Source of the DNA: an uncultured virus (IMG/VR IMGVR_UViG_3300047322_000261)
Taxonomy: Duplodnaviria; Heunggongvirae; Uroviricota; Caudoviricetes
Length of the DNA stretch: 64,000 nt
IMG/VR virus record: IMGVR_UViG_3300047322_000261
Reading direction: 5' to 3' (one strand)
Part shown: positions 1-64,000 of the stretch, piece by piece
Numbering within the stretch: position 1 is the first letter of the stretch
Layout: each line of letters begins with the position of its first letter
The notes under the pieces: model-generated
What the model was told of the DNA's origin: nothing
The model's input: the letters and a program-made list of their open reading frames with translations, nothing else
Databases searched by the model: none
Translations under genes and position numbers: made by a program

Positions 1-204
1 ATAGAGAATAACTTCCACGGAAACCTAACAGGAGAGGGTGACTACAGGAATAATCAGCCTAACGTAAACGCAACCATAGGGAAAGACCTACTGAGGAACA
101 ACTGTAACGCAGAACAACAAGAATTTCTTAGGTCTCTGCTAGATTCAACTAAGTTTACCATAACACCCCGTCAATACAGTATGCTTAACGATCTGTTAAG
201 CTAA
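1..204 (+). CDS. 3' end of an upstream ORF (partial), probably structural
   Basis: Frame 1 is open from base 1 (IENNFHGNLTGEGDY...NDLLS) to TAA at 202-204, 3 nt before the ATG at 208. Confidence 0.6.
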   Translation: MENNFHGNLTGEGDYRNNQPNVNATIGKDLLRNNCNAEQQEFLRSLLDSTKFTITPRQYSMLNDLLS

Positions 205-207
205 GCT

Positions 208-3200
208 ATGGAAATTATCAACGACTCTCAGTGGATTAATGGGCTAGACTCCATGAGTTATACTCTTGGTCAGGGTTCATACCAGTGGGCACAGAACGTT
301 GTTAACAGGGGCGGCATAGTAGGGACTCGTCAAGGGTTCGCAGAAGTAGCATCTATAGCAGAGAAAGACCCAAGGGGTATTGGGGTGATAACTATATCTG
401 GCGTTACGTGGATGCTAGCAGCTATTGGTGAAAACATTTACAAACTGAATCTTAACAATCCATCTGCCGGACTTCAGATTCTTAACTACCCGCATCCACC
501 AAATCCTCTCAATACACCAGTCGTGTTTCCTATAGGGAACAGAAGGATGGTTCATTTCGAGTTATGCGTTCAGGCCCAAGAGTCACTTAAAACCAATGAT
601 GGTTATGTTACACGAAACATACCAACACCGAAATTTGTTCTTATTATTCAAGACGGTGTAACACCACCCCACTATTGGGACGGTGTTAAATGCGACAAAA
701 TAGACAATCTTTACCCAGACTCAAAGCCTAATAACACACCCAAGGGATCGTTTATGAAATGGGCTGGAGATAGGTTATGGACAATATCTGGAAGAAAGGT
801 TCGTGCATCCAACTTGTTAAACCCATTCCAAAACACGGAAGAACTTGTTACCGCTTCTGGTGGTTTTTTCTTCATACCGGATAACGTTACAGGGATAGGT
901 GTTACTCATGACTTTAAGTCTTTGTTAGTTTTTTCTCACTTCACTACCTCTGCCTTTCAGGTAGGAATAGAAGACAGGACAGCATGGCCGGACACACAAG
1001 ACTTCCAGAGGGTAATCTTCCCGTCAATAGGATGCGTGTCGCACAGAACCATTATTAACATGTATGGCATGACATGGTGGATGGCCCATGACGGATGGGT
1101 TGGACTTGATAACACGTTGTCAGCCTATCAGTCTTCTAGGTTAGATATTCAAGACCAGAACATGAGTCGCAGCAAAGAAGGTATAAACTGGTCTACTGGT
1201 GGTGGTTGTTCTGGTTCATACGGTAACTTTTTATTTGTGTCTGTTCCGTCTGCAAACAAATGGAACCAACATACGTGGGTGCTAGATCAATCTCCAATCA
1301 ACACCGTAACTGGTCAGTCTCCCCCTGCTTGGGCATCTAATTGGACAGGTATCAGGCCTGAGCAATGGGTAACTTGTCAGATCAACGGACACCAGCGGTG
1401 TTTCTGTATCTCCCGCGACCTAACAAACGAAGGTCATCAGTCAACAGTGTGGGAAGCGTTTATCGGTCAACGTATGGACGTTCCCAAGGATGGTTCAGAA
1501 AGAAAGGCTAAAGACATTGCCTGTGCATTTGAGTCTAAGTTTTCTGGTTTGTCACCATCTCAATACATGAAGCTTAGATGGATTGAGTTAGACTGCGCTG
1601 AGATTATAGGAGACGTTAGCCTTCAGGTGTATTACTGTGGAAGACGCACGAGCTACAAGAAAATCGTAGACACGCATCTAACATCCACAATCTCTAACTC
1701 TACCGACGAAGTATTTAATCCTGAGGAACCCATCAAGGTTAACGTTCCTCAATTTAGAACCGTCCGATCTGTTACCGACGTTCACGAAGAAGACGATAAC
1801 GACACAGAGGTTCAAACTCCCTATAATAGAAATAAAGACAGAGAGTTTTCTGTTATAGTGCAATGGACTGGTCAAATGGCGGTATCAGCCATAAGGTATG
1901 CAGTTGACCCTGAACCAGACTACATGGAGGGAACGGTATACGAAGACGAGTATCTTGCTAGGAGGATTACAGCAGAGGGAACTGGTGGTATAGGATGCAC
2001 GTTGCCACCACCTAACACTCCCACTGGTAAGCTAACTAGCCAGTTTATTGCTCCGCTTAGACCTAGGTGGGTAGAGTTTCCAGCTTATGACTCAGCCGTT
2101 CCTAATGGAGTTTTCTTTGTTTCTGAGTTAACCGCTTCTCCACCGCCCGGAGCTTATCCGTCTAACTTTTACCCAGTTGATATTAACCTTACATCAGAAA
2201 CACAGGGAATTGAGATTTACTACACCAGAGATGGAACAAGGCCTCATGGGCCACCTAATCAACATGGAAGTCACTACCCAACACCTAAGCCACATATCAC
2301 CGTAGGACAGACATTAAAGGCAGTCGGAGAAAGAGATGGTCTGTTACCATCTGTTATACTTCAGGGTCAATATACTCAGATTCGATGTGAAGACGTTGTG
2401 TTTGATCCGCCAGCAGGAGGATACCCGCCAGATACGTTTGCTCAGCCCAATCCGCCTGAGCAGCTAGCTCCAGCGGCAGCTTACAACTTTAATGAAGGAA
2501 CCGGAACAATTGCCCATGACGTTTCCGGTAACGGAATAGACGGAACACTTCAGAATGGTGCAACATGGAATACCACAGGCAAGCATGGAAAAGCTTTAAG
2601 CCTAGACGGAGTAAACGACTACGTTTATCTTGGCAATCCGCCAATCTTGAGACTAGCTGGTAGCTCTACGTGGAGCGCATGGGTTAAGGCTACGGCTAAT
2701 CCCTCAGGAGATGCTGCCGTTATATCCAAGTCAGACGTTTCTACTGGATGGGAGCTTAAGACCGTTAATATATCTGGTTCTCATAAATTCCAAATACAGA
2801 TAGCTAGCGCGCATAACACGTTTGTAAATAGAACCAGTGTTACGGCAAGATCGCTGAATACTTGGTATTTTGTTACTGGAGTGTATGACGCTCATGCCCA
2901 CACACTAGACATTTACGTTAACGGTGTCCTAGACAACGGAACTCTTACGGGAACCATAACGGGTAGTCAGGTTAATTCTCCGGCTAATGTATCTATAGGC
3001 AGGGCAAGGGGTCAAGCTTATTGGACTGGACTTATCGACGATCTTCGTGTCTATTCTCGCGCTATATCGGCAGCAGAGGTTATGACAGACATGAATACTC
3101 CAGTAGGAGCATCTCAAATCCAATCTGGTTTCCCTGTCCACATGTCCACGGCTACGGCAGAGGCTACAATTCACTTTAATATAGGTGGTGGAACGGTAAC

Positions 3201-3915
3201 AGAAGCACAACAAGAATACGATCCTGCACACCCGCCGCACCCATACGCTGGAGACCAAATTAACGCCAAGGCGTTTAGGCAATACTATCTACCATCTAAC
3301 CAAACCCACGCTCTATATACAGCAGTTCCTAGGTGCGTTCTTCCAACTACTACTCCTGATGGTGGAAGTTATCACGCTAGTGACTACAACGAGCCAACCG
3401 GAATGGCAATAGCTATGTCGTCTGGAACGCAAGGCGCACAACTTAGATTCACGATCAACGACACAGACGTAGAACATGGAACGGTAGTAGCAAACCCTCA
3501 TACAGTCCACGTTCACCCACAAGACACCTTAAGGGTTATAGCACAGAAGACAGGACACAGCGACTCACTGGTAAAAACCTCGGTATACACAACCTTAATA
3601 GAACAAGTTGAAACCCCAGTCATAACGCCAGATGCCGTTATCCTTAGCGGTAACGTTCACGAGTTTGACGTTAGCGTATCGTGCGCTACAACCGGAGCAT
3701 CAATGCGGTATGTTATAGTATTGCCGGGTGATAACACGCAGCCAACAAGAGACATTGGGACACTTATTAGCTCTAATACCGCAACAATCCACATAGGGCC
3801 ACCTGACCACAGGATAGGTCATCAGGTATTGAGGATAATTGCTTACAGGACAGACATGGACGATTCAGATGTAGCAGAGGGAACCTATGACTACGAAGCA
3901 GGGGGTGGAGGATAA
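208..3915 (+). CDS. Tail nozzle/DNA-stabilisation-type virion protein (P22 gp10/T7 gp12-like) with C-terminal CHB_HEX_C/FN3-associated repeats and a LamG domain
   Basis: Beta-rich N-terminal ~620 aa typical of podovirus tail tubular B proteins (e.g. IGCVSHRTII). Repeats such as P..GxY...I.L...T.G..I.YT.DG. LamG signature AAYNFNEGTG...W.G.IDDLRVYSRAIS. Lies before the ejection-protein cluster. Confidence 0.65.
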   Translation: MEIINDSQWINGLDSMSYTLGQGSYQWAQNVVNRGGIVGTRQGFAEVASIAEKDPRGIGVITISGVTWMLAAIGENIYKLNLNNPSAGLQILNYPHPPNPLNTPVVFPIGNRRMVHFELCVQAQESLKTNDGYVTRNIPTPKFVLIIQDGVTPPHYWDGVKCDKIDNLYPDSKPNNTPKGSFMKWAGDRLWTISGRKVRASNLLNPFQNTEELVTASGGFFFIPDNVTGIGVTHDFKSLLVFSHFTTSAFQVGIEDRTAWPDTQDFQRVIFPSIGCVSHRTIINMYGMTWWMAHDGWVGLDNTLSAYQSSRLDIQDQNMSRSKEGINWSTGGGCSGSYGNFLFVSVPSANKWNQHTWVLDQSPINTVTGQSPPAWASNWTGIRPEQWVTCQINGHQRCFCISRDLTNEGHQSTVWEAFIGQRMDVPKDGSERKAKDIACAFESKFSGLSPSQYMKLRWIELDCAEIIGDVSLQVYYCGRRTSYKKIVDTHLTSTISNSTDEVFNPEEPIKVNVPQFRTVRSVTDVHEEDDNDTEVQTPYNRNKDREFSVIVQWTGQMAVSAIRYAVDPEPDYMEGTVYEDEYLARRITAEGTGGIGCTLPPPNTPTGKLTSQFIAPLRPRWVEFPAYDSAVPNGVFFVSELTASPPPGAYPSNFYPVDINLTSETQGIEIYYTRDGTRPHGPPNQHGSHYPTPKPHITVGQTLKAVGERDGLLPSVILQGQYTQIRCEDVVFDPPAGGYPPDTFAQPNPPEQLAPAAAYNFNEGTGTIAHDVSGNGIDGTLQNGATWNTTGKHGKALSLDGVNDYVYLGNPPILRLAGSSTWSAWVKATANPSGDAAVISKSDVSTGWELKTVNISGSHKFQIQIASAHNTFVNRTSVTARSLNTWYFVTGVYDAHAHTLDIYVNGVLDNGTLTGTITGSQVNSPANVSIGRARGQAYWTGLIDDLRVYSRAISAAEVMTDMNTPVGASQIQSGFPVHMSTATAEATIHFNIGGGTVTEAQQEYDPAHPPHPYAGDQINAKAFRQYYLPSNQTHALYTAVPRCVLPTTTPDGGSYHASDYNEPTGMAIAMSSGTQGAQLRFTINDTDVEHGTVVANPHTVHVHPQDTLRVIAQKTGHSDSLVKTSVYTTLIEQVETPVITPDAVILSGNVHEFDVSVSCATTGASMRYVIVLPGDNTQPTRDIGTLISSNTATIHIGPPDHRIGHQVLRIIAYRTDMDDSDVAEGTYDYEAGGGG

Positions 3916-4535
3916 TGGACTTTCCTGTTTCCTTACACATACCAGACTTTAGGCCTCTCGATAACTCGCTAAAGGGTATAGCTTCCTCTTTACCAGATAG
4001 CATGGTTGGTTCAATAGAGTCTGGAGTTATAGACACAGAAGAACTAGCTCAGGTTAACGGGCCTTCTCCCGTATTTGAAGGAAATCAGGCTTTTGGCATC
4101 AAGGTTAATAACGTAACCCTGCAATCAACGCCAACGGATAACAGAAACCAGATATTTCAGGACAAGGATGGTGTCGTAGCGTTGGTAGATGACATACAGG
4201 GATTAAGACCAACTGTTATTTTACCAGAAGGCCTTGTTAGTGTAGATTGGAGTGTGGCGGATAACTTTATGTGTATCCTAAGCGGTAACAGGCAGTCAGC
4301 ATTTTATATGGCGCATAGTAAAGACGGAATGAAGGTAAAATTATTGCTAGTAAACCAAGGAACTAATCAGACAGTTGGAACGTGGGATGCTTCTATTAAT
4401 TGGCCTGCTGGTTCTGCCCCTAGTATGCCTTCTGCTCTAGTTGGAGCTTCTGCTTTTTTATTGGTAGAGCTAAGGAACATTAACAACATTATTTACGGTG
4501 AATCGTTGAGTTATTCTGTCGGGAGCTTCAGTTAA
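3915..4535 (+). CDS. Putative tail/fibre-associated structural protein (paralogue of next gene)
   Basis: Shares QDKDG.VAL..DI...RPT..L....[VI]DWS...NF with 4537..5199; TAATG coupling. Confidence 0.55.
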   Translation: MDFPVSLHIPDFRPLDNSLKGIASSLPDSMVGSIESGVIDTEELAQVNGPSPVFEGNQAFGIKVNNVTLQSTPTDNRNQIFQDKDGVVALVDDIQGLRPTVILPEGLVSVDWSVADNFMCILSGNRQSAFYMAHSKDGMKVKLLLVNQGTNQTVGTWDASINWPAGSAPSMPSALVGASAFLLVELRNINNIIYGESLSYSVGSFS

Positions 4536-4536
4536 C

Positions 4537-5199
4537 ATGATTAACATAAAATTTACAGCAGACCCACTTCCTACAGACTTTAGCGGAACGCTTCAGGACT
4601 TCCAAGACAGGTTTTTGTTAAACCTAAGAGGTTCTATTGATGAAACTCAAGTCTTAACTGGTCAGATAGGTGGCCCACCACCAACACAAGACGTTGGGCC
4701 TTGGCTTAATGGAACTACGTGGCATATCTGGAATGGATCAGAGTATGTTCCGAGCATGGTCAAGATAGGTGGGGCGGGTTATGTTGTCCAACTAGGAGAC
4801 TATACTACCTCAGGTGATGGAGCTAGCCTACTTCCAGATAGATTCCAAACCCTTCAGGACAAAGACGGAACGGTAGCACTACTGTCAGATATTTACGCAG
4901 GTAGGCCGACTATCGTGCTGTCAGGAGCAACACCAACGATTGACTGGAGCCTTAGTAATAATTTCACGCAGGTATTACCAAGTAACATCACTGTTAGCAT
5001 GAAGAACTCTCAGCCCGGTCAGGAGGTTGTTGTTACACTTAAGAACAACGCAACTTCTTACACGGTAACATGGGCAGCAACACCAGCAATTTTCTGGCCT
5101 GCCGGAACACCACCTTCTCAAACAGCTAGCAAAACGGACATGTATATCCTTAAGAACATTGGTGGGTCAATCCTAGGAAGGCAGGTAGCTAACTACTAA
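4537..5199 (+). CDS. Putative tail/fibre-associated structural protein
   Basis: Paralogue of 3915..4535; C-terminus (W..GT.P..TA...D) resembles tail-fibre accessory domains. Confidence 0.55.
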   Translation: MINIKFTADPLPTDFSGTLQDFQDRFLLNLRGSIDETQVLTGQIGGPPPTQDVGPWLNGTTWHIWNGSEYVPSMVKIGGAGYVVQLGDYTTSGDGASLLPDRFQTLQDKDGTVALLSDIYAGRPTIVLSGATPTIDWSLSNNFTQVLPSNITVSMKNSQPGQEVVVTLKNNATSYTVTWAATPAIFWPAGTPPSQTASKTDMYILKNIGGSILGRQVANY

Positions 5200-5873
5200 T
5201 GAGTAGCATTACTGGAGGGGGAGCGCAACCACCACAGCAACCACCGTTTCACCCGATTAATATATTCGGTGGGCCTGATGCTCCACCACACTCAGGGCAA
5301 CAAGGAATAGCAGATAGAGCTTTAGGCCAAGACCTTAATAGGTATTTCAGTTATCAGTTTCCGGTATTTCCGGGGATGACCGACATACGCAATAACGAGA
5401 TACAAGACGCTTACAAGCAACTAACAGGGCCTTTATCATCCGACTTTCAAAACACTTTCCTTAAGAACGCAGCAGTAACATCACAAAGCGTAACTGGTGG
5501 CGGTAATCCATACTCAGGTATTGCTGGTGGGGCTGGATCATTTGTTCAGGGAAACGAAACAGCCTCGGTGGCTAGGCAAACCCTAGCTAAGCAGGACTAC
5601 GACAGAAGCAGATTTGAAGGATTGCTTCAGGCTAATCCGGTTCCGCAACTAGGATTGTCGCAGAACGACCTATTAAGCCTGAGTATCTACAACACAGGAG
5701 CGCAGAACGCATGGTCTATGAGTAACTATGCAAATCAGGTAGCTGGAGCTAATGCGTCTTTTGCCGCTCAACAGCAAGACTATAGCACTATAGGAAGCTT
5801 GATATCTGGCCTAGGAAGCGTCTACGCTAATTATCAAATTAACAATCCGTCAGGGCAATTTACAACAGGATGA
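5199..5873 (+). CDS. Putative internal virion/ejection protein
   Basis: G/Q/N/S-rich low-complexity composition with IGSLISGLG C-terminal segment; position after tail genes. Confidence 0.5.
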   Translation: MSSITGGGAQPPQQPPFHPINIFGGPDAPPHSGQQGIADRALGQDLNRYFSYQFPVFPGMTDIRNNEIQDAYKQLTGPLSSDFQNTFLKNAAVTSQSVTGGGNPYSGIAGGAGSFVQGNETASVARQTLAKQDYDRSRFEGLLQANPVPQLGLSQNDLLSLSIYNTGAQNAWSMSNYANQVAGANASFAAQQQDYSTIGSLISGLGSVYANYQINNPSGQFTTG

Positions 5874-6787
5874 ACTACAGCTTCATAACAGGATTACCTA
5901 GGTCGGGGTCAGCTTGGATAGCTAACTATCTTAGCTATGATAACGTGTGTTTTCTTCACGATGCATGGAAAGACAACACACCGTCAGAGCTTAAGGAACG
6001 TTTTCAGTCCTACCCTGGTTACGCAGCGGGAACGGCTGACCCCGCGAATGTCATGTTGTATGACAAAATTCAAAAAGAATTTCCTGACGCAAAGTGGGTT
6101 GTTATTACTAGGCCGGAAGCAGAAGTCCGAAAAGCTTGCCAAAATCTCAACATGCCGTTGTCAGACTTCACTGATAACTTCCAGAAATTGTCAAAAGAAA
6201 AAAAGCCACTCAAGATTCCTTTTTCTCAACTCTTTGACCGAGCAGATGAAATAGGTCGTTATGTTTACGAAGACTGGCAATGTCCTAGCTGGCGAACAGA
6301 CATGCTTAAGGGTCTTAACGTTCAGGTTCACTGGGGAAAGGTCTCGGAACAATTCAAGGTTCCAAGTAACATTAAGGAAGTAGCAGCCCTTACTCCTAAC
6401 AAAATGGCCTATATTGACCTAGTTAAAGAGATTTGTAACAACGACGCTAACACCGTTAGATTTTTATCTCAGGCTAGGACAGCATCGGAAGTATATCGAG
6501 CCTTAAACGAAGGAAAGCCAATAGACGTAGAAAAAACCAAAAATCTACTAGAGTCTATGGCTACAGAGTGGGTCATTAGTCCGTTCCTTAGAACCTTCGG
6601 AGCATCCATTGTTCCTGCTATTGTGTCAGCCTTAGAGAAATACAGGTCTGAGGAACTCAAGCATTGCCCTATTGATACAGAGCTTGTTACGGCTGTAACT
6701 TATATCTATCGTGGTAACGATGGAGTAAAAGAATACATGCCTAAGGTAAGAGAGCTAAGTGACAAAATTCTGAAGGAGAAGACGTAA
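5870..6787 (+). CDS. Sulfotransferase-like P-loop protein with helical C-terminal extension
   Basis: N-terminal FITGLPRSGSAW (5'-PSB loop-like) and FPDAKWVVITRP (3'-PB-like) motifs. Confidence 0.65.
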   Translation: MNYSFITGLPRSGSAWIANYLSYDNVCFLHDAWKDNTPSELKERFQSYPGYAAGTADPANVMLYDKIQKEFPDAKWVVITRPEAEVRKACQNLNMPLSDFTDNFQKLSKEKKPLKIPFSQLFDRADEIGRYVYEDWQCPSWRTDMLKGLNVQVHWGKVSEQFKVPSNIKEVAALTPNKMAYIDLVKEICNNDANTVRFLSQARTASEVYRALNEGKPIDVEKTKNLLESMATEWVISPFLRTFGASIVPAIVSALEKYRSEELKHCPIDTELVTAVTYIYRGNDGVKEYMPKVRELSDKILKEKT

Positions 6788-7683
6788 TGGGTGTCTACGC
6801 GGCTATTATCTCCAGTGTTATAGGTGCGGGAGTTAAGCTTCTTGGTTCTTCCCAGTCGCCCAACTATCCTTCACCACCCAAGCTTAATAAGATAGATATT
6901 GCTGGAACTCAGGCAGGAATGGAAGATTACGAGCAGCGGAGGATGCAGTCTTCTATTGATGCTTGGAAGCAGAAATTCCCTTTGTTATATCAAGGTGGAG
7001 CTTCAGAGATACAAGACATAGCTAACAACCAAGCAGGTAAGTTGTCTCCGGTTGTTACTGACGCTCTTAGGTCTTCTGGTCTAGGAACCATCTCAGAGGG
7101 AGATCAATACCATCAAGCTGTAGACATGGGGTTGTCTCCTATAACCTTAGCTCAGCGAACCTCTCAGGCCGTTAACAGGCAAATAGCCCTGAACCCAGAG
7201 TGGACTAACAAGATTTCAGGTGGAACGCTCGCAACAATGATTGCGAACAACTACCAAAACCAAAACGCCTTTACCCAGTTCCTAGGAGCTAACCAAACAG
7301 CACAATATGTAGCAGGCCAGCAACGCTCTATGTATAACACGGCTGCTCTTACAACTGGATTACTGGGAGCGGCACAAACGGGAACACAGGCCTACCTTAA
7401 CTCACAGAATCCACTCAACTCTCCATTGAATCCAAACTCCTATAAGGATTCTAGTGGCGGATATTACGGAATGAGTAATTACGGCGCAACTCCTTACGGC
7501 GGAACCCAATCTCCGTCGCCTGCCTCTAACCCGTATTCGGGATTGTCAGTTCCTAACTATGGTAACTCATATTCATCCTTCGGGGCACAAACGCCCACTG
7601 TTCCATTGATCTTCCCACCAGCAAGTCAACCAACATACGGTGGAGCGCAAAGCGCAACAGACCCATACGTAAACTACTTCTAA
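6787..7683 (+). CDS. Putative internal virion/ejection protein
   Basis: N-terminal AAIISSVIGAGV hydrophobic G/A segment, Q/A/N-rich; TAATG coupling. Confidence 0.5.
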   Translation: MGVYAAIISSVIGAGVKLLGSSQSPNYPSPPKLNKIDIAGTQAGMEDYEQRRMQSSIDAWKQKFPLLYQGGASEIQDIANNQAGKLSPVVTDALRSSGLGTISEGDQYHQAVDMGLSPITLAQRTSQAVNRQIALNPEWTNKISGGTLATMIANNYQNQNAFTQFLGANQTAQYVAGQQRSMYNTAALTTGLLGAAQTGTQAYLNSQNPLNSPLNPNSYKDSSGGYYGMSNYGATPYGGTQSPSPASNPYSGLSVPNYGNSYSSFGAQTPTVPLIFPPASQPTYGGAQSATDPYVNYF

Positions 7684-7684
7684 T

Positions 7685-8296
7685 ATGCCATTCGCTAATC
7701 TCCCAGTATCAGGTTTTCAAGCACCGCAAGCACCAGATTGGACTAGGTTTGCCGCGCAAGCTAACGAGTTTATTGCCAATCAGCCTATTCCTAACACGGC
7801 GGCTATGGTTGACAAAGCTGTTGAGCAGATTAATGGTATCCTTAAACTGTCTTCTCCAGAGGAAAGACTTAAAAGACAACTAGAGATGCAACAGTTGGGA
7901 TTCATGCACGATGTTTACAGTGACTACAAACTACATCCCGAAAACTACGAGATGACCGCTCATGGGCCAGTTAAGATTGACGGTTTAACCAGAATAGCTA
8001 AGATAGCAGCTATTAACCACACGCTAGCATCTAACCAGTATCTCAATAAGAAAATTAACTCAGGTTTACCGCCCGGTCTATCGGAAGCAATACAAAAAGT
8101 AAAAGCAGCACAGGACGCAGAGAGGCAGGGTGTTCGTTTATCACCTAGTAATCTACCACCTACCGCTCCTGTCCAGTCAGCCCCAGCAACCGAAGCTTCA
8201 ACCGACAATTCAGATGATTCAGATACCGGAACACAGGCAGTAAACGATGAAGGCGGAGTTGGTAGCACAAACGCATTTGGCCCAAGAGATGTATGA
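7685..8296 (+). CDS. Putative internal virion protein
   Basis: Position within ejection cluster; no recognisable domain. Confidence 0.45.
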   Translation: MPFANLPVSGFQAPQAPDWTRFAAQANEFIANQPIPNTAAMVDKAVEQINGILKLSSPEERLKRQLEMQQLGFMHDVYSDYKLHPENYEMTAHGPVKIDGLTRIAKIAAINHTLASNQYLNKKINSGLPPGLSEAIQKVKAAQDAERQGVRLSPSNLPPTAPVQSAPATEASTDNSDDSDTGTQAVNDEGGVGSTNAFGPRDV

Positions 8297-9963
8297 GCGA
8301 CGAGAACACGAAAAACTACGATAACACAGACCTAAGCACCCCAGATGGAGCTACGCAGATTATAGGAGACGTAGCAACTTGGGGCGGAAGGGATGACTAC
8401 GTAAGTGGTCAGGATTCCGGCGAAACTGCCTCTGGTGTCAAGACCTACGACCCAAAGACAGACACAGAGCCAACCACGAGTGGTATAGCTATAGACCCTG
8501 CTTGGCTTAAGAAACACGGTGGGGTAGTCAACTACGGAGACCTAGTAGATGTTATTAACCCAGAGACGGGAGCAAGTAAGAGGATTCCCATAATTGATGC
8601 AGGGCCAAATAGGAGACTAGGCAGGCTAGCGGATATTAGACCGCAAGACGCTAAGGATATTGGCCTTAGTGGAGTAGGAAGGGCTATTATCGACTTTAAG
8701 CCTGCTATCCAAGGATATAGCGCAGGCAGCACTGACAACCAAGACCAACAAGACCCTAACGCTCCACAAACGGGACTAGAGGACTTAACCACGCCGGAGG
8801 GAGCGCAGTCTTACTTAGCTCGCGCAACGGCCAACCCGGCGTCCCAGACAGCCGCTACGGGGTCTTTATCCGGCTCCCGCACCGATATAACGGGAACAAA
8901 GGAAGACCTAGGTGTTACAAAGCTTCCTGACGGTGGATACGATATAGGAAACGGTTACGTTGGATACCCTAACGGCATCATACAACTAAGAACGGGTAAT
9001 TCTACTACAGAATTTATACCAGACCCCACGGCAGACTCAGGTTACAAAACCCATACCTTTCAAGTTACGCCCAAGAAAGCAGACTCACTAGATGATGTAG
9101 CAGCTAAAGAGGCAGCTAAAAAGGGCATCCTTAGGTCTAACTACCCAGAAGGCGAAGAAGGCGATCAACAATACAAAGACGAACTTAAGCTTACCTTGGG
9201 AGCGGGAGTGGCTGACGACATTGCAGAAGCTATTGTTAGCGGCAAACAACCACCAGACACCAAGGGTCTCTACAGAACAGGCCCACAGGTTAGGGCCAAG
9301 CTAGCCAAGCTAGGATACGATCTTAAGGATGCTAACCTAGACTGGCAGGCATCTCAGCGGTTCATTTTGTCACAGAACTCTCCACCACTGGTAAGATTAA
9401 GGCAGTCAGCTATGACAGCCGATCATTCCCTTGATGTTATCGACGACCTATCTAAACAGTGGCAGGCGGGTAGGTTTCCGGCACTTAACAAAGCTAGACT
9501 AGCAGCCGCACAACAGGGAGCATTTGGGCAGCAGGCAGCTTCTCTAGCTAGACAACTAGATGGTCAGATTAACGATCTTACCTTTGAGCTAGGAAACGTC
9601 TATATGGGTGGCGGAACTCCTACCGATCAGGCTTTGGTTCTAGCTAAGAAAAACCTTTCTGCGGATTGGGACGATAAGACCTTGCGGGACATGACTAATC
9701 TCGCCAGACGAAATCTTCAAATCAGGCTAAATTCATTCAAGCAGGTAGAGCCAGCAGGGTTAAGCGAGGAAGCTGCCAAGGAAGACAGATGGACTAAGAC
9801 GCACGCAGATGTTGCACCAACTCCCGCCGTAGCTCCTAGCACAGCACCGCAGGTATCTAAATCACCTTCTAGCTATAGTGTAGGACAGAGTGTTAAATTA
9901 AACGGTAAGATGGTTACTATAGATTCTATAGACCCAACAACAGGGAGTTTTACCTATCACTAA
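8293..9963 (+). CDS. Ejection protein with N-terminal RlpA/DPBB-like (lytic transglycosylase-type) domain
   Basis: ETASG...GIAID...YGDLVDVINPETG...IPIIDAGP...GRLADI matches the double-psi beta-barrel pattern; helical C-terminal half. Confidence 0.6.
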   Translation: MSDENTKNYDNTDLSTPDGATQIIGDVATWGGRDDYVSGQDSGETASGVKTYDPKTDTEPTTSGIAIDPAWLKKHGGVVNYGDLVDVINPETGASKRIPIIDAGPNRRLGRLADIRPQDAKDIGLSGVGRAIIDFKPAIQGYSAGSTDNQDQQDPNAPQTGLEDLTTPEGAQSYLARATANPASQTAATGSLSGSRTDITGTKEDLGVTKLPDGGYDIGNGYVGYPNGIIQLRTGNSTTEFIPDPTADSGYKTHTFQVTPKKADSLDDVAAKEAAKKGILRSNYPEGEEGDQQYKDELKLTLGAGVADDIAEAIVSGKQPPDTKGLYRTGPQVRAKLAKLGYDLKDANLDWQASQRFILSQNSPPLVRLRQSAMTADHSLDVIDDLSKQWQAGRFPALNKARLAAAQQGAFGQQAASLARQLDGQINDLTFELGNVYMGGGTPTDQALVLAKKNLSADWDDKTLRDMTNLARRNLQIRLNSFKQVEPAGLSEEAAKEDRWTKTHADVAPTPAVAPSTAPQVSKSPSSYSVGQSVKLNGKMVTIDSIDPTTGSFTYH

Positions 9964-12900
9964 TGCCTACAGCCAATCTCGCGGATATTGAGCAGGATAA
10001 CACACCACCGCCCTATCTAGCTGGCCCACAAGACCAGCCACAACAGCAGCCAGCAGACCCAAGTATACCGCCATTACTGGCTAGGCCCGAAACTCCAGCT
10101 AACTCAGCTAGTCTTGATGACGCTACTATTGACCATGACACTCTACAGGCTGACGCTACCAACAACCTAGCTAAGTATAACGCTGGAGACCCTTCGATCA
10201 ACGATCATGACGCAGGAATGTTCAAGGGTATCGCCAAGGCCGCTACCGACTACAAAACTGCGCTCAATAACGAAATAACCGCTGCCGATAACACGCCCGG
10301 ATGGTTACGGGCAGGCAGGGATTTAATTGGTGGGGTTAAGACCTTAGCAGGCAAGGCATCTAATTTCTTAAGCTTGGGTGGCAAGCCGGAAGACTGGGCT
10401 GAGTTTGGCGATGTTCCAAAAAGCACGCAAGACCTAAAAGAAGCAGCTACTGGAGCGGCAGAAATAGCTCAAGGTGTGGTAACTGGCGTTGGCAAGATGC
10501 CAGCGGTAGCCGCTAATCTTGTTGCTGGTCTTAACGAGCTTACGCCCTATCAGGCACTTAGAGAAACTATTCCCGGCCCTTGGCAAGACGAGGCACAAAA
10601 ACAAGCTGCCGAAAGCAGAGCGGTTGGAGATGTATTAGAACACTACGCTAACACAGGAGCTAGTGATATCAGCAGAATCACTGGCGTAAGCCACGATACA
10701 GCCAAGGCAATGATAGGCGAGAACGTAGCCTACATGTTGTTAGGCCCAATGGGAATGGAGGGAACGGCAGAAGGTGTGGCGAACGGTGTTCGTAATGCAA
10801 CTAACGCAGTTGGTAACGTAACTGGTGGATTAAAGTGGGCAGCAGCCAAGGCAGCACCTACGGCGGTAGGACTAGCTAAGGCAGCTACGGTAGACGTAGC
10901 ACTTAGGAAGGTGGGACTAGTTGGAGGAATGAATGAGCTTGTGTCCACACTTGCCGGATTCGGGGGAAGGTCAGGAGCTAAGAACCCAGAGATAGCCAAC
11001 AAGGTAGTTCAATTATTCAGCGACAAGACCCTGCCAGAGATAACGGAAGCTGCCGCACAGCAAGCCACTAAGCCGTTAGGATTAAGTAAGAACCAGTTTT
11101 TCGCAGACGCTCTTAAACAAAAAGCTGGAACACTACAGGAAGCTATAGATGCAGACTTGGCCGACATGGATTCCACTAGCGCAAGGCGAGCTACAGACCT
11201 AGCCTCAGATGGTTCCTATAAGCATCCTTATGAAGACCTAGACAAAGAAGGCCAATCCCTAAGAGATAAAAAACAGCAGGTTCAAGACCTTCAAAATAAA
11301 GCACAGGGCATACTTGCTAGAAACGACTTTCAAAAACTATACGATTCCGCCATTCAGGGATTTGGTAACTTCATGGCTCATACCGCGCAAGGCGCAGCTA
11401 TAGGTGCTGGTTTCGCCGGAGCTAACGCTCCAACAGGAGATACGTCAAACGCTGTAGCTTCAGGACTAGCTATAGGTGGAATACTAGGTGCTGGTGCTGC
11501 TCCGTTTGCTTCATTGTCAGGAACCAGAGCGTTAAGAATTTCCGATGCGGCTAAAGACTTAAAGAATTGGTCAATTAAGAACAACGCTGTAGCTGGCGAC
11601 ATGAGTGACCTTAGTGCCGGACAAAAGCGCACCGCTTACTCCGTAGCTGGCATGGTAAATAAACTAGGTGGTAATAAGGTCTACTTACATCCAGAAGACG
11701 AAATGGTGGCATGGGGTGGTCAGGCCCCTGACTCGCAACCCGGAAGCGGATTCGTTGACTCCCAAGGTAACATACACCTTAACAAAGCCGATTTACCAAG
11801 TGGAGTTGCTGGACACGAATACACTCACTTTACTCAGCAGTTTCAGGGTTTGCTAGGAGAAATGCTAAGCAAGGCTTCTCCAGACAGAATGGCCGACTTT
11901 GAAAAACAGTATCAAGACGCCTTAGCTACCACAGGAAAAACTAGGTTTAACTCTAGGAAAGAACGAGACGCTGAGGTAGGTAGACTTGTATTGCAACACA
12001 CACCTATCGAGTTGTTTTACGGTGGAGAGACTGGTGCTGATGTTCTTGGAAGAATGTGGGATGGTATGATGGGTCAGGGTAAGACAAAGTTTATCAACGG
12101 TTTTAATGCCCCTTATACTCGCGCCGACATTCTGGCTATGAAGCAACGCTTCTATAAAGCTGGCGAGCTAGCCAAGATGACTGACGGTCAAATTCCAAGA
12201 GATGCTAAGCCACCAGAGGTTTCATTCACGGACTTCACTGATGCACAGGCAGAGAAATTTCATAGAGCGGTAGAATTTAACCAACAGCAAGGCATGAGTC
12301 CCGATGCAGCATTTAAGGATGTTGCTGATAACATAGAGTTCATGCCTAAACCTAGGCCCGGTCAAACAAAAGAAGAAGCACTAGACGAAGCTTGGGAACG
12401 TTACTACGCTCAAGTCCAAGAACAAAACGCCAAAAGAGAACCACAAGAACAAGACTTTAACACCAGACCACCTAAGCCTAAATGGTATGACCCTACGTCT
12501 TTTGTTGACGACGCTAGGATGCGTAGTTTGCTACCATCAGAGCAGCGTCCCAAGCTGGAACCCTACGTTCCGAAACCAAAACCATTTGAGAGAACCTATG
12601 GCTGGATGAGTCCAGAAGGTAAGTATATTGAGAACAAATCGGGAAACATCCACGCTAACACTATAGCAAAAGAACTTAACGGGCAAGATAGCTTCCGTCG
12701 GTGGAGGGAGAATGTAATACATAAAGGCGGAGACGAAACTATCAAGAACCACCCATATATAGATGCTATGGAATGGGCGTATCGCAAAGGATGGGAGAAG
12801 GGCTACGTTAGGCTGCTTAACTCAGGCAAGACCCTTTACGCCAATATAGGAAAAGATTTTGTTATTAGCCCAGAAATGAAAGACCACCTTATCAAACGCG

Positions 12901-15900
12901 CCGAAGAAAGTGGTGCTGATAGGGTGATGGTAGATCGTGACTTCAGTAAGACAGAAAAGCTATGGGATAACCCAGACTACGCAGGAAATAAGGCAGGCTC
13001 AGCTTACTTCGGTGAGAGGCCAGAACCAACCCACCGCAGGCTAGCTAGGTTGCTAAACTGGCACAGAGACCAAGACGTTCTAACTCCGCACGTGGGTCAG
13101 CCAGCAAAAAGGGCTACGATTCCACCTGAGTTTCGTGCTGTAGATCGTGATGAATTTCACGGAACAGTCCATGAAACGGTAAAAGCCGCAACAGGCAGGC
13201 TAGCGGATGCGATTACAGGTCGCGGCGTGAATGAAGTGCGAACCTTCACGGAACACCTACGGCGGCAAGGCAAACCAGTTAAGAAGGTGTCAGACATGAC
13301 CCCTGAGGAAATCAGGGCAGAACTAGCTGCTAGGGATGCATGGAACGCCAGAGAGGGCTGGAGAGGTAAGCCTGCTCAAGCACCAGAACAACGAGCAGAA
13401 TCTTACATGCCTAGGAAGCCCGGACAGTCTAAGCAAGACGCAGCACAGGAAGCTTGGGAGCGTTACTATAACGTAGTCCAGCAACAGAATCAAGCGGCTG
13501 AAGCAGGTCAAAAGATGCCTAGCCCCCTAGCAATAACACGAAGACAGAAAAAACTAGAACGAGCTACAGAGGCAGAACGGGTAGCGGCAGAGGCACAGCG
13601 CATAAAAGACCGAGCCGAAGCTGTAGCTAGGGTTAAAGCTAAAGCTAAGGACAGCGGCAAACCTCAACCAGTTTACGGTTGGCTAAAGCCAGACAATAGC
13701 TTCCTAGAGAACAAATCTAGCGACATACATGCCGATACAATATCCAAAGAACTTAATCCAGACTACAAATACGACCAATGGGATCATAAAGACGAACAAG
13801 GTAGATACACTGATGGTGACTATACGTCGATTTACGGTAGCATGCGCGGAGCTTATGAAGCTGGATGGGACAAGGGATACATTAGACTAAGAAACTCATA
13901 CGACACCTTGTATGCCCATCTTCCTGTTAAATATGGGCCGATTCCAGAGAGCAAGGTAAATGTATTAAAGGAACTGGCTCTTGAAAACAACATGAATGAG
14001 ATTATTCATGACAATGGAACCAGTAATTCGTATACCATGTGGTCAAATCCTAACCCGGTTAAAGATACTTCTGATTACATGCCCAGAATTAAATCTCCAG
14101 CTATTCAGGATAAAAAAACTGGTAAGATATACCTAGGAGAAAACCATGCAGTAGCTTACAATGACTATCTTCGGGCAACGCCGGACGACAAAGTAGTATC
14201 ATCTGGCAGGTTTGTTCCTCACTGGGATAACCCTAGAACCAAGGAAGGGTTTATTGACACCGATGGTAACTTTCACGACAGAGCTAATGCTTGGCAAATG
14301 GCTGCTGACGCTGGACAGTTAACACCATCTAGCGTTAGCAGGAAAACTAAGACATTGTTTTCAGAAGACCTAATGCCTAGGCTTACCAAGCGACAGATGG
14401 AAGCACAGGACAAAGCTACTAGAGATTACGACTTTATTCAGGCGCAGAATATGGCTAGGGACGAAGAAAAGAAAATGCCCACCAAGTTGTCTTATGTAAG
14501 GCGCAAAAATAGACTAGAGCGAGCCGATCAAGCAGAAAGAGACGCAGAAAATCAGCGTGCCGAGCAAGCTAGATTAGATGCATTATCTAGGCGGCGGTTT
14601 GGACAAGGCAACGACAGGCCAAGAGAAGTTTATGGCTGGCTAAGTCCAAAAGGTGAGTTCCATAAAAACAAAGGTGGCGATATTCACGCAGATACTATTT
14701 CTAGGCTGCTAGACCCCCAAGGATATGAAGATAGCGAAGGTAGCTACCATGATATGTATGGCGGTATGACACAGGCCTATATGGAAGGATGGAGAAACAA
14801 ATACCTTCGTCTTACTTCATTAGGCCGACAGATGTATGTCCACTATCCGGCGGAATACGGAGACATTCCCAAGTCACAACTAGGAGAGCTAGAGAAAATT
14901 GCAATGGAACACAATATGGATGTTGTGTTACGAGATACAGAAGATGGGCCAGAAAAAGTTTTATGGCAGTCTCCTGAGTTTGGCACGAGGGATGATGGTC
15001 TAACTTCTGAGTATGAGTTCATGCCTAAGGCCAGACAGATGAACGACGAGAACTTCAAAGAGCCGTTCTATGTAGAGAAACACGGTGGGGTTTATGCCGT
15101 TGTTGATCGCCGGAAACCTAGCTCTGTAGGGTTTATCAGTCCTGACTTAAAAGAGGCACAGCACAGGGCATACTGGGCTAACGAAACAGAGAGACCTAAG
15201 ACTAGCGCAAGCGGGTTATGGGATTCTACGTTCGTCGAAGGAGAGGGCGCGGCTGAACGGAAGCAGGTAGCCAAGCAATTAGGAGTCCAAGAAGACAAAC
15301 ATTACTGGGAACAGAAGCCGGAAGCTAGAGCCAAGATTAAAGACTACTACACTAAGCAGGGTGCTGACTTTATGCCAAGACCAACACCGCTACAGGTAGC
15401 CGAGGGTGTTCACCGCGAGCTTAAGAAATCAGCAGAAGAATTTATAGGCGCAAGTCCATACGCTAGGAAGTTTCTGGACAACGACAAAGACGGTATGGGT
15501 AGATACTATCTCATGCATGCTCTGGTAGACTCGGTTAAGGGCAAGCCTCAGGGTATTGATTTACAAGAGATACATAAGTCGTTAGGCATGACACCTACAG
15601 AGGTAGAGGTATTCGCGGATGGGTTTAGACAAACGGTTAACCCTGCCGAGATAGAACACAGGATTAACATAGGATCGCTGCCAGCAGCACCATATCCCTA
15701 TGACATGAATCCTAAGTTTGAAGCTCAGATGCGCGACACGGCAGACCAGACACCAGAAGACACTGCTGGCGAAGAATGGAAATCAGGCAACCCGCCACCC
15801 GGTTGGAATCCAAGGGAAGGTGGCAGCGGTTTCTGGCCTAGGGAGTTTATGCCTAGGATTAGGGCTGCTGCTGTCAGGGACAATGATACCGGAAATGTTT

Positions 15901-18900
15901 TTGAAGGACGTAACCATATTCAAGCCGAGACTGCTTGGCAGGCTGGAGACGGTAAAAATCACGACTACTTCAGGAGACTACCTAACATAGATCAGGGTTT
16001 TGTTACAGACGAAGGAAGGTTCGTTAGCAGGCAAGATGGGGCACCAATAGCTAAGGCTTCTGGACAACTAAAGAACAACCAATGGCGAAGCTTATACGAC
16101 AAGAACCCATCAATGCAGTTAATCTCAGAAGACGTTAACTTCATGCCTAGGATGGGTGTCCCGGTTAACGAAGAAAAATGGAGGGAAATGTTCTCTCGAT
16201 CTAATGCTCATGGATACCCTAAACCTATAGTTTCGGCAGCTATACTAGACCTTAAAGACGGAACCAAGTGGGTTGGTAAAGATCATGTTGAAGCCTACAC
16301 AAGTTGGGGGGCGGGACAAGACCACACTAAGCCATTAAATAACTCAACATTACTAGACGGATTTATTGACACTAACGGTGACTTCCTTAACAGGAAACAG
16401 GCAGGAGTTAGGGTTGGAGAAACCGGACAAATGGGGCCAGAGGCCTCTAGGATTCTAGCTCAAACAGGACTAGACTCACAGACGTTTGAGGGTCTTAGAA
16501 GCTACATGCCTAGGTCTAAAGAAACAGACCTTGCTGAACACGCTGCGAAATTATCAGATGGTAAGATTATCACAGGTTCTAGCCAAGGCGAAGTTTATGG
16601 CAAACTAAGGAACCAAGGCCTAGACCCTGATAGCATAGAAACAGGGTTTGTTGACGGAAGCGGAAAGTTCTTAAACACCGGAGAAGCATACCATCAGGCT
16701 ATAACATCTGGACAGGGTGCTATGTCATTCATGCCTAGGGTTGATAAACAGTGGGAGAAGGAGCGGTGGCTTACCAGAAAGAACATAGCTATGCTAATGG
16801 GCTGGCCTAGGGAAGATGGTCTTAAGAAATTCGCGGAGTTATCACCAAATCAACAAAAGCAGATAGCCGGATATTACGGGCCTAAGCCCGGAACCAGAGA
16901 AGACACATTCTTCATGCCGAAGCCGGACGATAAAAGAGCTATCAAGGAAGCAGCAATCCAATATCCAGATGGAACCATATACGCAGGAACCAATCATGCT
17001 AGCGCAATTATTAACTCAGAAAATAAAGTGGGAGAGTTTAAGGTAGGGTTTGTTACTAACGACAGGAAGTTTTTAGATAGAAAGCAAGCTATGGACAGGG
17101 CTGTAGAGATTGGCCAGATTTCCAAGGCAGCGGCAGACACCGAGTTAAATCGGCAAATTAGAATGGGTATTAGCGAACCAAGCAGGGGTCTTGAGTCATG
17201 GATGTTTAACCTAGACAGAAATTTCATGCCCAAAGCTCCCGCTGCATGGAAAGTAAAAGATTGGGAAGATAACGGTAAACCTAAGTCTCTTATTGTGGCT
17301 CCAGCTACATCAACAATTTACGACACAGGGTTAAACGAACACAGGGATGTTAGGGCTGCTATTAGAGACTCTGGAGTAACCGGAAGCCTAGTTAGGGCTG
17401 TTGTTAATGACCGAGACAACAAATTGAACGTAGAGCCTTATTCTGCATCAGGAGAAGTCTCGGCGTCTGACATGAAAAACCTGAACGATCTAGCTACCGA
17501 GATGGGGCTAGATGGTGCAGTTAACACAGAGTTTAAGAGAGCGGGTGGGCCTTCTAGGATTCAGCAGGCTAGGAGCTATGCCTATATGCCACCTATCCGC
17601 AAGGCAGAAGCTCGCGGTAACTCACGAGAAGTAAGTCAGGAAGAATACGATCACCTAGCAGCCTCAGGTGCTACACAGCTTAACCAGCTTAGGCAAGACA
17701 CCCAGTCAACGGAAGGCATGAAACAGAACTGGAACGACATGCTTAACCAAGTCTACGCAGAGACTAGGAAGCCGTGGGGTGGTGCTACCATTAATCCTGC
17801 TACTGGAAGGGATATCAAACTAACATCAGGTAGGGACGTTGGGCCTTTTGCTATGTCGGTTAAGGATGAAGGTCAGGAGACCATTAGTGTTCCCATTGAT
17901 GCTTCGCAGCGCGAATTTAATGATGCCATGTTAAAGGCTAGGCATGCCTTTCCACAGCTTAACGGTAAAGACCACTATCTAGGGGTGTTCCGCGACGACG
18001 ACAAGGGCACTATAGATATAGACCCTGTGTTAGTGGTAGATACTCCATCGCAGGTTGAAAGGATAGGTGCTTATACTCATGCTTCTGGTGGAGCGTATGA
18101 CTACGCTACTGGTAACGGTTACTTCCCGCCGCACCTAGACTACATGCCTAGAAGTAGAGCTGACCTGAGAAAGTTTCAGGAAGAAATGGCACAGAATTAT
18201 CCAGAAGCTATTAAGCCTACCTTCCAGAAAGACAAAGAAGGTAACTTCAAGGTAGACAAAGACACTGGTGAGTTTGTTCCAGAAGAAAGGGAGTATAACC
18301 TAGACAAAACCCCCTTATACAAACTAGCAACTCAAGGTATTAAAGACCCGCTAGAGAAAGACAAAGCTTATGTCAAGGCCTTAGCTCAAAAGATAGCTAA
18401 CGAATATAAGCAGAATTGGAAAAACGATCCGCTAGCTATGACAGCTAAGGGATGGTATACGGACTTGTTTAAGTTGATTTCAGACAAACTAGGAAAAGAC
18501 AACGCTGAGTTATTCGCTCAGTTACTTTCCACAACAAGTCCCGGTAACTTTGCCTCTAACAACTTTAGGTTCGCGCTAGAGGCTATGAATGGATACCTTA
18601 GTGGGAGATACGATAACATCCTTAAGGCGTTTAAGGAAGCTCACGATGCTTTTGTTAGGGGTGATCTAAAAGACGCTAGCGGTAATCCGATTACCAAGGT
18701 TGGTCAGTTCAATAAATACATAAGAGATAACAACATCTTGGCGTTACAAGCTAGCGGAAAGAAACTCGGAAAATATAGCCTAGGAGCAACGTATGTCCTA
18801 GCCGGACATTTCTGGAACAAGGCAATGGGGAAAAAGGTTACAGCCTTTGTTAAGAACATCAGCGGTGTAGACCTAGATAATCCAACTATTGATACTTGGG

Positions 18901-19262
18901 CAGCTAGAACGGCTCATAGGTTGTCTAACGAGGGCATGACCGATAAGCCTTGGAGAAACCTTCCAATGAACGAATCTGCTATAGGTGACAGAGATTTCGA
19001 CCTAGCGCAAGCCGCCTACAAGGAAGCAGCCAATATGACAGGAGTTAAACCAACAGACTTACAAGCTATAGCTTGGTTTGGCGAGAAACTTCACTATGGA
19101 AAGAGCGGTTGGATCAACTCTGGCCCCGGAGCCGAGCTAGGAGACTTTAGACCATTCCTAAAGGCGGCTACACCTAAAGGAAGCCTAGGGGAACTAGAGA
19201 TACCAAGTGGATTAAAGCTTCCAAGAGCAACACTAAGCAAACCAAAATGGCTAAACCAATAA
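9963..19262 (+). CDS. Giant (3099 aa) internal virion polyvalent-type protein: HEXXH metallopeptidase, 14 MP[RK]-delimited modules, C-terminal HhH-glycosylase-like domain
   Basis: HEYTH at 11814-11828; repeated [FYL]MP[RKP] junctions; internally repeated domains; C-terminal GWY...LLSTTSP...TIDTWAAR...LQAIAW pattern. Confidence 0.75.
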   Translation: MPTANLADIEQDNTPPPYLAGPQDQPQQQPADPSIPPLLARPETPANSASLDDATIDHDTLQADATNNLAKYNAGDPSINDHDAGMFKGIAKAATDYKTALNNEITAADNTPGWLRAGRDLIGGVKTLAGKASNFLSLGGKPEDWAEFGDVPKSTQDLKEAATGAAEIAQGVVTGVGKMPAVAANLVAGLNELTPYQALRETIPGPWQDEAQKQAAESRAVGDVLEHYANTGASDISRITGVSHDTAKAMIGENVAYMLLGPMGMEGTAEGVANGVRNATNAVGNVTGGLKWAAAKAAPTAVGLAKAATVDVALRKVGLVGGMNELVSTLAGFGGRSGAKNPEIANKVVQLFSDKTLPEITEAAAQQATKPLGLSKNQFFADALKQKAGTLQEAIDADLADMDSTSARRATDLASDGSYKHPYEDLDKEGQSLRDKKQQVQDLQNKAQGILARNDFQKLYDSAIQGFGNFMAHTAQGAAIGAGFAGANAPTGDTSNAVASGLAIGGILGAGAAPFASLSGTRALRISDAAKDLKNWSIKNNAVAGDMSDLSAGQKRTAYSVAGMVNKLGGNKVYLHPEDEMVAWGGQAPDSQPGSGFVDSQGNIHLNKADLPSGVAGHEYTHFTQQFQGLLGEMLSKASPDRMADFEKQYQDALATTGKTRFNSRKERDAEVGRLVLQHTPIELFYGGETGADVLGRMWDGMMGQGKTKFINGFNAPYTRADILAMKQRFYKAGELAKMTDGQIPRDAKPPEVSFTDFTDAQAEKFHRAVEFNQQQGMSPDAAFKDVADNIEFMPKPRPGQTKEEALDEAWERYYAQVQEQNAKREPQEQDFNTRPPKPKWYDPTSFVDDARMRSLLPSEQRPKLEPYVPKPKPFERTYGWMSPEGKYIENKSGNIHANTIAKELNGQDSFRRWRENVIHKGGDETIKNHPYIDAMEWAYRKGWEKGYVRLLNSGKTLYANIGKDFVISPEMKDHLIKRAEESGADRVMVDRDFSKTEKLWDNPDYAGNKAGSAYFGERPEPTHRRLARLLNWHRDQDVLTPHVGQPAKRATIPPEFRAVDRDEFHGTVHETVKAATGRLADAITGRGVNEVRTFTEHLRRQGKPVKKVSDMTPEEIRAELAARDAWNAREGWRGKPAQAPEQRAESYMPRKPGQSKQDAAQEAWERYYNVVQQQNQAAEAGQKMPSPLAITRRQKKLERATEAERVAAEAQRIKDRAEAVARVKAKAKDSGKPQPVYGWLKPDNSFLENKSSDIHADTISKELNPDYKYDQWDHKDEQGRYTDGDYTSIYGSMRGAYEAGWDKGYIRLRNSYDTLYAHLPVKYGPIPESKVNVLKELALENNMNEIIHDNGTSNSYTMWSNPNPVKDTSDYMPRIKSPAIQDKKTGKIYLGENHAVAYNDYLRATPDDKVVSSGRFVPHWDNPRTKEGFIDTDGNFHDRANAWQMAADAGQLTPSSVSRKTKTLFSEDLMPRLTKRQMEAQDKATRDYDFIQAQNMARDEEKKMPTKLSYVRRKNRLERADQAERDAENQRAEQARLDALSRRRFGQGNDRPREVYGWLSPKGEFHKNKGGDIHADTISRLLDPQGYEDSEGSYHDMYGGMTQAYMEGWRNKYLRLTSLGRQMYVHYPAEYGDIPKSQLGELEKIAMEHNMDVVLRDTEDGPEKVLWQSPEFGTRDDGLTSEYEFMPKARQMNDENFKEPFYVEKHGGVYAVVDRRKPSSVGFISPDLKEAQHRAYWANETERPKTSASGLWDSTFVEGEGAAERKQVAKQLGVQEDKHYWEQKPEARAKIKDYYTKQGADFMPRPTPLQVAEGVHRELKKSAEEFIGASPYARKFLDNDKDGMGRYYLMHALVDSVKGKPQGIDLQEIHKSLGMTPTEVEVFADGFRQTVNPAEIEHRINIGSLPAAPYPYDMNPKFEAQMRDTADQTPEDTAGEEWKSGNPPPGWNPREGGSGFWPREFMPRIRAAAVRDNDTGNVFEGRNHIQAETAWQAGDGKNHDYFRRLPNIDQGFVTDEGRFVSRQDGAPIAKASGQLKNNQWRSLYDKNPSMQLISEDVNFMPRMGVPVNEEKWREMFSRSNAHGYPKPIVSAAILDLKDGTKWVGKDHVEAYTSWGAGQDHTKPLNNSTLLDGFIDTNGDFLNRKQAGVRVGETGQMGPEASRILAQTGLDSQTFEGLRSYMPRSKETDLAEHAAKLSDGKIITGSSQGEVYGKLRNQGLDPDSIETGFVDGSGKFLNTGEAYHQAITSGQGAMSFMPRVDKQWEKERWLTRKNIAMLMGWPREDGLKKFAELSPNQQKQIAGYYGPKPGTREDTFFMPKPDDKRAIKEAAIQYPDGTIYAGTNHASAIINSENKVGEFKVGFVTNDRKFLDRKQAMDRAVEIGQISKAAADTELNRQIRMGISEPSRGLESWMFNLDRNFMPKAPAAWKVKDWEDNGKPKSLIVAPATSTIYDTGLNEHRDVRAAIRDSGVTGSLVRAVVNDRDNKLNVEPYSASGEVSASDMKNLNDLATEMGLDGAVNTEFKRAGGPSRIQQARSYAYMPPIRKAEARGNSREVSQEEYDHLAASGATQLNQLRQDTQSTEGMKQNWNDMLNQVYAETRKPWGGATINPATGRDIKLTSGRDVGPFAMSVKDEGQETISVPIDASQREFNDAMLKARHAFPQLNGKDHYLGVFRDDDKGTIDIDPVLVVDTPSQVERIGAYTHASGGAYDYATGNGYFPPHLDYMPRSRADLRKFQEEMAQNYPEAIKPTFQKDKEGNFKVDKDTGEFVPEEREYNLDKTPLYKLATQGIKDPLEKDKAYVKALAQKIANEYKQNWKNDPLAMTAKGWYTDLFKLISDKLGKDNAELFAQLLSTTSPGNFASNNFRFALEAMNGYLSGRYDNILKAFKEAHDAFVRGDLKDASGNPITKVGQFNKYIRDNNILALQASGKKLGKYSLGATYVLAGHFWNKAMGKKVTAFVKNISGVDLDNPTIDTWAARTAHRLSNEGMTDKPWRNLPMNESAIGDRDFDLAQAAYKEAANMTGVKPTDLQAIAWFGEKLHYGKSGWINSGPGAELGDFRPFLKAATPKGSLGELEIPSGLKLPRATLSKPKWLNQ

Positions 19263-19417
19263 CACTAATCACGGTAGAAGACCTAGGGCTAACACAAAAA
19301 CAAATAAACCAGTTTGTTAAGGGAGCTAGGATAGCTTACGGTCAAGACCCGCTAGCTAGCGAGAAGCCAACACCTTCTGTTCCTGAGCCATTTACACCGT
19401 CACTTCCAAAGAGGTAA
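19247..19417 (+). CDS. 56-aa ORF overlapping the stop of the giant gene (not in ORF track)
   Basis: ATG 19247, MAKPITLITVEDLGLTQKQINQFVKGARIAYG...PKR, TAA 19415-17; fills the gap to the next gene. Confidence 0.55.
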   Translation: MAKPITLITVEDLGLTQKQINQFVKGARIAYGQDPLASEKPTPSVPEPFTPSLPKR

Positions 19418-19425
19418 GATAACCT

Positions 19426-20160
19426 ATGGCAGCATCGAAGCCGAAACCAAAAGCAGCTAAAGAAAAGAAACCACTTAGCCCTAGTCACGTTAAACACCTT
19501 AGGGCTATGATGGACTTGGCGCGTGACCCTAGCAACATGTCACACCCATTGGTAGTCCCGCCAGCCGGAACACCAGCAGACGGAAATGTAACACAGCAAG
19601 CCAGCGGTGACGATCAACTGATTCCAGCCAAGACTGGAGAATATGTTATTCCAGAACCCGTAGTGAGAGCTAAGGGAACACAGTTTTTCGACAACTTAAT
19701 CAAGAAAGTGTTACAAGATTCCTTACCGCCAGATCAGGCAGAGCAAGCTACCGAGAAGGCAGGCAGCGGCACTCCCGAAACTGGATATAAGTGGGGTGGT
19801 GAAGTCTCCGGCAAGGGTGCAGAATGGAATCCATACGGACACGACCCCAGAGACGACCTTCATCCTACAATCTTTACTCCACCTATTCCTCAAGGATGGG
19901 CCAGTAATCCATCAACTCAAGCCAGTGGTGGAGACCAACCTTGGAGAGAAATGTCCCAAGGTGGAGGGGGTTGGTTTAACTGGGCAGGCCCTAATCAATT
20001 AGGTAACATAGGCCCACCTAACACGCCTTGGTTTACGCAAGGCCCAACAATGGTTCCTACTACCCTAGGTAACTCTGGCTACCCTATGGCTATACCGCTT
20101 GGTGGGATAGATCAGAATACTGGCACTATCGCGGGTCTTCCGCCTAAAAAAGAATCTTAA
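19426..20160 (+). CDS. Putative virion-associated protein
   Basis: Contains the GEYVIP..VVRAKG..FFDNL motif that I recognise from podovirus structural regions; P/G-rich tail. Confidence 0.5.
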   Translation: MAASKPKPKAAKEKKPLSPSHVKHLRAMMDLARDPSNMSHPLVVPPAGTPADGNVTQQASGDDQLIPAKTGEYVIPEPVVRAKGTQFFDNLIKKVLQDSLPPDQAEQATEKAGSGTPETGYKWGGEVSGKGAEWNPYGHDPRDDLHPTIFTPPIPQGWASNPSTQASGGDQPWREMSQGGGGWFNWAGPNQLGNIGPPNTPWFTQGPTMVPTTLGNSGYPMAIPLGGIDQNTGTIAGLPPKKES

Positions 20161-20329
20161 TTTACGTTGCTAATGAACAACGTTAATATAGAAATATACG
20201 ACCCGCCTGTGCCTCAAGAACACATCGAGTTCTATGATATAGAGCTTCCGGCCTATCTGTTAATGATGTTAGAGATTTTTACCTTCTATAATCCGAGAAA
20301 TAGGTCGTGTTAGGGCGTTTGTTACACTT

Positions 20330-20363
20330 TTTCCGTTGGTGAAACGCTGATCTATGCTAGGTT
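20330..20363 (+). promoter_or_regulatory. Conserved promoter motif, copy 1 (TTTCCGTTG-N19-TAGGTT)
   Basis: One of 7 copies with identical 19-nt spacing; 11 nt upstream of ATG 20375. Confidence 0.75.
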
Positions 20364-20374
20364 AATCTATACTT

Positions 20375-20680
20375 ATGACACCAAACACAATAACGGTGCT
20401 AATCGAGGGCGACGACACCGAAAAAGAGGCTAAGTTACGCAAGTTTTCACTGGAATACGGTGCTGGACTCTATGAAACAGAGGATGGTAGGGAGTTTTAC
20501 GTCGAACCTGCGCTAATTCAGGAGTCTAATGACGAACACAAAGCCGTTCCTATCCCGTTACAGGTAATAACACACCGAGAAGCTATGTTACAGAAGCTGA
20601 AATGGGGGCAAGAGCAGCTAGAGCGGCTAAACAAGGAAGATCAATCAGGAATTATCTTGCCAGATGCCTACAAAGCTTAA
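20375..20680 (+). CDS. Hypothetical protein
   Basis: ORF directly after the promoter motif. Confidence 0.6.
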   Translation: MTPNTITVLIEGDDTEKEAKLRKFSLEYGAGLYETEDGREFYVEPALIQESNDEHKAVPIPLQVITHREAMLQKLKWGQEQLERLNKEDQSGIILPDAYKA

Positions 20681-21179
20681 GTGTAACCTGTCGGATGCTC
20701 GTAGCCTAGCTAGCGAAGGCCACCCTGAGTATGTATTTACCAATGCCGGATGCTTTGAGCATGAAGATAACGACTGTGCCATAGTCGCGCTAGCTATAGC
20801 CACAGACCTTCCTTATAAAATGATACACAGGTTTGCATCGGTGTGTCTTGGCAGGGAACCGCAGGCCACTACACTTAACATGATTTATGCCCGACACCTA
20901 TACCCATTCAAATTCAGGATGGTTAACAAGAAACGCTTCAGGCTTAGCACGCTAACTAGACGGTATCCAAAGGGCAGGTATTACGTTCAGATAGGTGGCC
21001 AATCAGTTAAGAGTAAGTATGGCATCAACGGAGAGCTACATTGCCACGCCTTAGCTGTTGTAGATGGTAAGATTTACGACAGACACATCAACCCACCGGA
21101 CAGATGGGTAACTGGTGTCTGGAAGATCATGGGAGTTAAGCCTGATTCTTGGCATGGGTGGAAACATACTGATAAATAA
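20664..21179 (+). CDS. Papain-like (Cys-His-Asp) fold phage protein
   Basis: NDCAIVALAIA...GRYYV...HALAVVDGKIYD; paralogue at 32371..32970. Confidence 0.55.
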   Translation: MPTKLKCNLSDARSLASEGHPEYVFTNAGCFEHEDNDCAIVALAIATDLPYKMIHRFASVCLGREPQATTLNMIYARHLYPFKFRMVNKKRFRLSTLTRRYPKGRYYVQIGGQSVKSKYGINGELHCHALAVVDGKIYDRHINPPDRWVTGVWKIMGVKPDSWHGWKHTDK

Positions 21180-21241
21180 CAATCTATAGACTATAATGCC
21201 TCAAAAGGGTATTGTATGTTATCAGCAAAAGCTGGTATAAC

Positions 21242-21535
21242 ATGGAAGAAAAAACCACATCCTTAATCTCCATTAGCCTAGGGGGATTTAGCGATAAACA
21301 ATATAGGCACTTAGTAAAACTCATGAGTCAACTAGATACACGAATCGAAGCATTGAATACACGGCTTGATGAAGCCACCAGCGAGATTCTCGCGTTGCTT
21401 GGCCAGCTTAACGATGAAACGTTGAGCGCAGAAGGTCAGGCAGCTTTGGCGCAGGCAGAAACGAAAGTTGCTGCACTGGCAGACATTGTTCCGGGCCCTA
21501 CACCGGGGACGCCGGAAGCAACGCCAAAAGCGTAA
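21242..21535 (+). CDS. Small coiled-coil protein (start may be 21242 or 21324)
   Basis: Heptad pattern MSQLDTRIEALNTRLDEAT...; followed by a strong terminator. Confidence 0.55.
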   Translation: MEEKTTSLISISLGGFSDKQYRHLVKLMSQLDTRIEALNTRLDEATSEILALLGQLNDETLSAEGQAALAQAETKVAALADIVPGPTPGTPEATPKA

Positions 21536-21553
21536 GCAAAATCATACCGGACT

Positions 21554-21585
21554 AGAGCGGGGTGCTTCGGCATCCCGCTCTTTTT
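21554..21585 (+). terminator. Rho-independent terminator
   Basis: AGAGCGGGGTGC-TTCG-GCATCCCGCTCT followed by a T-run; cUUCGg loop. Confidence 0.9.
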
Positions 21586-21587
21586 AT

Positions 21588-21615
21588 TTGCACTAATCGA
21601 ATATCCCTGTATATT
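21588..21615 (+). promoter_or_regulatory. Promoter TTGCAC-N16-TATATT preceding the first tRNA-like RNA
   Basis: Same TTG-to--10 geometry as the TTTCCGTTG class but without the TTTCCG prefix. Confidence 0.6.
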
Positions 21616-21621
21616 GTCTTT

Positions 21622-21725
21622 GGCGGAAGTAATTAATCGCGCCGAAAGCCGAGTGGGAAGTTTCGCAGTTTACGCCCAATACGTGCTTAAATGATCGGGG
21701 GTAAAAGTCCCAAGAAACTGCACCA
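21622..21725 (+). ncRNA. tRNA-like RNA 1 ending in ACCA
   Basis: 7-bp GCAGTTT/AAACTGC stem plus A-CCA; T-arm-like GGGG-GTAAAAG-TCCC; followed by ATTTT like the real tRNA; no canonical D or anticodon arm; 5' end uncertain. Confidence 0.55.
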
Positions 21726-21728
21726 ATT

Positions 21729-21762
21729 TTTCCGTTGCGTTACGCTCTACAGCCTGTATATT
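21729..21762 (+). promoter_or_regulatory. Conserved promoter motif, copy 2 (TTTCCGTTG-N19-TATATT)
   Basis: Immediately upstream of tRNA-fMet. Confidence 0.8.
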
Positions 21763-21766
21763 ATAT

Positions 21767-21845
21767 CGTGGGGTGGACAAGTCTGGTTTAAGTCGTCGGT
21801 CTCATAAGCCGAAGATCGCGGGTTCAAATCCCGCCCCCGCAACCA
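21767..21845 (+). tRNA. tRNA-Met(CAT), initiator type, with U31-G39 anticodon-stem variant
   Basis: C1xA72 mismatch, GAC/GTC D-stem, anticodon loop CTCATAA (CAT at 21803-05), GCGGG-TTCAAAT-CCCGC T-arm, encoded CCA. Confidence 0.93.
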
Positions 21846-21852
21846 ATTTTTT

Positions 21853-21943
21853 CGGGGGCTGGCAGGGTAAACCCTGCGAAGCGGTAGAGGCTTGAACGCT
21901 GGCAAGACCAACCAGACGATGTGAAAATCATCACCCCCGTCCA
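21853..21943 (+). ncRNA. tRNA-like RNA 2 ending in TCCA
   Basis: CGGGGG/CCCCCG acceptor-like stem plus T-CCA-ATTTT; GCAGGG-TAAA-CCCTGC hairpin; T-arm-like GATG-TGAAAAT-CATC; no canonical anticodon loop. Confidence 0.6.
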
Positions 21944-21950
21944 ATTTTAC

Positions 21951-22021
21951 AGGCACACGCTAACCGAGAAGCTGTCGGTGAACGGCTGCATGGTTTATAC
22001 TTTAGTGTGTGCCTTTCTTTT
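21951..22021 (+). terminator. Long stem-loop with U-tract (terminator or small structured RNA)
   Basis: AGGCACACGCTAA/TTAGTGTGTGCCT 13-bp stem enclosing GCTGT-CGGTGA-ACGGC, followed by TTCTTTT. Confidence 0.5.
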
Positions 22022-22582
22022 ATGTCTAACATTTTTATCACATCTGACCCGCATTTCGGTCACGCTAACATTCTGACCTTCAAGCGACAAGATGGAAGTC
22101 CATGCAGGGAGTTTGATTCCGTAGAGCAGATGGACGAAACCATCATTGAGCGATTCAATGCAGTCGTTAGGCCACAGGACAAGGTTTACATCTTGGGAGA
22201 TATTGCCATGAAGCGGAAGTTTATAGCTACCGCTGGCAGGCTTAATGGTCACAAGCGTTTGGTGCGAGGCAATCACGATATCTTTAGGACTAGGGATTAC
22301 CTTCCGTTCTTTGAGGAAATCTACGCTTACAGGAAGATCGAGAATCTTTTCTTTAGCCACATTCCGCTGCACCCTGAAAGCCTGAGATACGATTGGATTA
22401 ATGTGCATGGTCACGTTCACAACAACGTTCCAGAATTAAATTTCGGGCCTAGGTATCTGAATGTTAGCACCGAAGTAACAAACTACACTCCGCTAGCTAT
22501 CGAGGAAGTCAGGCAGATCGTGCGAGCTAGGTTTACAGAGGAACAACTACAACAATTAAGAGAGGGTTACAAAGGAAGATGA
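22022..22582 (+). CDS. Calcineurin-like metallophosphoesterase
   Basis: SDPHFGH, LGD, GNHD, SHIP and HGHVH motifs; ATG at 22022. Confidence 0.9.
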   Translation: MSNIFITSDPHFGHANILTFKRQDGSPCREFDSVEQMDETIIERFNAVVRPQDKVYILGDIAMKRKFIATAGRLNGHKRLVRGNHDIFRTRDYLPFFEEIYAYRKIENLFFSHIPLHPESLRYDWINVHGHVHNNVPELNFGPRYLNVSTEVTNYTPLAIEEVRQIVRARFTEEQLQQLREGYKGR

Positions 22583-22728
22583 AAACACCTTGGGAATTAG
22601 GGGTGCTAATTAAGGTAGCATCCGACATGAAAAAACAATCAATACTGAGTCCGTGGAATCCTGTTAAGGTAAACAAAGACTGGATTCCTGTAGCGGTAAT
22701 TGAATATATTTCCGTTGCCGAAGGCTGA
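22579..22728 (+). CDS. 49-aa hypothetical ORF
   Basis: ATGA overlap with the upstream stop; MKTPWELGVLIK...AEG. Confidence 0.4.
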   Translation: MKTPWELGVLIKVASDMKKQSILSPWNPVKVNKDWIPVAVIEYISVAEG

Positions 22729-22742
22729 TCGTATGTTATATT
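22709..22742 (+). promoter_or_regulatory. Conserved promoter motif, copy 3 (TTTCCGTTG-N19-TATATT)
   Basis: Same spacing; extended -10 TG. Confidence 0.75.
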
Positions 22743-22747
22743 GACTT

Positions 22748-22819
22748 GTGGCATCCGAAAAGCCGAAAGGAAATCGCGCGATAACGCCTGCGTAGGACAT
22801 GCGAAAGCTAGGATGCCAC
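22748..22819 (+). ncRNA. Candidate multi-branch structured RNA or 5' leader
   Basis: GTGGCATCC/GGATGCCAC closing stem, two GAAA-tetraloop hairpins and a GCG-ATAA-CGC arm; begins at the predicted TSS. Confidence 0.55.
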
Positions 22820-22825
22820 TCATTT

Positions 22826-22900
22826 ATGAAAACTGCTTTATTGGTCGTCTTGATAATCATTTATCTGGTCGGCCTTTACTACGTAACGAAAGGAAGCTAA
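22826..22900 (+). CDS. 24-aa single-TM peptide
   Basis: MKTALLVVLIIIYLVGLYYVTKGS. Confidence 0.5.
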   Translation: MKTALLVVLIIIYLVGLYYVTKGS

Positions 22901-22904
22901 AACA

Positions 22905-23333
22905 ATGAATATGAACGCAACAGCACAGATGCGAACGACGACACAAGTGGGGTGCGGGAAGGCTAAGAAACCTGAACACGCGGCAGGCAAGGCGCAGGAG
23001 TTAGGCGACCCAAGTGAACACGTATTCTTGTTCGACGTTTGCCAAAAGTGCGGCATTTCTGCGTTCAACCTTGATGACGACGAGACCTGCACGGTAATAA
23101 ACAACCAACACGCGGCAGACAATGCGCAATTAGCAATGGCGTTCGGCCCAAATGACGAGTGCATCCAAATCGGAGGGTTATCGTTCATGGTCAATATTTC
23201 CGCTCAACTTATAGCCGACAAAATCAACGCGAGCATCAATGCCGAGCGGGAGCGTTACCGAAAGCTAGTGGATGCTGAAAGACGCAGATGTTTCGACTTA
23301 GAACAGCAACTCGCAGCCGAGCGGGAGAAATGA
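22905..23333 (+). CDS. Hypothetical protein with C-terminal coiled coil
   Basis: AAAGGAAG RBS-like sequence upstream; LEQQLAAE tail. Confidence 0.55.
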   Translation: MNMNATAQMRTTTQVGCGKAKKPEHAAGKAQELGDPSEHVFLFDVCQKCGISAFNLDDDETCTVINNQHAADNAQLAMAFGPNDECIQIGGLSFMVNISAQLIADKINASINAERERYRKLVDAERRRCFDLEQQLAAEREK

Positions 23334-24080
23334 ACCTAGAAATCCACCCAGTAGCTCTAGCTAAGCTAGGGCTACTTAGCAGGCAGCAGGCTAGAAGGCT
23401 TCTAATGCTAGGCGGATGGTTTAACGCACTAGAAATGGAAGAATTACTTATCGAGGCAGGCTGTATAGACAGCCATGAGTGCTGGACGCCCTACAGGACG
23501 CTATCTAGCTCGCCGTGGTTAGTATACGAGGAAACAACACAATGACGAAGGCAATCTGGAGCGAGCGCATGACAACTAAACAACTAGCACAGCTAGAAGC
23601 TATAGCCACCACCATTAAGACCAGCGAGCTATGTAAACGTGTAACAAACATAGAGAACAACCTGCTGGAGTTAACTAAGCTGGTTAAGATCATAGCATTA
23701 AACCAAACCCGCCGCGAGGCACGACGATACATACCAGAAGGATTTTAATGAAAGTCGGAACCGTATGAGACCAATCCCTAACACCTTAACAATCGGTCAT
23801 CCTCACGTATGGCCTAAGCTAGCCCCTAGGCTGGCGAAATACCTAGAACCTAAACTTGGTAAACCTTATGTTACAACTTCAAGATCGGAACGAGCCACAC
23901 GCAGTCCCTCACACTCTAGTCCTACAGCGGCTAGATGAGTGCCTGTTAAACCTTAAGATTCACCGGAACGACTATCCGGCTGAGTTACTTCCTGTATACT
24001 GGGATGCCTTGAGCTATACCAGAACACTAAGGGAGAGAATGGCAGAAAACTTGGGAGAACCTAGGAGCGGTGGGGTATGA
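23330..24080 (+). CDS. Run of three or four small hypothetical ORFs (about 23330..23545, 23542..23748, 23856..24080)
   Basis: Mostly ATGA-coupled short ORFs; no recognisable domains. Confidence 0.45.
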
Positions 24081-24505
24081 AGATAAAACAATTCAGTGGC
24101 AAGTATCGGTTCCTGTCTAACTTTAAGCCTGTAGAAGTAGAGCTAAATGGGATTCATTATGCGTCTGTGGAACACGGTTATCAAGCACTTAAGGCTACCA
24201 ACGTAGAAGATCATAACATGGTAGCCAGCCAACCAACCGCAGGACTAGCTAAGAAAGCTGGCAGGTCTATTAAGGTAAGACCAGACTGGGACAGCATAAA
24301 ACTTTCCGTGATGGAGAAGCTAGTAAGGTCTAAATTCCGATGGTCTGTTATGGCTGATATGCTATTAGACACTGGAACCGCTGAGTTAATCGAGGGCAAT
24401 AACTGGAATGATACGTATTGGGGTGTATGCCGAGGGGTTGGCGAAAACCACCTTGGAAAGATTCTAATGAAAGTCAGAAGACTTCTATACCTAGGAGAGT
24501 TATGA
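24077..24505 (+). CDS. NADAR (YbiA-like) family protein
   Basis: FLSNF...SVEHGYQA.K...AKKAGR...RPDWD...KF...LLDTG..ELIEGN.WND.YWG...GENHLGKILM. Confidence 0.92.
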   Translation: MKIKQFSGKYRFLSNFKPVEVELNGIHYASVEHGYQALKATNVEDHNMVASQPTAGLAKKAGRSIKVRPDWDSIKLSVMEKLVRSKFRWSVMADMLLDTGTAELIEGNNWNDTYWGVCRGVGENHLGKILMKVRRLLYLGEL

Positions 24506-24690
24506 CAGACCAAGAAAAGATAGACAACCTTCACAAAATCTTGGGCCGGAAGCGAACCGAGATTAAACAACTAAAACAACAGCTAGCTGCTGAGCAGGCT
24601 AGGGCTAACCAGCTTATGCCAGCTTACGCTAGGAAGCAATGCTGTAACAAAGACAAAGGTGCTTACGATAGATTTGAACGGGACTTATGA
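24502..24690 (+). CDS. Small coiled-coil hypothetical protein
   Basis: ATGA overlap with NADAR stop; MTDQEKIDNLH...LKQQLAAEQ. Confidence 0.5.
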   Translation: MTDQEKIDNLHKILGRKRTEIKQLKQQLAAEQARANQLMPAYARKQCCNKDKGAYDRFERDL

Positions 24691-24755
24691 AGGTAAGCCT
24701 TGTTACAACAATACCTTAACCGCTAGCTAGCCTAACGCCAGAATGGAGACTCGAC

Positions 24756-24926
24756 ATGAAACATACTAAAAATTCCCTACCCCTATGCCCATACCACGGC
24801 AACGACTATAAGCCTAGGACTTGCGGAGTCTGCGAGAAGATCGTCAGCGATGCCTTCATAGCCAGATACCACCCCAAGGCAAGTGTAAAAATCCTACCCC
24901 CCCCAGCCAGCCAGCTAGCTAGCTAG
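24756..24926 (+). CDS. 56-aa ORF with CxxH...CxxC (possible Zn finger)
   Basis: GGAGA upstream; CPYH...CGVC. Confidence 0.45.
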   Translation: MKHTKNSLPLCPYHGNDYKPRTCGVCEKIVSDAFIARYHPKASVKILPPPASQLAS

Positions 24927-25166
24927 GGACTCCCATGACGATCAGCGACATAATTCTATACCTGCTAGTCTTAGTAGTGATTTTTTCCCCACCCCTACCC
25001 CCCTCTAACCTACCTAGGATATAGACTTCCATGTGTGGGCATTTTCGGCCCGGCAATTCGATGTAACTACTGCGGGGGTATGGGGGTAAGTAGTTGCTAG
25101 CCAGCATGTTACGAGGTTGGCACGCTAGTTGCTTACATTGAAATGTGTTAGCACTTACCATGCCAA

Positions 25167-25604
25167 CTAGCTAGCTAGCCTAGCTAGCCTAGCTAGCCTG
25201 TGCTTGTGTGTCTGTGCTGCTGTCATGTATCGGTTGATCCACTTATAGCAGCTAGTCATCTCTTGCTTGTGTGACTTGATAGCAATGGTTATGGCCTCTT
25301 GTTGTGTCGCGGAGCCTGTTACTGCTAGCTCTAGCTTCGGCGTATCACCAACCCATGTTACAACCCACTTAGTAGCCTTAGCTGGCTTAGCTGGCTTACC
25401 AGAGTAACTCTGATACCATCTATCAAAGGCGTCTCTCTGCCAAACTTGATCGCTAGCTATACTGTCGTGAGCTAGCTGGCTAGCTTGCATAGCTTGTGTT
25501 ACTTGCGCTGCTGTTAGTGGCTGGTAGTTAGGTAATGGGTTAGCGTGCCTGTATACCCTCATATCACTAGCTAGTCTGTCTTGTCTGTTACTTGTGTTAG
25601 GCAT
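25167..25604 (-). CDS. Early paralogue family member
   Basis: KWVVTWVGDTPKL...ATQQEAI...WINRYM. Confidence 0.6.
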   Translation of the reverse strand: MPNTSNRQDRLASDMRVYRHANPLPNYQPLTAAQVTQAMQASQLAHDSIASDQVWQRDAFDRWYQSYSGKPAKPAKATKWVVTWVGDTPKLELAVTGSATQQEAITIAIKSHKQEMTSCYKWINRYMTAAQTHKHRLARLARLAS

Positions 25605-25643
25605 GTTATGTTATTAGTTAGTTGTTACAACTTGATTTTGGCC

Positions 25644-26041
25644 TTATGAAGCCCCTAGCTGCTCTCTTACGTCATGCTTGTAGCCTAGCCTGCTAGCTAG
25701 CTTACCAGCAGGCTCAAGCACTTGCTTAAGCTGGCTTGCTAGCTCTGCTGCCCACGCTGGCGTCAACCCTATGCTTATATTGCCATGTATAATGATTATT
25801 ACTGCTCCGTTGTTCTTCTCTACTGTTATCATTGGTTGTCTTTCTGTTGTCGCAGGCTTACCAATTTGATCGGAGTTACTTCCTTGGTTGTAACCTTTAC
25901 AATCTTGTCGATATTCACGCCTTTGTATCCAGACTTAATAAGACTCTTGGCTAGTCTTTGAGACCTAGCAAGACTTTCGAATGTTGAGTAGATGTATTGG
26001 TAACTGACTTGGTATGTTGTTGTTTTTTCTGTGTCTTTCAT
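25644..26041 (-). CDS. Two small hypothetical ORFs (25644..25832, 25829..26041)
   Basis: ATGA-coupled; AGAAAGGAAA RBS before 26041. Confidence 0.5.
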
Positions 26042-26060
26042 TTGATTTCCTTTCTTGGTG

Positions 26061-26306
26061 TTACTTTGTTGTCTTTTTGGTTCGTGGTTTTGGCATTGTG
26101 GCCTCTAGCTCGGCTAACTTAACCAACCAATCTTTGTTTGCTTGTATAGCTTCTAGGTTCTGGTTAATCTCCATGTAGCTGGCTCTCGTTGACCGAACGC
26201 AGTAGCTTTTGTGATAGTCCATAGCTTGTCGCTGAGTTTTAAAGCCACCGAAGGTTGTCTTATGGAAGCAAGCCTTACCTTGTTCATTTCTTACGTTCCA
26301 AGTCAT
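26061..26306 (-). CDS. Early paralogue family member (divergent)
   Basis: TWNVRNEQGK...GFKTQRQAM...EINQNL. Confidence 0.55.
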   Translation of the reverse strand: MTWNVRNEQGKACFHKTTFGGFKTQRQAMDYHKSYCVRSTRASYMEINQNLEAIQANKDWLVKLAELEATMPKPRTKKTTK

Positions 26307-26599
26307 AACACTCTCGCGATCTGTTCTGTGGGCATGACTACGATCTGCCAGCCAGCGTCCATAGCCTTAATTTTAGCCTCGGCTTTCTTGACATCCTGAA
26401 GACTACCCATTAGGTAGTTAATATCGTTCAGGTATGACCTAGCCCTACGCTTGGCCGCTTTAACAGCCCAAGCCTTAGCTTCCTGTCTGGTATCTTTCAC
26501 GCCTGCGTCCAGATATCTATAAGACGTTGAAGGCACTTGCTCAAACCTTGGTTGTTCCCCTGACTTGTATCTAACTATCCATCTGTTGCTCAATTTCAT
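26303..26599 (-). CDS. Early paralogue family member
   Basis: RWIVRYKSGEQPRF...DTRQEAK...NDINYLM. Confidence 0.65.
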   Translation of the reverse strand: MKLSNRWIVRYKSGEQPRFEQVPSTSYRYLDAGVKDTRQEAKAWAVKAAKRRARSYLNDINYLMGSLQDVKKAEAKIKAMDAGWQIVVMPTEQIARVL

Positions 26600-26964
26600 A
26601 ATTCCTTCTCTAGCTTGTCTAGCTTGGCTAGCATTTTGCGTTGGCGTTCTATTGCGCTAAGCATGTCGTTTATTTCCTTATAGTCTTCGGCAATATTGGC
26701 CTTGGTATCCCTACGGAAAACATCTATTGCCTCTTGTTTAGTTTCTAAGCCATAACTCGCGGGCACTAACTTAGGCGCACCATCAGGCACGCAGGAGATC
26801 ACCCAATTGTCTAACTTTATACAATTGCCTAACTTGGGTGGATTATCACCAACTTCGTGTGACCAAGGGTTAGTATTGAGACTGTTAACGTTAGCATTGA
26901 GCCTGTTAACTATATCATCCCAATAGTCGTCTTCGTCTCTTATGAGTGGTATTCTAGCTGGCAT
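26596..26964 (-). CDS. Early paralogue family member
   Basis: NWVISCVPDGAPKL...ETKQEAI...KEINDML. Confidence 0.65.
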   Translation of the reverse strand: MPARIPLIRDEDDYWDDIVNRLNANVNSLNTNPWSHEVGDNPPKLGNCIKLDNWVISCVPDGAPKLVPASYGLETKQEAIDVFRRDTKANIAEDYKEINDMLSAIERQRKMLAKLDKLEKEL

Positions 26965-27286
26965 CTTGTTCCCCTTTCTTATAAGCCACTAACGCCTTAG
27001 CTGCCTTGCTTAGTTGCTTGGTATACATTTCGATTGTCTTCATGTATGAGTTAATGTTCTTTCGGGTCTTTACCAAGAAATTCTGAACAGCTTCATCAGG
27101 TGTTGGGAATAGGTTGTCCGGCAGGAAAGTCTGACCACGAAAAACGTGATCTCCCGCACCTTTCTGGTAGTCATCAATCAGCCACCACCATTCATCCTCG
27201 CTATTCCCGTCTCTGTGTGCCGTGACCTTAATAATCTTGTCATAGCCGGACAATAGAAACATTGTTTTTTGTGATTTGTCTAACAT
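26954..27286 (-). CDS. Early paralogue family member
   Basis: LFPTPDEAVQNFLVKTRKNINSYM. Confidence 0.65.
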   Translation of the reverse strand: MLDKSQKTMFLLSGYDKIIKVTAHRDGNSEDEWWWLIDDYQKGAGDHVFRGQTFLPDNLFPTPDEAVQNFLVKTRKNINSYMKTIEMYTKQLSKAAKALVAYKKGEQDAS

Positions 27287-27752
27287 TAGTGAGTGTTGGA
27301 TGTTAATTGTTTAACTGGTTCCCAATCTGGAATACCACACATGCTTTCCTTTTGGGCCAGTAGGTCTTTCAACGCTTCCTGTTCAATGGCTAGGAAGTCG
27401 AAGGCGTCTGCATAATCGCGCTTAGCCTGCTCAAAGGCTAGCTTAGCTTCTGACATAGCCTTGCGTGAGAACCTGATTTCCTCGTATGTGTTATACAACT
27501 CTCTGTCAAGCTGAGCTAGTGTTGTTGGCTTTTCTCTCATTGTCATTGTCCACCTTCCGTTTCCCATTGATCTTCCCATTGAGGAATTGCATCCTCTGTA
27601 TTGTAAAACTTAACGTAGGCCTTGGGTGTCTCCACTGGTAGTTGGCTATGCAGCCAGCGATCTTGAGCGTTACACTCGGCCAGCCTGCGCTGTAGCTTGC
27701 TAATCTCCGCGTTGTTTTCGTCGATCAGTTTTAATAATTGGTCTCTATCCAT
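27286..27752 (-). CDS. Two small coiled-coil hypothetical ORFs (27286..27546, 27543..27752)
   Basis: Translationally coupled ORFs. Confidence 0.5.
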
Positions 27753-28084
27753 GATTTGTAATCTCCGTTGTTGATTTTGTATTTCCGGCTTGGTTTTTCT
27801 AGGTCTAGCCTAGCTATCCAAATGGAAGCTTCCTTACCATCGAGATTAATACGGTGTTCATCATAACATCCTCGTTCAATCCTGCGTATACCTGCTAGTG
27901 TTATGTCATTGACTTCCTGTAGCTCTATCACGATGCTTCCCTTGCCCTTGCGTATCTCTGGACAGAACAAACAGTAAAGATCGTAGCCATTAATGCGATA
28001 GGTTCCTAGCACCTTCTGTTCGCCAAACCTACCGTAGTTAATAAGACCTTCTCGGAGCGTTCCGTAAACCGCTATGTAATTCAT
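27731..28084 (-). CDS. Gamma-glutamylcyclotransferase (GGCT/AIG2-like)
   Basis: YIAVYGTLR.G..N...IE...YD...I..GD; ATG at 28084. Confidence 0.85.
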   Translation of the reverse strand: MNYIAVYGTLREGLINYGRFGEQKVLGTYRINGYDLYCLFCPEIRKGKGSIVIELQEVNDITLAGIRRIERGCYDEHRINLDGKEASIWIARLDLEKPSRKYKINNGDYKSWIETNY

Positions 28085-28383
28085 TTGTATCCCTTTGGTA
28101 TCTGCATTTCTTGAACAGCAGCTATCTGCCACCTGGTCTCCTGTAATTCGTTCATGTAGCTATTGATTTTACTTAGTTGATCTCGGATTTCCGCGCGGCA
28201 ACTGTTATTGAACATTTCAATAGCTTCCTTGGGAGTGGCCGCTCCATACCTGCTACTATAAAACTCAGGCTTAGGCCCGTAAGAAAAAGTAATCTGCCAG
28301 CATAGAGCTTCAAAGGTATTATAGCCACGCTCTTTGCGCCGCTTAATCCATTCATCTACTTCGATCTCATATTTCGTTTTCAT
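28081..28383 (-). CDS. Early paralogue family member
   Basis: CWQITFSYGPKPEF...ATPKEAI...KINSYM. Confidence 0.65.
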   Translation of the reverse strand: MKTKYEIEVDEWIKRRKERGYNTFEALCWQITFSYGPKPEFYSSRYGAATPKEAIEMFNNSCRAEIRDQLSKINSYMNELQETRWQIAAVQEMQIPKGYK

Positions 28384-28975
28384 TTATAATTCGTCCCTTT
28401 TTATCGGTTAGGGTGTTGGCATCCGGCATGGCAACAGATTCAACATCCGTTATAGCTTGCTGGCTGTTCTTAATCCTTTCCAAGAATCTGTTCATTTCCC
28501 TAAGAAACTGCGTTCGTTCTTGCTTGAGAGCATTTAGGACGATCCCCTTGGCTTGCTCTGGTGTAGAATCGCTGTAGTAGTCACGGACAAACACAAATCT
28601 ATTATTCATATCTCTTGTCATTGCCCAGTGATTGCCATGTAGCAACCTTTTCTCGCGATCAGATTCGACCTTTTTGCGCTCAGCTTCAGCACTTACCACC
28701 CATTCTCTGTATTCGCGTTCCTCTCGTTGTTCGCGGGTTTCTGTTCCACCATCAGGCCTAACGATAGAACCGTCTTCGTTGAAGCGCATTATCTCCCTTC
28801 TGGAGCCTATATTTGTAGCCCTGCTACTGCGCCATGTCGTTCCGTCTGGTCGTCTGGTGTAAGTGTCTTCGTATAGATTTCCGTCAATAGGGCTTCGACC
28901 TGTTATTATGATAGGTGGCAGCGTTGTATCGTTTAGGACTTCCTCTACAATGTTATTATTAGTTGGACTTGGCAT
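28367..28975 (-). CDS. Early paralogue family member with long N-terminal extension
   Basis: HWAMT...DSTPEQAK...EMNRFL. Confidence 0.6.
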   Translation of the reverse strand: MPSPTNNNIVEEVLNDTTLPPIIITGRSPIDGNLYEDTYTRRPDGTTWRSSRATNIGSRREIMRFNEDGSIVRPDGGTETREQREEREYREWVVSAEAERKKVESDREKRLLHGNHWAMTRDMNNRFVFVRDYYSDSTPEQAKGIVLNALKQERTQFLREMNRFLERIKNSQQAITDVESVAMPDANTLTDKKGRIINENEI

Positions 28976-29279
28976 TGTGTTCCCTTCTGATGACTTTTAT
29001 TTTGTCTATGTTCCTCATGTGACCTTCAAGGTCTTGAAGATCATCTAGGTAGCGATTGATTCGCTGGCGGGTTTTAATAGCAAAGTCACGAATAGCTAGC
29101 TTAGGCGTTTTGAACAATTCTTCATCATCGAAGAAATATCCATGATAGTATGGCCCTTGTTCCCCTTCGGCAATCCATCCGTCATTCCTGTTGCTGTATC
29201 TACTAACGGTAAGCTCTCTAACTACCGGATTGTCGCCAGTGTCGTAACCAACAATAAATAAATTCACGGTTTTAGTCAT
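28959..29279 (-). CDS. Early paralogue family member
   Basis: GDNPVV...LFKTPKLAIRDFAIKTRQRINRYL; ACGGAGAA RBS. Confidence 0.65.
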   Translation of the reverse strand: MTKTVNLFIVGYDTGDNPVVRELTVSRYSNRNDGWIAEGEQGPYYHGYFFDDEELFKTPKLAIRDFAIKTRQRINRYLDDLQDLEGHMRNIDKIKVIRREHNAKSN

Positions 29280-29448
29280 ATTAGCTTGGTTTCTCCGTTG
29301 TGTTTGTAGGTGGTGCGCTCATTAGCGTAAACGCCAACATCGCGCCTAGGCCTAAAGTCTGCCCATCCACCGAATACATCCTTGACCATAGCGTTCTTGC
29401 GCTTCCAGTCAGCTTTCTTGGATGCGTATACTTTCTTGGGTTGCTTCA

Positions 29449-30006
29449 TTAATAATTCCCTTCTCCATCTGGAAATTCACGGCTAGGTGTCTCTGGCGTT
29501 TGCACCATATCGTCAAGAGATTCGCTTCTATCTGGCTCTGGCACAAGGTTGCTAACCATTGGCATAGGAAAAGGTGTGCTAGTCCATGATATGTTGTCAT
29601 AGGCTCTCGGTGCTACACGAGCAGCAGGTATTGGATAACTGGGGGCGGGTTGCTCCGCTGGACGATTGTGACACACAGGAGCCTCATTAAGAGCATCCAG
29701 AACCATGTTGCAAGCCTCTACGATCTCGTCTGTTACCTTATCTTCTAGCCCTATGCCCTCTAGTATGTCTTTTGCTTTATCTAGGTTCATGCTGTTTCCT
29801 TAATCGTATGCGGGTAGTATCCCAGCCTCGACTGCCTCTGCGTCGGTCATGTAGTCTTCAATCAGAATAGGCTCTGCGTTAGACAGAATCTCGGAACCGG
29901 AATTGGATTCTGAATAGCTCATTAAGATATCCTCTGCCTTTACCTTAGCTTCCTCTTTGGTATCTGCCTCTACTTCTGCCACATTTATCAATACGTTCCA
30001 TTTCAT
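29449..30006 (-). CDS. Two hypothetical ORFs (29449..29790, 29800..30006)
   Basis: AAGGA RBS before each; second has VEADTKEEA motif common in small phage proteins. Confidence 0.55.
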
Positions 30007-30011
30007 GTTTT

Positions 30012-30296
30012 TTATCCTTGGTTGAATGTCTGATTACCGATCTTCAATTCGGTTACTGTGTTAAGGTTCACCATGCGGTAGCCTTGGCTATCCGCAGACC
30101 ACACTGGCAGCAGGCCTTTGGTAGCCGGATTGAACGACATACCTTTGCCTGTCAGATTGCGCTGCATGCCAAGACGCGCACGCATGGTTCGCGGTGTTCC
30201 ATCTTTCTTGATGAAACTGATGGTGAACAAATGGCCTTTCTCGCCTTTGTTTGGCTGCGTGGTTGCGATTAATGCGTTGAGTTTTTCGATGTTCAT
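30012..30296 (-). CDS. SH3/Sm-like small phage protein (WYL_2/DUF2693-like)
   Basis: FTISFIKKDGTPRTMRARLG...VW.....GYRMVNL. Confidence 0.7.
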   Translation of the reverse strand: MNIEKLNALIATTQPNKGEKGHLFTISFIKKDGTPRTMRARLGMQRNLTGKGMSFNPATKGLLPVWSADSQGYRMVNLNTVTELKIGNQTFNQG

Positions 30297-30550
30297 AATT
30301 TCTTAGCTATCCCTTCCAGTTGTTTAATATCCTTAATCACTTCGCTCATGTTGTTAGAGCTTCGGATAATATCATTCTGCCAGTATTGGAGCATCCTTGT
30401 GGAGTCTTTCATGGCACACTTTAATGCCTCTTTTTTGGTGTCAAACCCATAGCTGGCATATCCCCTAGCTCGGATGGTTTTGATATACAGCTTTCCGGCT
30501 TTGTTGCGATCTTGGTAATAGGTTACACGGACTTTTTTCGGGTTTCTCAT
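30293..30550 (-). CDS. Early paralogue family member (divergent)
   Basis: GFDTKKEALK...QNDII. Confidence 0.55.
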   Translation of the reverse strand: MRNPKKVRVTYYQDRNKAGKLYIKTIRARGYASYGFDTKKEALKCAMKDSTRMLQYWQNDIIRSSNNMSEVIKDIKQLEGIAKKL

Positions 30551-32369
30551 TTTGCCTCTCTGTTAACTGTGTTGTATTTCCTAGCCTTGTTGCGCTTAGC
30601 GTTAGCTCGACCGTCTATGAACGGCACACCATCCACAAACGGTTCTAGGCCGCTCTGTGCGCTATCCAGCACTAGCTTAGCCTGCCACACAGGAACGTCC
30701 AGAACGTCAGCCATAGCCTGTAGCGTTGAGTTTCGTGTTATCATAACCCCGTTGTGATTTCTTTGATTTCTTGGAGTTTATTCTCGGCTACCACCGCTCG
30801 GTGCATCCAGTATATACGAGAGGCATCTAGCTTCCGCATTGCTTCCTGTCGAATCTGCTCATCTTCGTATGTTTTGTCTTGTTTCATTTTGCTAGCTCGG
30901 TTAATCCAGTATATACGAGAGGCATCTAGCTCCAGTGAGTATGTTGTGTTTTTTTTCATTTTGCTCCTATTAGGATTTGTTTCTCTGACTGTCGTTGCTG
31001 TCTTTCGATTTCTTTGTTGTGGCGATACATCATGATTTCCTCGATGACTACTTCCGGTTTGAGGCTAACCACCGCTCGCCAGAACGTGATGTAGTTAATG
31101 TCTGGAATGACCTTTCTGAGCGTCTGGAAGGCTCCCTGTTTCGTTTCGTTGTAGTCAAGCCATAGCTTGTAGTCCAACGGTGCATTGGAAAGCCTAGAGG
31201 CTTCCTGATAGGCTTCGTAGCCCTTCCTTGCGTTCATGTAAGTTTTCCAGAACATTACCAAAGCCGCCATTTCGATCTTGTTAAGCTGTAGTCGCTTCAT
31301 CGTGTTCTCCGTGTGATCTGTGAGCGGTTCCAGTTACCTATGCCACCAGTTGAGTTGTTAAGCTGGTCTACCATTGCCGAAGCGGCACACTCATGCCAGA
31401 AGCTATGATACTTTACTCCGGTCTTAGTGAAGACCGTATAGACATAAGAACCAGTGTTGGTGATTCGCTTTTTTTCATACCATGCCCTAGGCGCACGCTC
31501 GATCTCTACCGACTTAATTACTGCGCCAGCTTCGTTCTTGCGTGGCACAAGATTAATTGTCAGATTGATTGTAAGTCTTTTTGTCATTTACTTTCCTTGG
31601 TTGAACGCTACAACCCTAGCCCTAGCTGTGGCTGACGTTGTGTTTTCTCTGTCGAGTTTATTCATGGTTGCACCGAATGTTGACCACTTGTAAGAACGGC
31701 TTACTCGGCACGTTCCACGCTGCATCCAGTTAGCCTTGCAGGTCGAAACCTTGTCACGGCCCGCTGTTCCGCTGCCTTTTCGCTGGTGGCGAGCTTTCTT
31801 GGCTCCACGAATACCGCACCCTTTGGTTGGGAATGATGGTTTGGTTGTTTTCATTGTTTATCTGTCTCCTACGTTAGCTGGCATGTTGTCACACATACCA
31901 GAGTTAATTACCAATTTGGTTATCTGTGTTCGCAAGTTATTAAGCTTGGCTTTCATAACTCTATCAACAAGGTTCTTGGCTCTGCGATAGGTTGGGACTT
32001 CCGCATAGAAGCCAGTGTTTTTGTTATACACCGTAAAGCCATGCTCAAAATCGTCTTCGTAGCCGATAATCTCATGCCCACGGTAAATTACTGCCTCATA
32101 CATTAGTCGCACTCCCCTTCCCGTTTCAGGAACGCTCTCTCCGTTCCAGTATTAACCGCATCCTGCCATGTTTGCTTGCGAGCATAGCTGCCACGCATCT
32201 GTGAGTTTTTCCAGTTTTGCCAGCGAGCGCGACGACGCTTCCAGACCCTCTGCGTTGGAGTCAGGTTGGCGTCTGTGGCGTTTTTATTGGTGAAGCCTAC
32301 TGGGAGAGCCAGCGGCAACTCCAAGAACGATCTGTGGCCTTTTAGAGTGATTGTTGGTTTGAATTTCAT
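30547..32369 (-). CDS. Run of about seven small hypothetical early ORFs (30547..30744, 30741..30959, 30956..31300, 31297..31587, 31588..31854, 31858..~32103, 32103..32369)
   Basis: Tightly coupled ORFs, many basic; no recognisable domains. Confidence 0.55.
30805..30931. repeat. 28-bp perfect direct repeat (period 99 bp) inside ORF 30741..30959
   Basis: ATCCAGTATATACGAGAGGCATCTAGCT at 30805 and 30904; encodes LDASRIYW twice. Confidence 0.9.
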
Positions 32370-32370
32370 A

Positions 32371-32970
32371 TTATTCCCTGTTGTTGACTGAGATTGTCCA
32401 AGCTGCCTCAACGATTGTCCGGCTACCCATTGGGTGAGCCTCAACGTCTACGACCTTGCCATTAATCACGGCGAAAGCGTGTTTCCGACCTTCGACATAG
32501 AAGCGGCCAATCGGATGTTTGGCTAAGAACCGCGCCAGCGTCGTTTCCTGTCGCGTTACCTTCGTCAGTTTGTATCCGGCAACACCGTCAGCCCAAGCTA
32601 GCGAGAAAGACCCATTGTCGCGCCTTCCAGCGAGCTTAATAGCCAATCTAGCGGTGAAGAACGGAACCTGAGCAACGTTTGAAAACGCATGAACGGTGCA
32701 GCAGGCGCGATCTGCGACCTTGGTGGTATTACGGTCTGAATGAATCACCGCGACCACTGGCTTGATTTTGGGAGCGCGAAATAGTTTCGCCTTGCGTCCA
32801 GCCGACAGCTTGACGCGAACCAGCGTGTTTTCCTTCGTGGTGGGATTCGGAATGAACCTGACACCAGAGGATTTCTTAGATGCGGGGTTCCAAGTCCAAT
32901 GAGAAGGTTTTACCTTACGGATATTCCCAAGGGACTTCCAGTTGATTCTCGCGAATGAGGCTTTTTCCAT
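32371..32970 (-). CDS. Papain-like (Cys-His-Asp) fold phage protein with basic N-terminus
   Basis: CCTVHAFS...GRFYV...HAFAVINGKVVD; paralogue of 20664..21179; start uncertain. Confidence 0.55.
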   Translation of the reverse strand: MEKASFARINWKSLGNIRKVKPSHWTWNPASKKSSGVRFIPNPTTKENTLVRVKLSAGRKAKLFRAPKIKPVVAVIHSDRNTTKVADRACCTVHAFSNVAQVPFFTARLAIKLAGRRDNGSFSLAWADGVAGYKLTKVTRQETTLARFLAKHPIGRFYVEGRKHAFAVINGKVVDVEAHPMGSRTIVEAAWTISVNNRE

Positions 32971-33028
32971 CACCTGTAACTTAGACGGTATACGACGATA
33001 AGCAATGATTTTGTGCAATTCATAAAAC

Positions 33029-33063
33029 TGACCAAGGGGTAAGGAATTTCCCTACCCCTGTCA
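33029..33063 (-). terminator. Stem-loop after the GATase gene
   Basis: Minus strand TGAC-AGGGGTAGGG-AAATT-CCTTACCCCT-TG-GTCA-GTTTT; G-U pairing favours the minus strand. Confidence 0.6.
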
Positions 33064-33077
33064 CCTTTTATACGCAT

Positions 33078-34265
33078 CTAGCACGCAGGAGCATTGTGCC
33101 GATTGTTCAGCAACGGCATCGCTATGATTTTGCCGCTCGGCTGAGTAATTGAAGCAATGATTGGCTTCTCTCCTGCCTTTGTTTTACTAAGGTCACGAAA
33201 CTCTCTCGCCTTCGCTTCCTGTTGTTTCAGCCAGAACGCAACGTGCCTCTCTTGCTCTGTCTCTGGCGCAAACTCAAGATCACCCTCTAGCTCGGCCAGT
33301 GTTCGCGCTTCGCCAGCAGCAGCGATTTCTTCATCTGTTGGCTCGCGTTCTGAATCGTCTGCGGTGTAGCTGCCAGTAAACGCCGCGTTAAAGGCCGCGT
33401 CTGCCGCTTCGTTCTCGTCTTCATCGGTAAGAACACGTGGAGTGCCAGTTGTAATCCAGCGGTTGTTGCAGTCGTAGTAGCCCTGCGGCTCGTAGTCACG
33501 CACCTTAACCCAATCACCAACATAATCATAGTAACCGATGCTGCGATGAAGGGACGAATACACTGGGTTGGACGCTGTGCCAAAGCCGCGATAGGTTGGG
33601 CTAGCTAGGCTATTCCACATGTTACTAACAGAGCCTTGTGCGCCTTTCCAAGCACGTTTGATTGGGCCGTAGGCGTAACCTGAGTTACTATACCAAACAC
33701 CCTTATTCCACGTTCCCTTTTGCTCATTGAATAACCAGACCTTGCCGTTGACGTTCATTAAGGCGATCTTGTTATAGCCGATAGCTTCACCGACTACCTT
33801 GCCGAATCCCTCATGCCCAAACGGAACCATTTCCAGTAAAGGCTCTAGCAGCTTAGCAAACTGTTTTGAATCAGATTCGTTTTTGTCATCCTTGTGAAGT
33901 GAGCTAGGCAGTATACCATTGTGAACCAACGCATACTTGCCATTGCTAACGTCAAACGGGTGGCAGTTGTCAGCATTAACAACTCCGTGAGTAGCTATCC
34001 TGAAATGTAACAAGGCAGCATACTTTTGTAGGCCTTGATAGGCTTTCCAGAAGTCGTCGAAGCTAAAGAATCCTTTGTGAATCTCGATCTTACCATCCTT
34101 AGCGATAGCAAAACCAGCACCCTCTTTGTTGTTAGCGTAACAGTTTTGAAGGTATTTCCTTGCGATATTGACGCCTTTTGGTTTCCATACCGCGATACAA
34201 CCTAGCATGGGAAGCAACTGCCAACAGGTGCTAACCCAGTCTATGATTTGAATTAAGTGTGTCAT
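33078..34265 (-). CDS. Class II (Ntn) glutamine amidotransferase with a 22-aa N-terminal leader
   Basis: CIAVWKP...N.EGAG...HFRIATHG...NCHPF...HNG...SDS...WYSN. Confidence 0.88.
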   Translation of the reverse strand: MTHLIQIIDWVSTCWQLLPMLGCIAVWKPKGVNIARKYLQNCYANNKEGAGFAIAKDGKIEIHKGFFSFDDFWKAYQGLQKYAALLHFRIATHGVVNADNCHPFDVSNGKYALVHNGILPSSLHKDDKNESDSKQFAKLLEPLLEMVPFGHEGFGKVVGEAIGYNKIALMNVNGKVWLFNEQKGTWNKGVWYSNSGYAYGPIKRAWKGAQGSVSNMWNSLASPTYRGFGTASNPVYSSLHRSIGYYDYVGDWVKVRDYEPQGYYDCNNRWITTGTPRVLTDEDENEAADAAFNAAFTGSYTADDSEREPTDEEIAAAGEARTLAELEGDLEFAPETEQERHVAFWLKQQEAKAREFRDLSKTKAGEKPIIASITQPSGKIIAMPLLNNRHNAPAC

Positions 34266-34275
34266 GTTTTTCTTT

Positions 34276-35121
34276 CTAGTTAATTACCGCTGGATGAATG
34301 TAGTCCATATACGTTCTTCCGTGAACATCATTAAACGGTTCTTTACCATTCTCGATGATATAATCAAAGGCCTTAGCTGTGCAGGACTGCCTGTATGGTG
34401 ATGTTTGGCTAGGTGCTGAGTTAGCCTCTAGGACGTATGGATTACCGTTTGCGTCTACCATAACATCGACACCGCAGAAGTCTGCCCCGCCAACCTTAGC
34501 AGCTTTAATGGCAGCTTTGATTACCTTAATGGGCCAAAGATTCCATCGAACGTTGGCAAACTTTCCACCACGAGCAACGTTCCAAGCTACTTCATCTGGA
34601 TTAGCCGGTGTCTTGCTAGCTACCCATACTACCCGATTCTGGCATACGAACACTCGATACTCAGCTACCTTGGCAACCTTAACAGCTATGTAACCGTCGC
34701 CAAAGTTATCCAGTAACCAATGCTTACAGGCCGAAAAACTACCTACAAACAGGTTCCTTCCCTGTGAGTGAGTAGGTGGCCTAGCTATCCAGTGGTTGTT
34801 ACGATACTCATGCGGAACAGTGTCACCGCAAACTAGAGTGAATGGAACGGGAACACCAGCAGCTTGCATATCTAGCCTGCTCTGTTTTTTGTTCCCGCAC
34901 CAGTGTATAGCCTTAGCTGCGTTAACAACCTTGGCATGGATAGGAATGTTGGAAGTGCAACCCCATCTAAATACTAATGGTGTATCGTCATCGGTGGTTA
35001 CACTCTCCCAGTCACCCCTAATCCAGTTTCTAACCTGAGCTATCTGCTTTGTAGCAGCAGCTATGATTCCGTCTGCGCTTGCCTTACCAAGTGCGCGTCG
35101 TCTAAAGATAATTGCTTTCAT
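34276..35121 (-). CDS. ATP-grasp ligase (RimK-like)
   Basis: NKKQS...EYRVFV...DFCGVDV...YVLEANSAP. Confidence 0.88.
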   Translation of the reverse strand: MKAIIFRRRALGKASADGIIAAATKQIAQVRNWIRGDWESVTTDDDTPLVFRWGCTSNIPIHAKVVNAAKAIHWCGNKKQSRLDMQAAGVPVPFTLVCGDTVPHEYRNNHWIARPPTHSQGRNLFVGSFSACKHWLLDNFGDGYIAVKVAKVAEYRVFVCQNRVVWVASKTPANPDEVAWNVARGGKFANVRWNLWPIKVIKAAIKAAKVGGADFCGVDVMVDANGNPYVLEANSAPSQTSPYRQSCTAKAFDYIIENGKEPFNDVHGRTYMDYIHPAVIN

Positions 35122-36107
35122 TATTCCTCGAATGTTAGTCCAAACTCGTTCTTAGCTGAGCAGTTTTTGAACGGCTTCCATCCAACCTGCTCTGATAGGT
35201 CAGTAGCCTTACCAAACCAGCGGCACATGATGAATGACATAAGGTGCGGCCATTTGTCGCTATGCTTAACAAAGCGCATGAATCCTGCCCGACTAATAGC
35301 TTGGCTTAGCGTAACATCTTCCTGAGAGCAGAAGTCCAACAAGGCATCGACAAACTCAATGTTCTTGTAGACTGACTCTTTCTTTAGCGTTCCCTTGAAC
35401 ATGCGAAACTCAATCGTTTCCTGATTGCACAGGTTGATAGCTTCGTGTCGCTCGCTAGTCAAGGCGGCAGTCTCAGGGTCTTTCGCTTTATACTTAGTAT
35501 AGCTGTTGTCTTTGCGGCCAGACATAACATAAACGAATTTCTTGTTAGCTTGGCTGTTAATAAAGCATACTGCCTTAGCTATAATACCCTCTGTTAGAAC
35601 GTCGCGGCTAACGTGAACGTGCATACCGCAACGATCACTGTTCCACGAGATAAGACCATTGGGGCGTTTTGTCAGGAATTTCTCCCAAATGATATACTGT
35701 TTTTCTTTCAGATATGGTCTTGTTACGATCTCGATTCCGTTCTGTAGGGAACCATCACGTTTCATTATCACGGCATCACCCATGAGATCGTCAATTTCAC
35801 GAAGCTTTGCCTGAACGTTCTTCTCGGAAGGGTCTTTTACTTCGGTCTCTAGCTCGACGCCGAAATACCGCTTTCCCTTCTCGATCTTGCTAGTGTCTAC
35901 TCTTGTGCTGTATTCTGCTAGCTGTGGATTCTCGCGGAAGCATGGACGACATTGGTCGTTCCTCATGTGGTTTCGCAACATAAACTCCCCGCAGAACGGG
36001 CAGTAACGATAGCGAAGCGCGCATGAAATGCACCGCTCTGTGTCTAGGTATCTGTTAGCGTCGTCGCCCTCAGACACTAGGACTACATCGCACTCAATAC
36101 AATTCAT
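35121..36107 (-). CDS. Putative amidoligase (COOH-NH2 ligase type) with N-terminal Cys-rich region
   Basis: FGVELE...KRDGSL..GIEIVT...CGMHVHVS...AINL...TIEFRMFKGT. Confidence 0.88.
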   Translation of the reverse strand: MNCIECDVVLVSEGDDANRYLDTERCISCALRYRYCPFCGEFMLRNHMRNDQCRPCFRENPQLAEYSTRVDTSKIEKGKRYFGVELETEVKDPSEKNVQAKLREIDDLMGDAVIMKRDGSLQNGIEIVTRPYLKEKQYIIWEKFLTKRPNGLISWNSDRCGMHVHVSRDVLTEGIIAKAVCFINSQANKKFVYVMSGRKDNSYTKYKAKDPETAALTSERHEAINLCNQETIEFRMFKGTLKKESVYKNIEFVDALLDFCSQEDVTLSQAISRAGFMRFVKHSDKWPHLMSFIMCRWFGKATDLSEQVGWKPFKNCSAKNEFGLTFEE

Positions 36108-36644
36108 TGTTTCCTTTCTTTAGTGGTTGACCGTTATTATCAGCGGATGTTGTTAGTTTGTGTATCATTACCAATAGCGACTCGGTGTCCATAGAACCCG
36201 TAGCCAGATTGGTTTGAATCTTGATGTATTTCTCGGCTTCCCTAAGAGCGAAGCGCAAGTCTCGGATGTATGCTATTCGCTGAATGGCTAGCTGAGAGCT
36301 AATATGGTCTCGTGTAGCCACCCTAGCTCTTTCTTGCCTGATGCTATATAAGAACAGATGGAACAGAACCAGAGTTGCTATTACGCCAGCCGTAAGCAAA
36401 ATTTCAAATGGTGTCATTGTGCGTCTTCCCATTGCCAAGGATGAAGGTGGATTGTGGGACGATGATCTGTGTCACCGTCTTCAAATTCATCCAAAGCGGT
36501 TTTGATGTTTCGCATTGTGCCAGTGAACCCACGAAATTCGATTGGCGAACCTTCGTCATCGAACCCAATACCATTACTGGCCCAATCCTTCTCGTCGAGA
36601 ACCACCTTATGAACGGTGATTCGCTTTGTGAATTGCAACGCCAT
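36094..36644 (-). CDS. Two hypothetical ORFs (36094..36417 with N-terminal TM; 36414..36644)
   Basis: Coupled ORFs; hydrophobic ILLTAGVIATLVLFHLFLY. Confidence 0.55.
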
Positions 36645-36790
36645 TAGAAATCACTCGCGTCTTCAAATGACGGAGCCTCGTTTTTGTTTACTGGCGTTCT
36701 GTAAACGTAGTTAGCAATACCTACCGTTAATACAAACCAAGCAGGATACGCAAACCATACAGTATCCATTAATGCCAAGACATGTTCCAT
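36644..36790 (-). CDS. 48-aa membrane peptide, first gene after promoter copy 4 (not in ORF track)
   Basis: ACGGAGAAAACA-ATG; MEHVLALMDTVWFAYPAWFVLTVGIANYVYR...; TAATG coupling to the next gene. Confidence 0.6.
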   Translation of the reverse strand: MEHVLALMDTVWFAYPAWFVLTVGIANYVYRTPVNKNEAPSFEDASDF

Positions 36791-36841
36791 TGTTTTCTCC
36801 GTTGATTGTTTATGCGGCAGACGTAATTCTCCCGCACTACA

Positions 36842-36875
36842 AACTTAGACGGATATTTTGGCAATGCAACGGAAA
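36842..36875 (-). promoter_or_regulatory. Conserved promoter motif, copy 4 (TTTCCGTTG-N19-TAAGTT)
   Basis: Heads the 25-37 kb accessory block. Confidence 0.8.
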
Positions 36876-37039
36876 AGTTTTAAGTTTTTTCTGCACCCCA
36901 TTTAGCTAGGTGAATCAGCCGATCTTCAACGATTCGCCTGACAGATTCATATGCAATCCTGCCGAGAAGTTTTCTATTGAATCCAAACAAATACGTATTC
37001 TGTGCGCCCTCTACGAAATGATGGATTTCCTCTTGCCCT

Positions 37040-37369
37040 TTATCGCTTTTCCAAGTCTCGACGTTCGTTCTCTTTTTGTCTTTCATAATGCCAGCAAACA
37101 ACGGCAGCGTTCCATAGGTTAGCGTAAACATGCGGTATGCCGCTCTCAGGGTCTAATTCTTCTCCCTGTGCTGCCGCAAATGAATGTCTAGCACCAGCGG
37201 CTAGATATCTAGCAACGCCCTCATCTGGCTTATTGTGCATCCAGCTATCACGGTTCCCGTATTTAGCGTTACCATAGTCTGAAATAACAGAGAAGGCTTT
37301 TGTAGCCTCAAATGGAATTAGTAACGGGTTAACTTTTCCTGTAACATCTTTTCTGTCTATGTCGCTCAT
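37040..37369 (-). CDS. dATP/dGTP diphosphohydrolase-like (DUF5664)
   Basis: K...LLIP...YG..KYG..SW...RY..A..RH...GEELDPESG.PH...WN. Confidence 0.8.
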   Translation of the reverse strand: MSDIDRKDVTGKVNPLLIPFEATKAFSVISDYGNAKYGNRDSWMHNKPDEGVARYLAAGARHSFAAAQGEELDPESGIPHVYANLWNAAVVCWHYERQKENERRDLEKR

Positions 37370-37866
37370 GTTATGATTGCTAATGTATCTACTACTCTGC
37401 ATTGCTTATTGTATCGCTTCACAAACTCATCTACGGCTCTGGTAGCACCCTCGCAAGACCTTCTGCCGTAGTCATGGCAAGCTAGGACTTCTGGATAGAG
37501 ATTATCTAGGCAGAATCTCGTGTCGTCATACCTACCAGTAGCATCTATAAACGCCATATCGGCGTGTCGTAACACAGGTAATGCGTCTTGTGCTTTAGCT
37601 AGAACAGGTATCACCCTGCGACTAACACCATGCTTGGTTATGTTATCCATGAAGTAATTCAACGTTGGTGAAGGATTGTAACTTGGATAACCAGCGTGAG
37701 GGTCAATAGCTACCACGCTGATAGCTTGCTTAGCCATTAAGATCGTCGAGTAGCCAAGTAGCGATCCTATCTCTATTACGTATCGGTTTCTAGCTAGTGC
37801 CTCTAGCTCCCTAGCTTCTCGCTTGCTAAGTGACGAGCTAATTCCTAACTCTGTTATTCTACTCAT
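37366..37866 (-). CDS. Class I SAM-dependent methyltransferase (Methyltransf_24-like)
   Basis: VIEIGSLLGYST, AIDPH, AFIDA, CHDY...AVDEF. Confidence 0.8.
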   Translation of the reverse strand: MSRITELGISSSLSKREARELEALARNRYVIEIGSLLGYSTILMAKQAISVVAIDPHAGYPSYNPSPTLNYFMDNITKHGVSRRVIPVLAKAQDALPVLRHADMAFIDATGRYDDTRFCLDNLYPEVLACHDYGRRSCEGATRAVDEFVKRYNKQCRVVDTLAIIT

Positions 37867-38191
37867 TGGTATCAAGATAGTAGACTGGTAGTCCAAGAAA
37901 CTCAGCCAATGACTTCTCTACAGCTACACCCTTGGACTTCTCCCATTCGGGCATTAACCAGATGTTATCAACCTTGGTTATGGCTTCACAATCTCGTAAG
38001 ATCATCTGCCGGATTAGCTCAGGTGTTACTTCGTCTGTCTCTGGATTAAAGCCAGCCTCTCGATCTAAGGTAGCTGGACTAACAACGGTGTAGCCTTGTT
38101 TCTCTAATAGCTCTGCGTATCTATCAAACGCGGGAAAGTTATAGTGTTCATAGCCCCTCATTGGGCCAGCTAGGTAGCATCTTGGTTTCAT
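37859..38191 (-). CDS. DUF4406 / nucleoside deoxyribosyltransferase-like protein
   Basis: YLAGPMRG...NFPAF...D.I..MP.WE.S.G...E...A..LGL.V. Confidence 0.8.
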   Translation of the reverse strand: MKPRCYLAGPMRGYEHYNFPAFDRYAELLEKQGYTVVSPATLDREAGFNPETDEVTPELIRQMILRDCEAITKVDNIWLMPEWEKSKGVAVEKSLAEFLGLPVYYLDTNE

Positions 38192-38607
38192 TTGATTTCG
38201 TATTCTAAGTAAGGGGGTATAACAGCCGCCCAGTGTTTCATTTGTCTTTTGGTTCCGGCATAGATATCTATGACTGGACACTTGCCATGACTGGCCTTTC
38301 TTCGCTCAACTGCGCTTCCTCTGTCTTCGACGGTAAATACCCCGCTCCCAATAAATCCAGCCAGCGCAGGAAAGAACACCTTTGTGCCAAACGGGAAACA
38401 GCACGACTCAGCCGCGACCGTTCTCGCCACCTTTGCGCGTCTTCTGTTGCTTGCAGCAATTCTATCTCCATATTTGTCTTCGTGTTTGTTATACAGGGTA
38501 ACTCTAGCTACCCCATGACTAGCTGCCTTGTTTGCAACTGTAGCCACAGTTGAGCAGCCTGCTAGCCAGCAGGCCAAGACAGCTAGACATAAAATTGTTA
38601 GTCTCAT
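38188..38607 (-). CDS. 3D-domain (cell-wall hydrolase-like) lipoprotein
   Basis: Lipobox LAGC; TVAA...PFGTKV...VEDRGSAV...IDIY. Confidence 0.75.
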   Translation of the reverse strand: MRLTILCLAVLACWLAGCSTVATVANKAASHGVARVTLYNKHEDKYGDRIAASNRRRAKVARTVAAESCCFPFGTKVFFPALAGFIGSGVFTVEDRGSAVERRKASHGKCPVIDIYAGTKRQMKHWAAVIPPYLEYEIK

Positions 38608-41397
38608 TTCGTTTTTGTTACTTTTATACCTGCCCTGCGGCGAGCCGCATAAGTGCGCCTAGTATCAACCACAACTCTGCGTTGAAGCTTCCCGTTCCTA
38701 ACACGATAATCAGTCTTATGAACCATGCAGCACCCGCAGCACATTTCGTGGTTTCCTCGCCAATCCCAATCTTCCCATTCTCCATCGTATACCTGCTCAA
38801 ATCTTTTCATAGAAAGAGCTAGCTAGTGAGGGCTAGCTAGCTCGATTATGTTAGATATCCACTTCCTCTGGTGTTGGGTCTTTGGTTTCCAACTTGGTCT
38901 TAAGCTGAAGCACAAGAGCGTCCCTAGCTGCTGTCTTGCTCTGTCCGTAGGCCATTAGGCAATCCGATTTATCTGGAAGCAAAGACCATGCTTTCCAAGA
39001 ATAGCCCGTTCCAGAGATTCCGCGACCGTCTGCGTTGCTCTGATATGTGTAGTTTACTGTTACTTTCATTTTACCTTTCTGTTTGTTGTTACTTGTTAAA
39101 TATCTCCGTTTTCGTTTAGTTTGTGTATCTCGTATGGCATAACATACTGGATAAAAAATACCTGCCAAGCTAACTCCCTAGCTCTCTGCCAAGCTGGACT
39201 AACTTTGTCTCCTGTTACTTCGGAATAGATTTCATCAGCCGTAGTCCATCGTGGATTCTTTTTCCATTTGGCTACCATGTCGTTGTAGTAGAAGTAACAA
39301 CGTTCTCCTGCCGTTCTAGGGCATCTTTTTGTTGCCAATTCCCTTCTGTCTTTTAGTGATATGAATGGCATTAGTTATCCTTGTTGCTAATCTTGAGCCT
39401 ATCGTAGACTTGGAATGAGTTATCCCTAGAAGACAGGTTGAAGTGCAAAACGTCGTTCCTTGGCCCACCTGTTGAAATGGTATACTCAACCATTCCTTCT
39501 CCTAGGTCTTTCTTGGCCATTATCCTCATGTCGTCCATGTTATACCTGTATTCTCCGCAAGCTACCATTAGGCATGTTAGCAGTATTAGTGTTGCTTTCA
39601 ATGTATATTAGCCTTTCTTGTTTTAGTGAATGGGTCTTTCTCTGCCAGTAAGCCGTATTTGCGGTAGCTAACAGATCGCTTAGACATTGGGTTAGCGTTC
39701 TTACTTCTAGTGCCCCTAAGCGACGCCCAACTAGAGCCTTTGTTCTTCCACAGTTTTTCGGTTTTGTATGCCCTGCCTGTCATGTTTCAATTCCTTAAAG
39801 TATTTCCTGCCTAGCTCAAGAGTAGTTACTAACTCTCCGGTGCTAGGAACCCGATCAAAGGTTGGGTCAAACCTGATTATTGCTACTCCGTTATCAGCGG
39901 TTACATCAAAGAACCGCATGTTAAATGGTCTATTCATTGGTTGTTTCTCCGAGCGATACATGCGCCTAGCCTCGTCGTATTCTTCTTCTATGATTTCTAG
40001 GTCTTTACCAGTCACTCCATCTTTGAGAGCATTAACGAACATTTTATCACAATGCTCCATCCAAGCTTCCGTGTCACTCATTCTCCGCAGCACCCTTCTA
40101 TTACTCGTTCTCTACACATAGCTGACACGCATATAGCATGACCGTTTCTTACTATAACAGGCCTGCTACACACCGGACATACATCTAGGACAGCTTGGCG
40201 CGGCAAGCTGGTAGCTACCGCGCACTCTTTAGCTGCCTCTAGGATTATGTCTAGCGCGTCATCTACTGGTGGTAGATCGTGGTTCATTAGAAATCACTTC
40301 CTGCGCCTGCTCCACCAAAATCCCCGCCACCGCTATCAAACGAGCTATCTGGTGTTGGGTCTGGTGTGGTATCGAAGCTAGGACTGTCATCTGAGCTAGA
40401 CAACATAGAACCTATGCCGATAGCTGCCCCTAGCAAGCCAGAGCTAGAATCCTCGCGATCTGTTTCATCGGACTCCTGTGTGTCACCGAGATAGAATCGC
40501 TCAGCTTCGTCGAACGATCTACATACCCTGCTACTGCCATACTTAACGCATGTTACGTTTTCTTCGGCATGGTTAAGAAACCATACCCTTGCTTCCTCTA
40601 CTGTATTTACCGTATCCATTACTTATCCTTTCTTGTTATCTTTTTTGCTGCCGCAACTGCAAGATGAGTTATTTCTACTACAACCATCCCTGCGGCAAAA
40701 TATAGCCAGCACAAGCTAGAGTCACTCATTGATTCTCTCTATTGAGGCATCTGCCCATGCGCTGATTAACTTACGCCTGTCGGTTGGTGTTAGTGGTTTT
40801 GTTGTAACATGCCATTCGCCGTTCTCTTGCCTGACTTGATACCCAACCCCTTGCTTGTTACAGACCTTGGAGAATTTTACGAAGTTATCGTTCGTAAAAA
40901 AATGCAGGTTAACTGGTCGTTCTTCGCTCATGTTACTTCCTTTAGAAATATTGGCCTGACTTCAAATAACCTAGAGTCTCTGTAAGCTTCTAGCCTTTTC
41001 TTGGCAGCGCGAGAGAAACCAAACACCTGCGCCTTTTGTAAGTCATCTGTCATGTGTCCACCAGACCCTATGTATTGATTAACTGGGACTGGTGGGCCTT
41101 TCTCAATCCATTTTGATACATCGTAGTCATAATATGATAAATCCAGTTTTGCTTTCTGGAATACTACGGACAGTATTGGCTTATAGCTCATGAGCCACGC
41201 TCCCACGTTTCGGGAGTTTCGTTGTCATGGCTGTGATCTTTCCAATCAACGGCCAAGGTTGTCCTAGGTGGCGTGTCTGATTGCTTAACCTTATGGTATA
41301 GCAACAACACTCTTGGGTCTGGCGACCTGCTAGCCAATATGAGTTGCTCTAATACCGACTGCTCGGCTTCGTTTATCCTAATTACCTTGCTGGTCAT
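38604..41397 (-). CDS. Run of about 11 small hypothetical ORFs (38604..38810, 38851..~39069, 39096..39371, 39371..39601 lipoprotein-like, 39598..39783, 39731..~40078, 40078..40287, 40287..40619, 40722..40931, 40928..41206, 41188..41397)
   Basis: Coupled ORFs; 39096..39371 has MPFI...PYE..K..ENGDI; 40287..40619 ends in DSGGGDFGGAGAG. Confidence 0.55.
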
Positions 41398-42155
41398 TTA
41401 TTCCTTCCTAGGTATGCTTTGTAAGCTATGTTAGGTATCATGTAATACTTTCCACAGTCGCTATCCAGACAGTGCATCTGGTGCTTAGTGGTTCCCGTTC
41501 TACCTACCATTAATCGGATATGTCCAACATGCTCGCTGCCGCAACGCTGGCAAGACCAACGTTCTCCACCATCCTGCACTCCGGCATGGGTATGCAATGG
41601 GCAGTATAGGCTTAGCTTACTATGCACTGGCTTAAGTAGGTGCGCGTCATGCTTGTTATACCTACGCATCTTTTCTACCGCAGCTTTTGAATGACGGTCA
41701 TTGCCCTTAGTGGCATCCTTCCATAAGTCATACTCTGTCCTGATCTTGGTTCCTATACCTAAGTAGTGGGCAAGATAGTCGAGTTTATTAGAGTTGAGGA
41801 AGAAGTAATTAGAAGACCAAGCTTTCGTGTCTACGGACTTCCAGTTAGGGACTACAATTCCATGTTTTAATGCCCTACCCCTAACCCAAGGAATATCAAA
41901 TCCGTCGCCATAGTGGGCTACGATTTCGTCTGCCTCGTTCATTTCGCCAGTTAGGTCTTTTACTAACTGTTCGTCTTCTCGGTTCTTATCCCATGCAAGA
42001 TCGTGGATTTTGTTCTTGCCTTCCCAGTTAAACGCTGCCGTAATGATGCGACGTTCCTCTAGGATTTGTTCGTAAGAGATATTGACCTTGTATCCGGCAG
42101 ACCAGAAGAAACCTACATTTGGGCAGGTTTCAATGTCTAAGAATAGTCGCTTCAT
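41394..42155 (-). CDS. RNase H-fold (YprB/DnaQ-like) exonuclease with C-terminal Zn ribbon
   Basis: LFLDIET, HYGDGFD, SNKLDYLA, YNKHD, CQRCGS. Confidence 0.85.
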   Translation of the reverse strand: MKRLFLDIETCPNVGFFWSAGYKVNISYEQILEERRIITAAFNWEGKNKIHDLAWDKNREDEQLVKDLTGEMNEADEIVAHYGDGFDIPWVRGRALKHGIVVPNWKSVDTKAWSSNYFFLNSNKLDYLAHYLGIGTKIRTEYDLWKDATKGNDRHSKAAVEKMRRYNKHDAHLLKPVHSKLSLYCPLHTHAGVQDGGERWSCQRCGSEHVGHIRLMVGRTGTTKHQMHCLDSDCGKYYMIPNIAYKAYLGRNK

Positions 42156-42158
42156 TTG

Positions 42159-42498
42159 CTAGTTACTGGCTTTACATTGGCCTTGATCTTTGGCCGTGAC
42201 GGAAACAGAAGCGTCCCTAATGGTCGCTGGTGTCGTTGGTTTGCAAAGGCATAACTTGTTGCCCTTGGTCGCTTTGTTCTTTTCTTCATAGTATTGGTGC
42301 AGCCATAAGACCGCTATAAATAGTATTGATGCTAGAATACATCCACATATTGGGCCGAAAACGGAAATCAATAAACATGATACCGTCATGGTTAGTAAAA
42401 CTTTAGCGTGAATCATTCTTGCCTATGTAGTATAATGCAATGACAACTATAGACACCACTAAGACCAATCCACAGCAAGCTGCCATAGTCCAGAACAT
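42159..42498 (-). CDS. Two small membrane proteins (42159..42416; 42403..42498, 31 aa)
   Basis: Hydrophobic segments; the second is MFWTMAACCGLVLVVSIVVIALYYIGKNDSR. Confidence 0.45.
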
Positions 42499-42549
42499 AT
42501 CTACATCTGTCGTTCGCTCTGTAATTATTTGAACCGTTTGTGCTATCAT

Positions 42550-42644
42550 AAAAAGCTGCGCCGACTAGGTGAAAACAATGAAACTCCTAATCGGCGCGAG
42601 GGGCGTGGAGAGAGTTGGAGAAGATTGAAATACTCTCTGACCAC
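42550..42644 (-). ncRNA. Candidate two-hairpin small RNA with related 16-nt loops and U-tail
   Basis: Hairpins at 42605-42644 and 42558-42597; the U-G wobble works only on the minus strand; starts at the predicted TSS of promoter copy 5. Confidence 0.65.
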
Positions 42645-42649
42645 AACTA

Positions 42650-42683
42650 AACCTAGCACATGATCCTAGATCGACAACGGAAA
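42650..42683 (-). promoter_or_regulatory. Conserved promoter motif, copy 5 (TTTCCGTTG-N19-TAGGTT)
   Basis: Identical spacing; extended TG. Confidence 0.8.
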
Positions 42684-43618
42684 TTATTTAGGAACCTTCA
42701 ACCCCGATAGGCCTTTGCGCCTTCTGCCCATTGCCTTGAATCGCAACGCCAAAGATTTTCGTGCTGGCGTGCAAGTTTTCTTGGTCATGGGGGTGCAATA
42801 GCCTTCGTGCTTAGGGTTAACCGCTCCCGCTATCCAGTTTTTCTTACTCATAACTTCCATCCTCGTTGTAATACTTAATAGGCCTGCCCCTAGTGCCAGC
42901 TTCCCATCGCTTAGCACCTATGTATTTACGCTGGTTAAGTCGTCTATCTATTGTGCAGGATTCGCAAAGAACGCGCCCACGCTGGCGTTTATTCTTACAG
43001 CGTGCGCAAATACCATTACGGTAGCGTTGCTTCCGATACGCCTTCTGCCTGTTTTTGCGGGACTGGTCGTTCATTCTCTCGTTTAGGTTGTGGGATAGGC
43101 GCACCACGATCACTCCATCCGGCTGCTCCACTACCTATCTCTGGTGGTAAGTCTTTAATCGGTGCTGGCTGCTCAACGTAAGGAACGTCCTGACCGTTCA
43201 CCTTCTTGATCTTCATGGGTGGCAACGGTTGAGTATTGATGCGTCCGGGTCGAGTCATGTTAACTCCAAAGTTTTGTTCTGTTGGGTCTGCCTCAATCCA
43301 GTCAGGCGAGCTACCACCAGCAGATACCGCTCGTCCACCACCAAATTGCGGTTGAACCTTTGGTAGATTATTGGGTAAGTGTGTTAGTGGGTCAATGTCT
43401 GGTTCTGTAGCTGCCGGAATAGGGTCTACCGCTACATGTGGCTCTGGTTCTGGTGCGCTAAGCTGCCTAAGTGTTTCCTCGGCTATTAAGACTTTCTCTA
43501 CTGCCTTCATGGGAATAGAGCCTGTCTTAAGCCAGCGAGCTACCGTAGCTTCCTTTGTGTCGAAAAACGAAGGAGCTTTGTCTCCTAGTTTCTTAATAAA
43601 CTCTCTGATGTTAGTCAT
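42684..43618 (-). CDS. Three hypothetical ORFs (42684..~42851; 42844..~43076 with CxxC...CxxC; 43016..43618 with N-terminal HTH-like segment)
   Basis: KKNWIAGAV motif; CARC...CESC; ATVARWLKTGSIP. Confidence 0.5.
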
Positions 43619-44901
43619 TATCGTAATACTCCTGCTCCTGTTAATAGATCACTTAATGCCTTACCGTCTGGAATCCGTAACAGGTCTTTAGGTGAAGGTA
43701 TGGTTGGCGCAGGTGGTGGCGTTAGGTCGCCTGCTTGCGACGTGCTACCCGCTGCCTTGATTTTGTTAACGTATTCCTGCAAGCTAGTTACCTGAGCCTG
43801 TAGGTCTTTATTGACAGCCGCTAATACATCCGCTTGTGTAGCCTTAACTACAATGCGACCTGATACCTTCGGGTCTTGTGAAGTCTTGATGTATTCGGCA
43901 AACTTTGCTTCGGCCTGCTTAATCCGAGCGTTGTGGTTGTCTGCTACCAAGCGTTCCTCTGCTGTCATGGTTGGTAACACCGCGATAGGTTTAGCTATGT
44001 CTCCTAGCTCAGCTAGAGCCTCGTCACGTCCGGCGTTAAACTCGGTTGTAAATTTCTCTACCTTGGCTTTGTAGCGTTCCTCGCCTTGGCTATGGAAGGC
44101 CTGTAATTCTTTGTTTGCTTTATCCTGAGTGTTAAGAGCGTTGGTTAGCTCGCCTAATGCTCGGTTCCTGTGGAACATCGGAGTCCTAGCGAGTAACTCG
44201 TCGTTAATCCATTGCTGTGCTGTTAGGCCTTTGTCTTCGTCAACGACTTGGTTAGACCTAGACATAGCTACAATGCCACCGTGGTCTTCGATGAACTTAA
44301 CGTGTTCATCCTTAAGTCCAGCTTCTCGCAGGATGTTAATGATGTTACCTTCAGCTTCCCTAACTGGCTGGATGTAGTTCTTCTGAAACTCAGGGTCTAG
44401 CTTAAGGTCTACTTCTCGACGAAACCCTCTTAGCTCGTCCAGTTCTTTCTTAACGTCTTCTGGAATAGACGGTGTGTTAGCCTTGGCTTCATACTCAGCT
44501 AGTTTTGTGTTAGCTTCTTGGAATTTAATCTCGGCTTCTGTTCTAGCTTTGTGTTCCTCTCGGCTAATGCGCCTTAGCTCGTCCATCCCCTTGATAACAT
44601 TAGGGTGCGTGCGATCACCGGCCTTAATACCTTCAAGGGTCTGCTCAAACGGGTCTACCGGAGCAGCGGGGGCTGCTGGCGCGGCAGGATCAGTTGTAGG
44701 GGCTACTGGTGTTGGTGTTGGTGCTGTAACAACTGGTGCTACCGCTGGAACCTCTACCTTGTCGAATAACTCAGACAATGCCTTGAAGTTATCGGCTCCG
44801 TGTTGTGAATCCAAGTTATCGCCAGATGTAGCTGGCGGAGTAACATCTTGTGATGTTATCGGCTGGATAGTTGGGGTTGCGGGTGTGGTTGTGTCTGCCA
44901 T
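43618..44901 (-). CDS. Putative capsid scaffolding protein
   Basis: Pro/Ala/Thr-rich acidic N-terminus, long coiled coil, downstream of the portal-like gene. Confidence 0.55.
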   Translation of the reverse strand: MADTTTPATPTIQPITSQDVTPPATSGDNLDSQHGADNFKALSELFDKVEVPAVAPVVTAPTPTPVAPTTDPAAPAAPAAPVDPFEQTLEGIKAGDRTHPNVIKGMDELRRISREEHKARTEAEIKFQEANTKLAEYEAKANTPSIPEDVKKELDELRGFRREVDLKLDPEFQKNYIQPVREAEGNIINILREAGLKDEHVKFIEDHGGIVAMSRSNQVVDEDKGLTAQQWINDELLARTPMFHRNRALGELTNALNTQDKANKELQAFHSQGEERYKAKVEKFTTEFNAGRDEALAELGDIAKPIAVLPTMTAEERLVADNHNARIKQAEAKFAEYIKTSQDPKVSGRIVVKATQADVLAAVNKDLQAQVTSLQEYVNKIKAAGSTSQAGDLTPPPAPTIPSPKDLLRIPDGKALSDLLTGAGVLR

Positions 44902-44902
44902 A

Positions 44903-45387
44903 TTATGTGTTCTTTGATTGTTCTACCGTATAAAGGCCTTTATAGTCACACCATGCGTTTACAGCCTGTTCGTCGGTCATCATCATAGGGTTTTGAACCC
45001 TGTATTGAGAGTAACATTGCCTAACTTCTGTTTCAGGGTGGTCTCGGTAAGGAGCGGCCCAGCTTTGAGCTAGGACTTCGCGCTGTTTGCGATCTTTTCG
45101 CCATGCTAGAAATTCTTGAAATAGGTTCATTAGTCTCCCTCTCTCGTTAGGTCGAGAGCTTCATTGTCTCTGTATTCAGCAGGAGCGGAATCAGCTAAGG
45201 CTAGGAACTTGTTAAACAAATTCTCCGCACCTTGTTTTTCTACTGCCTGAATCCATGCTGATTCTTTAGTTAGTGCCTTTACTTTAGGTATAAGGTTTCG
45301 TAGTTCTTCTACGAGTTTTCGTCCTGACGGTTGACCTAGAATGTTTCTAAGCCAAGCTTCGTCTGCTGGTTCCCAGTTAACTTGCAT
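44903..45387 (-). CDS. Two small proteins between portal and scaffold (44903..45130, 45130..45387)
   Basis: The second (L....G.KL...L) resembles small head-module proteins that follow portal genes. Confidence 0.5.
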
Positions 45388-45401
45388 ATTTTGACAACTC
45401 T

Positions 45402-45431
45402 AAGATAGCTTATTGTGCAATGCCTTGTCAA
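45402..45431 (-). promoter_or_regulatory. TTGACA-N18-TATCTT promoter
   Basis: -35 overlaps the portal stop codon; same geometry at 48759, 50146 and 50420. Confidence 0.6.
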
Positions 45432-47881
45432 ACGGCATTAGGTGAGTCTGGTGTAGGTGGTTCTGGCGTCGGTTGAACACCGCCCGGAGGGGCTGGTATA
45501 CCTTGCTGTGGTAACTGTGGTGCTGCCTGTGTTACAGCTTTGTCTGCTATCTTCTCTGGAAGGTCTGGGTGCTTGTAGACAGCTTCCTTAGCTGCCTCTA
45601 CGTCTGCCTCATTTGGGTCTGCTGGCTGTAACCCTAGTATCTGCTCGATCTGCCGCTTAATAGAGCCTACGGTGTTAGGATACAGCGAGACTAACACCTT
45701 CATAACGTCAGGGCTAACCGGATTCTGTTGTGCCTGCTGAGCCTGACCTTGGGCCTGTGCCTGTTGGTCTTGCTGTTGGGCCATACCCTGCGCTGTCTTA
45801 ACTGACAGTTTCTTGAGTATAACATCTACCTGTTTAAGACCTTCGATGTATGGCTTAAGGGTCTTGGCGTCTCCACCAGCTTGCTGCCAAGCTTGTAGAT
45901 GGGCCTGCGCGTGCGTCAGGCCTGCCGCTAGCTTGCCTAAACCGTCTGGGGCTATGCCTACCTGCGATGCAGAAGATACTGCCTTAAGTAAGTCTGGTAT
46001 GATTACGTCTAGGTGGGTCTTATGGTTATCCCTAGGACTTACTGGCATACCGGGGCTACCCATGTTCATAGCCTCGGTTTCTAACATCTGCTCCCTCGCG
46101 GATTCTAGGATGTTAGCCGTTACATCTTTAGGTGGTAACACCAAGGCTTCCGCAATAGCTGGCGAAGCCATAGCAGAGATTGTTCTGATCTTCAACTCTC
46201 TTGTGTTAATGTCAGGGTCATTTGCGTATGCCTGAGACACCATTAAAATCTGTTGGTTCTGAATCTGCGTAAGGTCTTGAATAACTTCTGCGGCAGGGGC
46301 GTTGGCAAACTCCTGCATTTCCTCTTTAGTTATTCCGGCGTTGATTAGCTCGGCCTGTAGCTCTTTAGCTGCCTTATCTGTAGTCTGTGGGTCTAACAGC
46401 TTTCTCTGGATAGCTGATACTAAGTCTGCGAATTGACCCCAGAACCTAGATAAGAACGCTACCTTAGCTTCCGCTTCGCGTTGGTAGTCTACCGTGACTT
46501 CCTTAGCGGTTTTATCTCTCATCCCCTCGTTGTTAGTCAACTGGTTAGGGAGATACTGACCTACTCGCTGCTGAGCCAAGTCCATCATCTTAGCATCAGC
46601 GTCTAGGTATGCCTTTACGTTAGCCGAGATTTCTTGGTCTACAAACTGAGCGTCGGTTGTGGTAAGGATGAATGGGTGACGAACCTTAAACTGAACCTGT
46701 GGTGCGCGAGCGGCGTCGGCATGAAGGATCATAAGACCAGACATTTCTAGCTGGTCAAACATCCTGTTCCTAGCTCGCTCGATAGCTAGATGCTTGTTAA
46801 TAAGCTTCCTGCCGAGACCCTTGGAGCCATAGAACTTACCGTTACCGGGTTCTAGCGTGAATAACGTCAGTGCATCGTCTACCTTGTCAAACCTGTCTTC
46901 TTTCTTGAACAGAACTTCATGGTTCTTGTCCCGATACAAAATAAAGTGTGTTACTGGATTGTCTTTGCCTATGGTGTCCGTAGCTTCTACGGCTAATACG
47001 TGGGCTATCTTGATAACAGAGGCTCCAGCATAAGACGCACCACGATTACCTTCTCGTATACAGTCTTCGTAGGTTCGCTGGTTAGCTGGCTGGCTACCTT
47101 CCTGTGTTAGATTAATTGGTAGGGCTGCGTTAATAGCCATTACCGTATTGGCAATATCCCATCCTGCTGCCTGCGCGGCATCTTTATTTCGGATGAAGTT
47201 TACTAACTCATGGACTAACAAATCTTGTTTAGCTACTAGAAACTGAACCGTTCTGGCATGTTCGCCTGTTCCGTTAGGCAAAAAGGCCTGATCTGTGCGA
47301 AAGAATTTGGGCCACGGAGTATATGGGTCTAGGAACACCGCGAAACACCTACCGATTAAGACTAACTCTTGGCATAGTCCGGTGCAAAAAGTCTTCCAGT
47401 CAGGCCACCTACGAATGTATTTAGTCACCTTCTCTCGTAATATGCCAGTCTTACTACCCTTAGTTGGGTCTACTGGAGGTTGGCCAGTTTTAGGGTCATA
47501 TTCTCCCTTAGTATAGTCTGTGTTACACAAGGAAGCTGACGTTAGATACCTAGCTGAGTCAATGATAGCTATAGGAACGGGAGTTACCCTGTCCACAATA
47601 GATGACATAAATCCAGTAGGGAAATTGTATCTGTTAGATTGTCCCGCGTCTGCTAGTGCCTTGGGGTCGAACGGCTGACCGTCGTTATATTTGTTCCATA
47701 TAACAGCATCAGTGGTGTTGCGTTCTTGATTAGCCTTCTCGATCTCAGAAAATACGCGCCAAGCTTGCGCCCCATCTATGATAGCTCGCTGTGTTACCTT
47801 AACTTGGTCTGATACCTGAGTGGTATTTAGGAGACCGTCCTGCTTACTGTCTCCTATCTTAACGTCAGTTTGTATTGCCAT
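45428..47881 (-). CDS. Portal protein (probable)
   Basis: 817 aa, helical, TAKEV motif, Q/P-rich C-terminal tail; lies between terminase and scaffold. Confidence 0.7.
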   Translation of the reverse strand: MAIQTDVKIGDSKQDGLLNTTQVSDQVKVTQRAIIDGAQAWRVFSEIEKANQERNTTDAVIWNKYNDGQPFDPKALADAGQSNRYNFPTGFMSSIVDRVTPVPIAIIDSARYLTSASLCNTDYTKGEYDPKTGQPPVDPTKGSKTGILREKVTKYIRRWPDWKTFCTGLCQELVLIGRCFAVFLDPYTPWPKFFRTDQAFLPNGTGEHARTVQFLVAKQDLLVHELVNFIRNKDAAQAAGWDIANTVMAINAALPINLTQEGSQPANQRTYEDCIREGNRGASYAGASVIKIAHVLAVEATDTIGKDNPVTHFILYRDKNHEVLFKKEDRFDKVDDALTLFTLEPGNGKFYGSKGLGRKLINKHLAIERARNRMFDQLEMSGLMILHADAARAPQVQFKVRHPFILTTTDAQFVDQEISANVKAYLDADAKMMDLAQQRVGQYLPNQLTNNEGMRDKTAKEVTVDYQREAEAKVAFLSRFWGQFADLVSAIQRKLLDPQTTDKAAKELQAELINAGITKEEMQEFANAPAAEVIQDLTQIQNQQILMVSQAYANDPDINTRELKIRTISAMASPAIAEALVLPPKDVTANILESAREQMLETEAMNMGSPGMPVSPRDNHKTHLDVIIPDLLKAVSSASQVGIAPDGLGKLAAGLTHAQAHLQAWQQAGGDAKTLKPYIEGLKQVDVILKKLSVKTAQGMAQQQDQQAQAQGQAQQAQQNPVSPDVMKVLVSLYPNTVGSIKRQIEQILGLQPADPNEADVEAAKEAVYKHPDLPEKIADKAVTQAAPQLPQQGIPAPPGGVQPTPEPPTPDSPNAV

Positions 47882-48041
47882 TCAGGGGTTCTCTTTGTTC
47901 TTCGCACTTCTTCTGGTAAGCTTGCCAGTCTTTGATGACTTTCTTTTGTCGCCAATTAATTGAGTCGTAATTCTCGCGGTAATCCTTAGTTGATGGACGA
48001 GAGCGAATGTCGCTACCCGTAATCCAGCCTTGGCCTGTCAT
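47865..48041 (-). CDS. 58-aa hypothetical ORF (not in track)
   Basis: MTGQGWITGSDIRSRPSTKDYRENYDSINW... Confidence 0.5.
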   Translation of the reverse strand: MTGQGWITGSDIRSRPSTKDYRENYDSINWRQKKVIKDWQAYQKKCEEQREPLNGNTN

Positions 48042-48044
48042 AGT

Positions 48045-48638
48045 TTATGATACCTCTCTGTTGGTATTTTCGTCAATCTTTGAACACCAGCACTCGCTAG
48101 GTGTTAATCCTTTGTCTCTATTCTGTAGACAACTGGGAGCTAGATGGACTGCTGTTCTGTTATCCCACCCGCATACCTTGCAGGCCCCTAGGCTTTCGTC
48201 ATACGGGGTCGTCCTGCCTTGGCGGATAGCAAACAGCCCTCTAGCTGTTGAGTTAAAACACTCTATACACTCATCAGCGTAGTTAGTTACGTTATTAGGG
48301 CAAGCTACAGCTAGCGAGGCACGAGCATCTGCTACGTCCTGACTCACATACTTAACTGTTCCAAATTGCCTGCCTAGCAACCAATTAGTAACTCGCTCTC
48401 TTAGGCTTCTACCTTGTGCTGTTGCTTGCGTGTGAGTTACGGGAGCAGATACGCCCCTAGCTAGTTCTTCCTGAAGGGTGTCTGTGGGAAGGTTGTTATT
48501 TCTTCGGAACTCTAGGACTTCTTCGTAGAGTTTTTTCTTGCTTGTTGCTAGGAACGGTCGATTCGCTCCGTTCGGGAGTTTCTGTAGGAATCTCCACCCC
48601 CCTCCCGGTGGGACGACTGCCATTTCTGGATTGTTCAT
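48045..48638 (-). CDS. Cys-rich phage protein
   Basis: PPGGGWRF...CPNN...CIEC...CKVCG...CW. Confidence 0.6.
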   Translation of the reverse strand: MNNPEMAVVPPGGGWRFLQKLPNGANRPFLATSKKKLYEEVLEFRRNNNLPTDTLQEELARGVSAPVTHTQATAQGRSLRERVTNWLLGRQFGTVKYVSQDVADARASLAVACPNNVTNYADECIECFNSTARGLFAIRQGRTTPYDESLGACKVCGWDNRTAVHLAPSCLQNRDKGLTPSECWCSKIDENTNREVS

Positions 48639-49303
48639 AATACGGTTCTAAGCTTGGTTCCTGTCTGGGTGGTATAACAGCTACCTCTGGTGTTGCTAGT
48701 GGCTCGCCGGGCTTTGGCTCAGCCCTAGGTGGCATTACTGCTGATTCTATCATGTAAAAAAATACTGCTATAAACTAATTCCTGTCAAACAGAACCATAG
48801 GATTCATCTCCGAATTGATCTGTTCCATGAGGGGGAACTTGAGCGCAGTTTGTGTTACGATTCATAACAAACCATCCCGGTGAAACCACAGACAGCCAGT
48901 TGTCGGGCGTATAAGGCGGAACAGTGGCTACGGCTTGTTCCCAATCTATACAGGTGACACCGTTCCAAGTCACTTAATACCCCCTAGAGGGCATGACTGC
49001 GATGTTCTGAGACGTGCTAAGAACTAGCTGGTCGTAACCCACAAACGGTGTATCTAACACAGGATATGGGTTAGATGGATCGTAAGCTGGAACCGTAGCT
49101 ACCTGCAAAGCGTATGTTACTGAATCTTCTGTAGTAGCCATTTATTTATCGTGACTGTTTTTATGGGAAGCTTTTGAGTCTTGTGCAACCTTGTCTATGG
49201 GTTTTGCTACCGCGTTAGTTTCTGTAGCAACCTGCCATTGAACATAAGGCCTTACTATCTCGTTGGTCTTACGAATATCCTGCATTTCGTTTTGGTAAGC
49301 CAT
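48496..49303 (-). CDS. Cluster of tiny ORFs (48496..48753, 48785..48973, 48974..49141, 49142..49303)
   Basis: Abutting ORFs sharing Q.VAT(VP.Y.P) and AV[MI]P motifs. Confidence 0.5.
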
Positions 49304-50104
49304 TATGTTGAAATATAACTGATGCTGGCAGGGTTGGTCAAGCCAAGGTTATTAGTAATGCTAATTGTTTTGGTTGCTGGCGTAACTGGCGGGGTGTAAG
49401 TAAAGGTCTTAGAGCGATCCGTGTCACTTAGCCTTACTGTAGTTGGGGTGAATGTTCCACCACCGCTAGCGTCGTCCATTGTCACCGTCAGGTCGCCAGT
49501 TAGTTGATCTTGTGCTGGCAAGCTGACAGTAAACGGAGTAGATGCTACTTGGTGGACACCCGTAGTTGGGCCTGTTAGGAGAATACTGGTAATCGCAAAC
49601 CGTTGCGGATTCCATGCCGCATAGGGAGCGACTTTCTCCATGACCCTGTTAGGGTCAACCATTCCACTTGTTGCCATGTTACGCAGACAATACCATGTAG
49701 TTGATAACTACGTCGATCTGACCTTGAGTGGCAGCGTTTAGGTTGCCAGTCGTTGTAGTCAACGCGAGTTTCAATACAGGAGCGGTTCCGAGCAATGACA
49801 CGCCAATCTGTGTTCCTACCGCAGCAAGAAACAGTCCGGCAGTATTTTCTGCGCCTGCGCCAGTAAAGACGTTAGCCGCAGCGGGGCCTATAAGGTTGCC
49901 ATTGATCTTAAGCTGCGCTGTAGCCGTGGCTATAGTGCCGCCTGCAACCACCGTGGATGCGTGAATCATGCCCGCCGTAATAACGCTACCCGGAGGCAAG
50001 GTATCCAAGGTAACGTCGCCAGTAAGCGAAGCTCCTAGGGCTACAATGTCGGCCAGCTTTACGGTGTATTTAAGGTGTCCGTATTTTGAAACTGATAAGT
50101 CCAT
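49303..50104 (-). CDS. Two putative virion decoration/structural proteins (49303..49677, 49679..50104)
   Basis: T/G/A-rich beta composition; 49679..50104 resembles capsid decoration proteins; AGAAAG RBS. Confidence 0.55.
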
Positions 50105-50165
50105 ATTTTCTTTCTTTTAAGCTAAGTCCATTCCTAGCCTGCTTAACTATCTATCCCTAACAGCA

Positions 50166-50459
50166 TAGCTGTCAAGGAGTCGATTTTGCTGGTTTGTTCT
50201 CGGCTTGAGCTTTGGTAGCTTTCTCTGTAGCTTTCTTGGCTTCTAAGGAACCCGCTGTTTTGGCAGCTTGGTCGGGCGGCTCAGGCGTTGAGTAACCAAC
50301 TATAGTTGCACCAGCACCATGAAGATCATGGCCTTGGTTAAGCTTGTCTTGTTCTTTTGCTAGGTCTGGGTTTTCGGCCCTATAGCGTGAATCAATCGAA
50401 GAATCTGTAGTCATAACTTACAATCATGTTTTGATGCGGTAGCTGTCAAGGAGTCGATT
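50166..50459. repeat. 20-bp perfect direct repeat flanking an 80-aa gene (50172..50414, minus)
   Basis: TAGCTGTCAAGGAGTCGATT at 50166 and 50440; each contains a minus-strand TTGACA. Confidence 0.9.
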
Positions 50460-51216
50460 ATGTAAAACACCTTCCAAGGAAAGCTACAAAGTCATCAGCT
50501 AATGCTGGCGTGAAATTTGATGGGTCTCCGTGGTCGCCAGTTGTGTGTATACATGTTGCCTCAGTTGCATGTCCTGTTGCTAAAGTAACAAGGGCGTCTC
50601 CGTGTTGATTAACTGGAACCGTAACGTCTGATAATGAACCCATGCAGCGAATCCTGAGTCCGTTAAATGCTGTTGCTGGAAAAAGTATAGGGTCTCGTCC
50701 TGCTGTGCCAGTTGGATAGCTAGGGAAAGCTGCGTTAATTGATGCGGTTAGATTGGCGTTTCCATGTGCTGTTGCAAGATCGCATACTGGGAATATTCCA
50801 TGCCAACCCTTAACTGTTACTCCGGTAAATCCTTGTGTTGCCTTAAGTAATCCTATCGGGCCACCCGCGCTGCCGCCAGTCATAACAAGACTGGTTACTC
50901 CGTAGTTGGCTACAAGGTGCGCTACTAGATTTTCAACGGCTGTCTGTGCTGTTGGGTTATCCCACTGGAATCCTCCGAATTGACCAGCAGCATACAGGTA
51001 TCCGTTTGTTATCGCTTGAGTGTAATAAAAGTGATTGAGAGTTACCGATGTAGGACTAAACTCACTCATGTCAGATACGAACTGACCTAATCCGTGACAG
51101 AACACTAGGGCGGTTCCTGACACACGATTAGCTGGAATCATTATACGACATAGGTCGCCGGAGATTGTTACATCAACGATTGAATAGCTTCCTTTGACTG
51201 AGCCGCCAGATTTCAT
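50458..51216 (-). CDS. Alpha/beta hydrolase (esterase-like)
   Basis: FCHG, GGSAGG nucleophile elbow, D..VP and GDHG triad motifs. Confidence 0.8.
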   Translation of the reverse strand: MKSGGSVKGSYSIVDVTISGDLCRIMIPANRVSGTALVFCHGLGQFVSDMSEFSPTSVTLNHFYYTQAITNGYLYAAGQFGGFQWDNPTAQTAVENLVAHLVANYGVTSLVMTGGSAGGPIGLLKATQGFTGVTVKGWHGIFPVCDLATAHGNANLTASINAAFPSYPTGTAGRDPILFPATAFNGLRIRCMGSLSDVTVPVNQHGDALVTLATGHATEATCIHTTGDHGDPSNFTPALADDFVAFLGRCFT

Positions 51217-52202
51217 TAGTTATTCATCAACACCGATATGCCGCTTTGTGCTGAGCCGAGTGACGTTCCAAGAAAGATGGAAGCAACGTCCATTCCTATT
51301 TCGTTCCAGCTAGCATAATGATAGCCTAGACCCGGACTTCCCTTGTATTGACTGATTAATGGGAAAATTAATACTCCAGCCTGAGCTTCGATTAGTCCCG
51401 TAAGGCCAGTAAATGACGTAGTGGTATCTATTCCCACTCCTGCTGCTGCTGCCACCGTGTTAGCCCCACTGGAAACAACAGATGCTATAACATTTGCTTC
51501 TATTAGGTCTGAGGCAAATCCTGTAATATACTCTACCTTGTTTCCACTCGCGCCATGAGCCTGCCTTATAGTGGCAGTTGAATAAGTCCATGATGCGGCA
51601 GTGTCTATAGCTAATATAGTTCTAGCTACTTGGTTGTAAGTATTCCAAACAAATCTCTTTCCGCCAACCTGTGATACAGTTCCCCCACGGCTATCCTCGG
51701 TGACGTTTGTTCCGCTAGCTCTGATTGATCCCAGCCAGAGCTTTGAGTGATCGCTACCAAGAACAGTAACTCCATCCTGTGTTCCAAGTGCATCTGCTCT
51801 TGTGGTATCGTTTGTCCATGCTGACGACAAACTTAGCGCGTTAGCACCAGAGTTAATGAATACGTCGTAGTTTTTGCCGCTTGTTATAGTTAACGAGAGT
51901 GAGATTTCGGAAAAAACCTTAGCCTGCCAAGCTGACCCAGTATAGGTATAGATGTTGTTATGTATAAACGGAGTGTAATACAGGGTTCCCTGAGCAGTCC
52001 TATCTAATGTGGATACAGGAACTCCCGACTCTGTTGTAAGTCTTCCTCCGGGGGTTAGGAACGCAACAGGAATACCAGCCAATATCATTCCTGCCGTAGC
52101 GAATTTACTTACACCAGATTGCTCTATCTCAAATATGTCTGAAGGGCCTACACTTACCGCTGGTGTTAGTTCGCTAATCTTTTTAGTTATTATCATGTCC
52201 AA
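51216..52202 (-). CDS. Tail fibre/receptor-binding-like protein
   Basis: KKISEL..A N-terminus; GGRLT..SG.PV...TLYYTP...YDVF...WN.YN motifs of the kind seen in phage fibre proteins. Confidence 0.6.
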   Translation of the reverse strand: MDMIITKKISELTPAVSVGPSDIFEIEQSGVSKFATAGMILAGIPVAFLTPGGRLTTESGVPVSTLDRTAQGTLYYTPFIHNNIYTYTGSAWQAKVFSEISLSLTITSGKNYDVFINSGANALSLSSAWTNDTTRADALGTQDGVTVLGSDHSKLWLGSIRASGTNVTEDSRGGTVSQVGGKRFVWNTYNQVARTILAIDTAASWTYSTATIRQAHGASGNKVEYITGFASDLIEANVIASVVSSGANTVAAAAGVGIDTTTSFTGLTGLIEAQAGVLIFPLISQYKGSPGLGYHYASWNEIGMDVASIFLGTSLGSAQSGISVLMNN

Positions 52203-52495
52203 ATCCTAAAACTTCCATCTGAAGTAAACCTGAAATCTCCAAATGTTGTAACCCTTGGAAAGTCCGGCAGTTCGTCTCCACCGCCGCCGCTATCTGTGTT
52301 ATGTCCGATTGGTGGTGGTGGCTCAAGGTAGTATGTGTCCGGTGGGATTTTGTCAACAGCTTCGTATCCTGTAATTGCTTGACTTATCACTACAGGCTCC
52401 ATTGTCGGCTCCAATACTGGGTATGGGCGAGATGGATTGTATGGTGGAACTACAGATGTTCCGGGGCCTGTTGGTTGATCGCGGGGTATAGCCAT
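52193..52495 (-). CDS. Pro-rich small structural protein
   Basis: VPPYNPSRPYPVL shared with 48974..49141; R.T..G..R.T..G..R tail. Confidence 0.5.
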   Translation of the reverse strand: MAIPRDQPTGPGTSVVPPYNPSRPYPVLEPTMEPVVISQAITGYEAVDKIPPDTYYLEPPPPIGHNTDSGGGGDELPDFPRVTTFGDFRFTSDGSFRIWT

Positions 52496-52507
52496 GCATT
52501 AATTAAC

Positions 52508-52780
52508 TTAAGTTACATGCGAGGCATCCTGTGAGTCAAGTCCGTGTCTGCTATACCGTTCTGGGAAATTTATGTTGTTATAGCTAGCAGCGCAACTTGA
52601 GTTACAAAACTTTTTCTTCATAACATCTGCTACTCGCCTATGCCCTACCACGATAATTCCTTTACAGTTAAGGCAAAAGTGTGGCTTACTGTGGTATCTA
52701 GCTAGAGCTTCCTTGCGTTCATCCCATCCTCTAGCTTTTCCGCCAGCCCTAGCTCGGCTAATCAGTATTGATCTTGTCAT
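52508..52780 (-). CDS. Zn-finger protein (possible homing-endonuclease remnant)
   Basis: CLNC...KKFCNSSCAASYNN. Confidence 0.5.
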   Translation of the reverse strand: MTRSILISRARAGGKARGWDERKEALARYHSKPHFCLNCKGIIVVGHRRVADVMKKKFCNSSCAASYNNINFPERYSRHGLDSQDASHVT

Positions 52781-52808
52781 ACCTTATTATACTCCACTAA
52801 CCAGCCTG

Positions 52809-54641
52809 CTAGTCAAGTTTTGTTACCCATTTAATCTGAGAGTCTATCACGGACTTGTCGTCCCAGAGTTGTCTAGCCATGAACGGTTGGGGTTTAGTTG
52901 GCATGCTAGCTGGCAACTCTCCCGCGTGCAATCTCATAGCATGAGGAATCATAACTAAAGAATCCGAGTGGTCACAAGACCTACCCATATTAGATTTCTT
53001 GAAGTCTACCTTAGACTCTAGTTGCTGCAACGTCTGAAAGAACTTCCATCGCCGCATACATAACTCATCTCTGAGTTTATGGTATCCATCTAGTCCGGGT
53101 GAGAACTTGATAAATCCTGCGTCTAGCCATACAGAACAAGCAAACCACATCTCTGTTGAGATACCACGGTAACGCTCGCAGGCTGGCTCTGTGTCTTCCT
53201 GTAGTATCTTTGTTTCTGTCGCAGCTTCTCCCCACTCCACGCCCTCTACCTTGCCGTATTGCCACGTTAGGTAGTCATATAGCCCTCGGCCATTGCCAGT
53301 CTTATCAATAGTTACCCACTCAGGCCTAACTCCGTAACTTCGGAGTATTTTGATAATGTCGTTACCCATTTCGTGAGTCTTGCCTTTACGAAGGGTTAAC
53401 TGTTGGTCTATCTGTAAGGCTAACCTTGTCTGTGGTATCTCGCTGAAGTTTCGCTGCTCGTCTGTGAATCCTATAGCTCTACCGAATGTCCCTATGGTTA
53501 GGATCGGTTCGTCTCCACCTTCAGCAAAAGCGGGGTCAATAGAAGCTACAGGAGTTATCCTTCCCTCAAACATCCATCGTCCTACCGAGTTATTAAATGA
53601 TGAAAGAGAAAACACGTTAAAGGAAGCTGTGCTGTCAGGTGGATACATGCCACGAGCATAGACCCAGTAACTAGGGTCTGCCTCACCCTTACGAACATAA
53701 TTCATGTAACCTTCATAGGTCATCATGCCCGGAAATACGGTTTTCTTAGATATGACGTTCTCTGACTTAGCGGCGTCTAGCCTAACGACATTCCATCCCT
53801 CGCGTGACACCCACTCATCCATGTCTTCTGTTAGAGAACCCCAACCTTCTATCGGCTCTGCTCGGAAGGCGCATGGGTTTGTTTTCTGCCGTGGGTTGGT
53901 TAGAGCTACAACCTTGATTGACCCTGAGTAGTCTTGGTTTCCTAGGATGTTGTCTACGCCGCGCCACACACCTTCAGGAACAACGTCAGCTTCGTCGATA
54001 ACAACAAAGCATCGAGACATAGGCCCGAATAACGGGTGAGGCCTAACCCTAGGATAAGGGTGGAATCCGGTTAGGCGACCTTCTCCTGTGTCACCTTCAG
54101 GTATAGCTACCTGTAGGATAGAAGCAGATTTGTCGCTCCCCGGAAACATCAATCCACCAGCTACAATATCGCCAGCGGGATTAACTATCGAGTTAGCATG
54201 AAAGTTGGTCAGACGGGAAACTAATCCACTTTTCGCATGTCCTGCCGTTGTCGAAACTAACTTCCCACTCGTATACTGTGGGTCTTGCGTCCAGTATAGG
54301 TCTGCCCACGCTGACGTGGAAAAGGTTTTCCCAGATGATCCGCACCCTAGAATGATTACCTTCGGTTCTAGTGGGTTTGTTAGGTGCTTCCATATTAACT
54401 TAACTGACCTAGGCTCTGGGGTAAATAGGTTGTTTCCCCATGCCAGCAATGCTGCCTCTGTAAATTGGCCTGTATTGAGTAAAGATAGGTAGTAGGCGTT
54501 AATCCCCATCTTGGCGTCTGATTCTGCCTGAACCCTAAGTGGGTTATCGGAAAACTCAAGTAAGCTGTTAACGGCTTCTGTCCAGTTTCCACGGTCAATC
54601 AGTTCCCTCGCCTTTAAGATTACTTCTGCTAGCTCGGTCAC
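52809..54641 (-). CDS. terL: Terminase large subunit
   Basis: Walker A GCGSSGKT, Walker B VVIDEAD, LTNP; nuclease SIDPAF...DKTGNG...S.DHSDS. Confidence 0.88.
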   Translation of the reverse strand: MTELAEVILKARELIDRGNWTEAVNSLLEFSDNPLRVQAESDAKMGINAYYLSLLNTGQFTEAALLAWGNNLFTPEPRSVKLIWKHLTNPLEPKVIILGCGSSGKTFSTSAWADLYWTQDPQYTSGKLVSTTAGHAKSGLVSRLTNFHANSIVNPAGDIVAGGLMFPGSDKSASILQVAIPEGDTGEGRLTGFHPYPRVRPHPLFGPMSRCFVVIDEADVVPEGVWRGVDNILGNQDYSGSIKVVALTNPRQKTNPCAFRAEPIEGWGSLTEDMDEWVSREGWNVVRLDAAKSENVISKKTVFPGMMTYEGYMNYVRKGEADPSYWVYARGMYPPDSTASFNVFSLSSFNNSVGRWMFEGRITPVASIDPAFAEGGDEPILTIGTFGRAIGFTDEQRNFSEIPQTRLALQIDQQLTLRKGKTHEMGNDIIKILRSYGVRPEWVTIDKTGNGRGLYDYLTWQYGKVEGVEWGEAATETKILQEDTEPACERYRGISTEMWFACSVWLDAGFIKFSPGLDGYHKLRDELCMRRWKFFQTLQQLESKVDFKKSNMGRSCDHSDSLVMIPHAMRLHAGELPASMPTKPQPFMARQLWDDKSVIDSQIKWVTKLD

Positions 54642-54930
54642 TCAGTATTCTACGTTGGTGACAGGTTTTTGACAAGTCATCCATAGTGGTTAGTGCGTTG
54701 TCGTCTATCTCTTTAAGCACCCACATGGAATGATTTTTGTCTCCTAGGATCGCGCTATCGCTTACTCCCCACACTCGTAGTTCTTCAACGGCTAGTGCTT
54801 CCTTTAGCATGTATCGGTGCTGACTGTATGGAGAAATCCACCACAGTCCGTCGTGCTTCCATCCTTTGTCTTGTAGCTTGCCTTTTCCGTTAACTCGTTT
54901 GGGCATCTGGTATCCTAGGTTGCTCGACAA
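54595..54930 (-). CDS. Hypothetical protein
   Basis: ORF between terS-like and terL. Confidence 0.5.
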   Translation of the reverse strand: MSSNLGYQMPKRVNGKGKLQDKGWKHDGLWWISPYSQHRYMLKEALAVEELRVWGVSDSAILGDKNHSMWVLKEIDDNALTTMDDLSKTCHQRRILSDRASRSNLKGEGTD

Positions 54931-55393
54931 CTTCTGCCTCGATTACCTTACCTTTGCTCCTATTAGCTAAGTTAGCCATAGCCTCTATAACACCTTCTGC
55001 TATACCTTTACCTAGGGCTTCTGCCTGACCACGCTCGGCTCTTGGTAGAGTATGGAATCCGAATAATTTCGCTTGGTCTGATAGTATTTTAGTTACCCTG
55101 TCAGTGGCGTATAGTTGGTCATCAACCTCTCTCGTATTATCCAGCGCAACAGGAACCCATTTGTTAAGCAATGCCTCGTAAATCTCATTCTGATTTACAA
55201 TAAGTTCCTTGTCTTTGCCTTCAAGTGCCTTTATGCGATGTTCGGTTAGAAACTTAGCGTCTTGGTGTGCCGTGAAGACGGTAATACCTAGCTCTCTTGC
55301 GATCTGTCGATAGGTCTTGCGCTCGACAACTCTAAGCTGCCATACCTTCTCTCGTCGCTCTATTGTAGCTTGCTTACTGCCTGCTGTTCTCAT
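54890..55393 (-). CDS. Terminase small subunit-like HTH protein
   Basis: RR..V..LR....TYRQIARELGI...TA..D; C-terminal VIEAEVV; upstream of terL. Confidence 0.6.
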   Translation of the reverse strand: MRTAGSKQATIERREKVWQLRVVERKTYRQIARELGITVFTAHQDAKFLTEHRIKALEGKDKELIVNQNEIYEALLNKWVPVALDNTREVDDQLYATDRVTKILSDQAKLFGFHTLPRAERGQAEALGKGIAEGVIEAMANLANRSKGKVIEAEVVEQPRIPDAQTS

Positions 55394-55500
55394 TCAGTTC
55401 TTTCCTGCGTTTGTTCGCGGCTCGTATGTAGATTCTCCTAAGATGACCAGTTGGGTTAGTCCAGTTAGCGTAATTAAGCACGTATCTTATCCTGTCTTCG

Positions 55501-55821
55501 TTAGGTGCTTCTGCTAGCATTTCTGTTACGGGCTTCATATTTCTTTAGGTAGTCGTAGATTTTTTTGGCCCATTCCGCGTCGAGCCTTCCGACCTTGAAT
55601 TTATTGCACCTAAAGCACAGAATCCCGCGCACGAGTTTACGTTTTTCTTTTGGGGTAAGTTTTTTGTATCCTGCGACATGCTGGTGGTCAACATGTAGCG
55701 AGACGTTCTTGGGTGGGCTTCCACATAAGCGGCATACCCCCTTCTGTCTTTTAAGCATCTGGTTGTATTCACGCTCTGTTATCCCGTAGGTTCTTCGTAG
55801 GTGACTGTCGCGTGCTGTCAT
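55501..55821 (-). CDS. Endonuclease VII-like protein
   Basis: YGIT..EY..ML..Q.G.C.LC...LHVDH.H...VRGILC..CN. Confidence 0.88.
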   Translation of the reverse strand: MTARDSHLRRTYGITEREYNQMLKRQKGVCRLCGSPPKNVSLHVDHQHVAGYKKLTPKEKRKLVRGILCFRCNKFKVGRLDAEWAKKIYDYLKKYEARNRNASRST

Positions 55822-56329
55822 GTATAATTTTTGCCCAGACTGGGAGCCTAGCTTGTATAACTAACCACGGTGATAGCTCTTTTGGCAAGCCAATAATATG
55901 AGCGGTTGCTGCCGTGTAACAGGCTGCGTTTGGGTATATATGCTTACCTAATTCATTCAAAAGATTAGTAACATAACTTATCCTGTAGTGCGTATCAGGC
56001 CAGTGGGCGTGAATGTAGCTATCAGTCTCTTTCCATATAGGGTCTGCTTCGCCTTTAACGAATGAGTTGCCCCATCCCATGATTTTATTACCGTCACCGA
56101 TAAATACACTACCGTTCTTCAGAAACTCATACGCCTGTATTATAGGTGCGTGTGTTCCACCTAGAGAGCTAATGGCAGCAACAACAGACTTAAGGAAGTC
56201 TCCGCTACCCATGTAGGCCACCTTAAGGATTTCCGTGCTTATGTTCTGCCTCTGTGTTGCCTCTCGGTGTCCACGGAACAATGCATCTACCAGAGATGCT
56301 TTGGGTTCATCTTTCCAAAGGTGTGTCAA
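55769..56329 (-). CDS. Citrate-synthase-like protein (truncated, catalytic residues altered)
   Basis: NIST / LGGTH / KIMGWGN...DP / IYPNAACY / ARLPVW align with the citrate synthase motifs NAST / GPLHG / IMGFGH...DPR / YPNVDFY / R..GW. Confidence 0.7.
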   Translation of the reverse strand: MTHLWKDEPKASLVDALFRGHREATQRQNISTEILKVAYMGSGDFLKSVVAAISSLGGTHAPIIQAYEFLKNGSVFIGDGNKIMGWGNSFVKGEADPIWKETDSYIHAHWPDTHYRISYVTNLLNELGKHIYPNAACYTAATAHIIGLPKELSPWLVIQARLPVWAKIIHDSTRQSPTKNLRDNRA

Positions 56330-56657
56330 TTTTATATCCTCGTCTTTCTAGTTCTTGTATTAACTCGTTATCCCTAGCGCACGCAAACTTGTGCATAGGC
56401 CCTCTTAGCTTAGAGTTTTCACTGTGCGTTCCCCACTTAACGTTACCAGCCGAGAACGGTAGGGATTTCTCTATCCTAATCAAGACATGACCCTTCGGCC
56501 TTGGGCCTACACACGCTCTGAATGTTTGATACCTTTCTTCGTTGTCGCTAACACCCTTATACCACTTCCATGTATCGCATACATGATCGCCATGTGTTGT
56601 ATTCATGCGATACCATGCCTTGTATTCCGGCGACTCGTTAGCTGGCGGTCTATCCAT
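56307..56657 (-). CDS. Degenerate HNH homing-endonuclease-like protein
   Basis: SPEYKAW..M...VC..W...F...VG.RP.G..L.RI.....F...NVKW.T..EN; the usual DRID/NCRW residues are altered. Confidence 0.6.
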   Translation of the reverse strand: MDRPPANESPEYKAWYRMNTTHGDHVCDTWKWYKGVSDNEERYQTFRACVGPRPKGHVLIRIEKSLPFSAGNVKWGTHSENSKLRGPMHKFACARDNELIQELERRGYKIDTPLER

Positions 56658-57589
56658 TAACCACATACAATTTCCTTTATCTGTTTAAGTGCTTCGTCTT
56701 TTTCTGCGGCTGCTTGGTAGTGCCATGCGTAGGGAATGGACAGTGTAGCTCTTGCTAGGTCATGATAGCTGTTAACTATCAGGCTGTTAGGAACCGTGTA
56801 TCCGCTTCTCTGTATCGTGTTCCAGCAACTATAATCAAACAACGTTGGGCAGTTATCGTTTAGTGCCTCATAGAACCTATTAGCTAGATAGTTGTATGAG
56901 TTATGGGTTACTTCGTCTTCTATGTATAGCGATGCCTCAAAATCTATCAACCCCCTGTTATTCCAATCTATCCTAGGTATAAAGTTAGCCCTATAGCACC
57001 CCGTAGCCGATCTGAATTTTATTACGTTTTTAGGGTGCGTAGAAACAATAACATTTCCTCGGAGATATTTCTGGAAGCTTGGTATCCTTCCCCTGCGGAA
57101 ACTACCGTAGTAAACGATACCCTGTCTCCTATCTGGAAACATATCTATGTCTGTTTGGACTTTATGAACCCTAGATGGTTTATAGCACAAGGCGTTTAGG
57201 TTAACCTTTCTCCAAGATTTTGTGTATTTCTTAACTACCTTTGATATGTCAGGTTCGTGATTAGCTATGACGGTATAATGCCTTCCGGCCTTAGCTGGCT
57301 TCCATAGTATCGTAGGTTCTCCTAGGTTGTATTCGTTGGTAACGTAATACAAGTCTGCGTCAGGAGAGTTATCTATCCATGCCTTATCTACAGCGCAGTA
57401 TGGCGACGCATGGACAAAAATAATCTTGTCGTATACTCCGTTCATCTTTAACGCTTCATTAACAGAAGGGTAAGACCATATTAGGTCTGCACCTAGGTAG
57501 TCTGCTACCTGCTTAGCGTTCTGCCAGTGAAGGTTTGTTGGTATCTCGCCTTCCGATCCCTTGTGTGAATCTATGACTAATATAGACAT
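56657..57589 (-). CDS. GT-B glycosyltransferase resembling T4 DNA beta-glucosyltransferase
   Basis: IVYYGSFRRGR and SLYIED...NYLANRFYEAL...LFD parallel T4 BGT motifs as I recall them (IYGGSFR; R.WE). Confidence 0.6.
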   Translation of the reverse strand: MSILVIDSHKGSEGEIPTNLHWQNAKQVADYLGADLIWSYPSVNEALKMNGVYDKIIFVHASPYCAVDKAWIDNSPDADLYYVTNEYNLGEPTILWKPAKAGRHYTVIANHEPDISKVVKKYTKSWRKVNLNALCYKPSRVHKVQTDIDMFPDRRQGIVYYGSFRRGRIPSFQKYLRGNVIVSTHPKNVIKFRSATGCYRANFIPRIDWNNRGLIDFEASLYIEDEVTHNSYNYLANRFYEALNDNCPTLFDYSCWNTIQRSGYTVPNSLIVNSYHDLARATLSIPYAWHYQAAAEKDEALKQIKEIVCG

Positions 57590-57816
57590 TACCAGTATTT
57601 CTGAATGAAGTGAACTATAACAAAACAAAGCAGAAACACTAAAATTAAGTCTACGGCCACAGTAAAAGCAAAAAATACAAGCTCTATAATGGCGTCTAAT
57701 AGCTCTCGTCTTTGGTTTTTTTTACGGTATAGTTCGTCTCTTTTTCTGGCAGCTTCTGCCTGCATTACTAACCTATCGTGCTGTTCTATATTGAAGTTTA
57801 CGTCGTAGTTTGGCAT
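57589..57816 (-). CDS. Small membrane protein
   Basis: C-terminal hydrophobic stretch. Confidence 0.55.
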   Translation of the reverse strand: MPNYDVNFNIEQHDRLVMQAEAARKRDELYRKKNQRRELLDAIIELVFFAFTVAVDLILVFLLCFVIVHFIQKYW

Positions 57817-59477
57817 GGTGTTAACTGCATCGTGTTGCCGTTGAAGTTGAAGTAGACTTCCTTATCTACCTTGCCTCTGGTAAACTTCAAGGTCTTGACT
57901 GTTACAATGTCGCTGTCTTCTGGATGTTCGGCGTTGTCTTTGGTGATACCTAGGATAAGGTTGGCTGATTCCTCTAGCTCTCCCGCACCGCGAGCATCGT
58001 GTAAGGATAGGGCCTTCCTAGCTCCACGATTTCCCTTGTCGTCTTTTTGTGGTCTACCTACCTGAGAACCCATAACAACAACGGTTCCTGTGTTCTTGGC
58101 TAATACCTTAGCCTGCTGTGCCTTAGCCGCCATAGCTTCGTATCGGTTGAACGACACGCCTTTAACAAGACCCATGTAGTCAATCATTACCATAGCCGGA
58201 TGCTTGCCAAACTTTAACTCTGATTGCTCGATCAGTCTCTCCATGTAATCCATTGTTATTCCTGATCTGTCGCAGGTTAGGATATGTTCTAGGTTCTTAA
58301 ACTTCTCTTTCATAGAAGCTGTTCCTTCTCGGTAATCTTTAAGAACGTCGTCTTCTAGGCAGTTACATTCCATCTGGGTGTTACGCATGAACATAGCTTC
58401 AAGTGGTAGCTCTAGCTCAAAGAACAACGTTGGCAGAGGCTTTGCAGACCTAGCCATGTATTGCATGAACGCTGTCTTGCCTTGCCCTGTGTCACCCATG
58501 ACCATGATTAACTCTCCCGGCATCATGGTTTTGTTACCGTAAGCGGGAGCTAGTCTACCTAGCGAGAACCCGCGAGTATTGACTTCCTTAACATATTCCT
58601 TAAACTGTTCTTCCATTTCGTAAACAGTGTAAAGAGGCAAAGGCTCGATAGCCATAACTGCCGACATAATAAGATTCCTTACAGCGGTAGACTTGTCTTC
58701 CTGCGTCTCAAGGTAGTCAGAAATATCCTTAAACTCTTTAGGGATGTTGACTTTCTTGGCTGAGTTTACCTTACCGTCTAGCGATGCTATGACTGCTCTG
58801 TAATGCTTGTCTCCTGCCGCGTCATTGTCCGAAAAGATCAGAACGTTCCTTCCCTTGAGAAACTCAGAATAGGCCGGAAACCACGAGCTAGAACCACCGC
58901 AATGAGTAGTAGCGCAGTATCCTAACCCTATAAGGGTGTCTGCATCTTTCTCTCCCTCGCAAAGTAACACGGTCTCTGACTTCATTACTTCGGGTAGATT
59001 GTATAACACGCGGGTTATACCATCAAGACTCCAATTCCAATCATCGCCTTCTGGTTGACGCTGGCGGAACGACTTAGGCTCATACCTAACTACTTGGTAT
59101 AGTAACTTGCCAGTCTCGTCGGTGTAGTCGTAGGTCTTTACTTCTTTAGATTCTAGGGTGGCGGAAGGGGTCGGAGTCTGCACAGTCCCTTGTCCGCTTT
59201 TATTAGCAGGCTCCCCGCCACCCAATTCTTCAACAGCTTGCTTAAAGTCCATTCCTTTCTCCATCATAACCCAATCTATTGAAGTCCCGCCTGTGTCGCA
59301 GTCGTTACAGTGCCACACGTTCTTTCCTACGTCTAGGCTTACACATAGGTGCATCCTGCCATGTTCGGTTGTTGGACATTTGTTGGTGACGTAGTTATTT
59401 CCGGCTCGGCGTAAACTCGCCCCTCGGCCTTGAACGAACGAATGGATTGGGTATTTCTTGATTTCTTCTGTTGTCAT
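57798..59477 (-). CDS. Primase-helicase (Zn finger + TOPRIM + DnaB-like helicase)
   Basis: CP..EH...WHCNDC; LLCEGEKDAD; SDND; GDTGQGKT; MIDY; SQ. Confidence 0.92.
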   Translation of the reverse strand: MTTEEIKKYPIHSFVQGRGASLRRAGNNYVTNKCPTTEHGRMHLCVSLDVGKNVWHCNDCDTGGTSIDWVMMEKGMDFKQAVEELGGGEPANKSGQGTVQTPTPSATLESKEVKTYDYTDETGKLLYQVVRYEPKSFRQRQPEGDDWNWSLDGITRVLYNLPEVMKSETVLLCEGEKDADTLIGLGYCATTHCGGSSSWFPAYSEFLKGRNVLIFSDNDAAGDKHYRAVIASLDGKVNSAKKVNIPKEFKDISDYLETQEDKSTAVRNLIMSAVMAIEPLPLYTVYEMEEQFKEYVKEVNTRGFSLGRLAPAYGNKTMMPGELIMVMGDTGQGKTAFMQYMARSAKPLPTLFFELELPLEAMFMRNTQMECNCLEDDVLKDYREGTASMKEKFKNLEHILTCDRSGITMDYMERLIEQSELKFGKHPAMVMIDYMGLVKGVSFNRYEAMAAKAQQAKVLAKNTGTVVVMGSQVGRPQKDDKGNRGARKALSLHDARGAGELEESANLILGITKDNAEHPEDSDIVTVKTLKFTRGKVDKEVYFNFNGNTMQLTPCQTTT

Positions 59478-59862
59478 TTTGTTAGTGCGTTTTCTCCTGT
59501 TACTGCTTTCATAAAAGTGTCGTGATTTGGAAGGTATCGTTCCTGCATAGCCCATAGTTTTGTAGGAAACAATGGTGAGTTTCGGATAATCCAACCCTCT
59601 GCTTCGGCGTAACTACGTAGCGGTAACGGACACGCCTTTTGTCTATTGTCTTCTCTAATTACATACCATATCTCATTCATTGTATTATGTATCCTTCAAC
59701 GGTTGACCAAAAAGGTTTGAATGGCTCTATGCTCTGTGCCTCAATAGCACCTATTTCAGCTTCCATAGCGTAAGGGTTATCTGAATAAACATAGACTCGA
59801 TGGTCTCCATGTCCTGAGTCTACCAACTCAGTTAGTTTGTCTCTTAGTTTTTCAATGGTCAT
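59474..59862 (-). CDS. Two small hypothetical ORFs (59474..59680, 59677..59862)
   Basis: ATGA coupling. Confidence 0.5.
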
Positions 59863-59964
59863 ATTAATTTTATGCTAGCAGCTAGCTGGTTATTTATTCC
59901 TCTTATTGGCTATTGATTAGTGTAACAAAAACCCGCGTGCGGTGATTGTGTTGCGCGGTTGTTC

Positions 59965-60300
59965 TCAAGTGTGCTCAAGTGTGCTAACATGCTCATGCTG
60001 GTTGCTTCCGTAAATCTTCCATAAGGTATGAGTCCATCGACCACCCTCTGCGTGTTCCTGAGACCTGCTCAGTAGCTTTAACGATTCAAGCTCTTTAGCA
60101 AAACGCCATATACTCATTCGGCTAACTCCTAGAGCCTTAGCAAGAGTAAGAGTTGACGGGAAAGCTACACTTTGTTGCGGAGCGCAGTAGGACTTAAGAG
60201 CTAAATACAAACACTTTCCACCCATTGAAATTTCTGGATTAAGTATAAACTCTTTTCTAACAGGAAACGACCAATCGCCTTCATAAATTATCCTATTCAT
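59965..60300 (-). CDS. Winged-HTH protein (HTH_36 / replication-initiator N-terminus-like)
   Basis: K.LYL.L..YC....AFPS..TLA..LGVSR..I.R..KELE. Confidence 0.75.
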   Translation of the reverse strand: MNRIIYEGDWSFPVRKEFILNPEISMGGKCLYLALKSYCAPQQSVAFPSTLTLAKALGVSRMSIWRFAKELESLKLLSRSQEHAEGGRWTHTLWKIYGSNQHEHVSTLEHT

Positions 60301-60659
60301 CCTTGCAGGTCGTCTTGAATATACTTACTGTGAGACAGTAGAGACCTTCTAGCCTCTAGCATACACCTACCAGTTTCGTAGTTATAGATCGTCTGGTGGG
60401 CATCCTCTACTCGTTTTCTAAGGTTATCCATGTCAGAAATAAAATGCTCTGACGTTCTGGCAAAATACTCGGCCTTAGCCACAGAATCACCAGACAAAAG
60501 GTAGGGATTCATGTGTTTAGCTAGTATGCTTTTACGATCATCAGAGGCAAACTCTAGTATCTGTTTAGCCTCGCCAGCTAAGTCAGAAAGGTCTTTAACC
60601 ATTACCATTGCTTCGTTTAATTCCTTGGCGATTTCAACAGATTGTGTATGGTCACTCAC
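60297..60659 (-). CDS. Helical protein, possibly recombination mediator (UvsY-like)
   Basis: SVAKAE..A...EARRSLLS pattern; GTG start directly after promoter copy 6. Confidence 0.45.
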   Translation of the reverse strand: MSDHTQSVEIAKELNEAMVMVKDLSDLAGEAKQILEFASDDRKSILAKHMNPYLLSGDSVAKAEYFARTSEHFISDMDNLRKRVEDAHQTIYNYETGRCMLEARRSLLSHSKYIQDDLQG

Positions 60660-60664
60660 TACTT

Positions 60665-60698
60665 AGTATCTCACACTCTTAGGTTTGGACAACGGAAA
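60665..60698 (-). promoter_or_regulatory. Conserved promoter motif, copy 6 (TTTCCGTTG-N19-GATACT)
   Basis: Identical spacing. Confidence 0.7.
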
Positions 60699-60708
60699 CG
60701 TTGTAACA

Positions 60709-60978
60709 TTATTTGTAGAGTATGTATCCTTTCTCTCTAGCCTCGCGTTTGTGGTCTTCGATCCAGTTGTGGTGAATAATACAGACCGTCATAAACGTGG
60801 TGCTATCGTTTAGATACTTTCCTCTACGCATCTTATGATGGATTGTTACACCATAGTCACTTCCGCAGATTTCACAGAACGGGTGAGTAGCAAGATAAGC
60901 TGGCTTAGTGTAGTGATTGAAGCAATGAAGCTCTCTAGCTAGCTTGTTACTTACTCTCTTAAGTGGTGTTCGTCTCAT
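60709..60978 (-). CDS. Small HNH-type nuclease
   Basis: CEICG...IHHK..RG...VC..HH.WI. Confidence 0.75.
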   Translation of the reverse strand: MRRTPLKRVSNKLARELHCFNHYTKPAYLATHPFCEICGSDYGVTIHHKMRRGKYLNDSTTFMTVCIIHHNWIEDHKREAREKGYILYK

Positions 60979-61421
60979 ATTAGGTCTTTTACGTGTGTTA
61001 CTGGAGGATTATGAGGATGAGGGTAGAAGTCATTAAATCTAGCCATTTGAGATAGCTGCGCGTCTAAGTGTTTCCAGTTGGTAGAGTCTATATTAACCCA
61101 AACGTCAGGAAACTTATCCATGAATTGAGTATCAAGTTTAGTGCATCCTAAGCCGTGGTGGATGCCATACCCGCCTTTCATCGAATAGGTGTATGAACAC
61201 CAATGATAGGGGCAATCGAGTAGGGCCTGTATAGCACCCGGCCACGGAATAATATCATGCTCTACTATAACAACGGTCTCACGCCTTTCCCATAGCTCGC
61301 ATAACAGCTTCCAGTAATCATCATCCCCGCGCATCTCTATAAACTCAATTTCGGGACGCTCTTGACGGAGAATTTTTCTAATCAATGGCTCATGCCAAGT
61401 ATAGGGACAGATTACTTTCAT
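60975..61421 (-). CDS. GT-A-like (glycosyltransferase family 2-like) small protein
   Basis: VIVEHDIIP (DxD-like), GLGCTKL, W..LD. Confidence 0.5.
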   Translation of the reverse strand: MKVICPYTWHEPLIRKILRQERPEIEFIEMRGDDDYWKLLCELWERRETVVIVEHDIIPWPGAIQALLDCPYHWCSYTYSMKGGYGIHHGLGCTKLDTQFMDKFPDVWVNIDSTNWKHLDAQLSQMARFNDFYPHPHNPPVTHVKDLI

Positions 61422-62083
61422 TTCTTGTTAATTGCGCGGAACGCATAGTATAGGTCTAGCTGGCGTTGAAAAACGTTCCAGTGCTTCTCAAGGTCATCTA
61501 GCCACCTAACTTCCGTATCCTTTGGGTTGTCTTTACCGTGACGAAAGATAACTCGGCGTTTAATATGTTCCTCGTTATTCTCGTTCCAAAGGTTCTCATA
61601 TCCGGCTACTTGGCGATAGAAGCTTCCATAAATACTTGGAGAGCTTTTTTCGTCTACTAACACTAATTCCTTGTCTTTATCTCTAGCAACAATGTCTAGC
61701 GTTCCACCAAACTTATAGTTCTCACTTACTAGCTCTAGCTCGCTAGCAACATACTCAAGACCTTCCTTACCCCAAGTTGTCTTGAATTTCTCAAAGACCT
61801 GAGTGCCACCATCAATGGCTACCTTGGAGTATTCCTGTAGGTCAGGGTCGTCTCCCTTAAGCCAGCACTCAATGAGAAAGTGAGCTACTGAACCTATATT
61901 AGCGGCTACCTCTGTTACCTTTTTGTAGTCCTGTTTATCTAGTCCGAGTTTCCACGCCCAAGCTATAAGGAATGACTGGTCTTCCCCAACCTTGGAAACA
62001 GTAGAACCACCCGGACAGATAGAACCGTCTTTTAACCTATAGATAACATGAGCGCGTGTTGCGCTAAGCTTACGCAGAGCCAT
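61418..62083 (-). CDS. PD-(D/E)xK exonuclease
   Basis: G...H..IE, GGTLDIV, LVDEKSS, QVAGY; ATG at 62083. Confidence 0.85.
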   Translation of the reverse strand: MALRKLSATRAHVIYRLKDGSICPGGSTVSKVGEDQSFLIAWAWKLGLDKQDYKKVTEVAANIGSVAHFLIECWLKGDDPDLQEYSKVAIDGGTQVFEKFKTTWGKEGLEYVASELELVSENYKFGGTLDIVARDKDKELVLVDEKSSPSIYGSFYRQVAGYENLWNENNEEHIKRRVIFRHGKDNPKDTEVRWLDDLEKHWNVFQRQLDLYYAFRAINKK

Positions 62084-62675
62084 GTAGGAAGTCGTAGAAT
62101 TTAGCGGCCAGCTTAACAATCTTTTCTGGACTTCCTTCTCCTGAAGCGGCAGACAGATCAACGGCAGCTTTAAGGGCTACCTGTTTCTCGATTGACTCAC
62201 GTTTGGTTTCCTCAGAAACGAACCTAGTGTTCTTAACCACCATCTCTGACGGTTTGGGTGTTAATTGCTCGGCTAACTCGTCTGTCTCGGTAGCGTTGAA
62301 CACTTCCTTAACATCTTCCTCTGTAACAGGCCCACCTGTAACTTGGTCGATCTTAACGTGCTTCTCTACCTTAAGCTGTTTCTTTCCCTTGTATTCATCA
62401 ACGGTGATTCCGCTAATCCTGCCCTTACTGTCTTCCTGAGCTAACAAGATAACATCTTCACCCTCAAGGTTGCGAAGGTCTAGGTTAAATCGGTTCCAAA
62501 AGGTAGCCCGAATCTCACCATCGAAATCCTTAAGGATAGCAGCCTGCATCTTCCAAGGCCTTCCGTTAGCTTCACCTTCCCCCGGTTCAAACCCTTTCTT
62601 TACCTGAACTGCCAGTTTTAGGACTGGCGAACCCTTAGCTAGCTCATCAATATCCGCGATTGTAACTTGATTCAT
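62070..62675 (-). CDS. OB-fold single-stranded DNA-binding protein (RPA-like)
   Basis: ILKD.DGEIRATFW...VDEYKGKKQL; C-terminal SI..QVALKAAV. Confidence 0.7.
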   Translation of the reverse strand: MNQVTIADIDELAKGSPVLKLAVQVKKGFEPGEGEANGRPWKMQAAILKDFDGEIRATFWNRFNLDLRNLEGEDVILLAQEDSKGRISGITVDEYKGKKQLKVEKHVKIDQVTGGPVTEEDVKEVFNATETDELAEQLTPKPSEMVVKNTRFVSEETKRESIEKQVALKAAVDLSAASGEGSPEKIVKLAAKFYDFLHGSA

Positions 62676-62684
62676 ATATGAATT

Positions 62685-62718
62685 AATATAGCACAGGTTT
62701 AACTAGCCACAACGGAAA
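62685..62718 (-). promoter_or_regulatory. Conserved promoter motif, copy 7 (TTTCCGTTG-N19-TATATT)
   Basis: Heads the replication operon; back-to-back with a + strand promoter. Confidence 0.8.
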
Positions 62719-62719
62719 T

Positions 62720-62748
62720 TTGACACACCCCTTCCAGTAACATAATAT
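62720..62748 (+). promoter_or_regulatory. Sigma70-like promoter TTGACA-N17-TAATAT for the capsid transcript
   Basis: Consensus -35, divergent from copy 7. Confidence 0.65.
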
Positions 62749-62771
62749 AACAATGGGACTGAAAGTAAGTC

Positions 62772-62935
62772 GCTGTAACCCTAAGCAGCCTCTAATATCC
62801 GTAACCTAGAGTAGTTAGCTTGTTACCCTGAGGTAACATGAACCGAGCTAGCATTGGTAACGAGAAGGGTTCGCAACATAAGTCGTGGAGCTACGTGTGT
62901 GGTTCCTGCGTTGCGTTCAAGAACCCTTTGGAGGC
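62772..62935 (+). ncRNA. Structured 5' leader upstream of the capsid gene
   Basis: Nested stems GCCTCTA/TGGAGGC, TAGCT/AGCTA + TGTTACC/GGTAACA, GAAGGGTTC/GAACCCTTT + CGCAAC/GTTGCG. Confidence 0.55.
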
Positions 62936-62976
62936 AATGTAAGACATAAATAAGGGTAACAGAAAGAATAACTTAT

Positions 62977-64000
62977 ATGGCTTATCCTAATGACTGTCTG
63001 TCACCAGCAGTCGCACTGGACATTGCAAATAAGGATTCTCTACGTATCGTTGGGCAGGTTGCCATGACGATTGCGCAGCGTTCGGCATATACCGACACGA
63101 TTGACGGTGGGACATTGGAAAATGTTTCTGACGTTGTTCGTTCGATCACTGGCGAAGCTGCGGTTCCTTCTGCTTCTCTGACTCGACCCATTTTCGTTCC
63201 CGCTGCTAACGCTTGCGGAACGGGTGGTGGCGTTGACCAGACAGGCACTACGGAATATCAATTCCAATTGATGAATCTTCGTGGCCGTGGGCCTAAGGTG
63301 TGTGTTAAGACTACGAGAACTGGCTTTATCTCCAGTTATACTCATGCTCTTAACTCGCTGAAACAGATGCTTGTCAGGTTGCAAAACGCGGATATTCGCG
63401 CTAACTACTATGACAACTCTGGATGTAAGTGTATTGTAGACTCGACTGGGACGTTCGCACAGGACTTCGCAGGAGATGTTAATGCGCTTAGCACAGCGTT
63501 CCCTAGCAGGACACCTAATGCTCCGATTACGTTTCGTTCGCTTGAAGTTGTAATGACTTACATGCGTGAGACGTTAGGGGTTCAACCCGTTGACATGGCA
63601 GGCGTGCAGGAAGGTGTATTCAAATTCATCGGCTCGCAGTTTGCTATTCAGTCAATGCGCGATGAGCTTCACATCGGTCAGGACACCCGCGCCTTGGTTC
63701 AAGGTGGGTATGATCTAGGATATGAAACTGTGAGAGGCTACGGCTGGTCTGGGCCTTATCATGGTATTGTATTCGGGGTTGACCCTGAGCCGTTGAGAGG
63801 CACTACGCTTGCAGCGGGTGTTCTTACGCTCATTGAGCCCGGAACGGCAGTAGCTACAACCACAGGTTTTGGGTATCGTCCTAATGCCTCATGGGTGTCT
63901 GCTACATACGAAGTAGGATTCTTGTTTGGTAAAAGCCCATTTGCACGATTGGTTCCGACCTATCAGAGAGTTCCCGGATGGGACTTCCCTGCTCAGATCG
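62977..64000 (+). CDS. Major capsid protein (probable; partial, runs off the window)
   Basis: Frame open from ATG 62977 to the end (MAYPNDCLSP...IDGGTLENVSDVVRS...RGRGPKVCVK...GVDPEPLR...YEVGFL...RLVP); AGAAAG RBS; no other capsid candidate in the window. Confidence 0.7.
   Translation, partial: MAYPNDCLSPAVALDIANKDSLRIVGQVAMTIAQRSAYTDTIDGGTLENVSDVVRSITGEAAVPSASLTRPIFVPAANACGTGGGVDQTGTTEYQFQLMNLRGRGPKVCVKTTRTGFISSYTHALNSLKQMLVRLQNADIRANYYDNSGCKCIVDSTGTFAQDFAGDVNALSTAFPSRTPNAPITFRSLEVVMTYMRETLGVQPVDMAGVQEGVFKFIGSQFAIQSMRDELHIGQDTRALVQGGYDLGYETVRGYGWSGPYHGIVFGVDPEPLRGTTLAAGVLTLIEPGTAVATTTGFGYRPNASWVSATYEVGFLFGKSPFARLVPTYQRVPGWDFPAQI

Follow-up and report, generated by a model that had tools for sequence, protein, structure and literature searches.

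The giant gene and its setting

The window analysed here, a stretch of 64,000 nucleotides from an uncultured soil phage, holds a giant open reading frame (ORF) for a polyvalent-type protein, P0001, whose features are listed in Table 1 together with a possible site in a second protein. The start of the giant ORF shares one base with the stop of ORF 8293-9963, and the polyprotein itself begins with MPT. Its N-terminal core is kept in 26 representative proteins and includes a hydrophobic, Gly/Ala-rich segment (aa 497-521). Regarding the other genes of the window, Pfam and PHROGs matches indicated a terminase-like protein, a primase/helicase and a tail-fibre-like protein; the giant ORF shares a same-strand block with the tail-fibre-like gene (Laminin_G_3/CHB_HEX_C_1). 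A head protease was recognised neither among the 36 larger ORFs compared with Pfam nor among the 28 compared with PHROGs, many ORFs being without any match. The genes flanking the giant ORF are collinear with those of locus L001 (46-83% identity), whereas the giant gene itself differs module-wise.

Neither megablast with the ORF nor tblastn with aa 1-812 matched any of 50,697 phage records, and scans of IMG/VR found no relatives there; a metagenome scan returned two loci, both of one relative. With P0028 and P0020 as tblastn queries, single modules only were matched in other phages, and the DUF7178 module gave a weak match to one phage, entered under two accessions. A precomputed PF26092 label is attached to P0001-P0003 and P0037 and is absent from the Pfam scans run here.

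Table 1. Positions of the giant ORF, its domains and its junction sites in the window
Feature	Position	Strand	Basis or remark
Giant ORF, polyvalent-type protein P0001	9963..19262	+	3099 aa, translation
N-terminal core, aa 1-793	9963..12341	+	no junction sites
Zincin-like domain, aa ~519-745	11517..12197	+	AF2 block-mean pLDDT mostly >85, one block 76
HEYTH, aa 618-622	11814..11828	+	sole HExxH of P0001
Invariant Tyr650 and ERDAEVGR block (aa 667-674)	11901..11984	+	alignment of relatives
Junction 1, FMPK, aa 793-796, ATG 12342	12339..12350	+	12-residue coil between helices (AF2 model)
Junction 2, YMPR, ATG 13407	13404..13415	+	regex on translation
Junction 3, YMPR, ATG 14079	14076..14087	+	regex on translation
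Junction 4, LMPR, ATG 14373	14370..14381	+	sole site with Leu replacing the aromatic residue
Junction 5, FMPK, ATG 15021	15018..15029	+	regex on translation
Junction 6, FMPR, ATG 15372	15369..15380	+	regex on translation
Junction 7, FMPR, ATG 15849	15846..15857	+	Met-Pro in coil (AF2)
Junction 8, FMPR, ATG 16143	16140..16151	+	coil, pLDDT <50 (AF2)
Junction 9, YMPR, ATG 16506	16503..16514	+	coil, pLDDT <50 (AF2)
Junction 10, FMPR, ATG 16731	16728..16739	+	coil, pLDDT <50 (AF2)
Junction 11, FMPK, ATG 16914	16911..16922	+	coil, pLDDT <50 (AF2)
Junction 12, FMPK, ATG 17226	17223..17234	+	regex on translation
Junction 13, YMPP, ATG 17586	17583..17594	+	match of contig from run X3 ends at ATG
Junction 14, YMPR, ATG 18144	18141..18152	+	ahead of C-terminal DUF7178 module
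DUF7178 (PF23802), aa 2954-3038	18822..19076	+	Pfam match, inside last module (aa 2728-3099)
Possible 15th site, other protein: YMPK, aa 289 of 305-aa ORF 5870-6787	6734..6745	+	loose scan

Junction sites in P0001 and its relatives

A regex scan of the translation found exactly 14 in-frame [FYL]MP[RKP] sites in P0001 and reproduced every coordinate and tetrapeptide of the first-pass annotation, which had placed 14 such motifs at in-frame ATGs. From the composition of the protein, 0.117 sites are predicted; shuffling the residues 20,000 times produced 0.114 sites on average and never more than 3. All 14 sites lie downstream of HEYTH and none falls within aa 1-792, in agreement with the earlier observation that the roughly 790 residues ahead of the first site are free of the motif. 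P0001 has 18 Met-Pro dipeptides, namely the 14 sites, the initial MPT and three non-aromatic K-M-P (aa 179, 1185 and 1505), and the consensus of the sites is [DESN]-[FY]-M-P-[RK]. When the window was scanned in six frames with a looser pattern, 17 matches were obtained in open frames of at least 80 aa: the same 14, the YMPK of ORF 5870-6787, and a pair in short frames, probably non-genes. The L001 orthologue of ORF 5870-6787 has FMPR at the equivalent place.

The motif was followed through a family set of 30 proteins that have the N-terminal H[ED]xxH region in common, most of them less than 50% identical to the window protein. Downstream of the H[ED]xxH domain, [FYW]MP occurs 128 times (5.2 expected), whereas upstream of it the count is 2 (1.9 expected). 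At least three sites are present in 19 family members and fewer than three in the other 11; five giant proteins with a DUF7178 module and another N-terminus have none. This comparison shows the motif to be coupled to this N-terminal family. Judged by the aligned relatives, its core is aromatic-Met-Pro, wider than the [FYL]MP[RKP] of the first-pass annotation.

Changes among relatives conserve residue class, with F, Y or W at the aromatic position and M or L at the next (three lineages, P0006, P0007 and P0009, have F-L-P), and the motif is still present in relatives that are only 25-35% identical. Regarding the Pro codon at the 14 sites, the reported variation stands in so far as all four codons are used (CCT 9, CCC 2, CCA 2, CCG 1), but the choice is uneven, CCT being overrepresented at 9/14 against 28% of the other Pro codons of the ORF. 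Because the substitutions are class-conserving and all four Pro codons occur, the constraint acts on the protein, as had been proposed. The flanking residues are uniform inside one protein and different from lineage to lineage: in the window clade a basic residue stands at position -1 in 0/46 and at position +3 in 41/46 sites, in P0026 position +3 is acidic in 9/11 and +4 is Gly in 8/11, and in P0020 position +4 is Thr in 7/7. Flanks that move in concert by lineage are what a single reader of all sites would yield.

Since Met is the commonest residue at its position and the polyprotein itself has an initial Met-Pro, the ATGs might be internal or fossil translation starts, the modules being made separately or having once been separate genes. 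One relative, P0037 (1043 aa), has a junction Met as its first residue and stops five residues past another site, but could be an artefact of gene calling or assembly. The aromatic residue ahead of the Met is conserved, so that selection spans the would-be start; three lineages have Leu in place of Met, and the sole Leu junction for which the DNA is known reads CTG. Compared with 69 other in-frame ATGs, the 14 showed no stronger pairing with a generic anti-Shine-Dalgarno 9-mer (P 0.45), in a test of low power, as true starts themselves barely stand apart from those other ATGs (P 0.057). We regard an origin of the motif in translation starts as very improbable.

Modules and the linkers between them

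Cutting P0001 at the sites gives pieces of 61-372 aa, the lengths previously reported. The 14 sites head eight module types that are mutually unrelated by BLAST (three paralogues of one type, five of another and six singletons), and 8 of the 14 modules are thus paralogues of two small domains without known function. Searches of P0001 for recognised effector or enzyme domains returned DUF7178 only with Pfam, and two families of unknown function and nothing else with PHROGs. A fold search of five modules reached a best Z of 3.3; it also listed weak helix-turn-helix rows for aa ~2255-2310, which are leads only. A free-standing form of the 98-aa module was not found among proteins of 53-172 aa, the search for shorter proteins gave P0037 only, and an A-type module had no usable match in the ESM Atlas. 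The placement of the protein with the phage polyvalent proteins is borne out by its eight unrelated module types in 3099 aa and by relatives with ART-PolyVal, GNAT and methyltransferase domains.

The sites lie between domains. None of 85 [FYW]MP sites falls inside a Pfam envelope, although envelopes make up 11.1% of residues (P about 4e-5), and domains flanked by sites on either side include ART-PolyVal, GNAT, methyltransferase, WYL_2, Pyr_redox_2 and DUF7178. BLAST comparisons of P0001, P0002 and P0003 place the homology breaks between relatives at the sites, which agrees with the first-pass description of the motifs as module borders. The AlphaFold models, proposed there as a check for inter-domain linkers, put six of six modelled junctions in coil, none of them buried. 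Four of the six are in segments with pLDDT <50 between folded units; AF2 model 2 was built from a six-sequence alignment and has a mean pLDDT of 63.9, so the low confidence of its linkers is weak evidence for flexibility. At junction 7, the Phe ends a 3-residue helical turn and the first strand of the next module follows two residues on.

Such a position, with Met-Pro two residues ahead of a first strand, would also suit a peptide that is never cut and serves as a hinge or cap starting each module, or as a docking peptide for a partner (capsid interior, portal, chaperone or the zincin-like domain) during packing or threading. The location of the sites in linkers fits this, as do the delivery of some polyvalent proteins uncut, according to the main text of PMC5512222, and the retention of sites by relatives with HDxxH in place of HExxH. 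A structural cap, however, is not expected on at least eight unrelated module folds and would not shift its flanks in concert by lineage, and the Pro, Thr, Ser and charged residues that follow the site are typical of exposed linkers, not of a packed element. An uncut element seems unlikely to us.

The borders can also be read at the DNA level, as T[TA]Y-ATG-CC(T) microhomologies that drive the gain, loss and exchange of cassettes and leave the peptide as a by-product. BLAST alignments among P0001, P0002 and P0003 commonly begin 1-3 residues before a site and stop 3 after one, entire modules are present or absent between sites, and the giant gene varies by modules while its flanking genes remain collinear with L001. 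The codons are of low degeneracy, with CCT at 9/11 sites in L001 as well as at the 9/14 noted above (background 28%), and one low-depth metagenome contig (run X3) matches the window up to exactly ATG 17586. Viable breakpoints, however, must lie between domains under any mechanism, and at 25-35% identity, where the motif persists with class-conserving protein changes, DNA similarity could not be maintained without selection on the protein. The CCT-AGG bias mirrors a window-wide excess of CCTAGG (47 against 17.7 +/- 3.9 expected), of which only 6 are at junctions, and four DNA runs, with contigs of low depth and short pieces only in X2-X4, showed neither joints (module deletions) nor indels. A primary role of the DNA is quite improbable in our view; as main cause, both microhomology and internal starts are unlikely.

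The HExxH domain and the reading of the sites

In the AF2 model, the zincin-like domain is predicted with confidence over about 225 residues and runs from strands through the HExxH helix to helices with a conserved Tyr and Glu. His618 and His622 are invariant in the 30 aligned relatives, and model helix 136-146 contains the HExxH motif; the ERDAEVGR block, with the near-invariant Glu667 and Glu671, is on model helix 185-200. From the alignment and a comparison with PPEP-3 residues we infer that Tyr650 is a candidate oxyanion Tyr and that Glu667 or Glu671 is a candidate third zinc ligand. The top three rows of VIA-align are all zincins, with Z 6.7-7.0 over 141-162 residues, in a fold comparison where models without a true match also typically reach a best Z of 7-8: PPEP-2 (6fpc; Z 7.0, rmsd 4.3, 141 aligned), PPEP-3 (9g0j; Z 6.8) and anthrax lethal factor (1yqy; Z 6.7). 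Foldseek with the modelled domain gave nothing at E <= 0.001, profile A2 of the HExxH region matched no PDB sequence at E <= 10, and hmmscan of aa 480-793 found no Pfam peptidase family at E <= 10, MPTase-PolyVal included. The best matches suggest, at middling Z, that the HExxH region folds like a zincin. In the ESM Atlas the zincin region scored <0.9, with a 'minor capsid protein' and an LPD5/LPD1/MuF_C cluster as leads only.

Taken together, these features lead us to favour, tentatively and at something short of an even chance, the reading that the embedded zincin recognises aromatic-Met-Pro as a site of processing. The protein would comprise a ~790-aa N-terminal core with a zincin-like metallopeptidase domain; behind it would come 14 cassette-like modules, with an exposed aromatic-Met-Pro linker ahead of every one. 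Cutting at this peptide would split the chain into its separate modules, and the embedded zincin would most probably do the cutting, either in cis or from one copy to another. All the evidence for this reading is comparative or predicted; we infer the cutting as such, the bond cut, the enzyme and its timing (in the head or after ejection). The block shared with the tail-fibre-like gene is the only basis for supposing that the protein travels with the phage DNA.

Position 619 is Glu in 28 of the 30 aligned relatives and Asp in two (P0007 and P0009), and these HDxxH proteins retain six F-L-P sites apiece, which counts against strict self-cleavage and leaves three options: Asp is sufficient, a different enzyme recognises the site, or cutting does not occur there. 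Another protease, from phage head maturation or from the host, might cleave the sites while the HExxH domain acts otherwise, e.g., on the cell wall or on host proteins. Besides the HDxxH relatives, the conserved [FY]MP[KR] found 17 residues from the C-terminus in ORF 5870-6787 and its L001 orthologue fits such action in trans. Set against it are the lack of a recognised head protease among the window ORFs, many of which are unmatched, and the tracking of this N-terminal family by the motif, which is missing in the five other DUF7178 giants, yet those phages would differ in their proteases too. We take cleavage by another enzyme to be distinctly unlikely.

A bolder extension of the processing reading, which we consider possible and rather doubtful, is that [FYW]MP is the cleavage code of an undescribed PPEP/lethal-factor-like zincin family in giant phage cargo proteins. 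The chain would be cut beside Met-Pro at every linker after delivery, releasing small modules in fixed stoichiometry; the flanks would have shifted with the protease in each lineage, giving natural orthogonal protease-site pairs, and the same low-degeneracy codons would double as splice points for module swaps between phages.

Neither a printed description of an aromatic-Met-Pro junction peptide nor, since the 2017 prediction discussed below, a named cleavage site of polyvalent proteins was found in the searchable literature. The family offers exact candidate positions (14 in P0001 and 128 across the 30 relatives) and a candidate enzyme with defined residues (E619, H618, H622, Y650 and E671). 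If the chain is cut, it would show phage delivery of many small proteins as one packaged chain and a new zincin specificity beside the Met-Pro bond, and the lineage-specific protease-site pairs would be of practical use; if it is not, a docking or hinge peptide common to unrelated modules still calls for explanation.

Comparison with known systems

Autoprocessing of polyvalent proteins by embedded zincins was predicted by Iyer, Burroughs, Anand, de Souza and Aravind in 2017 (PMC5512222). P0001 resembles the proteins described in the main text of that paper in being a giant multi-module phage protein with an embedded HExxH, and the enzyme domains of its relatives include ART-PolyVal, GNAT and methyltransferase. 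It differs in that its HExxH region has no MPTase-PolyVal match at E <= 10 and in that its presumed sites are marked by a junction peptide which is defined and common to the family; the word 'linker' does not occur in the main text of PMC5512222, nor is a cleavage motif named there.

Regarding PPEP-1, PPEP-2, PPEP-3 and anthrax lethal factor, the modelled domain appears to have the same order of strands, HExxH helix, Tyr helix and Glu-ligand helix. The order HExxH, Tyr650, Glu in P0001 matches that of PPEP-3 (HExxH, Tyr190, Glu197) as given in the available part of PMC12828418, whereas the Tyr-to-Glu spacing is 21 residues in P0001 and 7 in PPEP-3. The same part of PMC12828418 has PPEPs bind their substrates via X-Pro kinks, and the P0001 junctions have an invariant Pro. 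PPEP substrates have Pro at P1 and P1', whereas Pro-Pro occurs in one of the 14 junctions (YMPP) and a single Pro elsewhere; similarity to M34/PPEP sequences was not detectable by PDB profile search or Pfam.

In eukaryotic RNA virus polyproteins, a protease is embedded in the one chain, and each junction has a short consensus that co-varies with the virus lineage. Polyvalent proteins have been likened to polyproteins encoded by eukaryotic RNA viruses in the main text of PMC5512222; for P0001 the likeness would be one of analogy, the protease classes being unrelated, the virus a DNA phage and the cleavage predicted only.

No homology of P0001 to DdrB of phage P1 or to the N4 virion RNA polymerase (RNAP) was detected, and the main text of PMC5512222 reports no junction motif for those two. 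According to that text, DdrB is a processed zincin-bearing virion cargo protein, whereas the N4 virion RNAP, ArdC and TraC1 are likewise zincin-bearing but remain uncut on delivery. Judged by DdrB and the N4 virion RNAP, either outcome would be possible for a zincin-bearing cargo protein.

The giant gene and its surroundings

The window covers most of an uncultured phage genome, with products that include a terminase-like protein, a primase/helicase, a DNA polymerase exonuclease subunit and a tail-fibre-like protein (Laminin_G_3 and CHB_HEX_C_1 domains). A near relative was not found among 50,697 phage records; in metagenomes, the DNA was present in full in one rhizosphere run, possibly its source, and as small pieces in three soil/rhizosphere runs. 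The giant ORF, which encodes the polyvalent-type protein P0001, starts with a one-base overlap with the stop of a preceding 556-aa ORF, and the genes around it are collinear with L001, a metagenome locus of one relative, at 46-83% identity. P0001 may be packaged and injected, as proposed in the first-pass annotation, to judge from gene context.

Features of the window in and around the giant gene
Feature	Position (nt)	Strand	Remarks
ORF with weak hydrolase/sulfotransferase-like matches	5870-6787	+	305 aa
YMPK in this ORF	6734-6745	+	17 residues ahead of the C-terminus
Giant ORF (P0001)	9963-19262	+	3099 aa
35-base stretch	13216-13250		Matches contigs in 4/4 runs
K-M-P-[ST] strings	13515, 14475		aa 1185, 1505; aromatic residue absent
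tRNA, anticodon CAT	21767-21845	+	Only tRNA of the window
Calcineurin-like phosphoesterase	22007-22582	+	Downstream of giant gene
NADAR-domain protein	24077-24505	+	Downstream of giant gene
GATase-like, RimK/ATP-grasp and Amidoligase_2 family matches	33078-36107	-	Three adjoining genes

The tRNA is of the Met, or possibly the Ile2, type, and the gene trio resembles a cassette for peptide ligation or modification. NADAR domains are tied to ADP-ribose metabolism, and the NADAR-domain protein may be connected with the ART-PolyVal modules of relatives. At either end of the 35-base stretch, the matching contigs continue with GC-rich sequence that is unrelated; the match is probably due to chance, or a conserved short match to another organism.

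The junction peptide as a module border

P0001 contains 14 sites of the pattern [FYL]-M-P-[RKP], all where the first-pass annotation had placed them (0.117 expected from composition; mean 0.114 and maximum 3 in 20,000 shuffles). HEYTH (aa 618), taken there as the protease motif, is the sole HExxH in the protein, and cutting at the sites would split the chain into an N-terminal core of 793 aa plus 14 modules with the proposed lengths of 61-372 aa. BLAST grouped these into a type with three paralogues (aa 794-1148, 1149-1372, 1471-1686), a small type with five copies (aa 1373-1470, 1963-2060, 2061-2181, 2182-2256, 2318-2421) and six singletons. The peptide thus stands ahead of eight module types with no relation to each other, and is not explained by duplication alone. 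The K-M-P-[ST] strings, at equivalent internal positions in two of the three A-type modules, are extra Met-Pro dipeptides and not junctions.

The claimed location at domain boundaries was borne out. In 15 proteins that have Pfam matches, 0/85 [FYW]MP strings fall inside Pfam envelopes, which make up 11.1% of residues (P about 4e-5, assuming uniform placement of sites); 2/27 [FYW]LP strings do so, which looks like chance. Sites flank ART-PolyVal, GNAT, methyltransferase, WYL_2, Pyr_redox_2 and DUF7178 domains at both ends, often at a distance of 10-20 residues or less. BLAST alignments among P0001 and its relatives P0002 and P0003 typically start 1-3 residues ahead of a site and stop 3 residues past one, and the three proteins differ by the presence or absence of whole modules between sites. 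In a first structural model (aa 480-860, 30-sequence alignment, mean pLDDT 77.8), junction 1 lies in a 12-residue coil with a helix on either side. A second (aa 1950-2330, mean pLDDT 63.9), built from 6 sequences only, contains three units with the order beta-beta-alpha-beta-beta-alpha plus a small helical one (pLDDT 70-89), with four junctions in coil at pLDDT <50; at the fifth, Met-Pro is coil two residues ahead of a unit's first strand, and the Phe ends a 3-residue helical turn. None of the six modelled junctions is thus predicted to lie inside a folded unit, consistent with the proposed linker position.

Distribution and level of constraint

A word-indexed search with the whole length of P0001 yielded 12 other large proteins, and phmmer, run with aa 1-793 over all 1.84 billion representatives, yielded 26. 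Strict-pattern sites number 10, 10 and 6 in the closest relatives (P0002, P0003 and P0004); the looser pattern [FYW][ML]P, with an aromatic-Met-Pro core, occurs in nearly the whole N-terminal family, Phe-Leu-Pro taking the place of that core in three lineages (P0006, P0007, P0009). In 30 proteins whose H[ED]xxH lies between residues 400 and 760, [FYW]MP was counted 128 times downstream of that domain (5.2 expected) and twice upstream (1.9 expected), with three or more in 19 proteins and fewer in 11. Sites were not found in the five giants sharing only the C-terminal DUF7178 module (P0008, P0010-P0013). Judged from sequence, the aromatic-Met-Pro peptide is a trait of the N-terminal family.

The flanks are uniform inside one protein and different among lineages. 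In the window clade (P0001-P0004), -1 is basic at 0/46 and +3 at 41/46 sites; P0026 has basic -1 (6/11), acidic +3 (9/11) and Gly at +4 (8/11), P0020 has Thr at +4 (7/7), and P0028 has a small residue at +3 (8/9). One reader of all sites in a protein would yield such a concerted pattern, although gene conversion among junctions could also be its source.

The constraint at the protein level, claimed from the variable Pro codon, was supported: all four Pro codons occur, and replacements stay in class (F/Y/W; M/L). Both observations count against a mainly DNA-level role in module exchange, which is very unlikely. Such a role would fit the codon bias at the sites (CCT at 9/14 in the window and 9/11 in L001, versus 28% elsewhere in the ORF; AGR for Arg at 9/9, versus 67%), but the palindrome CCTAGG is in 2.7-fold excess throughout the window (47 versus 17.7 +/- 3.9 in dinucleotide-preserving shuffles of the whole window), with only 6/47 copies at junctions, and this excess accounts for most of the bias. 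The commonest Leu and Arg codons of the giant ORF are CTA and AGG; this preference and the CCTAGG excess are unusual for a phage.

Use of the junction ATGs as internal starts is extremely improbable, even though P0037, a related 1043-aa protein, opens precisely at a junction Met (MPK...). It ends 5 residues past another F-M-P, and is possibly a naturally split polyprotein or an artefact of gene calling or assembly. Against internal starts, the Tyr-Leu-Pro junction of L001 has CTG where the window has ATG. In pairing with a generic anti-Shine-Dalgarno 9-mer, the 14 junction ATGs were no better than 69 other in-frame ATGs (P 0.45), a weak test because true starts barely differ from in-frame ATGs (P 0.057).

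The candidate zincin and known systems

A processing site is the best-supported account of the peptide. That the sites are cut by the embedded zincin is a tentative reading, at slightly less than an even chance; the enzyme would cut the chain at each peptide, freeing the modules. Its region is confidently modelled at aa ~519-745 (block-mean pLDDT mostly >85, one block down to 76), with short strands followed by the HExxH helix and later helices bearing Tyr650, which is invariant, and the ERDAEVGR block, in which Glu667 and Glu671 are near-invariant. Two relatives have HDxxH in place of HExxH. Foldseek with this region gave nothing significant, many of the weak top rows being zincins, and sequence searches against solved structures and Pfam families gave no link. 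In a structural search against representatives, the top ranks went to PPEP-2 (6fpc; Z 7.0, rmsd 4.3, 141 aligned), PPEP-3 (9g0j; Z 6.8) and anthrax lethal factor (1yqy; Z 6.7), with other zincins below them; values of Z ~7 can occur without kinship.

Cutting by another protease is quite unlikely; it would accord with the YMPK of the 305-aa ORF, as a conserved [FY]MP[KR] near that C-terminus fits action in trans. The orthologue (L001 4557-5465) has FMPR at the same place, in a well-conserved tail, and the peptide could count as a 15th site, one that a separate protein carries. A hinge or docking element that stays uncut is unlikely.

A named junction or cleavage motif for polyvalent proteins was not found in the literature searched; the main text of Iyer et al. 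2017 lacks the word 'linker' and has 'cleavage site' only inside a reference (PMC5512222). PPEP-3 has HExxH followed by the catalytic Tyr190 and the zinc-binding Glu197, and holds substrates via X-Pro kinks; the P0001 region has the same HExxH/Tyr/Glu order with other spacing (PMC12828418). Processing of this kind was predicted for polyvalent proteins in general by Iyer et al. 2017 (PMC5512222), and here that prediction takes concrete form, in a defined peptide that goes with a single zincin family.

Follow-up and report, generated by a model that had tools for sequence, protein, structure and literature searches.

A small tRNA locus separates a 107-aa ORF from a calcineurin-like phosphoesterase gene in the phage window studied here (by "the window" we mean the whole 64,000-nt stretch of DNA analyzed, IMG/VR record IMGVR_UViG_3300047322_000261). 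The locus carries one real tRNA gene, tRNA-Met(CAU), and two other CCA-ended sequences, RNA1 upstream of it and RNA2 downstream, laid out as follows:

Ends at 21535: 107-aa ORF, upstream of the tRNA locus
21554-21581: strong terminator (terminator/promoter scan)
21586-21730, + strand: module 1, promoter-like TTTGCA-17-TATATT (21587-21615) plus RNA1, CCA-ended (promoter scan, alignment A2)
21735-21762, + strand: putative promoter P2 of the tRNA-Met/RNA2 unit, TTGCGT-16 nt-TATATT (the latter at 21757-62) with TTTCC ahead (reading of the sequence)
21767-21845, + strand: tRNA-Met(CAU), initiator-like (C1/A72 mismatch), CCA encoded (ARAGORN; Rfam RF00005, 57.9 bits; alignment mismatch marks)
21846-21852, + strand: 7-nt spacer ATTTTTT between the tRNA CCA and RNA2 (reading of the sequence)
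21853-21943, + strand: RNA2, a CCA-ended, tRNA-shaped RNA of 91 nt (sequence, fold, descriptor, pair probabilities)
21951-22021, + strand: long hairpin (21951-22014) and U-rich run, directly 5' of the phosphoesterase start codon
From 22022 (start codon): calcineurin-like phosphoesterase gene

The window also encodes a terminase, a primase-helicase, endonuclease VII and an ORF of 3099 aa (9963-19262, + strand), and every gene from 1 to 24.7 kb lies on the + strand. The only family matches of the 3099-aa ORF were to DUF7178/phrog_3842 near its C-terminus and to phrog_839 in its middle; it may encode a giant virion protein or ejection protein. The contig behind the window measures 77,891 bp; no close relative of it was found in GenBank phages or IMG/VR, and sequencing runs X1-X8 point to a soil or rhizosphere origin, with no RNA run among those listed. 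A block on the - strand (27734-36107) carries GGACT-like, glutamine amidotransferase, ATP-grasp and amidoligase genes, and near this ligase-type block (37043-38281, - strand, and 24077-24502, + strand) are a dATP/dGTP diphosphohydrolase N-domain, a methyltransferase, a DUF4406 and a NADAR gene; taken together, the block and its neighbors suggest that nucleotides or DNA are modified. A scan of 70 ORFs in the window gave no match to a tRNA-related Pfam family, and no plausible ORF runs across RNA2.

The tRNA-Met/RNA2 unit is preceded by P2, which a simple sigma-70 scan did not list and which includes CCTGTATATT at 21753-62; no second promoter was found between tRNA-Met and RNA2. The TTCCGTTGC motif also stands ahead of -10-like boxes at 22710 (+), 36865 (-) and 62708 (-) of the window, and twice in the related metagenome contig L040. 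An element of the form TTTCCGTTGC lies 16-19 nt before a TATATT/TAAGTT-like box at intergenic sites in both phages (window 21730 and 22710 on the + strand, 36865 and 62708 on the - strand; L040 4886 and 5128), and is probably the phage group's own promoter consensus. From the end of the -10-like box to the first base of tRNA-Met there are 4 nt in both phages (window 21757-21767; L040 5157-5165), so that the tRNA may be transcribed with almost no 5' leader. On the minus strand, the promoter scan listed a weak promoter-like site at 22028-21999. At the other end of the unit, the long hairpin and U-run are exceptionally stable (-30.2 kcal/mol, z -4.58, 0/200 shuffles as good). No Shine-Dalgarno motif is visible there ahead of the phosphoesterase start, and L040 has a hairpin and T-run at the equivalent place (5262-5310), its form kept and its sequence different. 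This hairpin could be the terminator of the tRNA unit or an element of translational control.

The octamer CCAATTTT has only three copies in the 64-kb window (21723-30, 21843-50 and 21941-48), all within 226 nt, and these end RNA1, tRNA-Met and RNA2, respectively. RNA1 has its CCA at 21723-25. Alignment A2 sets RNA1 with its promoter against the promoter and tRNA-Met module, the parts in common being CCTGTATATT, the T-arm region and the CCAATTTT end. RNA1 resembles the L040 tRNA-Met (z 4.15, 3/1000 shuffles as good), with which it has an ACG/CGT anticodon stem in common; its likeness to the window's own tRNA-Met is weak (z 2.19, p 0.054) and was not significant by nhmmer across the whole window (E 5.7). 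The remnant of the anticodon stem in RNA1 is thus closer to the L040 tRNA-Met than to the one beside it. The acceptor pairing of RNA1 is lost and its fold is at chance level (z -0.69). With moderate confidence, we read module 1 from these alignments as an eroded duplicate of the promoter and tRNA-Met module; if that is correct, this is a locus that duplicates tRNA genes and lets them erode.

RNA2 is a different matter. The initial annotation had described a 91-nt CCA-ended RNA that follows a tRNA-fMet gene after 7 nt, and these statements held: the length, the CCA end and the distance from tRNA-Met(CAU) are as it described them, and every sequence string it named is present where it had been placed. 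The parts of RNA2 are as follows:

21853-21858, + strand: 5' strand of the end (acceptor-like) stem, CGGGGG, pairing with CCCCCG at 21934-39 (pair probabilities 0.54-0.98)
21862-21877, + strand: first hairpin, in D-arm position, GCAGGG-TAAA-CCCTGC, 6 bp and a tetraloop (pair probabilities 0.99-1.0)
21879-21893, + strand: AAGC-GGTAGAG-GCTT, 4-bp stem and 7-nt loop, in anticodon-arm or D-arm place depending on the reading (pair probability about 0.25)
21899-21915, + strand: weak third hairpin, CTGG-(9 nt)-CCAG (pair probability 0.27)
21900-21910, + strand: TGG-CAAGA-CCA, inner 3-bp form of the third hairpin (pair probability 0.01)
21918-21932, + strand: T-arm-like hairpin GATG-TGAAAAT-CATC, 4 bp and 7 nt (pair probability about 0.48; used in the descriptor)
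21934-21943, + strand: 3' strand of the end stem, CCCCCG (21934-39), T/U at the discriminator place (21940) and CCA (21941-43), followed by ATTTT

The three main helices have no mismatch (end stem 6/6, first hairpin 6/6, T hairpin 4/4). The first hairpin, claimed earlier as 6 bp with a 4-nt loop, pairs almost with certainty, and it has no second copy in the window. The acceptor/T stack consists of 6 Watson-Crick pairs, a C/A mismatch and the 4-bp T stem, that is, 10 pairs and not the 12 (7/5) of a standard tRNA. When standard tRNA numbering is laid on RNA2, the positions that we take to be equivalent to U8, G53, U54, R57, A58 and C61 are kept, together with the N73-CCA end, and those that we take to be G18G19, U33, U55 (Psi55) and C56 are missing. 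The earlier statement that there is no canonical anticodon loop was also borne out, since the sole 7-nt loop carried by a stem reads GGUAGAG, with G at the place of U33. The two hairpins that had been proposed for the middle region fared less well: their strings are there, but the first pairs at about 0.25 and the second at 0.01, and the middle 40 nt on their own fold at chance level (z -0.53, 53/200). In the ensemble, a compound hairpin that competes with the two middle hairpins reaches 0.65, and a five-helix cloverleaf of RNA2 lies only 0.6 kcal/mol above the optimum.

As a whole, RNA2 folds to -34.1 kcal/mol (z -2.33, 4/200 shuffles as good), against z -2.16 for the true tRNA-Met. Its reverse strand does at least as well (z -3.10, 1/200), so that the fold statistic does not select the strand; we place the gene on the + strand by its CCA end, by the neighboring promoter and tRNA, and by the direction in which the genes run. 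A reading from the reverse strand, in which the loop would be CUCUACC with U33 and the triplet CUA, was ruled out by the wrong order of the arms and the absent CCA end. The shape of the ends is rare in the window: a descriptor composed after the RNA2 site had been seen (6 Watson-Crick end pairs, any nucleotide and CCA; a hairpin of 4 bp and 7 nt that ends 0-1 nt ahead of the 3' strand; 70-95 nt in all) matched RNA2 alone on both strands, with a mean of 0.135 matches in 200 Markov-simulated windows (27/200 with one).

The tRNA detectors do not recognize RNA2. At the gathering score of Rfam and the default setting of ARAGORN, tRNA-Met alone was seen, and ARAGORN did not call RNA2 at -ps95 or -ps90 either. 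When Rfam was searched at E<=10 with 601 nt and with 101 nt, RNA2 had no match to tRNA (RF00005), tRNA-Sec (RF01852) or tmRNA, and indeed matched no Rfam family; this Infernal-type check, which had been proposed with the initial annotation, sets RNA2 apart from canonical tRNAs. ARAGORN found no tmRNA at the locus, and its output with introns, in mitochondrial mode and in tmRNA mode was not credible. Under relaxed settings, ARAGORN drew RNA2 as a 91-nt tRNA-Leu(tag) with anticodon UAG and a long variable region, and, when run with -i, made of the same sequence another tRNA, Ser-tga, whose intron is 13 nt long. RNA2 is first called at -ps85, where the window yields 12 calls, 10 of them at otherwise unsupported places; at -ps80 there were 40 calls in the window, where 30 simulated windows averaged 28.6. 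By this control, the Leu-UAG call is at noise level. Of the features of tRNA-Sec, only that of the D stem (6 bp, 4-nt loop) was found, with neither a UCA anticodon nor a 13-bp stack. It is therefore well supported that RNA2 is linked to a tRNA and tRNA-shaped at its ends, and that it is not a decoder.

RNA2 is not derived from its neighbors in any way that we could recognize by comparison: it had no significant likeness to RNA1 or to the window's tRNA-Met (z 0.22), reached z 1.63 with the L040 tRNA-Met (82/1000 shuffles as good, p ~0.08), and was not matched at E<=100 by an nhmmer profile of the two tRNA-Met genes. RNA2 as a duplicate of tRNA-Met with an inserted hairpin (AAGC..GCTT serving as the D arm) was tried and dropped, the alignment being suggestive and not significant (p ~0.08).

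RNA2 is also an orphan, for which no route that we searched gave a homologue. Against GenBank phages, blastn of 501 nt and of 7.5 kb matched only at tRNA-Met and the phosphoesterase gene, and 105 nt (E<=10) gave six matches of 19-22 nt at E=4 and no homologue. The best short match is to an intergenic repeat of Serratia phage Kashira (L076) that resembles a -35 region and has no tRNA: GGTAGAGGCTTGAA, an exact match to RNA2 21883-21896, occurs twice in one intergenic region there (250-320), each time -35-box-like in place, and the wider match (21/22, E=4) is taken as chance. Among IMG/VR viral contigs, an exact 17-mer of the first hairpin had 12 matches, all of them unrelated hairpins, and an exact 26-mer of the 3' part had none. 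Patterns that fixed the loops only gave 29 matches in IMG/VR and 3 in species-representative genomes, with the three main helices all paired in 0/32; the best pairings (first hairpin 5/6, T stem 3/4, end stem 5/6) were each in different loci. A covariance model, R1, made from the single RNA2 sequence, found RNA2 itself and a 13.6-bit partial match in L041 over 210,729 bases (the window and 31 loci), and had 0 matches over 3 whole viral records (L040 and L041 not among them). RNA2-like DNA was absent from 25 viral loci with phosphoesterase relatives. Three neighboring proteins and alignment A1 brought no relative from viral contigs, genome contigs or GenBank phages (tblastn), and run X2 contained identical pieces, none of them across RNA2.

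What relatives there are show that RNA2 is an accessory element. A 171-aa protein encoded two genes upstream of the locus has 11 relatives at 58-66% identity, and among these, usable synteny came from L040 only (L038 and L039 end before the site). In L040, the 107-aa ORF is followed by the same promoter motif, tRNA-Met, about 65 nt with the hairpin and T-run, and the phosphoesterase gene. RNA2 is absent behind this tRNA-Met, and at the place of RNA1 there is other sequence with a small ORF. The tRNA-Met of L040 (5165-5243) has no encoded CCA, its discriminator being followed by TAA, whereas that of the window encodes CCA. Near-identical relatives are represented by two Logan contigs, from runs X3 and X4. 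The X3 contig (340 nt) matches 21729-21850 with 2 differences and then joins a 32-nt match starting at 22034; by arithmetic, up to ~167 other letters may lie between the two matches, and RNA2 is not alignable there. The X4 contig (151 nt) matches 21727-21837 with 2 differences, and in it 21585 is joined to 21727 by GTG alone, so that module 1 (141 nt) is missing from this relative. Taken together, these contigs and L040 indicate that both of the CCA-ended RNAs beside the tRNA come and go among close relatives, while the tRNA stays, and that RNA2 (missing from L040, not alignable in X3) is dispensable.

How can such an RNA be explained? Expression, processing and any activity of RNA2 we infer only from its sequence and surroundings, and we tentatively favor, at a probability somewhat short of even, that it is expressed and processed like a tRNA as a non-decoding mimic of the tRNA "top half," the product of a strain-specific accessory gene. 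RNA2 would share a transcript, begun at the phage promoter P2, with the initiator-like tRNA-Met and would then be excised in a tRNA-like manner, with RNase P probably making the 5' cut (at a site with U at -1 and the end stem stacked on the T hairpin) and its 3' end probably being trimmed to the encoded CCA within the A/U-rich trailer. Cleavage by RNase P at a U(-1) site and trimming in an A/U-rich trailer after CCA are both familiar from E. coli tRNA operons. The predicted product would have an intact top half, namely the 6-bp G/C end stem with U73-CCA and the T hairpin with G53, U54, R57, A58 and C61, and a core that could not serve as an adaptor: at the place of the D arm it would have the 6-bp/tetraloop hairpin without G18G19, it would be missing the equivalents of U33 and of Psi55/C56, and its stack would comprise 10 pairs and a C/A mismatch. 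Any activity would then be exerted via the top half, perhaps as a substrate of tRNA-end-binding enzymes or in competition for them. Alternatively, RNA2 may serve as processing "punctuation," freeing the 3' end of tRNA-Met and parting the tRNA from the downstream hairpin and mRNA.

The non-decoding mimic is favored by the clean helices beside a decayed copy, by an encoded CCA in the trailer context of a real tRNA, and by the tightness of the phage genome. Also on its side are the single descriptor match, the start 7 nt past a true tRNA on the same strand, the three CCAATTTT copies that end the three modules, the phage promoter motif ahead of the tRNA with none ahead of RNA2 itself, the stable hairpin and U-run behind it, a fold z like that of the true tRNA, and the lack of a plausible ORF across it. 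Against it stand the lack of a homologue in our searches, its dispensability in relatives, the chance-level fold of the middle, a reverse strand that folds at least as well, the erosion at the same locus, and the 70 ORFs among which no tRNA-related Pfam family turned up. In addition, the elbow nucleotides usually contacted by RNase P and the CCA enzyme are G18G19 with Psi55/C56, and their loss is among the points that favor a remnant. A more ambitious version, in which RNA2 is a purpose-built top-half mimic that is matured, CCA-ended, perhaps aminoacylated and never used by the ribosome, seems to us unlikely. Two uses are conceivable for such an RNA: it might soak up a host factor or defense nuclease that recognizes tRNA ends, or it might be a private aminoacyl carrier for the phage amidoligase, ATP-grasp, glutamine amidotransferase and GGACT proteins encoded at 27.7-36.1 kb.

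That RNA2 is instead a functionless pseudo-tRNA remnant, a drifting tRNA gene or copy behind tRNA-Met that is carried because it is young and short, is the main rival reading and a real, if doubtful, possibility, and its dispensability in relatives leaves room for it. L040 lacks RNA2 and the X3 relative did not show it at that place; module 1 is eroded, and gone from the X4 relative, which puts duplication, decay and loss at work within these 400 nt, a turnover of tRNA modules. A remnant would also explain a sequence that scores below every tRNA model, that ARAGORN calls only at the noise level of -ps85, and whose middle helices are at chance. The helices themselves are harder to reconcile with drift. 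The acceptor pairing of decayed RNA1 is gone and its fold is no better than chance, whereas the three main helices of RNA2 are free of mismatches; a perfect 6-bp/tetraloop hairpin is not the expected product of ordinary erosion of a D arm; and no parent can be named, either by pairwise comparison with the two tRNA-Met genes (z 0.22 in the window, z 1.63 in L040) or by nhmmer (no match). The initial annotation had argued for a remodelled tRNA or mimic rather than simple decay from the intactness of the stems, and this contention came through in part: the contrast with eroded RNA1 upholds it, but the absence from L040 and the failure to align in the X3 contig weaken it.

It is quite improbable that RNA2 is an irregular but working tRNA of class-II type that reads CUA (UAG) and is charged with leucine, or with serine via its long extra region and U73, the route put forward for allo-tRNAs. 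The relaxed ARAGORN drawing, a tRNA-Leu(tag) of 91 nt whose variable region is long, is of this kind, CTA is the commonest leucine codon of the phage (254/804, 31.6%, in 24 long ORFs), and Mukai et al. (PMC5389517) report allo-tRNAs from soil in which a long D stem capped by a tetraloop goes with a long V arm, G73/U73 and anticodons of Leu type, UAG among them. The call itself is noise, redrawn with -i as Ser-tga with a 13-nt intron, and the supposed anticodon loop is GGUAGAG (G32, G33) on a stem of 4 pairs and a G/G. Only 10 Watson-Crick pairs, with one mismatch, make up the acceptor/T stack, not 12, and there is no Rfam tRNA match. Bacterial tRNA-Leu has A73 as its discriminator, and RNA2 has U. 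The gene is, moreover, missing in L040, although CTA is the top leucine codon there as well (31/124, 25%). We give still less probability, indeed very little, to there being no RNA gene at all, the helices being chance or DNA-level features (an insertion or recombination leftover at a tRNA 3' end, or part of a leader or terminator) or the reverse strand being the functional one. The RNA2 unit is flanked by the 8-nt direct repeat CCAATTTT (21843-50 and 21941-48), the X3 match stops exactly at 21850, and the reverse strand has z -3.10 and the weak promoter-like site at 22028-21999. Yet duplication of a tRNA tail alone would not give both a CGGGGG that pairs with the tail, set exactly 7 nt past the tRNA, and, a single nucleotide ahead of the 3' strand, a hairpin of T type; an RNA from the reverse strand would have neither a CCA end nor a tRNA-like order of arms; and all genes from 1 to 24.7 kb are on the + strand.

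The usual readings of phage tRNA loci are that they supplement codon usage and, more recently, that they replace tRNAs cut by host defenses. Several known systems can be set beside RNA2. With tRNA-Sec (RF01852), RNA2 shares a 6-bp D stem with a 4-nt loop, a long extra region and a length of ~90 nt, but it has neither an RF01852 match nor a UCA anticodon, and its acceptor/T stack has 10-11 layers, not 13. The staphylococcal cell-wall tRNA-Gly species are non-proteinogenic tRNAs, whose amino acids go to purposes outside translation. As in RNA2, their elbow nucleotides (G18G19, T-Psi-C) are replaced and the acceptor end is kept; in other respects, however, they form ordinary cloverleaves, anticodon loop included, and tRNA models detect them, which is not so for RNA2. 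The genes of the species 1 and 2 RNAs of T4 (rnaC/rnaD) lie among the tRNA genes of the phage, and tRNA-processing enzymes excise these stable small RNAs. They resemble RNA2, beside which we set them by description alone, in being non-tRNA RNAs that share a transcript with phage tRNAs and that RNase P presumably releases, but they are longer and come from T4-like phages.

The allo-tRNAs found in soil metagenomes, where irregular tRNAs occur in polycistrons, are the nearest of the described systems (Mukai et al., 2017, NAR, PMC5389517). In that paper, five-stem junctions, inactive members and possible regulatory instead of translational roles are also described, and allo-tRNAs are defined by a 12-bp acceptor branch (8/4 or 9/3), G73/U73, and a long D stem with a tetraloop. 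By that description, RNA2 is like them in its long D stem and tetraloop (GCAGGG-TAAA-CCCTGC), its discriminator U (21940), the long region at the place of the variable arm, its soil/rhizosphere origin and its position in a polycistron with odd tRNA-like sequences. It differs from the allo-tRNAs described there in having no 12-bp branch (6 Watson-Crick pairs, a C/A and 4 pairs; layers 8/9 worked out by hand as C/A, U/C and G/U), in the lack of U33, and in a T loop that reads UGAAAAU vs. the TTCGA type of the allo-tRNA catalogue rows compared (PMC5389517). Where allo-tRNAs have a long paired V arm and an anticodon stem of 5-6 bp with a normal loop, RNA2 has 23-24 nt whose pairing is at chance level and a stem of 4 bp. 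Four of five RNA2 motifs were absent from the sequence table of the paper (PMC5389517), and the fifth, the 3' tail, occurred once, in an otherwise unlike 9/3 sequence. With the 12-bp branch absent, the T loop different and the motifs unmatched, RNA2 is not classed as an allo-tRNA.

RNA2 is a single sequence without relatives, a lead rather than a discovery, and nothing like it is catalogued in the databases searched. Low-scoring, pseudo- or irregular tRNA genes do occur in phage tRNA clusters, and RNA2 shares with them its place in a phage tRNA locus, an acceptor/T top half on an abnormal core, and gain and loss between close relatives; it differs from them in that there is one real tRNA only, no parent can be named, and the helices are cleaner than is usual in a pseudogene. 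A tRNA top half without a decoding core, next to an eroding tRNA copy, makes this locus a compact case in which to ask how tRNA genes are converted and whether phages use such mimics. Among the systems compared here, RNA2 fits the irregular or pseudo tRNA-like genes of phage tRNA loci, as a clean and orphan variant of that kind.

Follow-up and report, generated by a model that had tools for sequence, protein, structure and literature searches.

T7 gp5.9 is an inhibitor of RecBCD and MukBEF, a coiled-coil DNA mimic which acts purely by binding a host protein; each chain contributes one long helix to a parallel coiled coil that is braced by a short N-terminal beta element, and the pI is 4.0 (PMC9836394). 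The small phage proteins discussed here share several of the features given in that account, being very small accessory proteins, predicted as dimers, with one long helix per chain and a short N-terminal beta element (PMC9836394). They depart from it in the direction of pairing, as the module of the family is predicted to pair antiparallel and gp5.9 is parallel, and in charge, as gp5.9 is extremely acidic whereas the pI of the nine paralogues spans 4.9 to 10.0, with only two of nine below 6. Sequence kinship to gp5.9 was not found either, an hhalign comparison against T7 gene 5.9 giving a probability of 1.1% over 16 columns. How many copies does each phage carry? We take gp5.9 to be a single-copy gene in T7, unlike the nine-member array described below. 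In this respect the locus resembles the tandemly repeated, small and diverged paralogues known from phage accessory ('hyperplastic') regions, which are likewise translationally coupled, short, phage-only orphan genes of one fast-evolving family; here, a relative (contig L001) has retained every copy in an unchanged order, with orthologues that are 21-34% identical (eight syntenic pairs).

Two further likenesses concern the fold. The HicB/UPF0150-type N-terminal domain carries 'G.T.eEA' after a hairpin, and in the family, too, a beta-hairpin precedes a helix with a T-x-x-E-A-like cap at its start. Unlike that domain, the model of the module comprises no more than two strands and a single long helix. 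Kinship with HicB, unless very remote, is unsupported: the family profile of 45 sequences, compared by hhalign with a single E. coli HicB sequence, gave a probability of 0.3%, and Pfam HicB matched 0 of 45 members even at E<=10. Prefoldin beta comes to mind because of the member at 25167, whose elements run in the order helix (residues 32-67), hairpin (79-94), helix (101-144). Foldseek lists prefoldin beta chains only at E 6.2-6.6 (TM 0.22-0.31, rmsd 18-21 Å), the VIA-align list contains no prefoldin, no Pfam prefoldin match was obtained in 45 members, and four of the nine lack an N-terminal helix, unlike prefoldin beta. The family matches nothing catalogued: the best Pfam hit (E 0.0025) is under every cut-off and no Pfam family is matched by more than two of 45 members; the best PHROG hit has an E of 6.4e-4, with no PHROG family matched by more than one of 45; and there is no match to a PDB sequence or a solved fold.

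A nine-gene array in the accessory region

The window, the whole stretch of 64,000 nucleotides that was analysed, comes from an uncultured soil phage and its sequence is present in DNA runs only. Its minus strand holds, at 25167-30550, nine ORFs of one protein family, as a sequence-only reading of the same DNA had claimed; all nine were found where it placed them, with the motifs that it quoted and all four of its strings for the upstream W-x-[VI] hairpin motif, and profile and hhalign comparisons support their homology. The seed of our profile searches, at 26596-26964 (122 aa), is an acidic protein of pI 4.9 which starts with MP and carries the common module at residues 47-122. Matches by phmmer are the genes at 25167-25604 (145 aa; E 1.6e-7 from 26596), 28081-28383 (100 aa; E 2.6e-6), which is the top match of the family profile, and 26061-26306 (81 aa, module only; E 2.9e-4, reaching 2.6e-30 with the iterated profile). 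The first round of the iterated profile gives the genes at 26303-26599 (98 aa, module only; E 5.3e-6), in which the hairpin loop is longer, at 30293-30550 (85 aa; E 2.8e-4), a basic protein with a 4-residue insertion immediately ahead of the conserved N, and at 28367-28975 (202 aa; E 9.1e-4, and 6.7e-28 in round 2). Two divergent members, at 26954-27286 (110 aa) and 28959-29279 (106 aa), match each other by blastp (E 6e-8) and form a branch in which the stretch from the T..EA cap to the IN motif is shorter by one heptad. The N-termini do differ, as had been noticed, with 0 to 110 residues preceding the module: 25167 has an extension of 72 aa that starts with MP (module at residues ~73-145) and 28367 one of 110 aa, which also starts with MP and contains the motif LNDTTLPP (module at residues ~111-186).

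The genes of the array overlap start to stop by 1-17 nt throughout and sit within a block of small accessory genes; the minus-strand arm ends with 25167. About 0.7 kb from this end of the array lies a NADAR gene (24077-24505; Pfam E 8e-23); phage NADARs have been reported to counter DarTG1 (PMC11825919). A gamma-glutamyl cyclotransferase gene (GGACT, 27731-28132; Pfam E 1.1e-9) is located inside the array, and a cluster on the minus strand at 33078-36107, 2.5 kb upstream of the array, encodes a class-II glutamine amidotransferase, a RimK-like ATP-grasp protein and an amidoligase. The closest upstream promoter-like motif is at position 36867, 11.7 kb distant, and between it and the array there is a strong hairpin (33019-33077, z -4.98).

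Homology of the nine members

Are these genes related, or is a common helix-cap motif recurring by chance in unrelated small ORFs? The T-x-x-E-A cap alone is common, and some of the nine are only 13-19% identical in pairs. All nine share a C-terminal module of ~70 residues, W-x-[VI]..P.[LF]..YG..T..EA..K..R.IN..M..L, in which T, A and N are invariant among the window copies; the W is substituted or fails to align in 30293, 26954 and 28959. Searching 359 six-frame ORFs of at least 40 aa from the window, an iterative HMM seeded by 26596 converged on seven members, and no ORF besides those seven appeared at E<=10. When the seven-member profile was run with filters off, the next-ranked ORFs were 26954 (E 0.0054) and 28959 (E 0.12), the best unrelated ORF having an E of 1.1. 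Leave-one-out profiles recovered nine of nine left-out members at E 2.9e-13 to 0.0025, the upper value being that of 30293, with the best non-member at 0.0083-0.94; the tests of 26954 and 28959 are not independent, as each is the other's closest paralogue. These two join the seven, which are directly linked by profile, through profile-profile comparison, in which hhalign gave a probability of 94.7% (E 5.6e-8, 61 columns) between the seven cores and the divergent branch plus three L001 orthologues. A tenth copy was not found among the 359 window ORFs by the nine-member profile (best other ORF E 0.57). Outside the window, 36 independent metagenomic homologues keep the spacing of W, YG, T..EA and IN..M, and a window-only profile gives nine matches in the syntenic L001 array. 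Chance recurrence is refuted by these within-window statistics, the hhalign result, the outside homologues and the L001 matches, and we would give it virtually no chance. The nine genes are demonstrably related, as old paralogues of one uncatalogued, phage-restricted family.

Distribution and rate of divergence

The family is rare. Among 1.84 billion representatives there are 46 matches, all short metagenomic proteins (74-226 aa) that carry the module C-terminally and have no domain fused to it. An MP start is found in 29 of 36 outside homologues and in three of the five window members with an extension of at least 35 aa, against a background of eight in 111 across all window ORFs (the 3099-aa ORF included). 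Many C-terminal tails end in '..LAS', which was traced to a GCTAGC DNA repeat. Five members carry the motif [IL][FL]NDT[TS]xP, sited variously at the N-terminus, in the middle or at the C-terminus, and the tails that carry it are taken to be flexible. In the family tree the window copies are scattered, each nearest to relatives elsewhere: 28367 clusters with P0045, P0011, P0017, P0021 and P0027 (SH-aLRT 90), 25167 pairs with P0025 (SH-aLRT 92), 26303 is nearest to P0033, which is L001 2236-2559 (SH-aLRT 91), and P0005, from another metagenome, is a close relative of 26061.

L001 is a distantly related phage contig with nine ORFs that the window-only profile finds at E<=0.0023; both their number and their order agree with those of the window array, and syntenic orthologues include L001 3898-4323 for 25167 and L001 1408-1707 for 28081. 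The paralogues are old and have been maintained copy for copy. Are they also changing faster than the genes around them? The six non-family neighbours with detectable orthologues are 75, 63, 63, 49, 40 and 32% identical (five of six at 40% or more), a comparison with the family pairs that is biased because these neighbours were counted as orthologues only where similarity persisted. The positional neighbours 25644, 25829 and 22007 align at 21-23%, no better than the family pairs. The family orthologues appear to diverge faster than most neighbouring genes.

The module and its predicted dimer

AlphaFold2, run on the nine-paralogue alignment with the core of 26596, models the module with a pLDDT of 95.5 as a two-stranded beta-hairpin (strands 7-12 and 18-23) followed by one 46-residue helix (30-75). 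Every member ends, according to model and alignment, in a ~70-residue module of a beta-hairpin and one long amphipathic helix. In the full-length model of 25167 residues 1-31 are disordered, and the mutual orientation of its two helices is low-confidence in the monomer (pTM 0.48). In the 45-sequence alignment, numbered as in 26596, the almost invariant positions are W54 (42/44), T75 (41/45), A79 (43/45) and N99 (44/45); K88 (28 K and 5 R) and R96 (23 R and 6 K) are also conserved, and at many helix positions between the conserved ones the column entropy exceeds 3 bits. In silico, long amphipathic helices pair easily.

How would such modules associate? The homodimer prediction for 26596 scored 0.65 in three of three runs, the best of three controls scoring 0.00, with at least 97% of contacts agreeing between runs and a partner pLDDT of at least 88. 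Of 30 proteins solved as pairs, 20 reach the pass mark, as does one of 23 solved as single chains, counts which are only roughly valid here because our own alignment was used, and the proportion of single-chain proteins that reach it may be as high as ~19 in 100. The contacts with the lowest predicted error (112-87, 98-98, 119-80 and 115-64) are antiparallel and centred on residue 98. Two modules probably pair antiparallel as a rod-shaped dimer, in which the conserved I-N of the IN..M motif is predicted to lie at the two-fold axis and each hairpin to contact the far end of the partner helix. Nine of the 15 most conserved positions are inside this predicted interface (I84, K88, L95, I98, M102, L105, I112, L115 and L118); the remaining six are W54, Y71, G72, T75 and A79, which we infer to form the hairpin-helix core and helix cap, and N99. 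As a whole the interface is not more conserved than the rest of the module (mean column entropy 2.58 for 32 interface positions and 2.61 for 34 others; Mann-Whitney p 0.53). N99 is outside the confidently touching residues of the predicted dimer, and might instead belong to a site at which the members bind a common ligand or partner. The 'coiled coil' of the sequence-only reading survives as one long helix in the model, with the pairing predicted antiparallel. Its 'common docking module' with a variable part is borne out in so far as a conserved module follows N-terminal parts of differing length, charge and sequence; the evidence favours self-association as the role of this module, which need not be where a common host partner docks.

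Possible functions of the array

What could a phage do with nine such proteins? Our proposal, to which we would give somewhat less than an even chance, is that the array encodes a diversified repertoire of dimeric binders that share a self-associating scaffold and are directed at host or defence targets. The module would serve as the constant scaffold, and the parts that vary from copy to copy, namely the less conserved helix positions and the N-terminal extensions (0-110 residues), would confer a separate binding specificity on each copy. The products would be small dimeric binders or inhibitors acting against different host or defence proteins, and may be expressed as translationally coupled genes from the phage accessory region. 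Circumstantial backing for a host-takeover or anti-defence role comes from the accessory block by the NADAR gene, the rate of divergence, the span of pI and the narrow distribution.

The span of pI also bears on whether the proteins are nucleic-acid binders, such as small regulators, nucleoid-type or RNA-binding proteins, whose rod-shaped dimer would offer to DNA or RNA two basic hairpin-helix ends or a central patch of K88, R96 and N99. Four of nine are strongly basic (pI 9.8-10.0), the median pI of the outside homologues is 8.8, and the conserved polar residues K88, R96 and N99 would fit, R96 and N99 lying near the dyad of the predicted antiparallel dimer. However, the nine also include two acidic proteins (pI 4.9 and 5.6) and two with a pI close to neutral (6.8 and 7.9), a spread that is not expected of a shared nucleic-acid function, and an operon of nine distinct regulators would be unusual. 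Sequence searches gave no helix-turn-helix, ribbon-helix-helix or other DNA-binding family, and no match to a DNA-binding-type fold is significant; the ESM Atlas rows that include MerR-type regulators (TM 0.47-0.48) fall below any bar and come from a poor model. MerR-type regulators have a wing and a long dimer helix. Overall we consider nucleic-acid binding unlikely.

Could the proteins instead act in assembly or travel with the virion, as chaperone- or scaffold-like coiled coils or as packaged and ejected internal proteins, with the 'MP...' tail as a targeting signal? The enrichment of MP starts and the prefoldin-like element order of 25167 would be in line with this, but the prefoldin match falls well short of significance, the N-terminal extension is short or absent in four members, and the neighbours of the array are small accessory genes and not the terminase or the PHROG-annotated virion structural gene. 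Genes for phage structural proteins also tend to be better conserved than most, whereas the orthologues here are only 21-34% identical. Overall we consider such a role decidedly unlikely. The enzymes around the array suggest yet another role, as substrates or partners of peptide-ligase-type enzymes (the 33078-36107 trio and GGACT) that would tag or trim the tails. The position of these genes, and the strand of the trio, agree with it, and the extended tails of several members are perhaps accessible to enzymes. Adjacency by itself is weak, though, and the L001 array has no GGACT gene at the corresponding site, so that the link to GGACT is not conserved over the visible stretch; nor is there a common C-terminal acceptor motif, many tails having instead the '..LAS' end that stems from a DNA repeat. 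We regard this role as very improbable.

If the repertoire of dimeric binders is the right description, do its members pair only with themselves? As the nine paralogues share the conserved helix interface, heterodimers are possible as well as homodimers, and the phage could encode a combinatorial coiled-coil network of the bZIP kind, an idea to which we allow a slim chance. Were it true, every dimer would display two N-terminal arms or surface faces that differ from each other, the register would be fixed by the pair of N99 residues at the dyad, pairs of host proteins could be bridged or sequestered, and nine genes would give up to 45 distinct adaptors. It is reasonable to treat the family as a candidate set of host-binding or anti-defence proteins.

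Nine paralogues in one array

Do the small genes of this array belong to a single family? The sequence-only reading had said so from shared motifs, and the nine ORFs it named (by their lower coordinates, all on the minus strand, 25167, 26061, 26303, 26596, 26954, 28081, 28367, 28959 and 30293) are all present in the window together with the motifs quoted for them. The paralogy that it claimed holds up in both a family HMM and hhalign, which join the members significantly. Among 22 consecutive minus-strand ORFs, the strongest non-self blastp matches all fall between the named genes: 25167 with 26596 (5e-9), 26596 with 28081 (3e-7) and with 26061 (1e-5), and 26954 with 28959 (6e-8). When all 359 six-frame ORFs of at least 40 aa in the whole window were searched, phmmer seeded with 26596 retrieved 25167, 28081 and 26061, and profile iteration from the same gene added 26303, 30293 and 28367 and then converged, with nothing else at E<=10. 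With the HMMER filters off, this seven-member profile ranks 26954 (E 0.0054) and 28959 (E 0.12) next after its own members, the best unrelated ORF lying at E 1.1. Leave-one-out profiles recover nine out of nine (E 2.9e-13 to 0.0025; best non-members 0.0083–0.94), a test in which 26954 and 28959 prop each other up. Membership of these two is settled by hhalign, in which the seven core members align with 26954, 28959 and three orthologues from one other phage over 61 columns (94.7%, E 5.6e-8). In this divergent branch the stretch from the T..EA cap to the IN motif is shorter by exactly seven residues, one heptad. No tenth copy was found in the window with the nine-member profile (best other ORF E 0.57). 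The ORF at 29800-30006 (-), which encodes 68 aa, starts MKWNV and contains W-x-V and 'DTKEEAK', was rejected as a member for its lack of the IN helix and its E of about 3; lying between family members, it could be a relative that has decayed or been truncated.

A family new to the catalogues

How widely is the family distributed? When 1.84 billion cluster representatives were searched exhaustively with a profile, 46 proteins came back at E<=0.001: seven from the window, two close relatives, one repeat artefact (P0038) and 36 other metagenomic proteins. The two close relatives match 26061 and 26596, and both come from a single contig of 1645 bases. All 46 hits are 74–226 aa long, and every one except the artefact has the module, a C-terminal unit of about 70 residues, at the end of the chain; no domain fusions occur among the 46, though proteins of every length were searched. 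The ten clusters examined have one to three members each and stem from JGI, ENA and Logan assemblies.

Known relatives were sought by sequence and by structure. Pfam yielded nothing above threshold and no Pfam family matched by more than two of the 45 members, PHROGs gave no match for the same 45, and a profile search of PDB sequences reached E 0.29 at best, with TolC and other coiled coils. With the core model of the module, Foldseek found nothing at E<=0.001 in PDB or BFVD, and a wide VIA-align search gave generic single long helices only (Z<=4.9); the full-length model of 25167 likewise had no Foldseek match there and only generic long helices in VIA-align. In the ESM Atlas the best feature score was 0.76, below the chance level there, and the structure rows, from a poor model, stayed at TM<=0.56. 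Kinship with HicB was considered and dropped after an hhalign comparison. A metagenome scan with alignment A5 gave nothing, and a scan with P0045, a homologue from outside the window, led to the contig L001. The protein family and its phage lineage are new to the catalogues searched. Tandem arrays of small diverged accessory paralogues are already a familiar phenomenon in phages; a broad literature search on phage paralogue families gave nothing relevant, and the family may still have been published.

A second array and the age of the copies

P0045 was traced to L001, a metagenome contig of 6726 bases that covers this region in a related phage. Copy number is matched in this relative: a profile built from the nine window genes only detects nine family ORFs there at E<=0.0023. 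These lie on a single strand, in the gene order of the window. Between them stand genes recognisable as orthologues of 29449, 29276 and 27286, which are outside the family, and the convergent junction is also kept. No window gene pairs clearly one-to-one with the L001 member at 2832-3209, and L001 has no gamma-glutamyl cyclotransferase (GGACT) gene where the window has one. The gene at 27543-27752 (-), encoding 69 aa inside the window array, has its L001 orthologue (57% by blastp, 63% by global alignment) at 5547-5735 (-), in the arm opposite and convergent to the array, a sign of local rearrangement.

When did the copies arise? In the family tree the window paralogues are not grouped and each sits with outside sequences, with SH-aLRT of 90–92 for three groupings and weak resolution elsewhere (25 of 43 inner branches open). 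These placements make the duplications older than the split of these phages, every copy having been retained. Eight syntenic family pairs from the two phages are 21–34% identical in global alignments, and the six neighbours with detectable orthologues are at 75, 63, 63, 49, 40 and 32%. The family thus evolves faster than most recognisable neighbours, a comparison that is biased because it leaves out any neighbour that has diverged past recognition; for three positional neighbours the alignment reaches only 21–23%.

Modelled fold of the module and its predicted dimer

In the alignment of 45 sequences (residue numbers of 26596), the conserved positions are W54, [VI]56, an aromatic 58, G62, P64, [LF]66, Y71, G72, T75, A79, [IL]84, K88, L95, R96, I98, N99, M102, [LI]105, [IL]112, L115 and L118. 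The AlphaFold2 core model, made with the nine-paralogue alignment, has a mean pLDDT of 95.5 and a pTM of 0.68 and consists of two strands (7–12 and 18–23) followed by a single helix (30–75). The full-length model of 25167 (19 homologues) has a disordered head (1–31), a helix at 32–67 with pLDDT 75–78, the hairpin at 79–94 and the long helix at 101–144 with pLDDT of about 98.

Is the module able to pair with itself? Homodimer prediction for the 26596 module scored 0.65 in each of its three runs, and the best of three controls scored 0.00. The pass mark, reached by 20 of 30 proteins solved as pairs and by 1 of 23 single chains, is a rough guide here as our own alignment was used. Contact agreement was at least 97% and the pLDDT of the partner at least 88. 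The predicted contacts 98–98, 112–87, 119–80 and 115–64 correspond to an antiparallel pair, and the prediction supports a module that would pair as an antiparallel homodimer centred on the conserved I-N. Nine of the 15 most conserved positions lie in the predicted interface, those outside being W54, Y71, G72, T75, A79 and N99; the last is present in 44 of 45 sequences, yet falls outside the interface. A test for enrichment of conservation in the predicted interface found none: 2.58 bits there versus 2.61 bits at other positions (p 0.53) do not single it out.

The variable parts

The differing N-termini that the sequence-only reading had described are real, with extensions before the module that span 0 to 110 residues, and the pI of the nine window members lies anywhere between 4.9 and 10.0. 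A start of 'MP' followed by polar residues is found in 29 of 36 outside homologues and three of the nine window members, against 8 of 111 among all window ORFs, and tends to be commoner in N-extended members. A subset of members has in common the helix start '[LM][TS]AS[QE][IVL]'. Five members, namely the window ORF 28367-28975 (residues 15–21) and the outside homologues P0017, P0027, P0024 and P0016, contain [IL][FL]NDT[TS]xP, placed near the N-terminus, in mid-chain or in a C-terminal tail; it looks like a mobile or portable linear motif.

The phage and the gene neighbourhood

The window is most of one tailed-phage genome, and its own proteins sit on a contig of 77,891 bases. PHROG and Pfam scans identified a large terminase (52809-54641, minus), a primase/helicase (57798-59594, minus), exonucleases and a 1235-aa protein with Laminin_G within the window. 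An ORF of 3099 aa (9963-19262, plus) matches only DUF7178, at its C-terminus, and two PHROGs whose function is not known. Its N-terminus reads 'MPTANL..DNTPPP', and it may encode a giant virion protein or something like an RNA polymerase. The array forms the distal end of the minus-strand arm, in a block of short genes running from 32444 down to 25167 in which starts and stops overlap by 1–17 nt. The two arms converge, the plus-strand arm stopping at 24926 and the minus-strand arm at 25167. Upstream of the array, at 33078-36107 (minus), the same scans place a cluster of class-II glutamine amidotransferase, RimK-like ATP-grasp and amidoligase genes, and the GGACT gene lies inside the array at 27731-28132 (minus); taken together, these genes may point to a system for peptide tagging or small molecules. 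About 0.7 kb off the array end, on the opposite strand, is a NADAR gene (24077-24505, plus; Pfam E 8e-23) that also matches T4 gp30.3 weakly. Its product is a candidate for countering DNA ADP-ribosylation of the DarT type, since NADARs of phages reportedly neutralise DarTG1 (PMC11825919). By guilt by association, the NADAR gene beside the array fits an accessory, counter-defence neighbourhood.

How far is this phage from those in culture? Isolated phages gave no nucleotide match for 25000-31000 (megablast, blastn) and no tblastn match for 26596, a 427-aa ORF or a conserved 57-aa neighbour, and the best terminase identity to them is about 24%, with Salinibacter phages only; the phage is very remote from every isolated phage. 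IMG/VR yielded no confirmed relative from 26596, the GATase, an alignment of the 202-aa subfamily or an alignment of the 57-aa neighbour, and a profile scan of GTDB genomes with alignment A5 matched nothing, hence no prophage or host clue. Four DNA runs from soil or rhizosphere contain contigs of near-identical phage DNA, with no informative variants, and the window may derive from one of these runs. The palindrome GCTAGC occurs 67 times in the window (22.4 +/- 4.6 expected) and builds (GCTA)n-like runs where genes end and in the gaps between them, with clusters at 19351-19360, 24722-24731, 24914-24923, 25170-25197, 25692-25701, 38832-38841 and 59874-59886. In-frame runs encode C-terminal tails such as '..LAS' and 'ASQPAS' in the window phage and in many metagenomic homologues, which makes the DNA motif look like a trait of the lineage.

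Putative promoters and other transcription signals

The 9-mer TTTCCGTTG occurs seven times in the window against 0.37 expected, and at most twice in any of 100 shuffles. Its sites are at 20330, 21729 and 22709 on the plus strand and at 36867, 42675, 60690 and 62710 on the minus strand, all intergenic and oriented like the downstream genes, which are replication genes and small plus-strand genes. A TA-rich, -10-like hexamer follows each site after 16–19 nt (TAnnnT in six of seven, with TG just upstream in five of seven), and the sites look like one sigma-70-type phage promoter class with an unusually long conserved -35. None lies within the array, the nearest upstream being that at 36867. Between the amidotransferase gene and the small-gene block, at 33019-33077 (-), a strong RNA hairpin with a G+C-rich stem of 11 bp (-30.6 kcal/mol, z -4.98) is followed by a U-run and may act as a terminator or attenuator. 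No RNA run is among the sequencing runs listed as carrying the sequence.

What might the array do?

The array holds nine members of a phage family that is uncatalogued; their duplications are ancient, each copy has been maintained, and the hairpin-plus-helix model is a confident one. Small orphan accessory genes of phages are the origin of most known anti-defence and host-takeover proteins, and the majority of them give no handle for study. Here there are several: a confident fold model, a testable dimer geometry, a split into constant scaffold and variable part, and nine separate copies kept in two phages whose versions of these genes are only 21–34% identical. Taken together, these points speak for a different and useful job for each copy. 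The sequence-only reading had guessed at a host-takeover or anti-defence repertoire with a common docking module. In the reading that we tentatively favour, while giving it somewhat below an even chance, the module would be a constant self-associating scaffold, the variable surfaces and N-terminal arms would provide different binding specificities, and the array would be a repertoire of small binders or inhibitors aimed at host or defence components. The closest functional analogue is T7 gp5.9, a coiled-coil dimer with a short beta-sheet as its brace, which blocks RecBCD through binding (PMC9836394). Kinship with gp5.9 was rejected (hhalign 1.1%); gp5.9 is parallel and uniformly acidic, whereas the window module is predicted to be antiparallel, with members of pI 4.9–10.0.

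Could these proteins bind nucleic acids instead? Four members are basic and K88 and R96 are conserved, but the acidic and neutral members speak against it, and we consider this explanation unlikely. A role in assembly or in the virion, with the N-terminal part as a targeting tail, strikes us as slightly less probable again. That the paralogues are substrates or partners of the adjoining peptide-ligase-type enzymes is harder still to credit, as the related array in L001 lacks the GGACT gene. Chance resemblance among the nine is refuted and carries practically no weight.

What would the preferred reading, a repertoire of small binders, mean for this phage lineage? If each copy does bind a host target of its own, the family would offer a binding scaffold that is natural, minimal and evolvable, and an entry into the biology of a soil phage lineage without a cultured relative. 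If they are not binders, the array still illustrates cleanly how small gene families are expanded and maintained in phages.

Follow-up and report, generated by a model that had tools for sequence, protein, structure and literature searches.

A Conserved Two-Hairpin Leader with a Loop Complementary to Translation Start Regions in an Uncultured Phage: A Candidate Regulatory RNA

The DNA analyzed here, called the window, is a stretch of 64,000 nucleotides from an uncultured virus (IMG/VR IMGVR_UViG_3300047322_000261). On its minus strand, from position 42644 to 42558, it carries an element of two hairpins, each with an open loop of 16 nt. The element lies directly behind a promoter of a class that recurs in the window and directly ahead of a small membrane-protein gene. 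Its second hairpin is nearly unchanged in the one informative relative, and the loop of that hairpin is complementary to the start-site context that the phage favors. The reading that we prefer, tentatively and with a probability of about 0.4, is that of an antisense RNA borne by an operon leader, c4- or RNAIII-like in principle, in which loop 2 would pair with translation start regions.

Architecture of the Element

The features on which the argument depends are the following.

42650–42685, minus strand: promoter of the class AATTTCCGTTGT-N14-GTGCTAGGTT, with a −35-like TTGTCG (42677–42672), a TGTG "minus 16" element and a −10 box TAGGTT (42655–42650)
42605–42644, minus strand: hairpin 1, at the extreme 5′ end of the predicted transcript; stem of 4 + 7 bp, loop AUUUCAAUCUUCUCCA (42631–42616)
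42558–42597, minus strand: hairpin 2; G+C-rich stem of 12 bp (42597–42586 with 42569–42558, one G-U pair), loop AGUUUCAUUGUUUUCA (42585–42570)
42550–42557, minus strand: spacer AGCUUUUU of 8 nt from hairpin 2 to the ATG, made up of AGC and UUUUU (42554–42550); the AUG is at 42549
42403–42549, minus strand: 48-aa ORF for a small hydrophobic protein, without a Shine-Dalgarno sequence, starting 8 nt past hairpin 2
42159–42416, minus strand: second small membrane ORF, the N-terminal ~42 aa of which are orthologous to a 44-aa ORF of the relative L058 (DNA and protein alignments)
42152–42289, minus strand: very basic 45-aa ORF (MKKRTKRPRATSYAFANQRHQRP...), with which the conserved module ends ahead of the exonuclease gene
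36784–36797, minus strand: best predicted partner of loop 2, GAAAACAAUGGAAC, at the start of gene 36644–36790, which is the first gene behind another copy of the class promoter

Hairpin 1 is built from GUGG (42644–42641), a 2-nt bulge, AGAGAGU (42638–42632), the loop, ACUCUCU (42615–42609) and CCAC (42608–42605); a linker of 7 nt separates it from hairpin 2. The 106-nt stretch has an MFE of −34.3 kcal/mol (z −5.26), and none of 200 shuffles is as stable. Folded alone, hairpin 2 has an MFE of −21.6 kcal/mol (z −6.1) and hairpin 1 one of −12.7 kcal/mol (z −3.3). Both hairpins are retained when 300 nt of context are folded, and each loop is then at least 90% unpaired. The anatomy, the loop sequences and the fold statistics, all for the minus strand, agree with a preliminary description of this DNA, which had noted two strong stems with 16-nt loops from the predicted +1. 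The plus-strand version of hairpin 2 is 3 kcal/mol weaker than the minus-strand RNA because the G-U pair becomes A-C. Searched with model R1, the window holds no second copy of the element, and hairpin 2 is single-copy.

The Promoter and Its Copies

The promoter, which reads AATTTCCGTTGTCGATCTAGGATCATGTGCTAGGTT, is of the sigma-70 type with a TTG −35 element. The predicted +1 is G 42644 or G 42642, and GUGG opens six to eight bases past the −10 box. A 32-nt pattern of this promoter has exactly two matches in the window, at 42654–42685 and 62689–62720, both on the minus strand, where 0.07 are expected. A relaxed pattern has nine matches against 1.64 expected, a number that none of 100 shuffles reaches. 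Five of the nine front genes in the correct orientation (20331+, 22710+, 42654−, 60669− and 62689−); the other four are taken as chance. An additional copy, TTCCGTTGC...TCTAAGTTT, found by eye at about 36873–36840, lies ahead of gene 36644–36790. A generic sigma-70 scan gave no enrichment in the region (6 found, 6.7 expected). Judged by its recurrence and by the conservation of its boxes in the relative, the promoter is real as a motif, with support at the consensus level, and the earlier claim that the element begins at the predicted +1 of a recurring promoter holds in this sense.

The stop codon of the upstream 55-aa ORF (42684–42851) overlaps the 5′ end of the promoter. At the 22710+ copy, the leader has a GUGG...CCAC stem from +1, followed by UCAUUUAUG, which opens a 22-aa hydrophobic ORF without a Shine-Dalgarno sequence. 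Behind three promoters of the class, at 20331, 60697 and 62717, a start codon lies 0–5 nt from the predicted +1.

Genes around the Element

Between about 24.9 and 62.7 kb, all genes are on the minus strand. The gene list is approximate, with 108 genes whose starts are uncurated; those recognized by Pfam and PHROGs include a primase/helicase, an exonuclease subunit, an amidoligase/GATase cassette and a 3099-aa protein. Neither database gave a match to the 48-aa ORF or to the basic ORF. The ORF that begins at 42416 is a tandem paralogue of the 48-aa ORF.

Conservation in a Relative

The sole informative relative is a metagenome locus, L058, the exonuclease of which is 84% identical to that of the window in amino acids, 78% in DNA and 62% at third codon positions. 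L058 keeps the promoter and both hairpins upstream of the exonuclease gene. In its promoter, TTTCCGTTGT and TGCTA are conserved, the spacer is identical at only 6 of 15 positions, and the TGTGG of the +1 region stands at an unchanged distance from the −10 box. Its hairpin 1 retains the GUGG/CCAC base and the GAGA/UCUC core, with one U-A pair replaced by C-G; it is weaker than that of the window (−10.1, z −1.5), and its loop differs, with 8 nt open that include CCCUC. The two-hairpin fold as a whole has a z of −4.2, and none of 200 shuffles is as stable.

Hairpin 2 is the conserved core of the element and, in the reading that we prefer, its functional part. It is identical at 38 of 40 nt, comprising all 24 stem positions and 14 of the 16 loop positions. 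The probability of at least 38 identities in 40 is 1.4e-6 at the third-position identity of 62% and 0.004 at the whole-gene identity of 78%. For the loop alone, the corresponding values are 0.026 and 0.29, so that loop conservation is only suggestive by itself. Since the stems are identical in both sequences, the total being two, covariation is absent there.

The spacer after hairpin 2 in L058 is AUCACUUU, in which the length of 8 nt and UUUAUG are kept and the U5 run is lost. The N-terminal codons of the 48-aa ORF align with those of the L058 ORF 945–1079, and the start position after hairpin 2 is equal. The window has about 120 nt extra between hairpin 2 and the second membrane ORF. The basic ORF is 66% identical to L058 1076–1228, with DNA identity of 89% over 64 nt. 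The promoter, the hairpins, the membrane ORF and the basic ORF are thus kept together as a block. The upstream gene differs: where the window has a 55-aa ORF, L058 has an endonuclease VII gene together with a 47-aa ORF; it follows that the conserved block starts at the promoter.

The block is absent from L001, the closest viral contig (exonuclease 65% identical in amino acids), where only 5 nt separate the exonuclease gene from the ORF in front of it. L001 has no promoter motif at this place, and model R1 gave no hit across the 47.7 kb of its record. The 228-aa ORF upstream in L001 is not detectably related to the 200-aa ORF of the window, and therefore upstream synteny is not established.

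The resemblance between the two loops had been read in the preliminary description as a possible repeated protein-binding motif, or sponge. That idea was dropped: loop 1 of L058 has diverged, in its hairpin 1 the UUUCA(A/U)U common to the two loops is partly paired, and no known loop motif was recognized (there is, for example, no GGA).

Operon Leader or Free-Standing RNA

With its 12-bp stem of −21.6 kcal/mol, hairpin 2 is as strong as an intrinsic terminator should be. A terminator would also have a short loop, of about 3–8 nt, and a U-tract directly at the stem that is conserved in relatives; the loop here has 16 nt, and the stem is followed by AGC and then U5 in the window and by AUCACUUUAUG in L058. 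The canonical terminator of the phage, at 21554–21581, has a 4-nt loop and a U-run immediately at the stem. It was found by the terminator scan, in which hairpin 2 is not listed. In both phages, the ATG of an orthologous small membrane-protein ORF lies exactly 8 nt past the stem of hairpin 2. Because this ATG is conserved and the U-run is not, the arrangement indicates that the hairpins are the 5′ leader of an operon transcript.

A free-standing sRNA of ~95 nt, as first proposed, is not supported, given the 16-nt loop, the 3-nt gap before the U-run and the absence of that run from L058. The U-run (UUUUU) had been correctly seen after the stems; it stands 3 nt from the stem, abuts the start codon and is unconserved. 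At the consensus level, the element does have the promoter of its own that a free-standing sRNA gene would have, and partial termination in the phage of the window, or processing, could still yield a short RNA. Hairpin 2, at about +48 to +87, is also a promoter-proximal hairpin with a conserved loop, as in systems of the nut/boxB or put type.

Coding Potential of the Hairpin Region

The frame that the antisense ATG in loop 2 opens has 16 codons in the window but 74 in L058; it is not conserved because a 1-nt indel lies between the hairpins. On the sense strand, ORFs of 32–37 codons span the hairpins in both phages, in a frame that is common over hairpin 2 and different over hairpin 1. Substitutions in hairpin 1 fall at codon positions 1, 2 and 3 in the numbers 4, 5 and 5, with no third-position bias, and 12 of 13 third positions in hairpin 2 are identical, against 62% expected. 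The ATG of the L058 sense ORF lies only 3 nt past the −10 box, probably upstream of the transcript start. Given unconserved frames and unbiased substitutions, the constraint would be on RNA or DNA rather than on protein, and by these measures the hairpin region is non-coding.

Complementarity of the Loops to Start Regions

When loop 2 is compared with the start regions of the 108 listed genes, its best partner is the start of gene 36644–36790, with 14 contiguous pairs and −18.3 kcal/mol, an energy that none of 500 mononucleotide shuffles reaches. After opening costs are subtracted, the net energy at this site is −16.3 kcal/mol; the other sites have −7.9 to −10.5. At least 10 contiguous pairs are formed with 12 of the 108 starts (shuffle mean 3.3, P 0.01), and 11 starts reach −10 kcal/mol or lower (shuffle mean 3.7, P 0.018). 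Across the whole sense transcriptome, taken as 15,982 windows, the best site of loop 2 is again the start of 36644–36790, and start regions are three of the five top sites. A 14-bp helix within a 16-nt loop suffers steric strain unless the stem opens. The 14 contiguous pairs with the start of the first accessory-operon gene, first reported in the preliminary description, were thus found again, and the matches of 10–11 nt that it gave for the starts at 31854, 36107 and 22905 proved to be runs of 11, 12 and 11.

The complement of loop 2 also resembles a start site. On a position matrix made from 80 ATG starts, it scores 10.2 bits, more than 64% of real starts do; among 1942 other ATGs, only 25 score as high. 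The complement of the L058 loop 2 scores 10.7 bits. AAACAATG occurs eight times in the window, five of them at gene starts. By the measure of this matrix, loop 2 is a bona fide anti-start-site sequence.

The energy needs a second yardstick. Of 1500 native sense-strand 16-mers drawn at random, 84 (5.6%) attain −18.3 kcal/mol with at least one start region, which mostly reflects the strong pairing of G+C-rich words, and 34% have at least 11 starts at −10 or lower. The energy of loop 2 is therefore unremarkable unless composition is fixed. To summarize, the pairing of loop 2 is exceptional for its composition, not in absolute energy.

Loop 1 had been credited with anti-Shine-Dalgarno character, which is not statistically distinguishable from chance. 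Against the 108 starts, its longest run is 11 (P 0.18) and its minimum is −13.1 kcal/mol (P 0.45); P ranges from 0.03 to 0.48 across measures, with 28 starts at −8 kcal/mol or lower (P 0.03). In the whole sense transcriptome, start regions are not enriched among the sites of loop 1. The shuffled loops that the preliminary description had named as the control are thus beaten in energy by loop 2, in 500 of 500 cases, and not by loop 1.

In the 5.3 kb of L058 that were examined, the best site of loop 2 is also a start region, at a modest −11.9. Within 300 nt downstream of the element, loop 2 has no cis partner better than those of shuffles in either phage (P 0.73 and 0.44).

Relation to Known Regulatory RNAs

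The c4 antisense RNA of phages P1 and P7 (ImmI) is a structured operon-leader RNA, freed from its precursor by processing, the exposed segments of which pair with a ribosome-binding region and block translation. The present element would likewise be a short structured RNA of a phage leader, and loop 2 is an exposed segment complementary to a ribosome-binding region of the phage. In P1, regulator and target share a promoter; here, they share a promoter class. The c4 RNA uses two short segments against a single target within its own transcript, at a distance of about 100 nt, whereas in the present element loop 2 alone is credible, and its best target is 5.7 kb away behind a promoter of its own. 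The element does not match the Rfam C4 model.

RNAIII of Staphylococcus aureus and other sRNAs of Gram-positive bacteria carry pyrimidine-rich (UCCC) hairpin loops. As in RNAIII, hairpin loops rather than linear seeds would present the sequence antisense to Shine-Dalgarno or start regions, and loop 1 has CUCC in the window and CCCUC in L058. In contrast to RNAIII, loop 2 is aimed at the spacer, the AUG and the second codon rather than at the Shine-Dalgarno sequence, at 16 nt the loops are unusually large, the pairing of loop 1 is no better than chance, and the element is phage-borne and lies within a leader.

The λ nut site (boxB) and the put sites of HK022 are promoter-proximal hairpins that reprogram RNA polymerase; the boxB loop has 5 nt, and the put loops are small. 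The likeness here lies in one or two hairpins directly behind an early or middle promoter, a conserved loop, a long operon next in line, and a small arginine-rich protein encoded nearby. No boxA-like element and no N homologue were identified.

At the gathering score, no Rfam family matched in the hairpin region, and no C4 was found in the whole window. Among all matches at E ≤ 10 in 42450–42750, on both strands, the C4 family is absent; three sub-threshold matches were seen there, none of them C4. The best of these is CyVA-1 (RF02965), with 21.3 bits against a gathering score of 41.4 and an E of 0.014–0.02 for a search of 200–300 nt. CyVA-1 is a candidate structured RNA of unknown function; its members average 78 nt (Weinberg et al. 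2017, PMC5737381). It resembles the element in an outer G+C stem and in a hairpin with a 16-nt U-rich loop, and its consensus loop gGUUUUaCCGUUuugu aligns with AGUUUCAUUGUUUUCA. The second, 37-nt part of the family is missing here: a segment of 37 of the 77 positions of the model is wholly deleted in the alignment. We treat the resemblance as chance or, at most, very remote. We regard the element as a new and so far unclassified candidate among regulatory RNAs whose general kind is known; it is represented by two sequences.

Proposed Function and Alternatives

We propose that the promoter-proximal two-hairpin RNA would head a transcript that continues through two or three tiny genes before it enters the exonuclease and replication genes. 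Its open loop UUUCAUUGUUUUCA, the complement of the favored start context of the phage (A-rich spacer, AUG, AAA), would pair with the start regions of phage, or host, mRNAs that contain AAACAAUGRAA. The first candidate target is the first gene of the amidoligase/GATase operon, the promoter of which belongs to the same class. Such pairing would keep the 30S subunit from binding. The RNA might act while still within the leader, as a short product where transcription partly stops at the weak U-run, or once processed. We infer four steps in this scheme, namely transcription, release of a short RNA, pairing in vivo and an effect on translation. Antisense masking is favored because it explains both the constancy of the hairpin amid drift and the presence, on the transcribed strand, of a loop that complements a start site.

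In a generic form of the proposal, which we think unlikely, the phage would encode a general anti-start-site RNA. The loop would mimic features that ribosomes read, being anti-spacer, anti-AUG and anti-second codon with an anti-SD-like loop alongside, and would titrate or mask phage and host mRNAs with the optimal AAACAAUGAAA context. Since such an RNA would share its promoter class with the best target operon, it would, if this reading is true, form an incoherent feed-forward timer for that operon, the amidoligase/GATase cassette.

The hairpins may instead be a purely cis-acting structured leader, which is possible, if on the whole rather doubtful. Hairpin 1 would protect the 5′ end of the mRNA, and hairpin 2, placed 8 nt before a Shine-Dalgarno-less AUG, would be an operator, nut/boxB-like or translational, or a weak attenuator, and would set transcription or translation into the small-protein and replication genes. 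The position of hairpin 2 and its AUG spacing are explained in this way: the 8-nt distance from stem to AUG and UUUAUG are kept in L058 ahead of an orthologous ORF, read-through would be the rule there, as the U5 run is lost, and the block of promoter, hairpins, membrane ORF and basic ORF is conserved behind a differing upstream gene. The leader at 22710(+), with its own GUGG...CCAC stem, UCAUUUAUG and 22-aa hydrophobic ORF, points the same way. The complementarity of the loop to a high-scoring start site is left unexplained, loop 2 has no partner better than shuffles in the 300 nt downstream, and hairpin 1 of L058 barely exceeds shuffles in stability. A candidate binder would be the conserved arginine/lysine-rich protein of 45–51 aa encoded about 270 nt downstream; it matches no family, so its binding of RNA is pure conjecture. 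That the element is ordinary punctuation, a leaky terminator or RNase processing site for upstream transcripts, in which the loop sequence would have no role and both its likeness to an anti-start-site and its conservation would be owed to chance and a short time of divergence, we consider improbable. Upstream transcripts would enter the hairpins, since no terminator lies between the upstream ORF and the promoter, 5.6% of native 16-mers pair equally well with some start, and the loop alone is conserved no better than P 0.29 at gene-average identity. However, non-coding positions nearby have drifted (6 of 15 identical in the promoter spacer, and a changed loop in hairpin 1) while hairpin 2 kept 38 of 40, hairpin 2 is unlike the canonical terminator at 21554–21581 in both loop and U-run, and none of the 500 composition-matched shuffles attains the observed pairing.

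Two further readings are less probable still. A role at the level of DNA or of the plus strand, as an inverted-repeat site for a regulator or replication protein or as the start site AGGUGAAAACAAUGAAA of a tiny antisense ORF, is very improbable. The plus strand does read as a textbook succession of Shine-Dalgarno sequence, spacer and AUG, with an extended −10-like TGTGCTATCAT just upstream; the 22-nt loop pattern was met at four unrelated sites, at least one of them the antisense of a gene start; and the element fronts replication genes. Against this, the antisense ORF differs in length between the phages (16 aa, against 74 aa in L058), its frame being shifted by an indel, the −10-like box is lost in L058, the G-U pair weakens the plus-strand hairpin, every gene between about 24.9 and 62.7 kb lies on the minus strand, and 12-bp arms around a 16-bp spacer, beginning at +47, would make an unusual operator. 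Least probable of all is a leaderless or near-leaderless peptide of 32–37 aa, read through both hairpins, with RRLG(V/L)SLFSPSRR as its C-terminal half. Its ORF is open through hairpin 2 in a frame common to both phages, three promoters of the class have a start codon 0–5 nt from +1, and in the window its stop, TGA, shares bases with the ATG that follows (UUAUGA), from which translational coupling to the Shine-Dalgarno-less membrane ORF would follow. The N-terminal halves are in different frames, however, so that no protein is conserved; the L058 ATG is probably upstream of the transcript start; the identity at 12 of 13 third positions of hairpin 2 (62% expected) points to constraint on the RNA; and the substitutions in hairpin 1 have no codon-position bias.

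Regulatory RNAs have hardly been explored in virulent, uncultured phages. A hairpin that is conserved and displays the exact complement of the best start context of the phage behind a class promoter is a compact candidate for the timing of gene expression at the RNA level. Should the antisense reading be true, a loop that mirrors the consensus start site would amount to a simple design rule, searchable across viral genomes. If the element is only a cis-acting leader, it would still belong to an unusual design, present twice in this genome, in which a stable stem is followed by 6–8 nt and UUUAUG, opening mini genes for membrane proteins without Shine-Dalgarno sequences.

Searches for Further Relatives

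To judge from database searches, the phage of the window is without a close relative among deposited phages. Megablast of 41000–45000 against phage records gave no match, nor did tblastn with the 427-aa neighbor protein; the primase/helicase gave only matches, to actinophages and others, of at most 35% identity, and the host is not inferable for this reason. Exact and degenerate DNA patterns of hairpin 1 and hairpin 2 had no match in viral contigs. No relatives came out of protein-guided scans for which the queries were the 427-aa protein, the 85-aa ORF and an alignment of the basic ORF, and blastn of the hairpin region against 57 loci gave only chance matches of 12–14 nt. The upstream 55-aa ORF has 52 viral relatives, none with the hairpins. 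In genome contigs, the 22-nt loop pattern occurs at four unrelated bacterial or archaeal sites, none of the four with flanking stems, and at least one of them (L064) looks like the opposite strand of an ordinary gene start. DNA identical to the window is present in a rhizosphere run, a possible source of the window, and, as fragments, in a soil run; these are DNA contigs with zero variation.

A second leader of the same design

22710-22910 (+), promoter of the same recurring class as that of the two-hairpin leader RNA, followed by a leader and a mini-ORF

This segment and the two-hairpin leader (42644-42550, -) share one design. At 22710-22910 (+), the first base of a long GUGGCAUCC...GGAUGCCAC stem is the +1 of the class promoter. 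After the stem, UCAUUUAUG opens a 22-codon hydrophobic ORF that is not preceded by a Shine-Dalgarno sequence, and the stop of this ORF overlaps the ATG of gene 22905-23333.

Other promoters of the class are arranged as follows.

20331-20380 (+), ACTTATG near the predicted +1
60659-60697 (-), GTG near the predicted +1
62675-62720 (-), ATATG near the predicted +1

The start codon lies 0-5 nt past the predicted +1 in all three, which suggests that the first genes of these three units have leaderless or near-leaderless mRNAs.

Genes upstream of the two-hairpin leader

42844-43131 (-), highly basic ORF carrying two CxxC pairs, conserved at 20-310 of L058, a metagenome locus from a relative of the phage
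42684-42851 (-), 55-aa ORF (MSKKNWIAGAVNPKHEGYCTPMTKKTCTPARK...) of a widespread small phage protein family

The basic ORF is zinc-ribbon-like by its two CxxC pairs and overlaps the 3′ end of the 200-aa gene. At the DNA level this ORF is 74% identical in the window and L058, and the protein found no match in Pfam or PHROGs. The 55-aa ORF, likewise without a Pfam or PHROG match, belongs to a family found at 52 viral loci with 55-85% identity. Because L058 carries an endonuclease VII gene where the window has the 55-aa ORF, the slot directly 5′ of the leader's promoter is a variable cargo slot.

Other genes, repeats and a palindrome

9963-19262 (+), 3099-aa ORF
21554-21581, canonical intrinsic terminator, a short way upstream of the next feature
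21767-21845 (+), tRNA-Met gene, anticodon CAT
54890-55393 (-), 167-aa ORF
33078-36790 (-), operon behind a class promoter
30796-30965 (-/+), 37-nt direct repeat, copies at 30796 and 30895, 95% identical
38814-38845, near-perfect 12-bp palindrome, GAGCTAGCTAG...CTAGCTAGCTC, GCTAGC-rich, in an intergenic gap

The 3099-aa ORF, perhaps a virion giant protein, matches only DUF7178 (PF23802), phrog_839, and phrog_3842; a sequence comparison with solved structures gave no match. For the 167-aa ORF, PHROGs give phrog_645 (E 1.7e-11), a family annotated 'Rnase E'. Its only Pfam hits, weak and sub-threshold, are to sigma-70 region 4, so its role may be that of a small regulator that binds DNA or RNA.

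The operon, perhaps a cassette that modifies peptides or nucleotides, has PHROG matches to amidoligase-like, ATP-grasp/S6-glutaminyl-transferase-like, and glutamine amidotransferase-like proteins, and also codes for three small ORFs.

The direct repeat and the ...TTTTTTCAT blocks, which recur 72 nt apart, look like a recent local duplication and are surrounded by very small genes. CTAG-rich words are frequent throughout the window.
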